Source: the human T2T-CHM13v2.0 reference genome, Homo sapiens. Taken from it: a stretch of 64,000 nucleotides of DNA. The notes beneath the pieces are model-generated. The model was not told the origin of the DNA. It made no database searches and saw only the letters and a program-made list of their open reading frames with translations. This document shows positions 1 through 64,000 of this stretch, piece after piece (within the stretch, counting starts at the first letter, position 1; every line of letters starts with the position of its first letter). The position numbers and the translations under genes are program-made. The stretch lies in assembly GCF_009914755.1 (NCBI RefSeq), contig NC_060931.1; one strand, given 5' to 3'.

Positions 1-3000
1 TGAAATTCTTCATATGATCCGAGCGGGGAGATGATGTTACTCCTAATATCACAGGGGGTGTACACTCTCTGTAACATTCTTTGTAATATCCAAGGGGGGA
101 GATGATGTTACTACTAATATAGCAGAAAACGTACACTCTCTGTGATATGCTTGGTAATATCCAAGGGGAGAAATGATTAATTTCGCAGGGGGTGTACATC
201 CCCTGTGATATTTTTCATAATATCCAAGGGGGTAGATGATGTTACTCCAAATATCGCAGGGGGTGTACACCCTCTGTGATATTCTTTGTAACATCCCAGG
301 GAAGAAATTATGTTACTCCTTACATCGTGTACACTCTCCGTGATACTTTTCGCAATATCCCAGGGGGCAATGACATTACTTCTAATATTGCAGGGGGTGT
401 ACACCCTCTGTGATAGTCTTTGAAATATCCAAGGGGGGAGATAATGTTACTCCTAATATCGTAGAGTGTGTACACCCTCTGTGATATTCTTCCTAATATC
501 CCAGGAAGAGATGATGTTACTCCTAATATCGCAGGGGATGTACACCCTCTGTAATATTCTTGGTAATATCCCAGGGGGGAGATGATATTACTTCTATTAT
601 GGCTGGGGGTGTACATCCTCTGTGATGTTCTTTGTAACATTCCAGGGGGGAGATAATTTTACTTCTAATATCTCAGGGGGCGTACACCCTCCGTGATATT
701 TCTCGTAATCATTTTCAAGAAAGGAGATGACATTACTTCTAATATCGCAGTGAACGTACACCCTTTGCGATATTATTCATAATGATGTCCAAGGGAGGAG
801 AAAACATTACTTCTAATACCTCAGTGTGCATACACACTCCATTATATAATTCATAATCATGTCCAAGGCAGGAGATTACATTACTCCCAATATCTCAGGA
901 GGTTTATAATATCGCAGTGGGCATACACCCTCCGTGATATTATTCGTAATGATGTCCAAAAAGTAGATGACATTTCTCTTAATATTACAGTAGGCTTAAA
1001 CCCTCTCTGATATTGTTCGTAATGATGTCCAAGGGAGGAGATGACATTACTCCTAATATCGCAGTGGACGTACACCCTTTGTGATATTATTCATAATAAA
1101 GTCCACGGGAGGAGATGACATTACTCCTAATATCGCAGTGGGTGTAAATCCTCTGTGATATTATTTGTAATGATGTCCAAGGGAGGATATGACATTACTC
1201 CTAATACCGCAGTGGGCATACACCCTCTGTGATATTATTCGTAACAATATCCACGGGAGGAGATGACATTACTCCTGATATCGCAGTGGGTGTACACCCT
1301 CTGTGATATTATTCATAATATCCAAAAAAGGAGATGACATTACTTCTAATATCGCAGTGGATGTACACCCTCTGTGATATTATTTGTAATATGCAAGGAA
1401 GGAGGTGATATTACTCCCAATATCCTACACACCCTGTGTGTACACCCTCTGTGGTTATATTTGTAATATCCAAGGAAGGAGATGATATTACCCCTAATGT
1501 TTTAGTGGTCGTACACCCTTTGTGATATTATTGGTAATATCCAAGGAAGGAGATATTACTCCTAATGTAGTAGTGGGTGTACACTTTTTGTGATATTATT
1601 CGTAATATCCAAGGGAGGAGATGATATTACTCCTAACATCGTACACACTTTGTGTGTACACCCTCTGTAATATTATTCATAATATCCAAGGGAGGAAATT
1701 ATACTGCTCCCAGTATCGCAGGGGGTGTACACTCTCTGTGATACTCTTTGTAATATCCAAATGAGATGATATTACTCCTAATATCGTGCTGGGTGTACAC
1801 CCTCTGTGATAATATTCATAACATCCAATGGAGGAGAGGAATTACTCCTAATAATGCAGGGAGTGTACACCCTCTGTGATACTATTTGTAATATCCAACA
1901 GAGGACATGATATTACTTCTAATATCACAGAGGGTTTACACCCTCTATGATACTATTCAGAATATCCACGGGAGGAGATGATGTTACTTCTAACAGCGCA
2001 TGGGGTGTACACCCTCAGTGATACTATTCTTCATAATATCCAAGGGAGGCGATGATGTTACTTCTAATATTGCACAGGGTGTACACCCTCTGTGATACTA
2101 TTATTCGCGATATTTAAGGAAAGAGGTTATGTTACTTCTAATATCGCATGGGGTGTACACCCTCTGTGATACTATTATTCATAATACTTAAGGGAGAATA
2201 TGATGTTACTCCTAATATCGCACGGGGTGTACACCCTTCATGATACTATTATTCATAATGTCTCAGAAAGGAGATGATGTTACTGCTAATATCGCATGGG
2301 GTGTACACCCTCTGTGATACTATTATTCATAATATTTAGAAAAGGAGATGACGTTACTCCTAATATTGAACAGGGTGTATATTCTCTGTGATACTATTAT
2401 TTGTAATATACAAGGAAAGATATAATGTTACTCCTAATATCGCATGGGACGTACACCCTTTGTGATGCTATTATTCATAATATCCATGGGAGGAGATCAT
2501 GTTCCTTCTAATATCACATGGGATGTACACCCTCTGTGATGCTATTATTTGTAATATCCGAGGGAGGAGATGATGTTACTCCTAATATTGCATGGTTACA
2601 CCCTCTGTGATGTTATTGTTCATAATATCCAAGGGAGTAGATGATGTTACTTGTAATATCCCACGGAATGTACACCCTCGGTGATACTATTATTCATAAT
2701 ATCCAAGGAAGGAGATTATATTCCTTCTAATGTCACAAAGGTGTACATCCTTGGTGATATTATTATTCATAATATCCAAAAAAGAAGACTATATTATTCC
2801 TAATATCACAGGGGGTTTACACCCTTAGTGACATTATTCATAATATCCATGGCGTATGATGACATTGCCACTAATATCACCGTGGGTGGTCACCCTTTGT
2901 GACGTTATTCATAATATTCATGAGAGATAATTATATTGCCACAAATATCCCCATGGGCGGACATTATGTGACATTATGTCACATAATGAGGTGACAATAT

Positions 3001-3090
3001 GTCACCTCTGTGACATTATTCGTAATATCCAAAGGAGATGATGATGTTGCTCCTCGTGGGTGGACTCCCTCTGTGATACTTTTTGTAAAG
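1..3090. repeat. SATR1/SATR2-type tandem satellite, ~43 units of ~71-77 bp; probably continues left of the window
   Basis: Recurring unit ~AATATCCAAGGGAGGAGATGATRTTACTCCTAATATCGCAGGGGGTGTACACCCTCTGTGATATT(AT)TC(A/G)T, with GTACAC cores about every 71-74 bp. Matches the primate SATR family from recall. Units decay at 2820-3090. Confidence 0.9.
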
Positions 3091-3645
3091 GAGGATTATA
3101 GAGTGAGCAATATATTTTTATATATTTGTTGAGGGTCCCTAGCAAATATTATAACATCTGAACTATGAAAGCCTGGATTGACAACTAGAATTTTAAATAA
3201 CACTTGTCTTATTCACAAAATGTTATAAACCTTAAGATGGAAAAATATAAAATGCTTTGACATTACCTAAAGAAGCATGAGCTCTTGTTAGGTATATGAT
3301 GGTGGCCCTGAACTTGAGCCGACATCTATAATCCCTTTTATCAATCAAAAAGCCATGTTCTTTTATATGGCATGCAGACTATTAAAATACGAAAATGTGA
3401 TAATGGATAAGCAACTAACACAAAGCCCCCACACTTCAAATACTGTCCTGGATTGATGAGGGAAGACTGGTTGGTGTGGGGGTCGGGGAGAATTCAAATA
3501 TTTATCTGCAATCCTAATGGTTAAAATTTTACCAGGAACAGACCTGCCACTCTCTTGAAATACTGTCTCTGAGATTAACGTTAAGAACAGCATCATCTCT
3601 GTTGAAAGGCTACATTCCCTTATGATGCTGATTTTTTTTTGTATG

Positions 3646-3946
3646 TTTTTGTTTTTTGTTTTGTTTTGTTTTGTTTTGAGATGGAGTCTTGGCCAGCTGG
3701 AGTGCAGTGGCGATCTCGGCTCACTGCAACCTCCGCCTGCCAGGATCAAGCGATTCTCCTGCCTCAGCCTCCTGAGTAGCTGACACTACAGGCACGTGCC
3801 ACCACGCCTGGCTAATTTTTACATTTTTAACAGAGACAGGGTTTCACCATGTTGGCCAGAATGGTCTCCATCTCCTGACCTCGTGATCCACCGCTTCAAC
3901 CTCCCAAAGTGCTGGGATAACAGATGTGAGCCACCGCACCCAGCCT
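3646..3946 (-). mobile_element. AluS (Sc-like)
   Basis: Full dimer on the minus strand with a (TTTTG)n tail; ctcctgacctcgtgatcc. Confidence 0.9.
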
Positions 3947-4643
3947 GTGTATGTTCTTTGTGTTTACCGTACCAAAAGCAGACCTGAGCATTTTGCTGGC
4001 CTTAGAGGTCTATAAAAGAACTCTAAGCTTAGGCATGCAGAACAGGCACTGGATGTATGTAGTGAGCTTACCAGGAGTCTTGTTGGCTCCCTGATGTCCT
4101 TATCATCTCTCTTTGCAGGCTGTGGATGCACACAAGGCAACTAAAATCTTGGGCATCGTTTGAAAATGTTTGGCTGCCTGCTACAAACTCAGAAGAGAGA
4201 ACACTTACTTATATTCATACTTGTATTGGACTGGATATATTTTAAATCCAATTCTTTTTTAAAAAAGATGCCTCACTTTAGGAAATAAGACATCAGACCA
4301 GCAACATCAACTAGGTATGGAATACTTGCTGGTGAGACACTTAAAACTAGGAATCTTCTAAATCTTCTAAAGGTGCTTAAGAGCATGGAGAAATCAATAA
4401 ACAGGCATCCAAGTGTTGTGGCTGTAAAGCAATAACATAGGGTCCCTAGTAAAGAGTAGGCCTAAGAGTTGGTTTTGGAGAGAACTTGGGCCAAGAACAG
4501 CAGAAAAAGCTAAATGAGCTACTTATGTTGATGTGTTTTAATACTGGTGCATTCGCAGTATCTTATGGAAGTTGTGAACACTAAGAACCAATTTCAAGAA
4601 AAATAAAAATGTTTATAGGGCATATTAAAATAAAAACAGCTTA

Positions 4644-4886
<243 letters not shown>

Positions 4887-5511
4887 TTACCAAGTCACCA
4901 CTAGATTCTTGTGCAATGATAAAGTTTGAGACTATGTATTAACAATTTCATAAATAAATAATCAACAATTTTCTTTCCACTATTTTGATGTTGGGTAAAG
5001 CCTGACATGTGCTGTCAAGTTTTCCATTTGCATTACATCAAATTCTTGTCTACTATGGATATTCTGATATAAAAAAGACTAGTTAAACTCCTATTGAAAG
5101 ATTTGCCATTCACTACACTCACATAACTTCTCTTAGATATAGATTCTTTGATGTTGAATGAGCGTTGGGTTGTGACTGAATCTCCTCGTGCACATACACA
5201 TTTATTACATTCATAATCTTTTTGCATGGCATGAATTTGATACTAAACAAGGTAGTTTCTTTGACTGATGGCTTTTTCACATTCATTGCAGTAATGGAAT
5301 TTTATTCCCATACGAATTCTCCAAATGTGACTAAGGTATGAAATTATTAATAGCATGAAAATTGAATTATCTGATGCTGAGTAACGGTTGAGCTATGACT
5401 GAAGGCTTTACCACATGCAGTACGTACATGATTTCTCCCTGGTGTGAACTCCCGGATGTTGAATGAAGCCTGAATTTGACTAGACTAAATGTCTTCTCAC
5501 CCTCGTTATAT

Positions 5512-6474
5512 TCATGAGTTCTCTTTGGTATGAATGCTCCGATATTGAACCAGGTGTGCTCTCTGACTGGAGTTCTTTTTCCGTACATCACAATCAAAGA
5601 CTTTCTGTCTGGTGAGGACATCTTGTTGCAGGATAAGGTCTGAGCTATGACTGAAACTGCCCTCATACTCGTTACATTTATATGATTTCTCTTTCCTATA
5701 CATTATTTGATGGTGAATAAGGCATGAGGTTTGACTGAAAGCTTTTCCATATTCATTACACTCATGCAGTTTCATTCCTGTGTGAATTTTTTGATGCTGA
5801 ATAAGATGTGAATTCAATCTGAAGTCTTTTGTACATTCATTACATGTATGGGGCTTTTCTCTGAAATGAATTCCTTGTTTAATATAGGCCAACCCATATT
5901 CATCATATTCATAGGATTTCTCTTCATGGTGGACCCTCTGATGTTCAAGCAGATATGAAGGATGGCAGAAGTCACTGCCAGATATAGTACACTTACAGGG
6001 CATCTCTTTGTGAATTTTCTGATGTTGAGTAAGGTGGACACTATGACTGAAGATTCTTTCACAACTGCTACATGTGTAAGCTTTGGCTCTGGTGTGAATT
6101 TTCTTGTGTTGAATTATGCCTGAGCTTGGACTACAGGATTTATCAGATGCTTCACATTTGTAAGGTTTTTCTCTAGTGTGTATTCTTTTATGTCGACTAA
6201 GACTCGAGCTCTGACTGAAACGCTTTTCACATTCTTTACATTTGTAGGGCTTCTCTCTAGTATGGATTCTCTGATGTCTAGTAAGGGCTGAGCTCTGATG
6301 GAAAACTTTCTCACATACATCACATTTATAGGATTCCTCAGTGTTAGGGATGCTGTCCCATTTATTAAGGAGGGAGAGATCCATTAAGCTTTCCTTACAT
6401 ATACTACTCTGAAAATCCTGTGTTAGATTTATGTGTTCATGTTTACCAGAGGCTGAATTCTGGCTGAAGCTCAT
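5512..6474 (-). CDS. Residual open 320-aa C2H2 zinc-finger frame within the ZNF655-like pseudogene (4 intact fingers, ~6 degenerate); probably not translated
   Basis: ORF track shows intact fingers YKCDVCEKVFHQSSALTRHQRIH, YKCKECEKRFSQSSSLSRHKRIH, YTCSSCERIFSHSVHLTQHQKIH and HTCNECTKDFRLNSHLIQHQKIH, with TREKPY linkers. Other fingers have lost a Cys or His. Confidence 0.3.
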   Translation of the reverse strand: MSFSQNSASGKHEHINLTQDFQSSICKESLMDLSLLNKWDSIPNTEESYKCDVCEKVFHQSSALTRHQRIHTREKPYKCKECEKRFSQSSSLSRHKRIHTREKPYKCEASDKSCSPSSGIIQHKKIHTRAKAYTCSSCERIFSHSVHLTQHQKIHKEMPCKCTISGSDFCHPSYLLEHQRVHHEEKSYEYDEYGLAYIKQGIHFREKPHTCNECTKDFRLNSHLIQHQKIHTGMKLHECNEYGKAFSQTSCLIHHQIMYRKEKSYKCNEYEGSFSHSSDLILQQDVLTRQKVFDCDVRKKNSSQRAHLVQYRSIHTKENS

Positions 6475-7290
6475 GTCGTTCTTATTATTATCATCAGTAT
6501 TCTGTATTCTAAGAACTTTCTGATCTGCATCAATAGTAGAGTCCAGACTGAAGCTTTTTTCAGGTTTATTACATTCATTGTTCTTCTCACTGGTGAAGGC
6601 TTCTTTGCTGATTGTTATTTGCCTAAACTCTCCAGGTACAGGAATTTCCTTAGAATTTCCTGAAGCCTTTCTAATCTGTCCTCAGACTTATACACTTCTC
6701 TAGTCTCAGGAACTTAGGTAATATTGTGTTTGAGTCTTCCTACTATCACTTTGCATGAATGTACTTCTTCTGAAATTTTCTCCTTAGGAATCAACAGCTT
6801 GTTCTCTGGTCTCTCCATCTGATACAATATATAAATAGAAGATACAAATGTAATCTGTACCCTGTGCTTAGGAAAAGAAAACTCAGATGAGAAAACTGAA
6901 CAATGTAATATCTACAAGGACAAGAAAAGTTTATTTATGCTGAAAAACAGGCTCAAAATCTCAACAGCAGAAGTAAGGGCATGAACAGGAGCAGTGAGGT
7001 AAAACAGCGGACATCTTTAGCAAAGTAAGAAGACACCAGTTAAGGAGATAATAGGGAAAGAGTTTGAAAGAATTTTAGATAAGCAACTTGATTAGCGGTC
7101 CAGTACAACATGTGCACAGGTCCTAAACAAATGGAAAGGGTCAACCTAACTGAAGGAAAAAGAAAATAACTCTCCATGCTGGGACACACACAGAACTCTT
7201 CATTCTGAGTGCCAAAGCAGCTACAACTTGGCTCAACAATTGAACTTTACTTCCCTACTAATTCCATCTGATTGATTCTGCCTTCCTCAC

Positions 7291-7395
7291 CTGAGAAGTC
7301 ATCTCTTAAGACTTCTCTAGTCTTAGTTTCCAGATCAAAGACCTGTAGATCCTGTTCCAGCTGGGAGAGCCCATCAGGCTTGGAAATTGGAAATC
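7291..7395 (-). other. 105-bp phase-1 exon, KRAB-B-like (ZNF655 alternative exon) with intact splice sites
   Basis: Minus strand reads ctctatgatcag|GATTTCCAATTTCCAAGCCT...GACTTCTCAG|gtgagg; 35 codons, open; FPISKPDxxSQLEQ is KRAB-B-like. Confidence 0.85.
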
Positions 7396-8427
7396 CTGAT
7401 CATAGAGAAGGAAATGGGTGTGGCAATGTATCCCCAGATGCTACACCAGCCACTTTTTCTTTTAACTAATGATTAAGACAGAGAGAAGGTAAACTCTGAG
7501 AAGACGTTAATTAGGAAGGCCTGGAGAGTGAAGAGGGCAAAGATCTTCTACAAGGAGCTCAAATTTGGGCTCTAGAAAGATGTGTGTTAAGGGGCAAGTT
7601 GATGGCTTGGGAGCAGAAGGATTCATTTAAACATTATTCGGACAACAGGATGTGTGCATGGGTTTGTCTTCACAGAAGTTATCCTTATCACTCTCCATCT
7701 GTTACCTAAAGATCAATCTTTGGATTAGAGCTGGTCTACAAGCATCAAAATGGAGGTCATCAAAATATAATTCTGCTGGACTGGAGAAAGGTGAAACTCA
7801 AGCATCTGCTACATGGTTAGCTAACCTGTAGCAAAAGAATCAGTGAAAACTGAATAAATATTCTAAGAACCAATCTCAAGAAACAATTCGTTTCAGTGCA
7901 CATAAGAAAACAAAGAATAATATGACACATTCTTACCCATTAGAAGTGTAGCATTTATTCAGTAAACATTTGTGGAGTGCCTCCTTTACGCAAAGTATGC
8001 AGGGGATAAAGAGGGCAAGCAAGTTCCCTTCCCTTAAGGACCTCAAGGATCCCACACTCTACACAGAGAGAGCTCTAAACAACTAACTACAATAAAATGT
8101 AGATAGAGGAAAGTGCAATCAAAGTGCATCTTCACATAAAACAGTCTTTCTATGGCTTGCATAATGGAATGCTTGGATCTAAATCTCTTTAAAAGCGAAA
8201 GCAATAGGCAGTCTGCTTCTGAGGAGACAGAATTTTAATACTATTAGCATCAAAGGGCAGTTTTTATATGTGTCCAGCCCAGAAAGCTTCTAACAGCACA
8301 CATACAAGGTCTAGCTCAAGCTCCTCATCTCCAAAAACCTTTCTCTCCATTTACTGAATGTCTACAAAATTTATTAGTTGTTCCTCTTACCCTGACATGT
8401 CACATATCATGGTGTTTACATAGATTT

Positions 8428-8718
8428 GTTTTGTTTTTTGTTTTTTTTTGACAGAGTTTCTTCACTCTGCCGTCCAGGTTGGAGTGCAGTGGCATGAGCT
8501 CAGCTCACTGCAAACTTTGCCTTCCGGGTTCAAGTGATTCCCCTGCCTCAGCTTCCTGAGTAGCTGGGATTACAGGAGTGCACCACCACACCCAGTTACT
8601 TTTTGTATTTTTAGTAGAGATGGGGTTTCAACATGCCTGAACTCCTGACCTCAGGTGATCCACCTGCCTCTACCTCCCAAACTGCTGGGATTACAGGCAT
8701 GAGCCATAGCACCCGGCC
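8428..8718 (-). mobile_element. AluS with a small internal deletion
   Basis: Alu dimer; TSD tttacatagattt at 8415-8427 and 8720-8732. Confidence 0.9.
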
Positions 8719-9003
8719 CTTTACATAGATTTTTTAAAGTAGTTTCAGGTATTATCATTCATACTTGATTTATAAACTCTTTGACAGAAGGGACCATGTA
8801 TCTTGTATCTTGCACTTCTTTTGATTCATTTACTTAACAGCTACTTATTGAATGCCAACTCTGTGCCCAAGTATCAATGTATTAACAGCTACCCAATTTT
8901 GTAAAAAGGGTATTGGGGCTGGAAAATATGAAGAACAGCTCCCCAGAAGATTCCATGTGACAGCCTATGAGCAAGGAGATCAGGACAGATAGAAAAAGGT
9001 ATT

Positions 9004-9054
9004 TACACCCCCTGCGATATTGGGAGTAATATCATCCTCTCCCCCCTGGATATT
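9004..9054 (-). repeat. Solitary SATR half-monomer, inverted relative to the 1-3090 array
   Basis: Reverse complement is AATATCCAGGGGGGAGAGGATGATATTACTCCCAATATCGCAGGGGGTGTA, i.e. the array unit up to the centre of its palindrome. Confidence 0.9.
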
Positions 9055-9101
9055 TAATCCTTATAACCGCCTCTGAGATGTGTGCTAAAGAATTCACACT
9101 T

Positions 9102-9402
9102 GGCTGGGTGCAGTGGCTTATGCCTGTAATCTCAGCACTTTGAGAGGCCGAGGCGGGCAGATCACCTGAGGTCAGGAGTTTGAGACCAGCCTGGCCAACA
9201 TGGTGAAACCCCATCTCTATTAAAATACAAAAATTAGCTGGGCATGGTGGTGCATGCCTGTAGTCCCAGCTACTCAGGAGGCTGAGGCAGGAGAATTGCT
9301 TGAACCTGGAGGTGGAGGTTGCAGTGAGTCAAGATCGCGCCACTGCACTCCAGCCTGGCGACAGAGTGAGACTTCGTCTCAGGAAAAAAGAAAAAAAAAG
9401 AG
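9102..9402 (+). mobile_element. AluSx/Sz-like
   Basis: Full dimer with A tail; TSD aaag(a/t)attcacactt on both sides. Confidence 0.92.
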
Positions 9403-10339
9403 AAAGTATTCACACTTTACAGGTGATTAAATCAAAAGCAAACAGGCCCAAGTAATCTGTCCAAGCCCAAGAAGCTAGTAAATGGAGGAGTGAGAATTCG
9501 AACCCTGGCATTCAGAACCCAGAGCCAGAGCTCTTTGCCACATTGTCATACTGCCTTCCTCCTTATTACAGAGGTGCATATAGTAGCCATTTCATTAAAA
9601 ATGTAATAAATGAATGTTCATTGCAGGGCTCTGATAGCTCCTCATTCCTTCCAAAGTAGCAAACCAGGCATAAATAAAAGATGAGATACATAACTTAGAA
9701 ACGTTTACATAAATTTCTACATATTAGAAATTTAGCACACAAAATGGTACACATTATGCAAGAATACAAACAAAAAGATGTTAAACATTTGAGAATGGTT
9801 ATGTATGGAGCATTGTAAATAAACAGGAATAGACAAAACAAGAGAGGCCTCCCGATATCGCATGGACATATAATGATAATGTGCCATGAACTGAAAATAC
9901 AATTATTTGGCACTCAGCACCTGAGGTCTTAGCACCTGGGCCCACGTCTCCAGAGGTGAAGAGCAGAGTCACATGCCTCCCTCCTCCCCCACGGAGGTCT
10001 CCCACCATTCTAACCTCACAGGGCTTGGGGTGGGATGAGATTTAAATTTATATGAAAATACTTACAAATATTTTAAAATTATTTCTTACTGTTGCTATAT
10101 TTATTATATAAAAATATGAATACTTAATCATTTTTAGGTGAGGCTAGTGTAAAAAAATGGACCTTCCAATCAAAACTCTATAAATAAAAATTTTAAATGT
10201 TATCTTGGTTCTCATCCTTGGCAATGATTCTTAAATATATCTCTATATATTAGGAATCTGCAGCTCTGCAGTGTGGCCCAGGCATCTGGTAGTGTGTGTA
10301 TGTACGTGTGTGTGTGTGTGTGTGTGTATGTGTCTGTGT

Positions 10340-10651
10340 TTATTTCTGTCATTGCTTTTTTTAAATTTTAACACATTTTCAGCACTCCAAAAAAGAAACC
10401 AATACACTTTAAGAGTCACTCCTCATTCTCCAGTCTCACACCTGACCCACAGTCCCAGGCAATCTCCTTTATGTCTCTTTAGAGTGACTCAATTTCCGGA
10501 CATTTTAACCTACTTTCTGTATCTTGGAATTGGTCTATTCTGGACACTTCATATAGATAGAACAATACAATATGTAACCTTTTGTGATTGGTTCCTTTCA
10601 CTTGACATAATATTTTGAAGTTTCAACCATGTTGTAGCATATGTCAGTATT
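10340..10651 (-). mobile_element. Old L1M (L1MB-like) 3' fragment, continuing at ~16970-17185 after interruption by the L1PA7
   Basis: ttctggacacttcatatagat...catgttgtagcatatgtcagtatttcattcc resumes as aagactaaatgatatttcattgtatg...ctaggaaaataatttctgggtca. Confidence 0.7.
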
Positions 10652-10663
10652 TCATTCCTTTTT

Positions 10664-16957
<6,294 letters not shown>

Positions 16958-19335
16958 TCATTCGTTTTTAAGACTAAATGATATTTCATTGTATGTAGAT
17001 GCTAATTTTGTTTATCCATTTATCTATTGATAGGCACATGCTAATTTTTGATGATTATGAATAATACTACTATGAACATTTATGTGTAAGTTTTGTGTGA
17101 ATGCATATTTTTGTTTCTCTTGGCTACATACCTAGGAAAATAATTTCTGGGTCATGTGGGAACTCTACATTTAACTTTTTGATGAGTTTAAGCATCTTCA
17201 TGCTTTAAAGTTCCCTGGAAGGACAAGGACCTGGCTCTCTGACTCCCCAGGCTGTCTCTTGAAAGGTCCACACTCCAGGTCAGGTTTTTGAGAAGTTACT
17301 TTAATGTTTTATGAAAAGAGAGGTGTCTTCACTTCAACTTTTTAATGAAAAGATTCATCATAATGATTATTATCTCCCTTTCATCATACCTCTCTCCTTA
17401 GCTCTATATACTTTGAGAATGACATTATTCACCTTTTTAAGTAGATAGGTCACATAGCACAGTTATGAGCACATGCTATAGAGGTAGCCTTCCTGGCTTA
17501 CATGCTGCCTTCCCTACTTACCAGCTATATAATTTTGGCCATGTTACTTAACAGTTTCTCATGTATAAAAATGATATGATGACAATATGATATTACTTTC
17601 TTAGGGTTATTGTGGAAATTCAATTAATTAATATCTGTGAAGTCCACAGAATGGTACCTGGCATAGTCTAAGTATTCTATAAATGTTCATTTTTATTATC
17701 CTACTACCAACATTCCACAATGTTTGTCATACAGATGGTGCTCCACGAGTATTTGCTGAATGAGATACATGATAAGAGGGCTTAGCTAGAGCAAGACTCA
17801 TCACATGTAAAGTATTAATAGAATGAACCAGTCCTTCCCATTTGTTCCTAGGGAAACTAATCACTCCTTCCTGGTTGCACCTACAGCACTTAGAACATCC
17901 AATAGAGCTGACATCTGGGCCTTGGAATATTGTGGCTGTGCTCATATCTGTGGCTCACAAACAGCTCCAAGCTCTTCTTCACCTTTTTATAGCTGACACC
18001 CAGCAGAGGAGCCAAGCACTAAGCAGGTTTGCAAATATTCAATGCAACACCTTATTGGTACTTGATTGGCAATAAGACCAGTCTTAAATAAAATCTATAT
18101 ATATATATTAGCCATTAACCAAGACCACCAAGTTTTATGTGCAGTTTTATAATTAGCTAGTAGTACGACATTTGACCATATAGCTACCCTCTTTTGTGTT
18201 TTCCTAAGGTATAATATTGGCCCAGATGAAAATGGGATTTGTTTGGTTCAAAAATCGTCAAAAATCAGCTATTTCATATGATTCAAGCTGATACTTCCAG
18301 CCCTCAAGTTCTATGCCCTAAGCAAGTAGTTCTCAAAAGACTCCTTTAGTCGAGAAAGAAAAAATACTCCTTATGACAGACTCGTACAACATAACGTACA
18401 CACAAGCATGAGTGTACTTAATAAGCATAGGTGACTTTGAAGCACAGCACTAAACGAAGGGAAATACGTATTTATTAACAGTCAGGACCACAATCCCATT
18501 TAAATTTCAAACAACTTTCAGAAATAGGTATCTCTTCACATTACAAATGAAAGAAACAGATGCCAAATGAATCACTTGTAAATGATACAGAAGTATTAAG
18601 TGTGGATCCAGGACTCCCACCTACCCCCAAGTCTATCTGAATATAGAGCCTATGTTTTCCCCACCACGACCCTCTGCTTTCGCTGAGGAAGCCTAACCTA
18701 CACAGAATGGCCCTGGAAAGAATGACTAAAGGATAAGCAGCCAAAACCAGAATGGAAAATAATTCGTATACTCTAATTTTACTGCAGGATGCAACTGCAA
18801 TTTTATTTCAGTCGTACCATTTATTATGAAATATCTCTTCTTGATTTCCTCCCCAAACCTGACATTGAAGTCTCGATGGTAACATTAAAAAATCTCTTAG
18901 CTATATCCTTAAGGGTTCAGAATAAAATCTTCCTGTACATGATAAGAGGCAGCATAGGTCAAGAGCCTACTCTGATTTCTGCTTCTTGGTGATCATACAA
19001 CTTCATACAAGTTACTTGGCCTCCTCTTGCCTCAGCTTCTCACTTCTGGAAAAATTAAGAAAATATCAGTAACTATCATGGAATTTTAAAACACACCTTC
19101 CTTTTCTTACAGAAAAAAAAAAGAGGAGCTAAAAAATTATATTTCTGGGGTTTTTTGTTTGTTTGTTTTTTGTCCATTCTTGGTTAAAAAGGAATCAGCT
19201 AAGGAAACTTGAAGGCAAAAGAGTGACGTAGAAACTACAGATACTTTATTGATAAACAGTTGATGTAAATATCTTATTTTGAGTAGGTGATGTAATGGAA
19301 ATGGTACTAAAACTTGATTAAGTCAAGACAAAACT

Positions 19336-19646
19336 GGCCAGGCATGGTGGCTCATGCCTGTAATCTAAGCCCTTTGAGAGGCTGAGGTAGGTAGATCATC
19401 TGAGCCTGGGAGTTCCAGACCAGCCTGGGCTACATGGCAGAACCCTATCTATACAAAAAATATGAAAATTAGCCAGGTATGGTGGTGTGCACCTGTGGTC
19501 CCAGCTACTTGGGAGGCTGAAGTGGGAAGATTGTGTGAGCTGAGAAGTCGAGGCTGCAGTGAGCTGAGATTGCGCCATTGCACTCCAGCATGGGTGACAG
19601 AGTGAGACCCTGTCTCAAAAACAACAACCACCACCACCAAACAAAC
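19336..19646 (+). mobile_element. AluJ-like
   Basis: Diverged Alu dimer with a CAA/CAC-rich tail. Confidence 0.88.
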
Positions 19647-19956
19647 CTAATATGTTATGAATAAATTTAACTCTGTAACTCCTCTGTATAAGTCATGGCA
19701 GTTTTCCTCTTGTGTGATTTCCTTCTTTTCACTATAAAAAAAATGAGGACTCTTCTGTTGTCGAACTTTGCTAAATCATATTAATAAAATGTATGCCAGT
19801 TAAGGTGTGATTTTTTCTTTTTCTCTTCTTTCTTTTTTCTCCAAAAAGCCATCACAAGAGAGAACAATTTTGTTTTTTTTTGAGATAACGACTAAGATTA
19901 ATGTGGTCCCTTTTATATAAGCTAATAAGACAAATTGTTTTTAATTTTTAAACAAA

Positions 19957-20261
<305 letters not shown>

Positions 20262-20939
20262 TAAATTGTAAAATTAAAACATTAATAAGTTTCTAAACCT
20301 GAATCTAACATGTGGCTTTATGTCCTGATAACTCCACATGATGTTACGATGATTAAAGGAGTAAATTCATGAAAAACACTTAGGACAGTGTCTGGCACAA
20401 GCTAAGTGTTCAGGAAATTATTATTATTAGTGTTGCATCTTAATGGTCTCAAGCTATTATTTTTCACCCATCATATTTAGTGTAAAATAGAATTTGGCCC
20501 TGGGAATCAATGACCACATACATGGTATAACTAATCTCAAATATTTAAATTGACTAAGATATCTATGTTTCATTAAGGTAATCTTGGCCCATAGAGTCTA
20601 ACTAGATCAATCGTTTACAATCATTAAAAGAAAAAAAAGTGAAGCACATAATGCAAAAACATTTCACAGGACTCCATGTGATATAAATTATATAAATTGT
20701 TATTTTGTTTTATCCCCTAGCTGAAAAAAATACATAAAGATTAAAAGCTACCATAAATCCTCTAATGCTTTGAAATTAATTTGTATTTTGTTTTTGACAA
20801 CGTATATTTGAAAATTTATATTTGAGCCATATTCATTCACACGGCAGTTAAGCTTGTAGAATATACAGATTCACTGGCGTTTTAATAGCTTAATGAGCTC
20901 CTGGGAAGCCATGGCTAGCCATTAGGAATAATGAGTTAG

Positions 20940-21110
20940 AAAGGTCAGCAAAACCTTTTCTGCAGAGGGCCAGAGAGTAAATATATTAGGCTCTGCTGGC
21001 CATGTATGTCTCTGTTGAAACAACTCAACTTTGCCATTGTAGCAGTGGGCAACATGTAAACAAATGGGTGTAGCTGTGTTCCAATAAGACTTCACTTTCA
21101 AAAGCCTCAG
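20940..21110. mobile_element. MER58A-like hAT MITE
   Basis: ggtcagcaaaaccttttctgcagagggccagagagtaaatat...gctgtgttccaataagactt resembles recalled MER58. Confidence 0.7.
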
Positions 21111-21739
21111 CCCACACTGAAGGTGGGGAGGTTATGCAAAGGTGTAAATGCCAGGCAGCAGGCATCACTGGGAGTCCTCGCAGAGGCTGCTGGCCACATA
21201 ACCCAATGCTCACGATCCCCAAAGTGTATTTGGAGGAACATGAATTGTTGATGTGTTTGGGAATTTTTTTGAAGCTGCATTTTATATTTAAACTATATTT
21301 TCAAAATTTCACACAGGAGCTTCAATCAAGCTGTGTAATAAGTATATGGGAGTCATTTATATTATTCTCTATAATTTATTTGTAATATATCAAAACAAAA
21401 ATGCCTCAAAAATATACAGTAAAAGAATCAAACACATTCCTAGAGTTGTTTTTATGAACAATCTGTTTATATAGTGCTGGTTTATGTTTTATATCTTGTC
21501 ATAATTTTAACATATGTTTAAGTATGAATGTTTATATAATAGTAAGTTTCTCTCATAGACCATCTCTCTTCTGCTTACCACATTTCCTTTAACACCCTAA
21601 TTACAACGACTCTGAGATTCTACCTGAAAAATTAGCAAGATGCCCCCACATTCTAGCTTTTCTCTCCACAAATATTGAGGAAAGTCCCAGCTTTGTTTAC
21701 ACATGTCCTTGAGTCAGACCTCATTGCCACCTACTGATG

Positions 21740-22152
21740 TGATATAATTTGGGTGTGTGTCTCCTCCAAATCTCATGTTCAAATGTGACCTCCAATGTTG
21801 CAGATGAGCCTAGTGAGAGGTGTTTGGGTCACGGGGGCAAATCTTTCATCAATGGCTTGGTGCCATCCCAATGGTAATGAGTGAGCTCTCATTCTGGCAG
21901 TTCACACGAGAGCTAGGTTATTTAAAGGAGACTGGGACCTCCTCCTCCCTCTCTTACTACCTCTCTCCTGCCATGTGATATGTCCACTTCCCCTTTGTCT
22001 TCCACTATGAATGGAAGCTTCCTGAGGCCCTCCCGAAGCAGATGGTGTTATCATGCTTCTTACACAGAACTATGAGCCAAATAAACCTCTTTTCTTTATA
22101 AATTACCCAGCCTCAGGCATTCCTTTATAGCAATGCAAGGTAGACTAACACG
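21740..22152 (+). mobile_element. MSTB-like MaLR solo LTR
   Basis: tgatataatttgggtgtgtgtctcctccaaatctcatg...aataaacctcttttctttataaattacccag...gactaacac; 5-bp TSD tgatg on both sides. Confidence 0.88.
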
Positions 22153-22567
22153 TGATGCTCATTTTTTTTTAAAGCCTGCAAACAGTAAGAAGATTCCCCT
22201 CTCTTTCTCAGTGGATGTAAAGCAGTGATTCTGCATAAATGTATCAACACTATAGCTCAACTCCTTCTGGAGTGGACTTCCCCTAGACCTGGAGAGCGAG
22301 TCCTGCCTAGCATACACGGCCTGAAGTTCGAGATCTCTTCCAATTCAGGTAATATTCCGCTTTCTGTATGCCTGATCTCTACATATATCTGACATTGATT
22401 TTTAACTCAAATGAGGAAACAGGAAATTATTAATTACAATCTCCTAAAACTACAACAGGTGTTATAAAACTTCTGAATATAAACAGGCAGACAGCAAAAA
22501 TGTACACAGGCATAAAATGTAAACTTGAGTGAGAAAAAGGAGCTGAAAAATGAAAGGCTCGCTTTGA

Positions 22568-23078
<511 letters not shown>

Positions 23079-23319
23079 TTAATTTTTCTTTATTGGAAAA
23101 GAAGGAAAATCTATATTTTTAAGGCCACCAGCCACAGCACTTAGAGAAGAAGGAGGACGTATATTGCTTTTGCTGTTTCCTGTTAGCCTGACATTTGCGA
23201 CTACATTGACTCTGCTGGGGTCACTTTCTCTAATTTGTGGATTTTTTTTTCTTTCTCAACTGCCTGGAGGATATGTATGGGTCCATGACTCGGCCACCAC
23301 ATAAGATTGTGAAGATTAT

Positions 23320-23477
23320 ACCTGTCAAGGGTGCCCAGTCAAGGAAGAAGAGTGGCTGAATTCAGCCTGTGCTCTGCCTGAAAGCCCTATGCTCTGTGTG
23401 GGCCTTAGTCCACCTAGAGGAAGGGGTACCTTTTAAAAGTACACACAAAGGCACATCATGGGCTGGCCGCAGCCCTG
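23320..23477 (-). mobile_element. MER91-like hAT fragment
   Basis: gaggaaggggtacctttt...cacaaaggcacatcatgggctggccgcagccctg resembles the recalled MER91 end. Confidence 0.5.
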
Positions 23478-24209
23478 CCTGGCCCCAGGTGAGCTAGCAG
23501 TGCCAGATGCCTCCAGAATAGACTGGAAGGCCTTCTGTCCCTCTATTATGTCAAAACTGCAACTGGAACTACTTTGTCCAAGGAAAGGAGAGAGAAACCA
23601 TAGGAAAAGGCCATAGGAGAATGGTGTCTGGAAAAAAAAAACTGCAAAGAATATAAGAGATATGAATGAAGCAGATGCAATGAAACAACAGGTTTAATTT
23701 CAGGCTTATTTTAGCGAATGGAATAGAATCCCCATTGAGTAAACACGAATACAAAGGGTTTATTGAGAAGATACAGAGGAATTGCACAGAGCCAAAAGCC
23801 CAGTCTGGCTTCACAAGACTTGGAAAACTAGAGTGAGGTTCAAGGAGGTTTTCCCCGTTCATTTCTCCAGAGTCACACAGCCTCTCCTCTCCTCACCTCT
23901 GTACTGTCTGCTCTACTCTTCAGTCTCTCTCTAAAGACAAGTTTTTCTTACTCGTTAGAAAGCTCACGGCAAAAAATGGCTCCTCGATCTCAACTTTATG
24001 GGACCATTCTCTTCATGCATTCACTGTTCTCCGACCACAATGTCTATAGATTTGGATCAAATTTCCAAGAGATGAGAGAGCAAATTCCTATTTTACTCAC
24101 TTGCAGATTCAAAATTAACACAGATATGATTTGTAAAGAGAGTATTTCTACCAGTCTTGACCAGGACAGTAGATTTCTATATTGAGTTCTACAGATCAGC
24201 CCATAGCTG

Positions 24210-24668
24210 TGTTGAAGTCAGATAAAATATAAAGACTAATCTCTAAATTTAAAACATTTTATTTGGGAAGCAAAGATTGGATTCAGCACATACCCACAGA
24301 CTGGCTGGCCTTTAGTATGTCCAAAGAAAAAAGAGAAGGTTGGAGGCTTTTATAAAAAGGACAAATGTTACATATTATTTTGAAAGTAATTTCATTGGCA
24401 CTAGTAAGGTTTTGGATAGCTGGCAAGCTCTGGTTGGTGAACGATGGTGGTGGCTGAAACTAGTTGTAGAGTTACAGCAGGCTGTTTCTGTAGCTATTAT
24501 ATTAAAACTGGTTCACGTTAAAACAGGCAGTTTCGGCAGCCAGGTTTGCAGAGAATTACATTCTTGGAGCAATATGATATGCCCTGAGTGCATTTTCCCC
24601 CTGGTTCCTCAACTCTGATTTAGTTGAGTATAACAAGAATGACCCAATTTGTGTGATCAACTTTCACA
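24210..24668 (-). mobile_element. ERV1-class solo LTR (MER65-like)
   Basis: TG...CA termini (minus strand begins tgtgaaagttgatcacacaaattgggtcattcttg); 4-bp TSD gctg at 24206-24209 and 24669-24672. Confidence 0.75.
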
Positions 24669-26237
24669 GCTGGTTCCCAATCATTGAGTCACAAAGTAAG
24701 AAATAATCAAGACAAGATATAAGCAATTTTATGAAAATTCCCCCACAATGTGATGAATTTATTGATGATCATCAACAGTGAAATAACCATGCTTAAAACT
24801 CCCTGTTCCATATAAATTATTGAACTGACAGACACAGGCATGTGACTTATCAAAGAAAAAAATAAGTATGCTTTTTAGCTAGAATGCCTGGGGAATTAAT
24901 GAGTTCAAAACTTAGGGAGATGCATTATTCTCTCTTGTTAAACAAAATGAGACCGTATTTATGGGTTAATATTTGGCAAAGGTGTACAACTACCATCAGA
25001 GATGGCTTTGAACAGTCATGGAGTCTGAATGCTTTATTTAGCAAAAATTGTACAAGAACCCTATTAGAATACTAAGGCTACAAAATTCAGAGCAGGTAAC
25101 CTTGATTTATATGTGTAGGAAAAATAAGTCTTTCAAATGTCAGAGTCTGGAGTTTTCTGCAATTAAGTCATAATTTTTGCTATTTTTACAGGTCAACAAG
25201 AAAACTCAATTCCTCTTCAGGAAGTTAAGTGACTTAAAGATTACATAAGAGCTAAGAAGACAAGCCAGCTAAGCATGTTCAAGACCGGGCTTTTTGAAAC
25301 TGCACTAATTGATCATAACGGTGTGAGTTTCAAGCCCCTTCATAGCTTTCCTATAGCTCACTCTGTGCCTCTCCCAAATGACAAAAACAAGGCAAACCCA
25401 TAGAGTATGAGTTTACATCATATGCAAAAAACACAAGTCCAGAGTATAGAAAATGGAAGAAGAAAAATGAAATCAATGAACTTTAATATCGTTGAAGTTA
25501 ACACTATATCCATGGAACTTTGATCTGGCATAGTTTTTTGCCACATTTTATTTAAAAGATTTCAATTTATGCATCCTTTTCCACATCTAGGTTATGGATT
25601 CTGGCAGATATAAGATTGTCTCTTATTTAATCTCTGTATCCTTAGCAACTAGTGATATACCTAGCACAGAAAAAGCACTCAACACATTTGATGAATGAAT
25701 GTGATTGTTCTGTTGACAAAAGGATAATAATCTCTTGACTAGAAAAAAAATCATTCTAAAAATCATCACATCAGGGACTAAAAGAATTTGGGAGTTTATT
25801 TACTGTTGTTCCTCTTTGTTTAAACACAGCAGGCCCTCCCAAGTATCCTATTGCATCTGGCCCACAAGATCTAGTTGCAGAGATAAATGATTCAAGAAAA
25901 TTTCCCTGGCTTACTCCCCATTTATACCAGATCCACTACTTTTGCTTCCATCCTCCATTTCTCTGAATTCAGGGCCCAGTACCTCTGACTTTGATCAATG
26001 CTTTGGGCTCCTTCAGGTTTGATGACTGATAGAAGTTCCCCTCTGGTTCATGAAACCTCTGCCTCCCACATGACTCTTGTCCTAGCTTGCTTCACAATGA
26101 TTATGATTGTATTAGGCTCCATAAATACCATCATGATAATCAAATCAACACTCTTAGAGGGCTAACTGATAATGGCAATGAATACACCATGAATTCAATG
26201 GAGACACCTGTCTGTCATTACTTGTGTAAACGATACT

Positions 26238-26405
26238 CATTAGTGGTTCTCTGCCTTGGCTGTTCATGGGAAATACCTGGGGAAATCTAGAAATATTGAT
26301 GCTTACCCCCATAGATTTTAACAGGATTGGCTTGGGGGAGGCCTGGCATTAGAACTTTTTAAAAACTTTCAGCGGATTCTTACATAAAGTTTTCAAATCA
26401 CTGCT
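26238..26405. mobile_element. MER5-like MITE
   Basis: agtggttctctgccttggctg...ggcctggcatt...ttcaaatcactg. Confidence 0.6.
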
Positions 26406-26899
26406 TTAGGCTGAAAACCTAACTGGTGCAATTTTTTCCATATTGCAGAGAATAGACATTACAAAATGAAAATGAAAAAATTTCCTAGCTTTGTGTTCTA
26501 GTTTCTTGTCTGTGTATACCATAACATTTATCTAAGTATTGCTAGGTGAATGTAGGTTGGCTGAGATGACATGTTAAAAATTTCCCTGGAGTAAAATGAG
26601 CTATATTGAGTGGATAGGTTTGAGACATGTTAAAACCAAAAAATCCAAAACGTTAATGCCATAAGGATTGATTCTTCTCTCTAAAGTGAGAACCAGGGGA
26701 GAATGTTCTCCTCCACTTCCTATCTTAACTGAAGGCTGAAAGCTGTCCATCCCCACTCCCACCCCACAGGATCAACAAGAACTGGCATTCTCTGACTGTC
26801 CCCTCCCACTTGCAGGTCATTTGCCCAGGCATTGGCTATTTCGAGAGCTGTCTGTCTGGAGACATAGGGAACTTAGCTGTTAATGGAGGGACAAATGCC

Positions 26900-27850
26900 A
26901 GCCCTGGGAGCTGACTCATGCCTAAAATATGCAGAGGGAGCCCAAGGGAATGCAGGCTTCCTTTCTCTTCCTTTCTATTTGTCTTTAAACAGCTGATGGG
27001 GAAGCTCCCTTGCTACAGGCAACTGAGAAATAGTGCTGACTCAGCTTCTGTTCCAAGGCTCAAGAGATAAGGGCATAGCACAGCCCTGGGTGCTGGCATC
27101 TTCAATTTTAACTCCTGTTTGCCATTTGTCCCTCTCTCTAGACCATAAGTGTCTGCTTATATGTTGTGCCAAAAGTAAAGCTTCAATTTCTAGAAGAAAA
27201 GGAGAGTTTATTACATTTAACAAAAATGGCAAACAATACTGTAAAAATTGCATACCATGTACAGTTTAAATAAACTACATATAGTATATTTGGCTTCTTT
27301 CATTAGGCCTCATTATTATGGTTGTCTTCGATTTCTCCATTGATAGTGATCCTCCCCTTGGATAGTCCTGGTTTGAGGCCAGGGCAGAGCTGGGAGGAGA
27401 GGGGTCACTAACTGTTCACAGCTTGCACCATCCCTAACATGAGATTCCAAATGAATTTTGCCACAGCCCAATTCTTACAGACCCTTCAGGCTGTAGCAGT
27501 GTCATTTAAGACACCTGGCTCTTCTCCAGAGACACATTCGAACAGGCATTGCAATCACCTTGCTGGCAGAAGAAAGAGGAGATAGGACAGTCCATTAGTG
27601 GCTAGAGCTGCAACTTGAACAGAGTCAGAGACAGGCCAAAAGAAGCAGGTAGCCCACGGGCAGGCAGCGAAAGCTGACATTCTCTCTGGACAGGGCTATG
27701 TCACAGGAGAGCTCACGGCAGGGCTTGTGTGGATTAAGATGAGGGTTAGAGATAAACAGCAGACTCCTCAGTATCTTGAACAGCAGGCCTCAGCTTGCCT
27801 TGTATGTGGAGACAGCAATGAATGGGTCTCCTTGGCAACGGAGGCATGCA
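26900..27850. promoter_or_regulatory. Candidate enhancer with MARE/ARE, GATA and RFX motifs
   Basis: gctgactcat at 26910-26919; TGCTGACTCAGCT at 27034-27046; AGATAA at ~27065 and ~27750; GTCTCCTTGGCAAC at 27826-27839. The region is not recognisably repetitive. Confidence 0.4.
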
Positions 27851-28149
27851 TGCTCAGCAGGACTACCGGGCAGGCATCTGCAAGCCTGCGATGAGTGTTG
27901 GTGTCCCTGCCCTCTTCTTCTTAATGTTCATGTCATCTAAGTATACCGCCCTTTTACTCCTCTTCACTGCTGTCATCTACTGCCTTCAGATCACTGTCCA
28001 TCATTGCGTAGAAATCTTCTCCACCACAAATCCTGAGAGATTTCAACCTCTATTTAGATAGCCACTGAGCAATATTGCTTTGTAATTCCTGAGTCTCCTT
28101 TGCTGCATTGCATTTCAGCCTCCTAATCCAAGGAGCTGATCTGGGATCT

Positions 28150-29600
28150 TAATATCCTCCAAATGCCCCAATTCAGAAATCCTAACTCCAGTTGTCCGGT
28201 CTCAGATTATCCCCTATCCTTTCTGCTGTCTCTACCTTCAAACCATCTGTTCACAGAGACTCCTAATTCCTTGACTTGTTCTTTCATTAAGGTCTAACAG
28301 GATCCTCTTAGCCTCTCTTCTTCCATTACACTGGCCAGACCCCTTCATTCTAAATTACTACCTCACCAGAAAGATCAAAACTTATGATCAATTTTACAAC
28401 CTACCTTTTCTGATTCTAAACTCTGGTGTTGCTGCTGCAAGTGCACACTGGCACAAAGTTACTATACAATTCATTTGTGCTTTTCAATCTCAGCCTAGCC
28501 CTGAGCAATTTGTCAACCTTCCTGTTTGTCTTTGACCAGGTTCTTCATCCCACTTCTCAATGGCTCTCAGTTGACCACCTCATCTCATACTTTATTCACA
28601 AAATTGGCAGTGTCAGTAAAACATCCTATATCATCCTACTCATACACATTACAAAGTTGCCTGCCTCCTCTGCCCAAGTCTCAGAGGGCAAGTTCTTCCT
28701 GCCCTCATCACCACTGGGAACCTACTCCCTCCTGCTCCCTCTGCAATTGGCTTCATCAATCTTTTTCTTGTTTTCCTTTACCTTCAACCTCACCTTCTTC
28801 ATTGAGCCCTCCTCTAGTATCTACAGACCTGCTCATGTTCCTCTCAACCTAACATTTTATGCCTTGTATATTTCAAAGGAAGCTAGAAATGCAGATTTCT
28901 TGAGATACCTCTCAATTCTTAACTGTTGGCAACTATTTTTAAAAAATATTGTAAACACTGGTGAGGGAAACAAAATGAAAATTTGGGCCAACTTGGTCCA
29001 AAGGCTGTGGATGAGTGCCCATGGATTCCATGGCTGAATTTGCTTGGTTTTCTTTGGGAATCTTTGGTTTTTGCTGCTGGTGGTTGTTTGTGAGCCAACC
29101 TCCCTCTGCCTACTCAGGTGTTCATCCCCAGCCCACGAGTCTTCTCTTACTACACAGTCTTTCTGAGTGACGTCCTAAGTCTATATCTCACACTCTTACC
29201 TATGCTTTTGTTTCTGACTTCCATTTCCAGTTCCTGCTATAGCTGGAAATCTTACAAACACTTCAAAGTCCACACCAGCCCTCCCATCACCCCCAACCTC
29301 TATCCTTCGCTAAGCCAACACCTACACATAATTTAAGACTCAGCTTCCCTGAAACCAAGCTGCCCTCCTCTCCATTTCTCTCTCAGGATTGGGATACCCC
29401 TCCCATGTCTTCAGAACATTTTTATAATTATACTTTCTAGAAAGTATTATAATGATCTGTCTTGGTATCTGTCTTACCCACCTACAATGGGACATGTCAA
29501 TGAGCAGGGGCTGTGTCTCATTAATCTTTGTAATCCCAGCTTCAAGCATAGTGCTGAAATATAGTAGCTTCCTATTAAATGCTTGGCAAATTAATAAACA
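28150..29600. mobile_element. Degraded L2-like remnants
   Basis: Pyrimidine-rich sequence ending in an L2-type 3' end (agcagggggctgtgtctcattaatctttgtaatcccagc...aaatgcttggcaaattaat). Confidence 0.5.
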
Positions 29601-29777
29601 AACAAGAGAAAAATGCACTAAAACAGAAAATTGTCATATGCCCACAGAACACATTTCCTATGTTATTTTTATTTATGGTCTCTGTTACATAATTCGTGTT
29701 ATAGTTAACGTAAAATTTTGGTATTTTATCAGAAAAAAATATTTTCCCTTGTTACTTTTTAAATTAAGAAAAAACTT

Positions 29778-29883
29778 AGACTAGTCAAGTGCAGTAGAGA
29801 GAAGGCAGGGAAGAGTGGAACAACAAGTTCAATCTGTAACTATGAACAATCAATTGAGATAACTCACTGCCTTCAGACCAGCC
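29778..29883 (-). pseudogene. Y1 RNA (RNY1) retropseudogene
   Basis: Reverse complement GGCTGGTCTGAAGGCAGTGAGTTATCTCAATTGATTGTTCA----TAGTTACAGATTGAACTTGTTGTTCCACTCTT...CTACTGCACTTGACTAGTCT matches hY1 with substitutions and a 4-bp deletion. Imperfect flanking repeat ttgtta(c/t)ttt. Confidence 0.92.
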
Positions 29884-30145
29884 TTAATTGTTATTTTGTA
29901 AAGCATTTATTTGCATGATAAAATAAAACTTTATTACATTCAGCAATAAAAAATATAAAACTGAATGATGGAAGTCAATTAATAAGGTAGGATTTGCCAA
30001 ATAAACATACAAAACATAATGATACACATTTCTTTTATTAAGTGAGAGATTTACTAGGACAATTTTCTACCATAAAAATGGAAAAATTAGGGTTTTTTGT
30101 TTTTGAAATTATTTATTTATTTATATGTATTATTATTATTATTAC

Positions 30146-30433
30146 CTTTTTTTTTTTTGAGACAAGGTCTTGCTTTGTAGCTCAGGCTGGAATGCAGTGG
30201 CACAATCATGGCTCAGTGCAGCCCCCGGGTTCAAGCGATCCTCCCGCCTCTGCCTCCATGAGTAGCTGGGACCACAGGCGGGCACCACCACGCCCTGCTA
30301 ATTTTTCTTTTGTGTTGTTTGTAGAGACGGGGTTTCACCATGTTGCCCAGGCTGGTCTAGAAGTCCTGGGCTGAAGCGATCCGACCGCCTCCCAAAGTGC
30401 TGGGATTACAGGAGTGAGCCATCTCGCCCAGCC
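30146..30433 (-). mobile_element. AluJ-like, CpG-retaining
   Basis: Alu dimer with an internal deletion; many CpGs intact. Confidence 0.88.
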
Positions 30434-30752
30434 GAAAAAGTGTTTTTTGATCTTAAAATCTTACGTGGAATGAAAGTGAACAATGAGGCAATGAAAGTGG
30501 AAGTTTCTCTTAAGCAAACACAGAAGTCAACCATTCCAGCTTTCTAAGGTACTGGTAATACTCTTTCGTCTATTTTATTTTATGGCATAATTTTAAGACT
30601 CCTGTGAGCTATGTCTTTAGGGGAAGTTTGGGAAGGACAGGCAGAGTGTCAATACTAAATTAACATCAGTTTAATTTCCGCCCATGGTTATCTGGGCCTC
30701 ATTCCAGCATTAAGACTTTCAGAAAAAACATTGAGATAAAGCTGTCTTTTTA

Positions 30753-30771
30753 TACCAACAGGTGGCAGTAT
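30753..30771 (+). promoter_or_regulatory. CTCF-binding motif
   Basis: TACCAACAGGTGGCAGTAT matches the CTCF core CCASYAGRKGGCRS with one mismatch; local CpG retention nearby. Confidence 0.6.
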
Positions 30772-30818
30772 TGCTTTGAAACAAACGACAGCAACGACAC
30801 CGTACTGTCCCATTTTAA

Positions 30819-31535
<717 letters not shown>

Positions 31536-32103
31536 AAGTGGATTAAATAAAGCACAAACGTGGTATTTGAAGAAAAATTAAAAAGGACTCACCAATATCG
31601 CCCGTTCATTCAGAGCCTTGCCTTTGGAAGAAACACACACTCATTTATCTTCCCCCAGGAAGGCCTCTTTCCTATCAAGTAAACCTAGAGTGATGATTAA
31701 TGCAGAAAAACAGGCCCCGTGTTGCAAATGATAAGTTTGCTTCTCTGAGAACCTCCAGATTAGGTTACATTCAATTCACTAATCTAGTCTCCAGCCTGGC
31801 AAAAATTTACTGTGAAAACGTCTTCAAGTAAGTTTCTTTTTTACACTGACTGTTGGGATAGGACTGGAATCAGCGATCACAATTTGATCCTAATTTGTTG
31901 ATGTTCCCTTAATTTTTAAAATTTTTTGCATGTACATGCACTCATGTAACCATCACACTGATTAAAATATAGAATATTTCTAGTACCTAAGAAGGTTTCC
32001 TATGCTCGCTCAAACTTTAAAATCAGAAAAAAATATATTTCTCAATTTGTGTGTTTAAAACCAAAACAAACAAATACAAAACATGAAGTAGAAGGGTTGG
32101 GGA

Positions 32104-35100
32104 TGTGAAAGGAAAATAAAAGTTGGGGTCCCCAAATCACTAAGCTAAAGGCAAAAGTCAAGCTGGGAACTGCTTAGGGCAAACTTGCCTTCCATTCTGT
32201 TCAAAGTCACTCCTCTGCTCACTGAGATAGATGCATATCTGATTGCCTCCTTTGGAAAGACTCAAAAGAAACTCAAAAGAGTGTAACCCTCCCTCCGTCA
32301 CCTATCTGCGACCTGGGAGCCCCCTCCCTGCTTCAAGTCTTCCTACCTTCACTTCAAGTTGTCCCGCCTTTCCAGACCGAACCAATGTACTTCTTACATA
32401 TATTGACTGAAGCCTCATGTCTCCTAAAATGTATAAAACTAAGCTGTGCTACATCACCTTAGGCACAAGGTCAGGACTTTCTGAGGCTGCGTTACAGGCA
32501 CATCCTCAACCTTGGCAAAATAAGCTTTCTACTCAAATTTTCAGGGTTCACATTTTGGTAACCATGGAGGGATTCTTAGTGGAGATGGCCCTGACCTTTG
32601 ACAAGTCTCCTATTGGTGCTTGATACCAGCAGGAGCTAACTTTATGGCTCAAACCGAAAGAACAATTTGCTAAGGTCTGAGGGCACCCACTCCAGAGAAT
32701 CCCTGATTTCCCCAAATTCAGTCATGACCCCAACTTTATTTTGCTGTACAACTCCTCTTTTTCTTTTGAGTTTTACTTGCTCCCAACACAAGGAAGGCAA
32801 GTTTTCTTGCTTCCATGACGTTGAAAGGCAGGTAACTCCTTCAAGGAGTTTGAGCTCGCTTGCAACAGAGAAAATGAGCTTGGTTTTTTGTTGTGGTTGT
32901 TTTTTCCTGCTTCTAGGGTGGTAGAGAGCAGTCTACAGCCTGAGACCCATCACTAGGTAGGAAACTGGTTTGGGATTCTATCTTGCAAACTCCTTTTAAA
33001 TGACTAAAGTTAGCATTTAACAACCAGCTGGTGTTAATTTCTTCTTAATACTTAGAGCGCTCAGAAATAGTATATTTTTGTGTGATCATTGTTAGTTTAG
33101 CAGCATTTTGTCCTAGTTGAAATATGGTAATAAGATTTAAAAAACATTTTTAAAGGAGCTCAATGTTAAAAATCAACTTAATTAAAAGGCCATCCAAGAT
33201 GTGTGTATGTATGTGTGCATGTATGCATCTTTGTATTTGAAAGGTCTTCAAGTTTTTGCTTTTTGTTTGTTTTTCTCTCCTAAGACCTTGTCTTTTTTTT
33301 TTTTTGAGCAAAAGTTTTTTTTTCTTTTTCTTCTCAGTTGACTGAATTCTGTTTTCACCTGATTTTTTTTTTCTTTTTTACTAAAATAGTTATTGCAACA
33401 GAGGCTACTGTTAAGTTTTTAAGAAAGAGTGTAGTTTAATTTTATGTTTCATTTGGCTCAAAATAAAATAAAAAACATCTCCCTCTAGGACCACCAGACT
33501 CTTTCTCTCTGTACCTTATGATGTAAATTTTGCTATTTGATTTTCACCTGAGTTGTTTCCTTTAGTGTGCAAATTTAAGGCTATTTAGCTGACAACTGCC
33601 TAGGGTTGTGAAACAGGCTATCAAGAATCTGAAAGTCTAAGATAGGAAAAAAAAAGAGCGGGGTCTTTATAAATCTATAAAATGTACTTCCATCGGCATG
33701 CCTAATACATCTTTGTATGTATTTATGCGCTGTGTACAAAATGTTTCACTACTAAAAATATATAAAAGAGCTCTAATCAATTGGCTTAAAGGAAAATAAA
33801 AGCTCTTAAATCAGATACTAAAAAATAGACTAGTCAAATGCTTTTTCAAGTTTATGTAACTTAAATAAAATCTTTAACAAATAAGCTAGCTTTAAAATTA
33901 TTGGTAAAGTAATATTAGAAATGTCTTAAGAATTGCCAGCATACAGTTTTTGTTTTGCATTTATTAATCAAGCAATTCCATACTTATCCCTGCCAAATGC
34001 TATAAGGTGTCAAAATTTGGCATGGGATTACGAAACTATAAAACCAGTCCAAAACAGAATGATTTTTGTTTGTGTAATTTTTAATAAGTAAGACATTGAT
34101 ATGGGTTTAATGAAAATAGCTGCATCTTGAATTTAGTAAGATTACCATAATTTCTAATCCTGTGGCTTTAGGCAGTCTAGTCCACAGGCAATAAGGAAGT
34201 TTGTTTTGGGAAAGGACTGTTATCATTTTTGTTTCAAAGCTAAACTATAGACTAAGTTGCTCCCGAAGTTAGTTTGGCCTATGCCTAGGCATGAACAAGG
34301 ATAGCTTGGAGGTTAAGAGCAGGTTGGAGTCAATTAGGTCAAATCTTATTTTCACTGTCTCAGTTATACATAATTTTGCAATGGCAGTTTCATAACTTTA
34401 AATTCATGACTATCACAGTTTTCATAAATAATCTAGGTAGACAATTAAAATAAAATAGATAAATGTAATGGGATAAATACTTGTAGAAAACTGGTCATAA
34501 TTTCATAATTTAGAATATAAAGTTATATTAAATTAAATAATATATATTTCATTATTTGGGTATTTTCCAATAAATATATATTGTAGGAAAATATTCTTGC
34601 AAAAAAAAGTGTGACTTTTTAAAAAAAAAAAGGTGAAAAATTTTTGTCTAATTCGAAGCTTATTTAAAGGTTATATATAAAACAAGGTAAAAGGAACCAT
34701 GAAATAAAAAGAGATGTAAAGTTATAAAAATAAAGAGGTATTTTTGTGTGTGTGTGGTAAGAAAGCTTAAAGAGAAATAATTTTATATGAGAAAGAATCT
34801 TACATGGTAAACTTCAGTCCTAAAATAAAATGACTGGTTGTTTAAAAAGGAGGCATATTCAGGACAAATCAGAAAGTCCAAATATTAAGTTCTGGTTTGC
34901 TTAGGGAAAAAAACCTGAGATTAAAAAAAAAAATTTTTTTAAGGTTATTATATCCATGTATTTTCCTGTATGTTCTTTTAAAGTCCTTGTGACATTGAGT
35001 TACAGGGTTTTGACTCCTGGATCTAAAAAGGACACAAAGTCTTGCTAAATCTTAAACACCAACAGCAATTAAAGCCTCATCTTCAGGCCCTGTAGAAGAT

Positions 35101-37849
35101 GCCAGTCAAAATAAACTGCATTTCTGCGACACAGGGCAAGAAATTAAAGCTATTTCAACTCCTCAAGGCCCAGGGACTATCACAGAAGAGATGGGCACAC
35201 ACGCAATATTGTAAGGGCCAATTTTGAAAGATAAAATAAGTTAAGCTTCTTTATAGATGAATCATTAATGTCAAAGGCACACTGATGGAAGACCAGCATA
35301 TGGGCCCCTGTGTCAGATTAACAAAGTTTTCTCAAAGCATTAACCAACTCCTTAGTGAAGGTCATAAAGATTATAAAGTGCTATGGAAGCTATATCTTAT
35401 GTTCAAGATTAAAAATTTTATAGATTGTTTATAAAATTTTGAAAAACAAATTTAATTGGATTCATGCTGTTTTTATTAGGGCTTATTGTTTGGAAAATTA
35501 AGTCTCTTCTCAAAGAATAAAGGTTCTTGCCTTTTTTTTAAAGTCCAGAAGTTATCACTTTGGTTAAATGAATGACTTATTTTACAATGACCTGTGATCC
35601 TATTTTATGATATCAAATGTTTAAAACCTTTGATATTTGACAAACTTTCCAAAATCAAATTATAAATTATGTCTTTTTCTGACCTAATTAAAGCTTTAAC
35701 ATATTAGGTTCCCTAAAGTTCAGAAAATAACATAATTTGGCTTATTTGGTACAAAAATCATATAGGAAGCATTGTCAAATATGAAATGGTGTTGGGTTTT
35801 TGAGGGCTGCATTTTTAAAATATGTTATTAGTATGTGTTCCAAAATTATGGGAAATTCCTATAATTCTATATAACTCAGTGTACATTATCAGTAATAATC
35901 ATAATTGTTATGTTAAAATTATTGTGTGCCGCAGAGGTAACAAATGTCCTTTTCAACTGTGTTTTTGACTATGGCTGTCCTAAAACTTTTTGTCATCCAT
36001 GGACAATTTTTGTCTTGTTTTGGTCCTCTTTAGAAGGTGGCTTTATAATCAGCTACAAAACTCTAACAGGTGCTCTTGAATGCAGGTTTCTGATAACTTT
36101 GGAGATTGTGACATCAGAATAGAGGAAAAACTTTCAGGACTCATGGAGAGCTATAAAATATTCATGAGTATCAAGCAGAACAGGAATTAACTGCATGGAC
36201 TGAACTGATCTTTTTGACTTTTTGCTTAAAATGTTGCTGATCTTTTGTTTTGCTTTTCAGAGTCTTAAAACTTTTCTTTTGAGCTATTGGCAGCTTTTAA
36301 CAATTTAGTATACTCCCATAAACAAAGTTTGGAGCATATTTGTTTCTCTTTAGCTGATTTCTCCAGAATTTGGAAACTATTTGTAAGTATTCTTAACTCA
36401 TGGCAATACAGTTATTTGCATAAGTGCAATAAGAATCTGTTTTCATTAATAACAGACCACAATTGGAGAAACTGCTTATTTTACCAAGGCTTTGACTGGA
36501 ATGGTGTGCTTTCGTTTAAGGAATCAAACTTGACTTATGGAGCCAATAAAGCCCTTGAAAAAATTGGCCTCATATTTTGTGTACACAGTCCCTGTACAGG
36601 GTTTCTGACCTGTGGTAAGTAAAGAATGTCACTTCTAACAGGCGTAGAGGCCCCCGGTTTATCTTGGAACCTCAAGAGGAGAGAAAATTCACCCAACTCA
36701 CAGGTATTTGATGGCACAAATCCATGGCTGGGCTCTGCTTTAAAAACATCTTATCTGGTATTCCTTCTATGGAACAAGGTTCCATCAAAGCCAATATAAA
36801 GCCTATGTAAAAAATAATTTTTTTTGCACTGTATATAAGTAATTAGGCCAAGTATAATAAAGCAAACCAATCCTACCATGATTTGTCTTTAGCAAAAATG
36901 GGAAACTGGAGAGAGAAAAATTATGTTTCAAAAACAATTGTACACCTGTTGTTAGATTCTAGTCTTGTCTAATGTTTTTCAATTTTTATTATTTCTACAG
37001 TTTGGGCTAAATTCTAATTTTCTCTTGACTACAAGTCTTCAAAATAATGTTTTCAATTTTTTTTTTCTTTTTTTTCCTTCTTTTTTTTTTTTTTTTTCAA
37101 TTTTTCCTAACTGGGAGTCACTGAAAACCAAGCTGTGCTTTCTTAAAGCCCTGCAAACTGAAACTAGACAACTTAAAGTTCAGAAGAAAATAACAGCCAC
37201 CTATTTACATGCATAAGCCACTTTCATACCTGCTACTGATTTATAGACTTCAGAGTAGTGGGGCCTATATTGATTTTCCAGGAGTGTTCTTTTGTTTGTT
37301 GTTTTTCTCCCTTCTTCTTCCACTATTTGCTCTTCTAGGAATAAACCATCCTAGCCATGAAAGATCAGGTGAAACCTGAGACCAGAGACTAATTTTCTAG
37401 TTAAATGCCATCTCCAAAATATTTTTAAAAAGAAAAGAGGGTAAATGTGAAAGGAAAACAAATCTTGAGGCCCCCAAATCACTAAGCTAAAGGGAAAAAG
37501 TTATGCTGGGAACTGCTTAGGGCAAATCTGCCTCCCATTCTATTCAAAGTCACCCCTCTGCTCACTGAGATGCATAGCTGATTGCCTCTTTTGGAAGGAC
37601 TAAGCAGAAGCTCAAAATAATGCAACCCTTCCTGTCTCACCTGTCTTTTTACATATATTGACTGTACTTCTTATATATATTGATTGATGTCTCGTGTCTC
37701 CCTAAAATGTATAAAACTAAGCTGTACCCCAGCCACCTTGAGCACATGTTGTCAGGACCTCCTGAGGCTGTGTCATGGGGACATCCTCAATCTTGGCAAA
37801 ATAAACTTTTAAATTAACTGAGACCTGTGCCAAATTTTCAGAGTTCACA
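32104..37849 (+). mobile_element. Two-LTR ERV1 element: MER4A1-like LTRs (32104-32552, 37446-37849) with a non-coding MER4-int interior
   Basis: Both LTRs run tgtgaaaggaaaa...gttcaca. PBS-position ttttggtaacc follows the 5' LTR; a purine tract aaaagaaaagaggg precedes the 3' LTR. Flanks ggga/ggaa. No gag/pol/env ORF in the track. Confidence 0.9.
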
Positions 37850-38993
37850 GGAAGAAAACCCTCCTTTATAAGTTGCTCTGGGCCTCTGCATTGCCTGGAT
37901 GGGAACTCTGGGATAGATGCTTTTAGAAGGGTCTACTGAACCCATGAGCCATTCCCTTCTCTGGAAATGGCTCCCCAAGTAATAGCTTGGGCTTCTAGGA
38001 ATCCTGTTGGTAGTCTGTAACTCCCTACTCATCTGGATATAGTTAATTGGAAAATTTGACCTAGTTTGAGCTAATCATTTTTCTTCTCAGGAATGTGGAA
38101 TCCAGACCAAAGGAAAGCCAGCCAGTCTATTTTCATGGCTGTTAGGTACAATTTGTATGCTTGGGAGCTGTGGAGTTGCTGTATTCTGTCATAAGGGCAG
38201 ATCAGCAGAGAAAGCTAAAGCAAGAGGAGAATAGTAACATGGACACAAGGCAGAAATGCAGAGATCAAAGATGGAAAGAGAATATATCCCAGATTCCTAA
38301 TGGCTTTCCAAAACTGATCCCCTTCTTTCTTGTTCCCCAAATACTGCCCTCTTCATATGGCCCTTAAATTCTTGTAATAAATTCTCCCTTCTTTGTTTAG
38401 GCCATTTCAAATTGGTTTCTGTTTCTTGCAACCAGACACCTTAAAAAAAATAAACTCAAATTTTCTTTCATGCTCCCTTTTTGCATGGTAATTAAGAGCA
38501 TAGAATGTGGAGTAAAAGAGATAAAACTTTAAATTTCAGCTCCTTCATTCACTAGTTGAAAACCTAGTAGAAAAACTTAATCACTTAAACTCTCTGAGCT
38601 TTAATTTCCATATCTGGAAAAGGGGAATACTTTTAGCTATCTAAAAGCATATGGGTGTCAAACAAATATAACGACGTATATAAAATGCTAATTATAGTAC
38701 CTGGCACAAAAGAAATACTTAATTAGTGGTAATAATGATTACATATTTATTCAATAAATACTTATCGATTACTAACTATACAAAAGTTAGATGACCTGAA
38801 GTGTACAAATATATTCAAGATTTAATCTCTGCTCTCAGACATGTACATAAATATCCATAATAGAAGACATTATAGAATAATAAAGGGTACATGAATGTTT
38901 TTAAAAAACAAGGACTCTAGGTCATAATCAAAGAAATGCAAATTAAAACCACAGTGCAATGCCATCAGAATCAGAAAAATAAAATAGATTAAA

Positions 38994-39469
<476 letters not shown>

Positions 39470-40169
39470 TAGAGATTTCAAGTAATAGTGAGGATGTTGA
39501 ACAACTGGAATTCTTGTACATTAATGGTGGGTATGTAAATTGATATAATCACTTGGGAAAACTGTGTGGCAGTATCTACATATGCATACCCTATGACCCA
39601 ACAACTCTACTCTTACCTCTATACACAACAAAAGTGCATACATACTTTCACCAAAAGAAATACATCAGAATGTTAAATGTAGCAAAAAGCCAATCGACAG
39701 ATGCATAACTAGATTGTGATAGTATGCACACAATGGAATACGGTACCACCACAAGAATGAAGCATTCACAAATAACTATAACAATATGAATTTCATTAAC
39801 ATAATTTTAGGAGAAAGAAGCTAACATAATGTTAGGAGAAAGATCCAAGAGAGTACACATGTTATAATTCCACTTTTATAAAGTTCAAAATTAATCTATA
39901 CCCTAAAGTGTGAGTTGTAGTTACCCTTAGGTGGGAGTAGTGACTGGAGAAAGGGTTTCTGGGGTGCTAGTAGTGTTCTGATTCTTGATTATTCCAGTGT
40001 GTTCAGTTTGTGAAACTTCTTCAACCTGTATGCTTACATTTAGGTAAGTATGTAAGGAAGTACATGTAAATTATACTTAAAGTTTTTAAAAATTAAGCTT
40101 AGCCAAGTATAGATAAAAGTCACTTCTACCTGGAATGACAGTACAACTGGATGAAGGAAATCACATTTC

Positions 40170-40332
40170 TTTTCTTTTTTTTACTTTTTTTTTTTTTTCT
40201 TTGAGACAGGGATCTGGCTCTGTTGCCCAGGCTGGAGTGCAGTGGTATATTCATAGCTCACTGGAACATCGAACTCCTGGGCTCCAGTGATCCTCCCCAA
40301 AGCACAGGGATTAAAGGCAGGACCCACCTCAC
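40170..40332 (-). mobile_element. Internally deleted AluJ/FRAM-like fragment
   Basis: gagacagggatctggctctgttgcccaggctggagtgcagtgg...cccaaagcacagggatta. Confidence 0.65.
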
Positions 40333-40763
40333 CCTCAGATCTCACCCAGTAAGAAATCACATTTGCATTAGGCCGTCAAAGGTGGGCAAGTCTTCCTAGG
40401 TAGAGACAGGGAATGAGCATTCTAGAAAAAAAGGAATGGCAGAATGGCACAAAAGCAAAAGCACAGAGGTTTGAAAAAGTAAGGAGCATTTGGAAAATGA
40501 CTAAATTAGCCAAAGAATAAGATTGGTAGAAGAAAGTAGGAAAAAAGTTTCAAAACTTATCTAAAGAATTTGTTCCTTATTCATTGGGCAACAAGGAGCT
40601 AGTGAAGTGTTATGTTCTATTTTGTTTGAAGTGGAAAACAACATGATCAGATCTATACTCTGGGAAGATCAATATACAGGAGATAGTGGAGGAAGAAGAG
40701 CCTAGAGGTTGGGTAGGGTAGCATACAAGGAGAACATAGGACCCTTTGTGATCTGCCCCAAAC

Positions 40764-41309
40764 TGTCACTGAATACTCCCATTTTTCTAAGAGATAGTTT
40801 AATTATTTTTTCTGTCTCTTCTCTTTTTCCTTTTTCCAACTTCCTACTTAGCTCTTTAGAAATGCAATTATAGCCTTTACCTCCTCTTCAGCAGATATTC
40901 CTCACAGGGCAAATTCATCTAACTGTGTGCTTAGAAGCTCCAGAATGGAACTCTTACCCACCAGGAGGTTGCCCCGAGAGATAACAGTCAATTTACAATC
41001 CAAAGTATGCCCGCTAGAGTTTTTGGCCACCATTACAACTCATTTCTGCCCATGAAGACACCAGCTTGACAGCCTGATAGATAAGGCACCAAGCTAGCAC
41101 AAAACCCCTCACCTGCTTGTGTCCTCCTTTGCCTTTTAAAAGTGCCCACTTTCTGCTCCAAAGGTGAAGCAGTATACTTAAGGACGGAAGCCTGTACTTC
41201 TTCCCCTAAGCTAGTTTTGGAATAAAAAGCCACTTTCTTTATACCAGACCTTGTTCTTATTAATTGGACTCTGCAAGCGGCGAATGATTGAACCTGCACT
41301 TCGGTTGCA
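40764..41309 (+). mobile_element. ERV-type solo LTR (subfamily not assigned)
   Basis: TG...CA ends, TATA-like tttaaaag, AATAAA at ~41221, and a U5-like aattggactctgcaagcggcga...ttcggttgca. Confidence 0.6.
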
Positions 41310-43761
41310 TGACTACCAACCCATCTCTTCAGCCTCATCCCTCACCCAACCCCACCCAGCTGCAAGCCAGTCATCCAATCACTTGCCGTTCCTTGAACAA
41401 ACCAAGCCCTGCTGGCTTTGCACAAGGGCTCATCCCTGCAGAAGACCCTTCCTCTGCTCCTTCATTACGCTTAAGCTGGAAGAGAGACAACTTCCTTCCC
41501 TCCAGCACGCCAGAGAGCTTTTCCATAACATGAAGCAAAGCCTGCAGGTGCAAAACTTGTCTTTAGGATTCTTAGGACCAAAGAGTGAATATATAAACCA
41601 CATAAGGAAACACAAGCTACAGTTAGCTTTTTTTCTTAAATTGTGTGAAAACTGTGAAGGAAAACAAATCTGCTACTAATTTTTAACATATTAATTCACA
41701 AACAATAAAATTGCATATTGTAGTTACTCCTGAGCCTCTCATCACTTTGAGTAGTCTAACCAGGATCTCTGTAACCACAGAAACATGTAGCTGTTTCTAT
41801 AATTAAAAAACACCAGAGGTCACCTCAAAAGACAACCCCAGACCCAATTTTATTTTGGTGCACAACATGCTATGCCTCCCCCTTTCCACACTAACAATCA
41901 GAAAGATTCTCCTTGGTTATTGCCAAGAAATTAGAAATGAGATATTGCATCATTTGAGTTATTTTTACAGACTCAAGTTGTTCAGTGCATGAAGAAAATG
42001 TATAAGAACAGAAGAGAATTATCTCGATGTTTTCTAAGATTCAAAAGGAAACAGGAAAACTCAGGTAATCCACAATCTTTCAGGCCATCTACACAATACA
42101 CACCATTAAGCATTGTTAAGTGCAGTCTTCTACAAAAGCAAATATTAGCCCAAGTAACACACATGCACGGCAGTGGCAAAGGAGAAGAACAAATATTTGT
42201 AGTGAGGTTTCAATGCCAGAACCAGCCCAGAGAAAGAGGAAGAATGGAAGCCAGCTAATGCCTTTTGCCCTGCCGGGAATGCCTGTTCCTAGGTCCTCCA
42301 TCCAGCTTATTACTAGTCGTCTTTCAGAATACATCTGTCGTAGGTCATCTCTTATGAGAAACCACACTGGACTCTGCCTAGTTTGAGGAGGGCTCTGCTG
42401 GAGTACCAGGGCACTCCATGTGTTACACTAAGCACAGCCGTTGCTATTGTGAAGTGACTAAAGATTTCCTGGTTAGCTCCCATTCTGACTTGGAGTATCT
42501 TCAGGATAGGCACTGTATCTTGTTCCTCCCTCAGTCTCCCATGCCTAGCAAGTTCTTCCCACATTAGGGCCCAGCAAATTTGAATGTCTGCCTCAGGTTC
42601 CTTTTAAAGCTTTTGGCCTCTTAAGCTGGTCCTGCAAGATCTTAAAAGAATATAGCGTGATCTGCTCATTAAGTACTACAGTCAGGACTTGAAGGCATCT
42701 TCTATCTCTGAAGTCCATGGTTCCCCGCCATAATAATATCACTATTTTCTTTACACTGTTTTAAAAGACAATGACACAATCTAGATTGCAAATAATAAAA
42801 TATAGGATTACTTTCAAAAACTTAGAAAATACAGATAAACAGAAAGAAAAAAATCACTCAGAATCCCATCTCTAACTACAATCACTATTAACATCACAGT
42901 ACACACCCTTCAAGATCTTTCCTCACATTAAGTCATTACATATAGACATGTCCAGGTTGGGACCGGGCTTATGTGCAGGAATTGTTCTTTACAGGGTCAG
43001 TGCCATGACTGCAGTATTGCTCAAAAGAGACTATTCCTTGTTCCAGCTAAAAAATTTCAAAAATTTGTGGGTTTTTTCTTTGTTTTACCCCTCACCAATT
43101 GCTTTAAACAGGACATGACTTTTCATTTTGTACCATGTATTCCGTACCTTTCTTATATCCTAAAGTTTTTCAAGCTCTCGATGATAAACCAGGCCAATCC
43201 ACCTCAGTCTTCACCCAAACAGCTCCCATCTGGAGTCCTCAATCCTCCTGCTCCAATGTAGGCTATTGCTCTTCCTGCTGCTGCCAGCAAATGTCCTGAG
43301 GCCTCAACGCCCTGCTCTCCTGGGTTGGAGCGACTGCTCCAGCGTCCCCTACCTTTCTCTTTCTTAAATTATTCTGTCATTGCTGAAATCCATCCTCAAG
43401 GAACATTTTTTAAAAGGGTATATTGGAGATAAAATTTCTAATACTTAAATATTTGAAATGCCTTTTTCCTCCTATTGATTGTTTGGTTGGCCAAACAATA
43501 GCATAGCATAGCAACCTGTATTTTAAATTACTATATAAATTACTATTTAAAACAATAGCATCGCAACCTGTATTTTAAATTATTTTTCCCAGAACTTTGA
43601 AAGCGTTGCTCCATATTTTTCTTAGCATTTCATGATGCTGATAAGAAGTGTGATGCTGGTAATTAAGTCTTCTGTTCCCCTCTCTCTCATCTCAGGTTTT
43701 AGAGTATGTGAGTTGGGTTTATGTGTGTAATTGCTAGATAAAAGGGAATGTGTATATTTCA

Positions 43762-44420
43762 CTGTAGTGGGCCGAATAATGCGCCTCCTCCTCACACCCC
43801 TCAAAGATGTCCATGTCCTAATTCCCAGCACCTGTGAGTTTGCTATCTTACACAGCAAAAGAGATTTGACCGGCATAATTAAGGTTACCGACCTTGAGAT
43901 GGCGAGATTAGTTTGGATTGCCTGAGTGCACTCAATTTAATCACACAAATCCTTGAAAGTAGACAACTTTCCTGTCTGGATCAAACTTGAAACAGAAGGA
44001 GGAGATTTGAATCGTGAGAGGGACTGGAGCTGTCACTGCCGGCTTTGAAGAGAAAAGACTATAACCATGAGCCAAAAGTACAGGCAGTTTCTAAATGATA
44101 GAATTGCCCTCAGCTGATAGTCAGCAGGACCACAGGCAATTTGGATTTACATATTATCTGCAAGCAACTGAATTCTGCTAGCAACCAGAATAAGCTGGAA
44201 ACGGATTCTAGAGCCTAGAAACCCTAGATCCTAGGACTAGATCATAGAGTTTCCAGAAAAGAACACAGTCCTGATGACCCTTTGATTTTAATCCAGTGAG
44301 ACTCGTACCAGACTTCTCACCTACAGATCTTAAATTAATAGATTTGTGTGTGTCTTTAAATATGTGTTGTTTGAAGCCACCATGTTCGTGGTAATTTGTT
44401 ACAGCAGCAATAGAAAACCA
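43762..44420 (+). mobile_element. MLT1E/D-like MaLR LTR
   Basis: tgtagtgggccgaataat...aaagatgtccatgtcctaat...gtggtaatttgttacagcagcaatagaaaac. Confidence 0.8.
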
Positions 44421-44695
44421 CTTTTTAAAATAAATGCTGCCAAAATTTCATCCCCCAAAGCTAAATTTATTTATACTTATACCAACAGGTGATGAGAAAA
44501 CTCTTCCTCAAAACCTTCACTGACAAGGGATATTTTCAATATCTTGATTTTTCCAAGCTGATCCTGAGAAATATTTCACTTTTGTTTTCATTTGCAGGCC
44601 AGGCCTCTAATTTTTTTAACAAGGTTGAGCATCCTTTATATATTTGTTTAACACATTCTGTTTTATTTGGAATTACACCATTTTGTAAAAGTCCT

Positions 44696-44912
<217 letters not shown>

Positions 44913-45380
44913 AAAAGTCCTTAGATTTCTAAAATTTCAAACTATTAATAGTTATACTATGACTATGCATATAAAAATATGTCCTGTTTGGTATTTGTTA
45001 AACACTTTTAATTTAATGATTTATATCTCCCACACTGGAAATTATTTTGCATAGTAAACACTGTGGCAGAATCTGCTAGCTGCCTAGCTGAATATCAACA
45101 CTCCCCTCCTTAATAAGCACATCTTGATCTTTTTAACATCATATTGCTGCCCAGAATAAAGGACTACATTTCCCAACTTTCCTTGCAGCTAGGTTTGGCC
45201 AGTGAGATATAAACGGAATTAATGAAAAGCTTCTTAAAGTTAGCTCCCACAGCTTAGAAGGGCCTTTCCCCACGTCACCCTGACTTCGCTTCTTTTTCTC
45301 GTCTGGATTTAGGCTTAAAGGATGCAGTTACAGCAGCCATCTCGAACCATGAGGTTGCCGTGCACATGGAAACCTTTTAG

Positions 45381-45680
45381 CGGGGGGAGTGGTAGCTCAG
45401 CCTGTATTCCCAGCACTCTTGAGAGGCCAAGGTGGGAGGATCGCTTGAGCCCAGGAGTTTGAGATCAGCCTGGGTAACATAGTGAGACCCTCTCTACAAA
45501 AAATAAAAATATTACCTGGACGTGGTGACTTGTGCCTGTAGTCCCAGCTACTTAGGAGGGGGAGGTGGGAGGATCGCTTGAGCCAAGGAGGTCAAGACTA
45601 CAGTGAGCTATGGTCACACTACTGCATTCCAGCCTAGGCAAGAAAGCAAAACCCTGTCTTAAAAACAAGAATGAAACAAA
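45381..45680 (+). mobile_element. AluJ-like inserted in an old MLT1-like LTR (~45060-45855)
   Basis: Diverged Alu dimer. Flanks contain the MLT1J/K-like ggactacatttcccaactttccttgcagctagg. Confidence 0.75.
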
Positions 45681-46249
45681 CCATTTGGTAGATGATAGAA
45701 TGGGAAGGTAAGGGCCTGGTGATCCTAATGCCTCACTGAAGTCACCAATCCACCTCAAAATTTTCTTTTATGTGAGTGAAAAACTTATGTCTTTTCAATC
45801 TTCTATCATTTTGTGATTTTTCTATTGTATGCAGTCAAATCCATTCCTAATACAGAATTCTCACAGTGATCTGTTATGTATTTTATCTGCTATCTTTTGA
45901 TCCCTCTCTCTTTTTATTTTCCAGGTGAGTGCCTTGATTTCATCTTTAAAACTTTTTTTAAAAAAGTTCTGCAATTATAATTTCATTTTCTAAGAGTTAT
46001 TTCTTTTTCATAGCATGTATTTTCTTGTTTTGTGTATGCAATAGCTTTTCAAATCTCAGAAGTCACTAGTTGGAAAGTCTGTCCTATTTTGAAGTATACT
46101 TCTGTTCTCTGAATTCTTTCCTTTGATGTCACATTTTTCCCGTTGGTTTATCTTGGGTTTTCCTTTTCATGTTAGAGACTTTCATCTGATGTTTATTGAT
46201 CCTTGGTTACTGCTCACACTAAGAATGAGACAATAATGGGGTAAATTTA

Positions 46250-46880
46250 CATTACATGCCTTATCACAAGATACGCACTGAGGAAAACACTGACTTCAGT
46301 GGTCTTCCTGCCAAAAGTGCATGACCTGAATTTAATCATGAGGAAACATTAGACAAACTCAAACTAAGGGACATTCTACAAAATAATTGACTTGTCATCT
46401 CAAATATTAATACCATGAAGCACAAAGACTAGGAGATTGGGCCCCATTAAAGGAGATTAAAGACATAAGACAACTGAATGCAACATGATCTAGAAATTTC
46501 CTTTCCTAAAAAGGACTTTTTAAATAATCAGCAAAATCTGAATAAGGTCTATATTTAGATAATAGTATTATATCAGTATTAATTTCCTGCATTTGATATT
46601 CTTCCTCTAATTATGCAAGAGAATGTTTTTAAGAAATAAGCACTGGAATATCTAAGTATAAAGGGGCATCATGTCTACAACTCTGAAATGGTTCCACAAA
46701 AATAAATTGCATATCTATCTATTCATCCATCTATCTCTCTATATATCTATGGAGAGAAAAGGATAAAGTACATATGTTAAAATGTCAATATTTCAGAAAC
46801 TTAGGTATACTATATATGGGAATTCTTTGTACTTTTCTTCCAACTTTTCTGTAAATCTAAAATTATGCCAAAATGAAGCC
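46250..46880 (+). mobile_element. L1MC-like 3' UTR fragment
   Basis: ttcctgccaaaagtgcatgacctgaatttaatcatgaggaaacattagacaaactcaaactaagggacattctacaaaataa...caacttttctgtaaatctaaaatt. Confidence 0.7.
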
Positions 46881-46961
46881 TTTTAAAAAGAATATGGCCC
46901 ATATAAAGATTTTCTGGGAGCTTTGTGGGCATAGTCAGGACTGGTTAATGACAGGCTTCAA

Positions 46962-46963
<2 letters not shown>

Positions 46964-47002
<39 letters not shown>
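46964..47002. repeat. (TG)n microsatellite, ~19 units
   Basis: Uninterrupted gtgtgt run. Confidence 0.95.
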
Positions 47003-47005
<3 letters not shown>

Positions 47006-48461
47006 GCATGAAGCCAGCTGTAACTCTGGGAACCTTTAAATGCCAGACTTAAGAGGTATTTACTCTAAGAGTGCTTTCCCTTGCCATCTGCCCAATTTTT
47101 TCCTGGGCAATGTCTTAAGATTATTTAAACCCTCTAATTTTTGGCTTGGGGCAAATGGCTGCCTGCAAATCCTTTCAGTCCAATTTCTCAAACCCATTTC
47201 CCACTCTATCTACTACAGCCTTTCTGGGTGTCTGCCAGGACAGTCAGCTTCATGGTGCTCCCTTGGCTATGGCTGTCTCTACTCAGCTTCATCAATTTTA
47301 AGAAAACTTCCAGAAATGTATTGCAATCTCTTGTCTACCAATTATTCCCTCATTCTTTTTATTGTGCTGTTTTTGTTTTTTTTCTTTATATACTTTATTT
47401 TTATTATTTATATAATTTTATTTTTGTTTTTATTCTTTATATATTTTATTTTTGTTCTTATTCTTTATATAATTTTATTCCTAAGCATGTGTTTCATCAG
47501 CCATCTTGAATCAGAATTCTTTAGATAATTTAATGTTAATTTTTATCTGTAACTGGTTATTCATTATTTATGAACGCATACTTTTTTTTCTTTTTTGGTG
47601 TATCTGATAATCCTTCAGCTTTTCAACATTCCATATTGTCATAATATGGTATCACTACGGATCATATTGGATTCTCACCCTTGGTACTTTTTGTCATATT
47701 ATTATTCATTGGGCCATTTAGTCAACATATATAATTCTTTCATGTGCATTGTCTTCTTTAGCTTCACCTCATAGATATTAAGTTTGCTAAGCCCAACGTC
47801 AAGTACATTATTTATTCCTTTCTTTTACCTAAAGTAAATATATACCCAGAAGAATAAGCAGTCCAACACATTACGTGCTACCTCTTCTTCCCCGAGCCAT
47901 GGATGATTAGGTCAGGTATCTGCTCCAAATGGGCAGCCAATCTGTTGGTTTATCAGAGACCTCTGATTGGTATGGCTTGACTAGAACAGATGATCTGCAT
48001 TAATCAGATTCCCTCCATCATTATTTTAAACTATAAAATACAGAGATTGTTACGAGTCAGGGTTGGACACTGGAGTGGCAAAGTCAGCTTAGTGGTGGAG
48101 GAAGCCATTTGCAAGCTGATGAGTAAGCAAATGAAATTGATTTTTAGAGAGATGAAAGTGGTATAGTTGTGGAAAAAGAAGCTGAGATTAAGTGAGAGAC
48201 AATTAATATTGGTTCTAAACAGCTTTCTACTTTGTATGAGGCCCAGTTTCACACAGTTCTGTGATATATCTGTAACACTGAAATTAATCATCTTTTCTAA
48301 GCTAGTTTGAGTGAGTTTCTAATTCTTTCCAACCAATAAAAAAACCTTTCAACTTTTAATTTTATGATTTTAATTTCCTGTTTTTGTTTTTCAAAAGGGA
48401 AAGAATTCTTTATTAACAAAACTGTGCATAAAAATTAACATCTATACTAATTATTCCACAG

Positions 48462-48763
48462 TTTTTTGTTTTTTTTTTTTTTGAGACAGTCTTGCTCTCT
48501 CACCGAGGCTGGAGTGCAGTGGCACAATCTTGGCTCACTGCAACCTCCACTTCCCGGATTCAAGTGCTTTTCCTGCCTCAGCCTCCCTGAGTAGCTGGGA
48601 TTACAGGTGCATGCCACCACACCCAGCTAACTTTTGTATTTTTAGGAGAGACAAGGTTTCACCATGTTGGCCAGGCTGGTCTCAAACTCCTGACCTCAGG
48701 TGATCCACCCACCTCTTTCTCCCAAAGTGCTAGGATTACAGGTGTGAGCCACTACACCTGGCC
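48462..48763 (-). mobile_element. AluSx-like
   Basis: Full dimer; flanking repeat attccaca. Confidence 0.9.
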
Positions 48764-51700
48764 CATTCCACAAATTAAAGTGTCAAAGAATTAGAATTTT
48801 TTACAAATCCTCTGATAGAATATGGAGTCTTCTTCACTAATCCTTGACTGTTTTTACTGAGTTTAATCCCATCACTAAAGTAAAAGTTTATTTTGGGGAA
48901 ATTTGTTTCAAGAATCAAGGATCAGGCACAATTTTCCATTGCAAGCTCGCCTGTCAGAGTTGCTACAAAAAATGGATTAGGGAAATGCCATGCGTCCTCC
49001 GTTTCCTTCATTTATCCTTCTTCTTCTTTCTCCAGAAGCAACAGGAGAAAGACCCAATGCCTTCAATGTGTTTCTGTAGTTGCTATTGTGAAATTATGAC
49101 CTTTATATGCATTTTGGCCTTTGAAGCTAGAATTTCTTCTTGTTTTTACATCAGATCAATCAGATATATTATAGGTTTTTAAAAGAATATATAGAATTAT
49201 AAAAATATCCAACCAGGATAAAATTATTTAAACACACTTAAACAAATCTTAATTTTGAAAGAGGGTTACACAATAATTTTACAAAAGTCCTCCAAAGTGA
49301 GTTCCCAAATGTAGGGACCATGTCTTTTAATTCCTTTGTATGTTCCCTCCAAAATGAAAAAAACAAAAAAAGATTCAGAGTTATGCAACTTTCAGCTGTC
49401 CAATAAATGTGGTTGAATCGAATCACTTCAATTACCAGAAGAAAATTATATTAAACTTCCGTGCCAAGTTTCAATTTGAAAATACTTTTAAAGCAATGTT
49501 TGGAAATGACATTAAAATTTTTGAGTTGCAAAAGTCGGCAATTAAGAAAAGTGCTCCAAAATAAGCACGTCTCATCTCCTGTGAATAAGCAGTTTACTTT
49601 GGCAATGGCAGCAGCTTGTCTTGGGTGGATTCATAATATCCCACTCCATAGCTGTTAACTTCCAAACCAGTGAGAGATTTATTTTTTATTCAACTATCTA
49701 ACTGATTGCTAAAGCTAAAACAAATGTGTTTTCATAACAACAATTTTTTCCACTTTAAAATAGTTTATGTTCATAAAAGAAATTTTTGAAAAGTATGACA
49801 AAGTTGGAAAAAGAAATTATCTAGAGTTTTATTCTCCAGCTAGATCCACTTTTAATATATTCTTTTTATTATTTCCTTATTGCAGTCCAAAAAATACACG
49901 AATTGCTTTTTTCATAAGATAATCTAATCTGCATGAAATGTTGAGTAACTGATTATCTAAATTACAATGTACCACTTGTTCGTGGATTCTCCCAGACTTA
50001 CTTCTGTGTTCTAGATTACAGTTGCCCTGCTGAGGGAAACGCTTTGGCCTCAACCACAGGATGTTCAAGTATATATATGTTGAGGAAAGAGAGGGAAGCA
50101 TCCAAAAACAGTGCTTCTCAAATTTTTCTGCACTTAGTAATCATCTGGCAATCTTGTTAAAATGCAGAGTTGGCATTTTAACCTAGAGTGTAGGATAATT
50201 GATGGAAATTTTTGCCTTAATACATCTATCTACCATTAAGCAATTACCCCAACTCTAACCCATTTCTGGGAATACATAAGAGTATTTTTCATACCTGGAA
50301 AGTTTCCCATAGTCTGAGGGTGGAGTAGGATTTATTTATTGCAATGCAAGTGAAAGTGTTGAGCAACTATGGTGAGTCCCTCTGCACAGGAAACCTTCCA
50401 AGGTTCGCAAAATACTTGTTCATTTCTTCTCCCTTGGTAGTAATACATATCATCTCTGGGCACGTAGCTTCCTAGAATAAAGTTGGCATTTCCCAGCTTC
50501 CTTTGAAGCTGGATGTGGCCATGTTACCAAGTTGCTGCCAATGGGATCTAAGCAGAAGCATGTGTACAAGCCATGTTTTAGGATGGCAATTATATTTAAT
50601 TAAGATATTTTGTTTGTCCAATTCAGGTTAAGTTACAACCCAAGAGCAGTCAGCTAAAATTTCAGTTGAAAGTTTGCACTCCAGAGGTGGCATTAATGTT
50701 CTAATTAAAAAGCCTATATCATAGAAGTGATTGTTTCTGTCATTCATATCTGGGTCTTTGCTAACATTCTCAGTGAATTTCAGAAATGGGCTTTTAAGGG
50801 TGAATAAAATTAACAATCTACTAATGAATGCTAGATAGGAATTGTCATTGGCTAAATTAATGATATTTAAGGTATAAGGTTAGTGAAAATATTTTAGAGA
50901 CACTCTCCACCTTTGCAGGAGTAGAATAAAAGAATCCAGTGTGACCTGTGGCCTATGGTTTGTACCTTTAGGAAAAATGCCCGTGGCTTAATCTCTAAAT
51001 GATCCTGGGTTCAGTATTTGGTTTTAAGGGCTTTTTAGCTCCCTGATGCTGACTACACAGATAAGAGATTCCTGCTTCTGGAACGTTGTCATAACTGCCT
51101 TGGTTCAATTTTTCATGTCAGGTGAGATTAGAGATTGGAGGAAGGAGAGCCAAGGCTACCTTCAACTGAAAGAAAAGACTAAACTATTCTTATGCTTTCT
51201 TATAATTAAATGTTTTGTTATAAATGATTGCTTTTGTGGCAGAATTTGTTCTGTGACTTGCTTTCCATACAGCCTGATAGCAAGGTTGAAGAAGCAGCTG
51301 ATACTTTCATCTCAAATCTAGTATATTCTGCCAAAGACACCCTAAGAGTTGTATGGGACCAAATGGGCTTGTGTCAGTCCACAGTACAGAACAATGGGGT
51401 AGAAAAAGATAGGTCTCCTAAAATGCTCTGGACTGCTCTCCTCCAGACAGGTTGTTGTGTCCATGTTGTGTCCAAATTGAAAAATAAATTTCCAATGTGT
51501 GCCAACCTTTATCATCCTATGTTTTCTGTTATTCATAGCAGAACCTATCTGATAGTCCTGTTGGCCCCAGTCACCATCACAGGGAAAACTTCCCATGGAA
51601 AACTTTCATGATTTAACCTCCCCCTTCCTCAAGCTTGTCTTGTCCTCCTCTTTAGTTTAGGGTTCTCTCTTGCCCCTCCCTCCCTCTACTTTTCAGATAC

Positions 51701-51765
51701 TCTACATTCCCCTTCAATGTTTCCAATCAGAAATATCTACTCTCCCAGGGAAGGATCTTCTGTAA

Positions 51766-52150
<385 letters not shown>

Positions 52151-52361
52151 ATCAAAGAAAAAAGTTTCTAATCCTAATTATTTTTCCAATGACAGATATA
52201 TCAGAAGTCAGATATTTAAACCTTAGACTCTATATCTTACCACATATAACTTTAAAAATAAAAATGATCAGTTGTTCAGGATCAGATATAATCCAAAGCC
52301 CATATAACACGATATAGTATTTCCTTATTTTTTCAGGTACTTTTTAAAAAACTCATCTTTT

Positions 52362-53155
52362 CACATGAAAAAATGCTCATCATCACTGGTCATCAGAGAA
52401 ATGCAAATCAAAACCACAATGAGATACCATCTCACACCAGTTAGAATGGTGATCATTAAAAAGTCAGGAAACAACAGGTGCTGGAGAGGATGTGGAGAAA
52501 TAGGAACACTTTTACACTGTTGGTGGGACTGTAAACTAGTTTAACCATTGTGGAAGTCAGTGTGGCGATTCCTCAGGGATCTAGAACTAGAAATACCATT
52601 TGACCCAGCAATCCCTTTACTGGGTATATACCCAAAGGATTATAAATCATGCTGCTATAAAGACACATGCACACGTATGTTTATTGCGGCACTATTCACA
52701 ACAGCAAAGACTTGGAACCAACCCAAATGTCCAACAATGATAGACTGGATTAAGAAAATGTGGCACATATACACCATGGAATACTATGCAGCCATAAAAA
52801 ATGATGAGTTCATGTCCTTTGTAGGGACATGGATGAAACTGGAAACCATCATTCTCAGCAAACTATCCCAAGGACAAAAAAACAAACACTGCATGTTCTC
52901 ACTCATAGGTGGGAATTGAACAATGAGAACACATGGACACAGGAAGGGGAACATCACACAGCGGGGTCTGTTGTGGGGTGGGGGGAGGGGGGAGGGGGGA
53001 GGGATAGCATTAGGAGATATACCTAATGTTAAATGACGAGTTAAAGGGTGCAGCACACCAACATGGCACATGTATACATATGTAACTAACCTGCACGTTG
53101 TGCACATGTACCCTAAAACTTAAAGTATAATAAAAAAGAAAAAAGAGAAAAGAAA
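52362..53155 (+). mobile_element. 5'-truncated young L1 (L1PA3/PA4-like), ~0.8 kb
   Basis: ORF2 C-terminus intact (WKSVWRFLRDLELEIPFDPAIPLLGIYPKDYKSCCYKDTCTRMF...SLIGGN), G-rich 3'UTR and poly-A; TSD aaaaa(a/t)ctcatctttt at 52346-52361 and 53156-53171. Confidence 0.93.
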
Positions 53156-54449
53156 AAAAATCTCATCTTTTGTGTTCATTTCACAATTTAAAAAAAAAAA
53201 AACAGTTTTTCAAGATTACAAATGCCTCAAAATTACATAATATTTGAGATTACATAACATGGCTTTACCCATTAGAATGCCTTTTAGGTCTATTACCATT
53301 CTTTGTCATTCTCTTCATACTTACACTCCACTTCTCCAAAAAGTAAATAGAAAAAGGAACTAAATAAACTAAATAAAGGATCTAAGACCTCTCCAATATT
53401 TGCATAGATCAGTACCATAATTTGAATTCTTCGCGGATTTCTCTTTGTGTAAAGTTCAGCCTGTGATGAAAGCAGGAGAGTCTGATGATTTAGCTTATGC
53501 TCTAGAGGCAGTCTGAGTTCAAATCCTGACACTACCCATGTGCCCTCAGGCAAATAACTTAACCACTTTGTGCCTCAGTTTCTCACATGAAAATGGGAAT
53601 AATAACAATACCTACCTCTCAAGGTTGTAAGGGTTAAAGAAGATATTAAAGAGCTTAGTATAGTGCTTGGCATGAAGTAGCATTTAATAATATTCAGTTA
53701 TTCAACAAATAATTATTCAACGTGTGCTTTGAGCGAACTACTGTTAAACACTGTAGGGAAATGAACACTGAGGCAGACTGGCTTCTTAGTCTTAAGGAAT
53801 GTACAATCCAGTAAGAGAAATAAAACATGCAAAGTACATAACTAGAATAATAGAAATGGATATATGTGAAGCTATTCAGATACATTATTTATTGCAATAT
53901 ATTACAGATGGTTGCAAATCATTTGCTATTCCTGCTATTGAGTTTAATTCTCCTCACTTTGAATCTGGAGCGAGTCTTAGTACTTTGCTTTACTAATAGA
54001 ATGTGACAAGTGATCCTCTAGGACTTCCAGTGTGTCTCTTAGAATGCTTGCTCTAGGGGAAACTAACCATTATGTAAGAACTCCAGGTATCTGGGACCAC
54101 CATGTATAGGGAAGCCCAAGATATCCCCCTGATAAATCTGCATAGACATGGCACTAGGCCTAGCTATTCCAGCCGTCCCAACCAAGACATCAGACATGTG
54201 AGAAGAAGTTGTCTGGCAGCATCTTGGCTACCTCTGTAAACATGAAGTAGAGAAGAAGCAAGGAATCCAACTAACAGCCAGAACCAAGGGTTCACACCTA
54301 TGGTCCCAGGTGAACTATCCTAGCCAACTAACTAGATATGACTTAAAACAAGGTAGTCAGCCTGTCTGTGCTACAGATGAGTTATCTTAAATGAGATTAT
54401 GTCAGTTGTCATTCTTATGTCTCTCTGAATGCTGGAATGAAGAAAATAG

Positions 54450-55012
54450 TGTGAGCAGAATAGTTAACATAGCAGGCCTGAGCCTGCTATCCTTAGAAAG
54501 GCCCACTTACAAGATCAGCCCTTAGCTGGCATCTGGGAACTTGGCTGGTAAAAAGTTTCCTGCACACCTTTAAAAATTTGCCTAAATAACAAAGGTGACT
54601 CACTATGGCTATACTGTTTGTGTAAACAGCATGTTTATGGTGAACACCTCCCTGGGAGGGGAGCCTGGAATTTTGGTATATGGTAGGAAGAGGGTTCCTA
54701 TTTGACAAGCCTTCAATAAAAGAAACCTTGGACACCAAGTCTCTTCTGAGCTGGCCCAGTAGAAAGCACTTTGCATGTGTTGCCACAACTCATTGCTGAA
54801 GGAATTAAGCCACTCCACTATGAAAGAACCCTTGGAAGCTTGTGCCTGGTTTTCTCCTGGTTTTGCCTCATGTGCCTTTTCCCTTTTTTGATTTGGCTTT
54901 CTATCTTTTCATGGTAATAATATCAGCCATAAGTACAAATACATGCTAAATTATTTGAATCCTTTTACCAAATCATTGGAAATGAGGGGTGGTCTTGGGA
55001 ACCCCTGACACA
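54450..55012 (+). mobile_element. MER68-like solo LTR
   Basis: gaatagttaacatagcaggcctgagcctgctatccttagaaaggcc...gtggtcttgggaacccctgacaca. Confidence 0.78.
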
Positions 55013-56169
55013 CAGCATTCTAAAAATTGTGAGAGAAAAGTTGGGAGAAATGAGATTGCTCTTCTACTTTCTTTTTACAGAAGGAGATTTCTCTCCTACC
55101 TTTCCCATGTTCTTCCTCTTTTCTTCTTCTTTCCCAGAATATGCATGCTGGACTTCCTTATTTATTTCCCACCAAAGTCCACAGTGGCCTGTGGACATGA
55201 ACATAACTCTCAGAGACAACACTCAGTTCCTCAGCCCTGGAAAAGCTATGTAACTGCTATCTTGCATACAAATACAAGATTGGTTTCGCCTGTATTTTAC
55301 TTTTTATCTAGTTGTGTTTACTTTGTAGGGGTATAGTATACAGACCTTTATCTTATTGGGCTAAAGATATTGAAATTTATTTTTAAAGCATTTACCTAAA
55401 GGCTAAACTAATGATAAAAAGTGTTTTCCTTGCAATTACATAGCAGCCTTCTTATATTTTTGGCTAATCTCTAAAAGAACTGACACTACAGCAGGAATGT
55501 ATGTCTACCGCATAAAATCTATGCAGCATCTCCTGCTATGCAGTATATCCTTCTCATATCACACAATATGCATGACTTATTTTCAGATGATTTTCCTGAT
55601 AAGCTTTGTGATTATATTTTGACAGGTCTGAGTATCGTTTCTTTAATCTTGGAGAATGACAAGAGCTTAGGCACTATGACAAGCAAAGTTCTTGGATTTG
55701 GCTCTAAAAATTACTGACTGAGCACAGTATATTTTAAGAATTCATGCAAGAAGCCAGTAAACTACTGAGAATTGTGTGCAGGAATTCTGTTAAGTACTTA
55801 AAATCACGTTGTAGACATAGAGACTGAGAGTTAGGAGACCAAGTTGTGACCTGGTCTATGTTTTAAAGATATGGCCTTGGGAAATAATTTATCCTAATGG
55901 GACCTCTGTTACACCAGCTGTAAAATGACAGGTTTGAGTGAATCATTTTTTTCCATCTCAAACATTCTATGGTTCAATGATAATAGAAAGTGTGGGATAA
56001 GTGTCAAATGAGAGGATACAAGTGTATTTCATAGGAGGAAGAAGTCCCCAGAGGCTGAAATGAGAGACTTTAGTTGGCCAAACAGAGAGAGATACTTCTG
56101 GGGAAAGGAGCTTGAGTGAAGGTAAAGAGACACAGTGCACTTTGTGGGATCTTAGTGAAATGTCAATGT

Positions 56170-56725
56170 GCAATAATAATGATATTAATAATAGTTAACC
56201 TTTATGGAGCACTCACTAAGGTAATATGTGTTATCTCATTTAATTTCCACACCAATCCTAGGTATTATTATTATTCCCATTTTACAGAAGAGAAAACAGG
56301 CACAGAAAGATTCAGAATTTGCATGAGGTCAAATAGCAAGTGGTAGAATCCACATGTGAACCTAGGCAATCTGATACTCCAGAGAGTAACTTCTAATTAC
56401 TGCTGTGGCAGCAATGCATGTAAGTCAGAAATAAAATGCTCCATAGAAGCACTATAGTTTTCGTGAATTTGACTGGAAAACTAGCAGTTTTGATAGGCTG
56501 TCATCAAGAAGAATAATGATAGTTACTATTTATGTAGTGCCAATTGTGTGCTTTTCATACATTAGTTCTAAACCTCACAGATGTTTTTGCTTTAAATGAC
56601 CATTTTACGGATAAGAAATCTGGGCTCAGCACATGCAACTTGTACAAGGTCAAAGTTTGTAGGTAGAAAGCTGGGATTCAGCTCTGAGTTTGCCTTATTT
56701 CAAAGACCTTCCTTAACCCACTGTG
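56170..56725 (-). mobile_element. Two MIR fragments (other MIR-like pieces near 9420-9555, 17440-17700, 53480-53700, 63705-63920)
   Basis: MIR core attcccattttacagaagagaaaacaggcacaga and ccattttacggataagaaatctgggctcag. Confidence 0.65.
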
Positions 56726-59205
56726 CCACGCTAGATTCTTGGCTAGAGAGAAGAAACTATTTTCAAATATTAAAAACAGCTGTATATTACTGTAGGCTTT
56801 CATTTATATGAAATTCTAGAACAGAAAAAACTAGTCAATAGTGACATGAATCAGATCTCTGGTTTCTTGGAGTGGGAGAAATGAGGGGATTGCCTGCAAA
56901 GGAACACAAAGGAACTTTTTGGAATGACGGAAAGATTTCATATCTTGATTATGGTGGTGATTACATTTACATCATATCTGTCAAACTCACTGAATTGTAC
57001 ACTTAAGATAGGTGCATTTTATCATATGCATATTGTACCTCCATATAGTTGATTTTTGAGAAGCCCAGCTGAATCTAGTGTTTGGTCTTTGACAGAGGCT
57101 GGGGCCACTGGCATAATGTGTCTTTTTATATGCATGGGACCATAGTGATGGATATAAAACCCTAGCTCTTAGCAACCATTCCAAACACCTTCTATACTAC
57201 TTTCCTGTATTGCAGAGGCTGAAAAGCTCAAAATTAGATTTCTCTGACTCCTTCGTAGCTAACTTTCTGATTGTAAGTGACATACTTCCAATTAAATAGC
57301 TTTGAGTGAGACTAGGGCCACCTGCCTGCTATGATGTTTGTCGCTGCTTGGTAAGCAGGACCATGCAGGCGATAGGTTTTTCTGCAATAGCATTCCAATA
57401 TCCAATGCCCAGCTTTATGAGTGTTATGAGTTAGTAGCCGCAAGGATGACAGTGGCTTCTCCATCCTCAGATTGCAACTATAGCAGTGTGTTCAAGAATC
57501 CAAAAGTTTCCATGGCATACTCCTGATTTCACACATTTAGGACTGGGACAGAAGATACAGCTCCCCTAGCAAATCAGCTTGATGGTTATCTCCTGGGAGT
57601 TATTTCTGGAGGCTCAGTTTAGAGACTGCTCTTCCAGCTCTCCAATGATTTGACAAGCACATAGTTACCCTTATTACATCTCTTTCTATATGAAATTGCT
57701 GGAGTGATTTCTGTTTCTCTGGAACTATACACTGACATCACCATGAAAATTGGTATGTTTTTCTTCAGTCAAAATTATAACTAAAATGATTACTAGCATC
57801 ATCAGATTAACAGCAATGTTTTCAGGGTACTGACTTTCTGCTAGGATAAATGCAGTAAGATGCAAACAGAGCACACCTTTATTCTTTCTCCCATGCTACT
57901 TAAACTGTATGGGTAGATTGTCCCCTACTGCATGAATGAAATGAGGCAGCTCTCAGATCATAAAATCAGTCACTCTCAGATCATCAAAAGTTCTCCAATT
58001 CATGTCAGTCCCCAAAATGATCTCATTTTAGTTAGTAAAATGTCCGATCTGGTGTTAATATTACATAACCCAATGCGCTTCTTGTCCACTTACATACACC
58101 CCCAGCTTGAGATTCCTTGGGGCTGGAGGAGGACATGGTTGGCTTTTGCTCAATTTCTCTGTAAGATGCCTCTCCATTTCCCTTCTCTTTCCTCTTCCCC
58201 TTCTATTTCTCATATTTTTCTCTCCCGCTTGGGATCCTCTCATGTGGGAATACAACTGGGAAGAGGTAAAACTGGGAAAGGGGAAGAGCCTCTAAACTGG
58301 TCTGGATGTCATCTGGCATCGAGCCCTCTTAGTATGGCAGATTCTCAGTGCTGACTCTTGCTCTGCTGGGGTGCTGGCGGAGCTTCCTCAGAGAACCTCC
58401 ATTGCAGCCTTTCCACCGCAGCTTCTTACTAAGCTGGCCAGTGTTGAATCTCTCTCAGTTTCTGTATCTGACGGTATACTCCAACTTCTTTTAGCCAAGA
58501 TCCAGTTTGGCAGGAAGACCCCTCACACAAGTCCTTTTGAAATGACTCCAGGCTAGCTTCATCCCTCCAGCCCACTGGGCACACAGGAAATTCCTCACTT
58601 CATTGTTCTGCTGTCAGTGGCAGAGCATCTGGACCCCTGCGGCCATCAGGCAGGCAACTCCAAACATAGCCTCCCACATTTAATCTTCACAGGTGTGAGT
58701 CAAACATCAGGTCCTACTTCCCCTCAAGCCCTCAGAAGGGTTCCTGTCACCTGACCTGAGGTGAGGAGGAAGCATTGGAGCAGGAAGAAAAATTCTCTCT
58801 AAGAAACAATTTCCCTCTACTGGCCTTATCAGCCTTGATTCCTTTTTCAGTAGAGCTGGGTGGTTGCATATACCAGCCCAAATAGTTTTATACTCTCTAA
58901 GCATGTCTTGCATAGTTAGTCTAGCAACTCACTTTAGAATGTGAATATTTTGGAATTAATTATTTTGTTTTTGTTCTTTGAGGCCATGGCCAAAATTGAA
59001 ACAGAAGGAGCTCTACTCTAATATCATGTTACTCATATATTATGTAATGATCTCAACAACCCTATAAAATAAAAATCAATGACCCTATTTTAGAAACAAA
59101 GGTTCAGATGGCAGCAAATGGGATTCCAACACAGATGAGTCGGCCGCTAAGTCCTTTGCCGTTAACCATCATGTTTATACGATTGATATCACAAATACTG
59201 ATGAT

Positions 59206-59640
59206 TGTCGTGGGTTGAATTATGTACCCCAAAATTTATACATTGAAGTCCTGACCCCTAATACTTCAGAATGTGACCTTACTTGGAAATAGGGTTATTG
59301 CAGATGTAATTTGCTAAGTTACAATGATGTTGTAATGGAGTAGGGTGGGCCCCTAATCCAATGTGACCAGTGTCCTTACAAAAAGGAAAATATCTGGACA
59401 CAGACACACAGGGAGAAAGCCACGTGAAGACTGAGTTATGCTGCCACAAACCAAGGAACGACCAGAAGCTAGGAGAGAGGCTCAGGGTAGATCCTTTCCT
59501 TGTGCCTTCTGAGGGATAATGGCCCTGCAGACACCTTGATCTCATACTTCAAGCCTCCAGCTTGGGAGACAATACATTTCTGCTTTACAAGCCACTTTCT
59601 GTTGGTACTTTGTTAAGGCAGCCCTAGAAAACCAATAAAA
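59206..59640 (+). mobile_element. MLT1B/C-like MaLR LTR
   Basis: tgtcgtgggttgaattatgtacccc...gaatgtgaccttacttggaaataggg...ggcagccctagaaaaccaata. Confidence 0.82.
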
Positions 59641-62600
59641 CTACTCTGTGACAGCCATAGAAATATGATGGAGATTTCATGGTTGAAATCTGCCTGTGTG
59701 AGGGAGCACCTGAGCTCTGAGGGAAGAAAAGGTACTGGAGCAGCCGAAGTAGGGCCTGCTATTGTCCATGTTCAATGACAACACTGGGTTGGTCACTAAA
59801 AACTTTGGATAGGCTGTGAAGTAGAAAGCTTCTAAATTAATTCTACTTCCTTTATAACAGAGAAAGATTACTTGGAAAAACTTGAGAAAGTTTGCCTTGA
59901 AAAACTTTTAAGAAAAGAAATCTCAAACTAGAATTTTGCATAATTGTTTCTGAGAAGGCCTAAAGAAATTTGAAAGTGGCCCAAACAGGATATTATACCT
60001 GTATCTGAATGTACAGAACTAGGGGTAAATGAAAGGACAATACAGTACAAGCTTATATTTAATATTTAATGTCTTGCTGGCTTTGAGAACAGGAGCGCTG
60101 AGATATTGGAATAAGTGTAACGGAATTCTCTTATACATCCATGGGACGTCCAAATGCATAAATAATTATAAAGATTTTCAAATTGTAATTCATGCAGAAT
60201 GTGAAGACACATCTGCATGTTCTGATCAAGATATGCACACACACGTTATTGTTTTAGAGATTTTAGATTCAATCAATTTCCAAAAATATTGGCTCAAGTA
60301 ACACAGATATGCAATTAAATATTAATGCAAATATCCAAAACATCTCAGTTGCTTATCACAATAAATATTTATTTTTTGCTCACATCACAATCCAGGGTGG
60401 GTCAGATGGCCCTTCTATAGTTTGTAACTATGCCATCTAGAACATTTGACCTCCACCGCAGGGGAAGAAAGGGATAGAATAAGGCACTCTGGCTCTCAAT
60501 CGCCTCAGTCCAGAAGAGACATAACACTACTTCTGTTCATAGTTCACTGGCCAGAACAAGTCACATGGCCCCCAACCTAACTGCAACTGAGTAATATAGA
60601 AAAACAGCTGGAAAATTTTGGAAATGCTAATTGTCTTTTCCATAAAAACAATACAGTAATGCAAAGGGAATAAGTGTGTAAAACACATTAACTCAAATAA
60701 TAAGATGTTTGTTAGACGATACTCCAGTGAGAATCTGATCTCATTAATCTTAACAAGGGGACATTCTGGTGCCTTTCTATCTATGTGAAAATTATTATAG
60801 TATGGCTCAATTACTAAAATTAAATGCTGCTCAAGAGATCCCTATTTCTTCTGGAAATTCCCAAAGTAGTGGCTCATATGTGACCTCCCCACAAAAAAGC
60901 TAAACTGTTCCACATACAAAACAAAAAGGAACTCAAGAGTTTCCAGGGCAGCCTGGAAGCAAGGAGATAGCAGTAAGAGAATGCCAGGACTTGGAAGTGA
61001 AGTAAAAAGATGGAGGAGAGGTTCTCACCAGAGGGCAGGGGGCCCAGTCAGATGGCAGCAGGGAGGAGCCCTTGAGAGAAGGGTGGACAGCGATACATCC
61101 CCCATGTCAAGACAGTGATGTCTAATGTTCAAGTTTAAATCATTGTCAATTCTTTCATGAGCTTTCGTACTGTCTGTTAGTTTAAACAATACAAAAAGTC
61201 TACTATCCCTGAGTAAGAGTCTGACCTTCAGGGTCAGGGAAGTTTGGAGTAGCTGCAGAGACTTTAGTCCTACATTCTCCTGGGTAAGGCCATCATCTGG
61301 TCCCACATTCTACAAAAAGTCCACTTCCCAGACCTTGTGTCCCAATTTTGTCTTCAAAAAATATTGTCGTTGTGAAATCATCCCTGTGGAAAAACTGGAA
61401 AGAAAGATTTTTCTGTGCTGCAGGGAGGGCCCCATAGAGAGCAGATGACAGCACAGATTTGAAAGTAGAACCAGGCAGCATAGCTTTTGCCAACAGTGTT
61501 CAACAGAAAGAAAAGAAAGATCTATATTTTTATTGTATTACATTTGCATAAGTAAACCCTAGAGGGATATCAAAGAAGCTAATCAAGTAAGTACTTAGGG
61601 TGGGGCGAGGTGGGTGATAAGGCAGATGAGGGCAGAGGTGGGAGTGATAATTTTTACTATGCATACTTTTATATTATTTGATTTTTGAACTATGTGAATA
61701 TATTATATATTCAAAACGTTGAAAGAAATTGAAAAAGAAAAAAGTCTTCCAAGCATCACAGATTTTGTTCAAGCTGTTTTGGGAGAACAAAGGAGTAGGA
61801 CAGAATCCATCAAGAGGGAAGCAACATAGACAGAGGACAGTAGTCAAAGAAAGAATTACAATGTCAAGATAAGCAGGAAATGTGAACATGAGGGAATCAA
61901 GGGAACTAGGAGTCCCTGACTCAAATCCCCCTTCCTTGAAGTTCCAGAAATACTTAGGGGGAGAGGCTTAGGATGAGGAGGAGGATGTTGGGCTTTCCAG
62001 AGAATGTGGAATAGGAGCTGGAGACTTTGCAACTTTGAATATTAGAAGAAAGGGTGGCCCCAGAAGGATGGTGTGACTTGAGGACATCCAGGTGGCAGAT
62101 ACTTAGATTATATTAGCATGGCATCCAACGCCCTTGACAATTTGATCTGACCCCTTACTGACCCTCACTTCTTTCCTGCAGCACTTTTCTCATTAAGGAC
62201 CAGTCCAGGCTAAGTGTTGGGGACACAGGATGAATGCAAGATTAAGGAGCACCCAGTCTGATTGATAAAAGCTGATTTAAAAACAAGATGTTACACATGC
62301 TCTACTAGTAAAGTGTACAGTTTCAGTAGGGACTCAAGTGCAAAGTGGACAATTGTGTGTTCCAGGGCTTCATTCACTTGTCAGGCACTCTAGCCAGGGT
62401 GATGAAAATAGCCAGGAATTGGCTGGGCTTCTCTCTTTTCACCAAATCTCTCATCATCCCATAATCTAGCCCTAGCTTCAGTACATGGAGGCTGGATCCC
62501 AAGAGTCTAAAGAAATCTGTAAGCCCTCTTAAGGTATAGGCCAGCAAGTCACATTGCATCATTTTCACCACATTCTATTGGTGAAAGCAAGTCATGGGGC

Positions 62601-63090
62601 TAGTCCAAATTCAGTGTAGAGGAAACAGATACTACCTCTTGATGGGAAGATTAGAAAAGTCACATCGCAAAAGGGCAAATTGTATGACAAGGATTATGGA
62701 GGCTGTCTTGAGAAATGAACTACCTTAGTGGCAAAGCACTAATTTGAGATATCTACAACTCAATTACAGACTCTCACTTAACCACTCATTAAAGACTTGT
62801 TCTCTAAATGTAGTGAACTTAGATTGATAACCCAATATCTGGACTGCCATTCTAAGTATGGGTATCTTCCTTACGATACCCATACACTTATGGCCACCAC
62901 TAGACTTTAACACCCGAAGAGTAAGACTCTATCTTAATCATCCTCTACATTCAGGATTGAATGTGATACCTGGCACTTAGTAACACCATAAAGTATTCAC
63001 TAATTACATTTGTTGAATTAATAAATAATAAAATTAGGTATTTATTGGGCACTCTCTTATACCAGAGACTATTCTAAATACTTCAGATGT

Positions 63091-63463
63091 TGTATTTGGC
63101 TGTTCTCATGCTGCTAATAAAGACATACCCAAGGCTGGGTAATTTATACAGAAAAGAGCTTTAATTGACTCACAGTTTCACATGGCTGGGGAGGCCTCAG
63201 GAAACTTAGAATCATGGCAGAAGGGGAAGCAAACATGTCATTCTTCACATGGCAGCAGGAGAGATAAGTGCAGCAAAAGGGGAAAAGCACCTTATAAAAC
63301 CATCAGATCTTGTGAGAACTCACTCACTATCATGAGAACAGCAGGGAGATAACCACCCTCATGATTCAATTACCTCCTACCGGGTCCCTCCCATGACACA
63401 TGGGGATTATGGAAACTACAATTCAAGATGAGATTTGGGTAGGGACAAAGCCAAACCATATCA
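63091..63463 (-). mobile_element. THE1 (C/D-like) solo LTR
   Basis: Minus strand starts tgatatggtttggct; 5-bp TSD gatgt at 63086-63090 and 63464-63468. Confidence 0.92.
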
Positions 63464-64000
63464 GATGTTTTGACTTATTTAAGTAGTACAACTCTGGCTA
63501 TAATTTGCCTAAGATTATATACCTTGTGTGCAGTGGCCCGGCATATAGATCTCCTTTATCTGGCTCCAGAGCCTGTGCCCTGAAGGCTTTGCTGCCTTAG
63601 CAAAAGAGTAAACAACTATAGTGAAGACAGGATTGAAAATTGCAGAAATAATGGACTTGGAAAAGGACAATTGTCCAAGGCATGAATCACTTAGAAGCAT
63701 TTTAGTATACTGGTTAAGAGTGTAGTCTCTTTTAGTTTCAATTTCAGCGCTGCCAAATACTATCTTGGGTGGGATGCTGTCTGAGTCTGTTTTCTCATCT
63801 GAAAAATAAGTCTAAGAATAGTGCTTATCTCATAGGGCTGTGGTGAGGCTCAAATGAGATAGGGCAAGTAAAGTGTTTCTCTTAGTTCTTCAAACATAAT
63901 GAATGCTCAGTGAGTATTTACCATTAATCACACAGACAAGCAATTAAAAAATGAAATGGCAAAACAGTGCTTAAAAGTAAAAATTGGAGTCAGATGTAAG

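What the first reader, a model, noticed from the sequence alone, without database searches (positions are those of the whole stretch)
1..9054. ZNF655 gene fragment bracketed by inverted SATR sequences: candidate satellite-mediated gene capture
Seen: SATR array (1-~3090, one orientation), then ~5.9 kb containing intron-bearing ZNF655 exons, then a lone SATR half-unit in the opposite orientation (9004-9054). No other SATR sequence was seen in the remaining 55 kb. Known: ZNF655 lies in the 7q22.1 ZNF cluster, and SATR1/2 repeats are associated with primate segmental duplications. Inference: the genomic (not retro-) copy was inserted or carried between inverted SATR ends, like a foldback/composite element. 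The satellite would then be an active participant in duplicative transposition rather than a bystander.
Basis: partly seen in the sequence, partly recalled or inferred. Interest (0 to 1): 0.85.

Follow-up and report, generated by a model that had tools for sequence, protein, structure and literature searches.

The report
ZNF655 gene piece beside satellite array
An old 5.7-kb genomic copy of the end of the ZNF655 gene sits exactly at the edge of a 20-kb satellite array, closed by a flipped half repeat; it looks like a one-off break-repair scar, not a mobile element.

Summary
Window 1-3088 is the last 3 kb of a 20-kb array of a 71-74-bp satellite, SATR1 by a published miRNA annotation. Window 3089-9003 is an intron-bearing copy of the ZNF655 3' part from 7q22.1 (93.5% identity counting substitutions only). 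Window 9004-9054 is an inverted 51-nt part-unit. No other satellite lies in the window.

The half-unit is absent from the parental intron.

One key prediction fails. The parent carries an 11-kb array of the same satellite 5.9 kb downstream, in the same relative orientation.

That parental array was probably not copied along with the gene piece. The array beside the fragment has no close paralog (76% or less), and the parental spacer is missing.

My best reading is that the fragment was integrated about 25-30 Mya at the degenerate edge of an older array, in one complex repair event. One junction lies at the centre of the unit's hairpin-forming palindrome. The two satellite ends are in register.

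A composite or foldback mobile element is not supported. There is one such locus, the arms are 20 kb against 51 nt, and none of the other arrays checked has this architecture.

SATR satellites at duplication integration points are already in print, so interest is modest.

The parts
1..3088 (+). Proximal 3 kb of a 20-kb SATR1-type satellite array (chr7:7175037-7195088). Units are 71-74 bp, all in one orientation within the window, and the last ~160 nt are degenerate.
   Evidence: TRF. HMM unit map. MIR3683 lies in the same array 5.8 kb upstream of the window and is published as SATR1-derived (PMC3059204, passage seen).
3089..9003 (-). Genomic copy of the ZNF655 3' part (donor chr7:100809723-100815457). 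It holds the last zinc-finger coding exon, the 3' flank and upstream intron/exon sequence. This is the homologous core of pseudogene LOC100131257.
   Evidence: blastn. MAFFT pair: 5215 non-Alu nt at 93.5% identity, K2P 0.068. C2H2 zinc-finger Pfam hits on the 389-aa open frame at 5512-6681, minus strand. The parental frame is 462 aa.
3622..3951 (.). Alu shared with the parental locus, so older than the duplication.
   Evidence: It lies inside one continuous HSP, 3089-5361. It is masked in the hub table.
8433..8719 (.). Alu inserted into the copy after the duplication, with a target-site duplication of about 13-18 bp.
   Evidence: The parental stretch 100810001-100810018 is matched by both flanking HSPs. 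The direct repeat is visible.
3088..3089 (.). Junction between the array and the ZNF655 3' flank, with 0-1 nt of microhomology. The array stops at unit phase 56.
   Evidence: Side-by-side junction sequences. Alignment to the unit consensus. The last 10 nt were placed by eye against the 71-bp TRF consensus.
9004..9054 (-). Inverted 51-nt part-unit. Its inner end is at the dyad centre of the unit palindrome, where 3 nt (TAC) are shared with the ZNF655 intron. Its outer end is at unit phase 55.
9055..9095 (.). Start of the 7p21.3 flank, followed by an Alu at 9096-9411. The stretch beyond that Alu (9405-10640) is single-copy apart from an interspersed-repeat tail at 10505-10640; 9055-9095 itself was not searched genome-wide. 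No satellite and no ZNF655-locus similarity.
   Evidence: Own-genome search of 9405-10640. nhmmer with filters off. Local alignment scores no better than shuffles.

Best explanation
About 25-30 Mya a 5.7-kb piece of genomic DNA from the 3' part of ZNF655 (7q22.1) was copied and integrated at the decayed proximal edge of an older SATR1 satellite array at 7p21.3. The integration was a single complex break-repair event, either end-joining of fragments or replicative template switching. That event also left a 51-nt consensus-like satellite piece in inverted orientation on the far side of the insert. The satellite acted as the acceptor: its unit is a hairpin-forming palindrome, and one junction lies at the dyad centre. 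It was not a carrier or transposon end.

Shown: the donor-copy relation, both homology ends, the junction sequences, the array's extent, and the lack of close paralogs for the adjacent array.

Inferred: that the array was there first, that it was one event, and that hairpin or palindrome breakage was involved.
For: 1. Donor and copy. Window 3089-9006 matches chr7:100815457-100809723 and nothing else in the genome apart from Alus.

2. Age. K2P is 0.068 over 5215 non-Alu nt. I compare this with a recalled human-macaque divergence of about 0.065.

3. The array beside the insert was not co-copied. The last 789 bp of the array match the parental array at only 73%, and its own array at no more than 76%. 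The best of 134 tiles of the whole 7p21 array against the parental array is 81.6%. The parental spacer is absent from 94 kb around the site.

4. Yardstick for co-copied arrays. Arrays that did travel with the spacer module (unique part 90% identical) still reach 84.5%.

5. The array edge is decayed, as at a true array end.

6. Junctions. There is 0-1 nt of microhomology at the array/fragment junction. There are 3 nt at the fragment/half-unit junction, which lies at the centre of the 12-nt perfect palindrome of the unit.

7. Hairpin potential. A unit of the same subtype folds as single-stranded DNA at -16.4 kcal/mol, z = -6.0, with 0 of 200 shuffles as good.

8. Both outer flanks of the block are single-copy 7p21.3 DNA apart from interspersed-repeat stretches; the first 41 nt of the right flank (9055-9095) were not searched.

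9. Literature. SATR1/SATR2 are reported to mark the point of duplication integration at 8p23.1 (PMC5088589, passages seen).
Against: 1. The parent has its own array of the same satellite 5.9 kb downstream, and the copy keeps the parental gene-to-array orientation. That would be a 50% coincidence under this reading.

2. Window 1050-1700 and parental 100828.8-100829.5 kb are reciprocal best matches at 80-81%. That is slightly better than either has within its own array, and better than any other locus (74% or less). Some shared array ancestry therefore exists.

3. The array end (phase 56) and the flipped half-unit (starting at phase 55) are in register, with a chance of about 4-7%. This points to the half-unit being the broken-off neighbour of the array end. 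Yet the half-unit is of the GGGGGG subtype and near-consensus, unlike the 2 kb of array next to the insert.

4. No outgroup genome was available, so the empty site was not seen.
Confidence: 0.5

Rival explanations
1. Co-duplication. One replicative event (MMBIR/FoSTeS-like) copied three pieces of the same 20-kb 7q22.1 neighbourhood into 7p21.3. The pieces were part of the parental array, the ZNF655 fragment (skipping 12 kb of spacer and proximal array), and a 51-nt inverted patch from the array as a junctional templated insertion.
For: The parent has the array in the same relative orientation. Window 1050-1700 and the parental 100828.8-100829.5 kb domain are reciprocal best matches. The half-unit is 49/51 identical to units of the parental proximal domain. 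Microhomologies are short, 0-3 nt. The in-register satellite ends are natural if both pieces were neighbours in the source.
Against: Array identity to the parent is 73% next to the insert and at best 81.6%, against 93.5% for the fragment. Arrays known to have travelled with a 90%-identical spacer still reach 84.5%. The 7p21 array is larger than the parental one, 20 kb against 11 kb. The order of its subtype domains relative to the gene is reversed. The half-unit is equally close (49/51) to units of the 7p21 array, and within one mismatch of units on chr9 and at chr7:101.2 Mb.
Confidence: 0.2
2. The inverted part-unit was already there. SATR arrays often end in, or contain, short blocks of flipped units. 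The fragment simply landed at such a flip junction, which is itself a fragile palindrome.
For: Orientation flips occur in all 4 loci with flips listed: chr4 has 2, chr7:101.2 Mb has 3, chr9 has 1, and 7p21 has 3. A duplicated module on chr1 and chr20 has 36 units flanked by 2 flipped units on each side. The macaque T2T preprint describes conserved inverted SATR1 blocks inside array cores (passages seen).
Against: The in-register relation of the two satellite ends would be coincidence. A terminal unit at a decayed array edge should not be near-consensus.
Confidence: 0.15
3. Two steps. The fragment first inserted between the array end and the flank in the opposite orientation. A later inversion then flipped the fragment together with the last 51 nt of the array.
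For: The in-register satellite ends are the classic footprint of an inversion breakpoint inside a repeat unit.
Against: The second inversion breakpoint would have to coincide, to the base, with the fragment/flank junction. The flank shows no similarity to the parental sequence beyond the fragment (score 18 against shuffles of 17.6 +/- 2.4). The half-unit subtype differs from the adjacent array.
Confidence: 0.07
4. A composite or foldback-like element with inverted SATR ends carried the fragment, so the satellite acts as transposon termini.
For: Satellite lies on both sides in inverted orientation. Xiao/DA elements with SATR-HERVE-SATR flanks and a changing core of captured fragments are in print (PMC2700803, passage seen).
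Against: Only one such locus exists, and the fragment has 2 copies in the genome. The arms are 20 kb against 51 nt. The donor ends are not at satellite. I saw no target-site duplication. Of 4 other arrays, 0 show a unique fragment closed by an inverted part-unit, and the one internal gap, on chr9, is an interspersed repeat with 40 or more copies. Of 5 further fetched half-unit matches, 0 are solo.
Confidence: 0.03

Closest known systems
Segmental duplications integrating at SATR1/SATR2 satellites (8p23.1 REPP; Mohajeri et al. 2016, PMC5088589)
   Same: A genomic, non-processed duplicate whose integration point is marked by SATR satellite. The acceptor DNA is repeat-rich.
   Different: This one is small (5.7 kb against hundreds of kb), intrachromosomal (7q22.1 to 7p21.3) and single. 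It is not part of a core-duplicon network. Its junctions are resolved to the base and include an inverted 51-nt satellite piece.
Xiao and DA composite elements with SATR-HERVE-SATR flanks (Ji and Zhao; PMC2700803)
   Same: Non-satellite genomic fragments lie between SATR-containing flanks.
   Different: Xiao and DA have long, conserved flanks on both sides and about 30 copies. Here there is one locus, a 51-nt right 'flank', and no sign of spread. Presence of HERV-E was not tested.
Macaque SATR architectures with truncated gene duplicates (ZNF669L, SH3TC1L) and inverted SD spacers (bioRxiv 10.1101/2025.08.04.668424)
   Same: A truncated (zinc-finger) gene copy sits directly beside SATR arrays. 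Inverted arrangements occur around the arrays.
   Different: In macaque the gene copies lie in spacers that are amplified with the arrays (17 and 76 copies). Here the copy is unique, and the spacer module of the parental locus was not copied.
Palindrome-mediated breakage (PATRR-type) and microhomology-mediated complex rearrangements with small inverted junction inserts
   Same: One breakpoint is at the centre of a hairpin-forming palindrome. Microhomologies are 0-3 nt. A short inverted piece lies at a junction.
   Different: The palindrome is only about 40 nt per unit, not hundreds of AT-rich bases. The comparison rests on my own knowledge of those systems, not on a call.

Membership tests
Segmental duplication (duplicative transposition of genomic DNA) | At least 1 kb of non-repeat paralogy at 90% identity or more | tested here: met
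   5215 aligned non-Alu nt at 93.5% identity counting substitutions only. blastn gives 89.3-91.5% with gaps counted.
Segmental duplication (duplicative transposition of genomic DNA) | Genomic structure kept (introns and resident repeats), not a processed copy | tested here: met
   Homology is continuous over 5.7 kb, including a shared Alu and non-coding sequence around the zinc-finger exon.
SATR1 satellite | Match to the Repbase/Dfam SATR1 consensus | not testable with these tools
   No repeat library was on hand. Indirect support: MIR3683, placed by the hub table inside the same array, is published as SATR1-derived. Assignment of subtypes to SATR1 or SATR2 stays open.
Composite / Xiao-DA-like element | Conserved SATR-containing flanks on both sides | tested here: not met
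   The left side is a 20-kb array. The right side is 51 nt followed by unique DNA.
Composite / Xiao-DA-like element | Several copies sharing the same junctions | tested here: not met
   The fragment has 2 places in the genome, the parent and this copy.
Composite / Xiao-DA-like element | HERV-E between the SATR blocks | not tested
   No ERV library search was run on the array region.
Foldback transposon | Long terminal inverted repeats of similar size, plus target-site duplication | tested here: not met
   The arms are 20 kb against 51 nt. I saw no shared flank motif in the sequences printed. That was inspection by eye, not a formal test.
Processed pseudogene | Intronless copy with a poly(A) tail | tested here: not met
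   Intronic and flanking homology is present.
Simple inversion with one breakpoint in the array | The two satellite ends are in register, and the other breakpoint lies in sequence continuous with the inverted segment | tested here: inconclusive
   The register is met: phase 56 against phase 55. Continuity of the flank with the parental sequence is not met.

The most novel reading that the evidence does not exclude
SATR1 units are small hairpin-forming palindromes that break at their dyad centre in the germ line. The broken array then captures ectopic genomic DNA, preferentially from another SATR-bearing locus with which it pairs. The ZNF655 fragment with its in-register, flipped 51-nt piece would be a base-resolved fossil of such a capture. 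The same process would explain why SATR satellites mark duplication integration points and carry truncated gene copies in primates.
Probability: 0.2. Interest if true: 0.55.

Novelty: new member of a known kind. Interest (0 to 1): 0.3.

Why it matters
The locus gives base-level junctions for one small, old duplication that landed at a SATR satellite. The published cases are large and complex, with breakpoints placed only to the repeat class. If the palindrome-centre junction and the in-register flipped piece recur at other SATR borders, they would point to a concrete breakage-and-capture mechanism for why these satellites attract duplications. On its own it is a single fossil event in a non-coding pseudogene, with no evident function.

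Tried and rejected
1. ZNF655 homology beyond 9054, as the RefSeq span 2989-23988 might suggest. None was found in window 9055-26000 against 70 kb of the parental region. The only low-copy hits were an interspersed repeat at 10655-11327 and a 26-nt chance match. The same repeat also matches window 52466-53157.

2. The idea that the flank after the half-unit is the parental sequence beyond the fragment, as a simple inversion inside a longer duplicate would give. Local alignment scored 18, against shuffles of 17.6 +/- 2.4. Rejected.

3. Satellite continuing past 9054. nhmmer with filters off found nothing significant.

4. Assigning the half-unit to a source array. It is 49/51 to units in both chr7 arrays. 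It is within one mismatch of units at chr7:101.2 Mb and chr9:14.98 Mb. No assignment is possible.

5. Paralogs of the outer flanks near other arrays. Both flanks are single copy apart from interspersed repeats.

6. The 5.3-kb gap inside the chr9 array as a second 'captured fragment'. It is an interspersed repeat with 40 or more scored copies at about 90%.

7. Orientation flips always sitting at the palindrome centre. They do not. The 9 flips listed have varied phases.

8. An Rfam scan for a mir-3683 family, to tie the array to SATR1. No such hit appeared, only an SRP (Alu-like) match and a Y RNA match.

9. A fuzzy-regex scan timed out and was replaced by blastn-short.

10. Earlier findings of this scan were not open.

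A 5-locus subset was examined instead.
Full report
**What is there**

The window is T2T-CHM13 chr7:7192001-7256000. Tandem Repeats Finder reports 71-74-bp periods across window 1-2963. I built a profile HMM from 40 units of the window. I ran it over 94 kb (30 kb upstream plus the window) and 70 kb of 7q22.1.

The window's satellite is the last 3,088 bp of a 20-kb array, chr7:7175037-7195088, with 254 unit hits. The orientation blocks run +, - (2.7 kb), +. The window part is all one orientation.

The only other hit in the window is at 9001-9032 on the opposite strand. BLAST extends it to 9004-9054.

The hub table places MIR3683 5.8 kb upstream of the window, inside this array. A 2011 paper lists hsa-mir-3683 as derived from SATR1 (PMC3059204, passage seen). 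I could not test the SATR1 name directly because no repeat library was available.

**The gene fragment**

A search of the window's own genome with window 6500-9600 found only one non-Alu partner, at chr7:100.81 Mb. Against the fetched parental region, the homology is in three minus-strand pieces:
- window 3089-5361 to 100815457-100813183
- window 5363-8432 to 100813061-100810001
- window 8720-9006 to 100810018-100809723

The break at 8433-8719 is an Alu present only in the copy, with a target-site duplication. The Alu at 3622-3951 is shared with the parent.

The minus strand carries a 389-aa open frame (5512-6681) with C2H2 zinc-finger Pfam hits. It corresponds to the parental last coding exon, which is 462 aa from stop to stop. 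Several finger cysteines and histidines are lost in the copy.

The copy is therefore genomic and truncated at an intron. Counting substitutions only, 5,215 non-Alu positions are 93.5% identical, K2P 0.068. From my recalled figure of about 0.065 for human-macaque divergence, this places the event near the ape/Old World monkey split.

**Boundaries**

Homology begins at 3089 and ends at 9003-9006. The parental intron reads straight on with no satellite.

Window 9055-26000 has no further similarity to the 70-kb parental region, apart from an interspersed repeat at 10655-11327. The RefSeq pseudogene span to 23988 therefore does not reflect ZNF655 homology.

Both outer flanks of the block are single copy apart from interspersed-repeat stretches; on the right I searched 9405-10640, not the first 41 nt.

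The parental locus has its own array of the same satellite, at chr7:100821397-100832531 plus a few units at 100834828-100835235. It lies 5.9 kb beyond the homology end and in the same gene-to-array orientation as in the window.

The 5.4 kb between (100816016-100821368) is a spacer module. It has paralogs at chr4:173131367-173136833 and chr9:14986275-14991209, each lying beside a SATR array with the same nearest-block orientation. These spacer copies differ by K2P 0.10-0.11. They are therefore older than the ZNF655 copy, and the parent very likely already had its array when the fragment was copied.

**Was the array copied along with the fragment?**

Probably not.
- The spacer is absent at 7p21.3.
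- The 789 bp of array touching the fragment have no close relative anywhere. The best matches are 76% within its own array and 73% in the parental array.
- Of 134 tiles of 296 bp across the 7p21 array, the best match to the parental array is 81.6%.
- As a yardstick, arrays that did travel with the 90%-identical spacer still reach 84.5%.

Against this, window 1050-1700 and parental 100828.8-100829.5 kb are reciprocal best hits at 80-81%. That is better than either finds within its own array, and better than other loci at 74% or less. The two arrays therefore share some older history.

The order of subtype domains relative to the gene is also reversed between the loci.

**Junction anatomy**

The array/fragment junction has 0-1 nt of microhomology.

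The fragment/half-unit junction shares 3 nt (TAC). It lies at the centre of the unit's 12-nt perfect palindrome. That core sits inside a near-palindrome of about 40 nt.

A unit of that subtype folds as single-stranded DNA at -16.4 kcal/mol, z = -6.0. A unit of the subtype next to the insert does not (z = -0.2).

The array stops at unit phase 56, and the reverse complement of the half-unit starts at phase 55. The last 10 nt of the array were placed by eye against the 71-bp consensus. If flipped back, the half-unit would therefore continue the array seamlessly. Two random phases would agree this well about 4-7% of the time.

This is the footprint of an inversion or of a flipped broken-off piece. 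However, the half-unit is near-consensus and of the GGGGGG subtype. It is 49/51 to units in both arrays, with 33 genome matches at 3 or fewer mismatches against 0 for the control. The adjacent 2 kb of array is another subtype, and its last 160 nt are decayed.

The flank after the half-unit is not the parental sequence beyond the fragment. This rules out a simple inversion inside a longer duplicate.

**Other arrays**

Orientation flips inside SATR arrays are common: 9 flips across the 4 loci. A duplicated module on chr1 and chr20 has 36 units flanked by 2 flipped units on each side.

None of 4 other arrays (7q22.1, chr7:101.2 Mb, chr4, chr9) shows a unique fragment closed by an inverted part-unit. 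The one internal gap, on chr9, is an interspersed repeat. All 5 further half-unit matches that I could fetch lie inside arrays.

**Reading**

The best-supported account is a small duplicative transposition from 7q22.1 that integrated at the decayed edge of an older SATR1 array. It happened in one complex repair event, which also placed a flipped 51-nt satellite piece on the far side. I put this at about 0.5.

The rivals are:
- co-copying of array, fragment and patch from the parental neighbourhood by template switching (0.2)
- a pre-existing flipped terminal unit (0.15)
- insertion followed by a later inversion (0.07)

**Comparison with what is in print**

I saw passages only, not whole texts.
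- SATR1/SATR2 mark the integration point of a 746-kb duplication at 8p23.1 and define the Xiao core (PMC5088589).
- Xiao and DA have SATR-HERVE-SATR flanks around a changing core of donor fragments (PMC2700803).
- In macaque, SATR arrays are flanked by inverted duplicated spacers holding truncated ZNF669 and SH3TC1 copies (bioRxiv 10.1101/2025.08.04.668424).

Searches for LOC100131257 returned 9 papers, of which 8 were listed and seen in the listing only; all are expression, association or review papers by title. A search for ZNF655 together with SATR returned 0 papers. A search for SATR1 together with palindrome returned 1 paper, the miRNA paper. None of these searches turned up a description of this locus or of the junction features.

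**Verdict**

This is a real, cleanly bounded structure. It is a new example of a known association, with an interesting but single junction pattern. Interest is 0.3.

Noticed in passing
L016:4118-4199 (chr7:7186118-7186199), 5.8 kb upstream of the window: The annotated MIR3683 lies inside the satellite array. Its hairpin (-16.7 kcal/mol, z = -3.8) is made of two neighbouring palindrome halves of the satellite, so it is a by-product of the repeat's symmetry. It is published as SATR1-derived and possibly human-specific (PMC3059204).
   Followed up: partly
L012/L013 (chr7:100816016-100821368); L020 (chr4:173131367-173136833); L024 (chr9:14986275-14991209): A 5.4-kb spacer module is shared by three loci at K2P 0.09-0.11. 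In each it lies beside a SATR array with the same nearest-block orientation. This is a small duplicon that travels with the satellite.
   Followed up: partly
L015 (chr7:7180222-7180633): A 413-bp extremely AT-rich stretch, rich in ATTAAT-type motifs, sits exactly at the minus-to-plus orientation switch inside the 7p21.3 array.
   Followed up: no
L031 (chr1:127800810-127803799) and L032 (chr20:30213301-30216278): There is a 2.7-kb block of 36 satellite units flanked by 2 flipped units on each side. Sixteen of the 33 pattern matches share one identical 51-mer: these two sites, one on chr3, 12 on the acrocentric chromosomes (13, 14, 15, 21, 22) and one on contig C24. This points to a pericentromeric/acrocentric duplication family.
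   Followed up: partly
L013/L017 (chr7:100832500-100834700): A different tandem repeat with no similarity to the 7p21 array directly follows the parental SATR array.
   Followed up: no
window 29775-29883 (-): There is an Rfam Y RNA match at 59 bits (gathering score 38), not listed in the hub's gene table. It is probably a Y RNA pseudogene.
   Followed up: no
window 19969-20116 (-): A Metazoa_SRP match just above threshold (71.4 against 70 bits) lies inside a masked repeat, so it is probably an Alu-related sequence. It is 371 bp downstream of the RefSeq 'silencer' at 19430-19598.
   Followed up: no
window 2989-23988 (hub annotation of LOC100131257): The annotated single-exon pseudogene span is 21 kb. 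ZNF655 homology covers only 3089-9006. The annotated end at 2989 lies 100 nt inside the satellite.
   Followed up: yes
L016 (chr7:7189585-7190238) and L023 (chr9:14977658-14982933): Interspersed-repeat insertions interrupt the arrays. The chr9 one has 40 or more scored copies at about 90% identity. The arrays therefore accept ordinary retroelement insertions.
   Followed up: partly

What the first reader, a model, noticed from the sequence alone, without database searches (positions are those of the whole stretch)
9004..9054. Lone inverted SATR half-unit is near-pristine and ends at the dyad axis
Seen: the 51-bp piece keeps the CpG-containing arm (CCCCCTGCGATATT), the full G run and GAGGATGATATTACTCCC, so it looks closer to an idealised unit than the array's right-edge units. 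Homology ends within about a base of the TGT|ACA centre, on the side facing the ZNF655 block. Inference: a half-site left by cleavage or strand exchange at the palindrome centre, possibly from a different sub-domain or array than the adjacent edge.
Basis: partly seen in the sequence, partly recalled or inferred. Interest (0 to 1): 0.7.

Follow-up and report, generated by a model that had tools for sequence, protein, structure and literature searches.

The report
Satellite patch at a duplication junction
A 51-base piece of satellite repeat sits exactly where a duplicated stretch of the ZNF655 gene ends and is likely a DNA-repair patch laid down when that stretch was copied here; this is an ordinary kind of event, except that the piece matches the satellite's consensus perfectly, which none of the array units we examined does.

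Summary
The piece (9004-9054) is real, solitary and inverted relative to the array at 1-3088. It matches the array consensus at 51 of 51 bases; none of 856 array units does, nor any other place in the genome. It sits exactly at the distal breakpoint of a 5.7-kb, intron-containing copy of ZNF655 (window 3089-9006; parent chr7:100,809,723-100,815,457; 6.9% diverged). Both ends carry 3-bp microhomology: TAC with the parent, overlapping the dyad, and ATT with a truncated MIR-like flank. Parent end and flank also share ATTTA, so TATTTA brackets the insert. Best reading (0.6): a templated filler made by microhomology-primed template switching in the repair event that made the duplication. The dyad ending does not show cleavage. 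TAC occurs only there in the unit, and register breaks (7 of 62 ends) and array termini (2 of 13) are not enriched at the dyad. Orientation switches are weakly enriched (6 of 9). No other solitary half-site was found (low power). The perfect consensus match is unexplained; faster array mutation was tested and not seen. Arrays are star-like around one monomer, so a lost master template is possible (0.2). New member of a known kind; interest 0.3.

The parts
9004..9054 (+). SATR-type satellite piece, consensus positions 1-51 of the 75-bp unit, inverted relative to the array at 1-3088; 45 bases (9006-9050) lie between the two TATTTA copies
9004..9006 (+). 3-bp microhomology TAC shared by the ZNF655 parent and the satellite; spans the dyad centre (9004|9005)
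9052..9054 (+). 3-bp microhomology ATT shared by the satellite and the dispersed repeat of the right flank
9000..9005 (+). TATTTA, left copy; parent-derived
9051..9056 (+). TATTTA, right copy; satellite end plus flank start
3089..9006 (-). Duplicated ZNF655 block (about 1.85 kb of likely intron, the zinc-finger exon and part of the 3' region), parent chr7:100,809,723-100,815,457; 6.9% substitutions; no poly(A); only these two copies found
8433..8719 (-). Alu present only in the window copy, inserted after the duplication
1..3088 (+). Right end of a roughly 20-kb satellite array (from about -17,014; inverted domain -14,428 to -11,774); joins the block at unit position about 50-52
9052..9560 (+). 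MIR-like dispersed repeat (name recalled), missing its first 100 or so profile positions and starting at the junction; split by an Alu at about 9096-9411

Best explanation
The 51-base satellite piece joins the end of a duplicated ZNF655 block to unrelated flanking DNA and is likely a templated repair patch, copied from a satellite unit during the same microhomology-guided repair event that made the duplication. Shown: the position at the breakpoint, both 3-bp microhomologies, the TATTTA repeat, an intron-containing copy with no poly(A). Inferred: a break near the right end of the 7p22 array was repaired by copying 5.7 kb from the ZNF655 locus, which has its own array 5.9 kb away. The nascent end (…TATTTAC) and the flank end were matched on ATTTA. 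The end first primed on a satellite strand at TAC, the tip of the unit's hairpin and the only TAC in the unit. It copied 45 bases and then annealed to the flank through ATT, which leaves TATTTA on both sides. The dyad would be a priming or strand-switch site, not necessarily a cut site. The age, roughly 30 million years, rests on recalled substitution rates.
For: Parent homology stops at 9006 and satellite homology starts at 9004. The right flank is unique at 9400-10300 and matches a repeat profile built from 22 copies from position 102 on, starting at 9052 (9 other genomic copies of that start, 0 in the reversed control). The shared ATTTA is unlikely by chance: 12 of 304 TAC sites times 79 of 864 ATT sites, about 0.4%, post hoc. 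The block includes about 1.85 kb upstream of a likely splice acceptor, ends about 300 bp before an AATAAA and has no A tail. Published repair-mediated duplications show 2-9-nt microhomology, 1-68-nt filler and short duplications (PMC2671141, passages). Templated insertions use priming and resolving microhomologies of 2-3 bp (PMC11541566, passages). The piece does not resemble the adjacent edge.
Against: It does not explain the perfect consensus match: a random array unit would match at about 1.4e-4, 0 of 856 units do, and satellite DNA does not diverge faster than flanks in 5 paralog pairs. Two other coincidences are left over: the array-side junction lies at the same unit position (about 51) as the far end of the piece, and 9055-9061 is an inverted 7-bp match to 3092-3098 (chance about 0.6%). 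Polymerase-theta insertions in PMC11541566 are mostly under 10 bp and copied from within about 20 bp of the break, unlike this one. No orthologous empty site could be examined.
Confidence: 0.6

Rival explanations
1. One reading: the piece is the stub of an older inverted domain at the array's right end. The array broke at or beside a dyad (hairpin or cruciform cutting, or fold-back), and the ZNF655 block replaced the DNA in between.
For: Satellite lies on both sides of the block. Inverted domains are common in these arrays. 6 of 9 orientation switches have one side within 6.5 bases of the dyad. Array DNA folds into hairpins (z -3.5 and -4.8), and the piece runs from the dyad to the loop of the second hairpin. 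Palindrome-centre breakage is established for PATRRs (PMC4940405, passages).
Against: An array-age stub should have decayed: arrays average 6.8-10.7 differences. ATTTA shared by block end and flank would be chance (about 0.4%). The dyad arms are only about 17 bp, against several hundred for PATRRs. Register breaks and termini are not enriched at the dyad. No second solitary half-site was found.
Confidence: 0.15
2. Separate later insertion: the block was first joined to the flank through ATTTA, and a 45-51-base satellite fragment (small circle, or tailless L1-primed RNA ending at the hairpin tip) was inserted later with a 5-6-bp duplication.
For: TATTTA direct repeat at 51-bp spacing. Dispersed alpha-satellite pieces carry 2-10-bp duplications (PMC7719264, passages). 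A young insertion would have had little time to mutate. The site resembles an L1 nick site (recalled motif).
Against: It must land on the 6 bases of an earlier junction by chance. No exact donor exists today, even for the inner 45 bases (14 matches within 2 mismatches, only the piece exact). There is no A tail.
Confidence: 0.1
3. Two steps with an inversion: the block first joined the array at a dyad and the flank at its other end, and block plus the last 51 array bases were later inverted through AAT/ATT.
For: Flipping the segment restores the array register at 3087-3088 to within one base (sequence). It would account for the matching unit position at both ends.
Against: The piece would be the next unit of a degenerate edge (mean 13.5, minimum 11 differences in the last 14 units), but it is pure consensus. 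It needs two events, and ATTTA becomes chance.
Confidence: 0.08

Closest known systems
Repair-mediated duplication with filler DNA (Pace et al. 2009, PMC2671141; passages seen)
   Same: DNA-level copy at a presumed break; 2-9-nt microhomology; filler of 1-68 nt; sometimes a short target duplication
   Different: Those are mostly up to 619 bp with donors within 5 kb; here 5.7 kb from 93 Mb away on the present chromosome, and the filler is a consensus satellite piece
Templated junction insertions of TMEJ / MMBIR-FoSTeS (PMC11541566; passages seen)
   Same: Priming and resolving microhomologies of 2-3 bp around inserted bases at a non-recurrent junction
   Different: Insert is 45-51 nt and its template is at least kilobases away, outside the typical polymerase-theta range in that paper; a template-switch (MMBIR-like) route fits the length better
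SATR1/SATR2 at segmental-duplication integration points (Xiao/DA duplicons; PMC5088589, PMC2700803; passages seen)
   Same: Satellite of this family at a duplication breakpoint
   Different: There a whole SATR-HERVE-SATR terminus marks the site; here a lone 51-mer does, and the block has no other copies
Dispersed single alpha-satellite repeats (PMC7719264; passages seen)
   Same: Short solitary satellite piece bracketed by a short duplication
   Different: Here the left copy of the repeat belongs to the duplicated block, so it is not a simple target-site duplication in pre-existing DNA
PATRR palindrome-mediated translocations (PMC4940405; passages seen)
   Same: Breakpoint at a palindrome centre
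   Different: PATRRs are several hundred bp, over 90% AT, near-perfect and recurrent; this dyad has about 17-bp arms and one instance

Membership tests
Templated filler at a duplication junction | Insert lies exactly between two unrelated joined sequences | tested here: met
   parent ends 9006, flank repeat starts 9052
Templated filler at a duplication junction | Short microhomology at both ends of the insert | tested here: met
   TAC and ATT; ATT rests on the repeat profile, not on an empty site
Templated filler at a duplication junction | Identifiable template near a breakpoint | tested here: inconclusive
   units within 2 mismatches exist in the local array (-16,488), the parent array and on three other arrays; none exact
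Templated filler at a duplication junction | Insert and duplication arise together (absent together in outgroups) | not testable with these tools
   no other primate genome is held
L1-mediated retrocopy (class 1 TSIP / processed pseudogene) for the block | Poly(A) tail behind a polyadenylation signal, introns removed, flanking target-site duplication | tested here: not met
   no tail at 3088, AATAAA about 300 bp beyond the end, about 1.85 kb of likely intron kept
Palindrome-centre cleavage (PATRR-like) | Long near-perfect palindrome | tested here: not met
   arms about 17 bp in the consensus
Palindrome-centre cleavage (PATRR-like) | Recurrent breakpoints at the centre | tested here: inconclusive
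   breaks 7 of 62, termini 2 of 13 (no excess); orientation switches 6 of 9 (weak excess)
SATR1 versus SATR2 | Match to the Dfam/Repbase model of the subfamily | not testable with these tools

The most novel reading that the evidence does not exclude
Dispersed SATR arrays were each written from one 75-bp double-hairpin master monomer (circle or RNA) that no longer exists in the human genome; the 51-mer is a late, faithful copy of that master, primed at its hairpin tip and captured as a repair patch, and so dates the master's activity to the ZNF655 duplication.
Probability: 0.2. Interest if true: 0.62.

Novelty: new member of a known kind. Interest (0 to 1): 0.3.

Why it matters
It fixes the true extent and origin of the so-called ZNF655 pseudogene: only 5.9 of the annotated 21 kb come from ZNF655, by DNA-level copying between two satellite-bearing sites. 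It adds a base-resolved case of SATR at a duplication junction, an association noted for Xiao/DA duplicons but without mechanism in the passages read. If the master-template reading holds, it would give a dated, testable handle on how dispersed SATR arrays were made.

Tried and rejected
TATTTA as a plain target-site duplication in old DNA: rejected, the left copy is parent-derived. Whole 26-kb complex as one insertion into the MIR-like repeat, with CTGGATATT at both ends as a duplication: the left flank does not match the profile, and the join scores like 200 random joins (99 of 200 as high). The first two attempts at that profile failed (one seed only; drift into Alu and empty test output). 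Retroposition of the block: rejected. Simple co-duplication of the parent array with the block: not supported; in the part of the output seen, array-to-array alignments reached about 73% against 89-92% for the block, and local units are no closer to parent units than to other arrays. Array hypermutability as the reason the piece looks pristine: not seen in 5 paralog pairs (non-CpG satellite vs flank 5.2/5.5, 5.1/4.7, 3.9/4.4, 8.0/7.6, 0.40/0.27%); four of these pairs hold partly degenerate arrays and the fifth has little power. A younger, consensus-like array at chr7:6.96 Mb as donor: no, mean 10.6 differences. Strand-coordinated deamination of units: not seen. A genome search with the flank alone found only itself. 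A genome-wide census of solitary fragments could not be made, so that test has low power. Earlier scan notes were not consulted.

Full report
Observation. The piece is at 9004-9054 as described and is the reverse complement of the unit of the array at 1-3088. I rebuilt the unit consensus by aligning about 53 kb of satellite from eight sources to a cyclic profile seeded from a parent-array unit, with the piece excluded. The 75-bp consensus equals the piece at all 51 positions. Of 544 units covering those positions none is exact (mean 9.4 differences, minimum 1). Of 312 more, 62 of them a near-identical duplicate set, none is closer than 3. Several of these arrays were chosen for resembling the piece, which works against this contrast. 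Genome-wide, 6 places match within 2 mismatches and only the piece is exact; for the inner 45 bases, 14 places and again only the piece. Units at the adjacent array edge average 12.7-13.5 differences (33 units).

Context. Window 3089-9006 is a copy of chr7:100,815,457 to 100,809,723, with 6.9% substitutions over 5,535 aligned bases and one Alu gained in the window copy. The parent region holds a 462-codon open frame behind a likely splice acceptor near 100,811,578. The copy therefore includes about 1.85 kb of likely intron, stops about 300 bp short of an AATAAA and has no A tail: a DNA-level duplication. Beyond 9006 nothing but Alu matches the parent region, and 9400-10300 is unique. The parent has its own array at 100,821,388-100,832,530, 5.9 kb past the block end and in the same relative orientation as the window array, but the two arrays are not specially related.

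Junctions. The parent reads …GGTATTTAC then TGTG; the window reads …GGTATTTAC then ACCCCC. TAC (9004-9006) is shared, covers the dyad centre, and is the only TAC in the unit on that strand. On the right, the flank matches a dispersed-repeat profile built from 22 copies (MIR by recall) from position 102 on, beginning at 9052, so ATT is shared and the repeat's front part is missing. Parent end and flank start also share ATTTA, which gives the TATTTA repeat at 9000-9005 and 9051-9056; the post hoc chance is about 0.4%. This is the anatomy of a templated insertion with priming and resolving microhomologies (PMC11541566, passages) or of filler in a repair-mediated duplication (PMC2671141, passages).

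Is the dyad special? Array DNA folds into two competing hairpins per unit (z -3.5 and -4.8 for one 150-base stretch), while the piece alone does not fold (z about 0). Register breaks inside arrays (31 breaks with shift of 8 or more between segments of 40 bases or more; degenerate domains left out) put 7 of 62 ends within 3.5 bases of the dyad, 6.6 expected. Outer ends, hand-picked with three ends made by later transposon insertions dropped, give 2 of 13 within 6.5 bases, 2.4 expected. Orientation switches give 6 of 9 within 6.5 bases (p=0.046) and 3 of 9 within 3.5 (p=0.27). Two switches found through a dyad-based pattern, and switches involving very short or degenerate segments, were left out. 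The symmetry itself favours switches there. Two genome-wide patterns for abrupt ends at the dyad gave 12 places besides the piece, all inside arrays; these patterns would catch only about 1% of true ends (my estimate). A microhomology window of four breakpoints covers the centre about 5% of the time by chance. The dyad may thus be a favoured priming or switching site; cutting is neither shown nor needed.

Why pristine? Given a consensus template, survival unchanged since the duplication has probability about 0.2. A random array unit is far less likely to match (1.4e-4 as a product of column frequencies). Faster mutation inside arrays is not seen in five paralog pairs. The arrays are star-like: of 10 array groups, 9 have the global consensus over positions 1-51, and shared derived variants are 1.03 for adjacent units, 0.88 within arrays and 0.82 between arrays (382 units). 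Their A/T-site divergence (5.6-8.6% in 9 of 10 groups) is near or above that of the main Alu cluster (5.2%, 32 of 46 copies), but their non-CpG C/G divergence (17-27%) is well above it (8.3%). This points to a master monomer active not long before the duplication. The alternative is luck plus selection: about one exact copy is expected among some ten thousand units (unit number is my estimate), and that it is a solitary one may be a few-percent event. I cannot separate these.

Mechanism. Most likely (0.6) one repair event copied the ZNF655 block into the array's right edge, and the nascent end made a short excursion onto a satellite template before joining the flank. Rivals: an older array stub cut at the dyad (0.15), a later insertion (0.1), a later inversion (0.08). 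Left unexplained by the best model: the same unit position (about 51) at the array-side junction and at the far end of the piece, and an inverted 7-bp match between 9055-9061 and 3092-3098 (about 0.6%).

Known work. SATR1/2 mark duplication integration points in Xiao/DA duplicons (PMC5088589, PMC2700803; passages). Macaque has larger SATR arrays with inverted parts (bioRxiv 2025.08.04.668424; passages and section 7 part 1). 7p22.1 and 7q22.1 are both evolutionary inversion bands (PMC1794428; passages); whether the two sites were once close was not tested. Also read as passages: PMC7719264, PMC5110952, PMC4940405, bioRxiv 2023.02.27.530095, 2025.11.03.686349 and 2021.07.12.451456. Searches for SATR1/SATR2, for LOC100131257/ZNF655 pseudogene/MIR3683, for SATR with rolling circle, and for ZNF655 with duplication and 7p22 listed nothing that, from title and abstract start, describes this junction or the star-like pattern. 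Most listed papers were not opened, and no supplements were read; those of the macaque preprint and of PMC5088589 may bear on both points.

Verdict. Observation confirmed; interpretation partly supported; a new member of a known kind with one real anomaly. Interest 0.3.

Noticed in passing
window 2989-23988: Only 3089-9006 of the 21-kb RefSeq 'ZNF655 pseudogene' derives from ZNF655; the rest has no match in the 50-kb parent region except Alus.
   Followed up: yes
local, parent, chr7:101.2 Mb, L003-L008 arrays: 75-bp arrays on five chromosomes share one consensus with near-independent mutations (star-like), and carry an excess of non-CpG C/G changes over Alus of similar A/T divergence.
   Followed up: partly
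G000 C2:159349614, C3:8676299, C3:128426795, C7:6960248, C9:102918972, C11:71543826, C14:45960824, C21:41342799: Eight loci share one identical 45-base variant unit; the two compared are 89%-identical paralogs, likely Xiao/DA-type duplicons.
   Followed up: partly
window 1641-1660 and 1425-1445; similar 12-14-base breaks upstream and in L003, L020: A recurrent short hairpin variant replaces one arm at the dyad, like a fold-back insertion; may be one old event amplified.
   Followed up: no
window about -17,015 (L017) and 9046-9054: CTGGATATT starts the array's left end and ends the piece; tested as a target duplication and not supported.
   Followed up: yes
L033 104,656,029 and 104,661,792; L022 64,019,178-64,019,251: Orientation switches inside chr6 arrays fall at or beside the dyad; one joins the dyad to unit position 53, the same two points that bound the piece.
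   Followed up: partly
window -2416 to -1765 (L016): A roughly 650-base non-satellite insert, LTR-like by recall, interrupts the array.
   Followed up: no
window 5361 and 6132: The window copy has lost 120 and 21 bases in the zinc-finger region relative to the parent.
   Followed up: no
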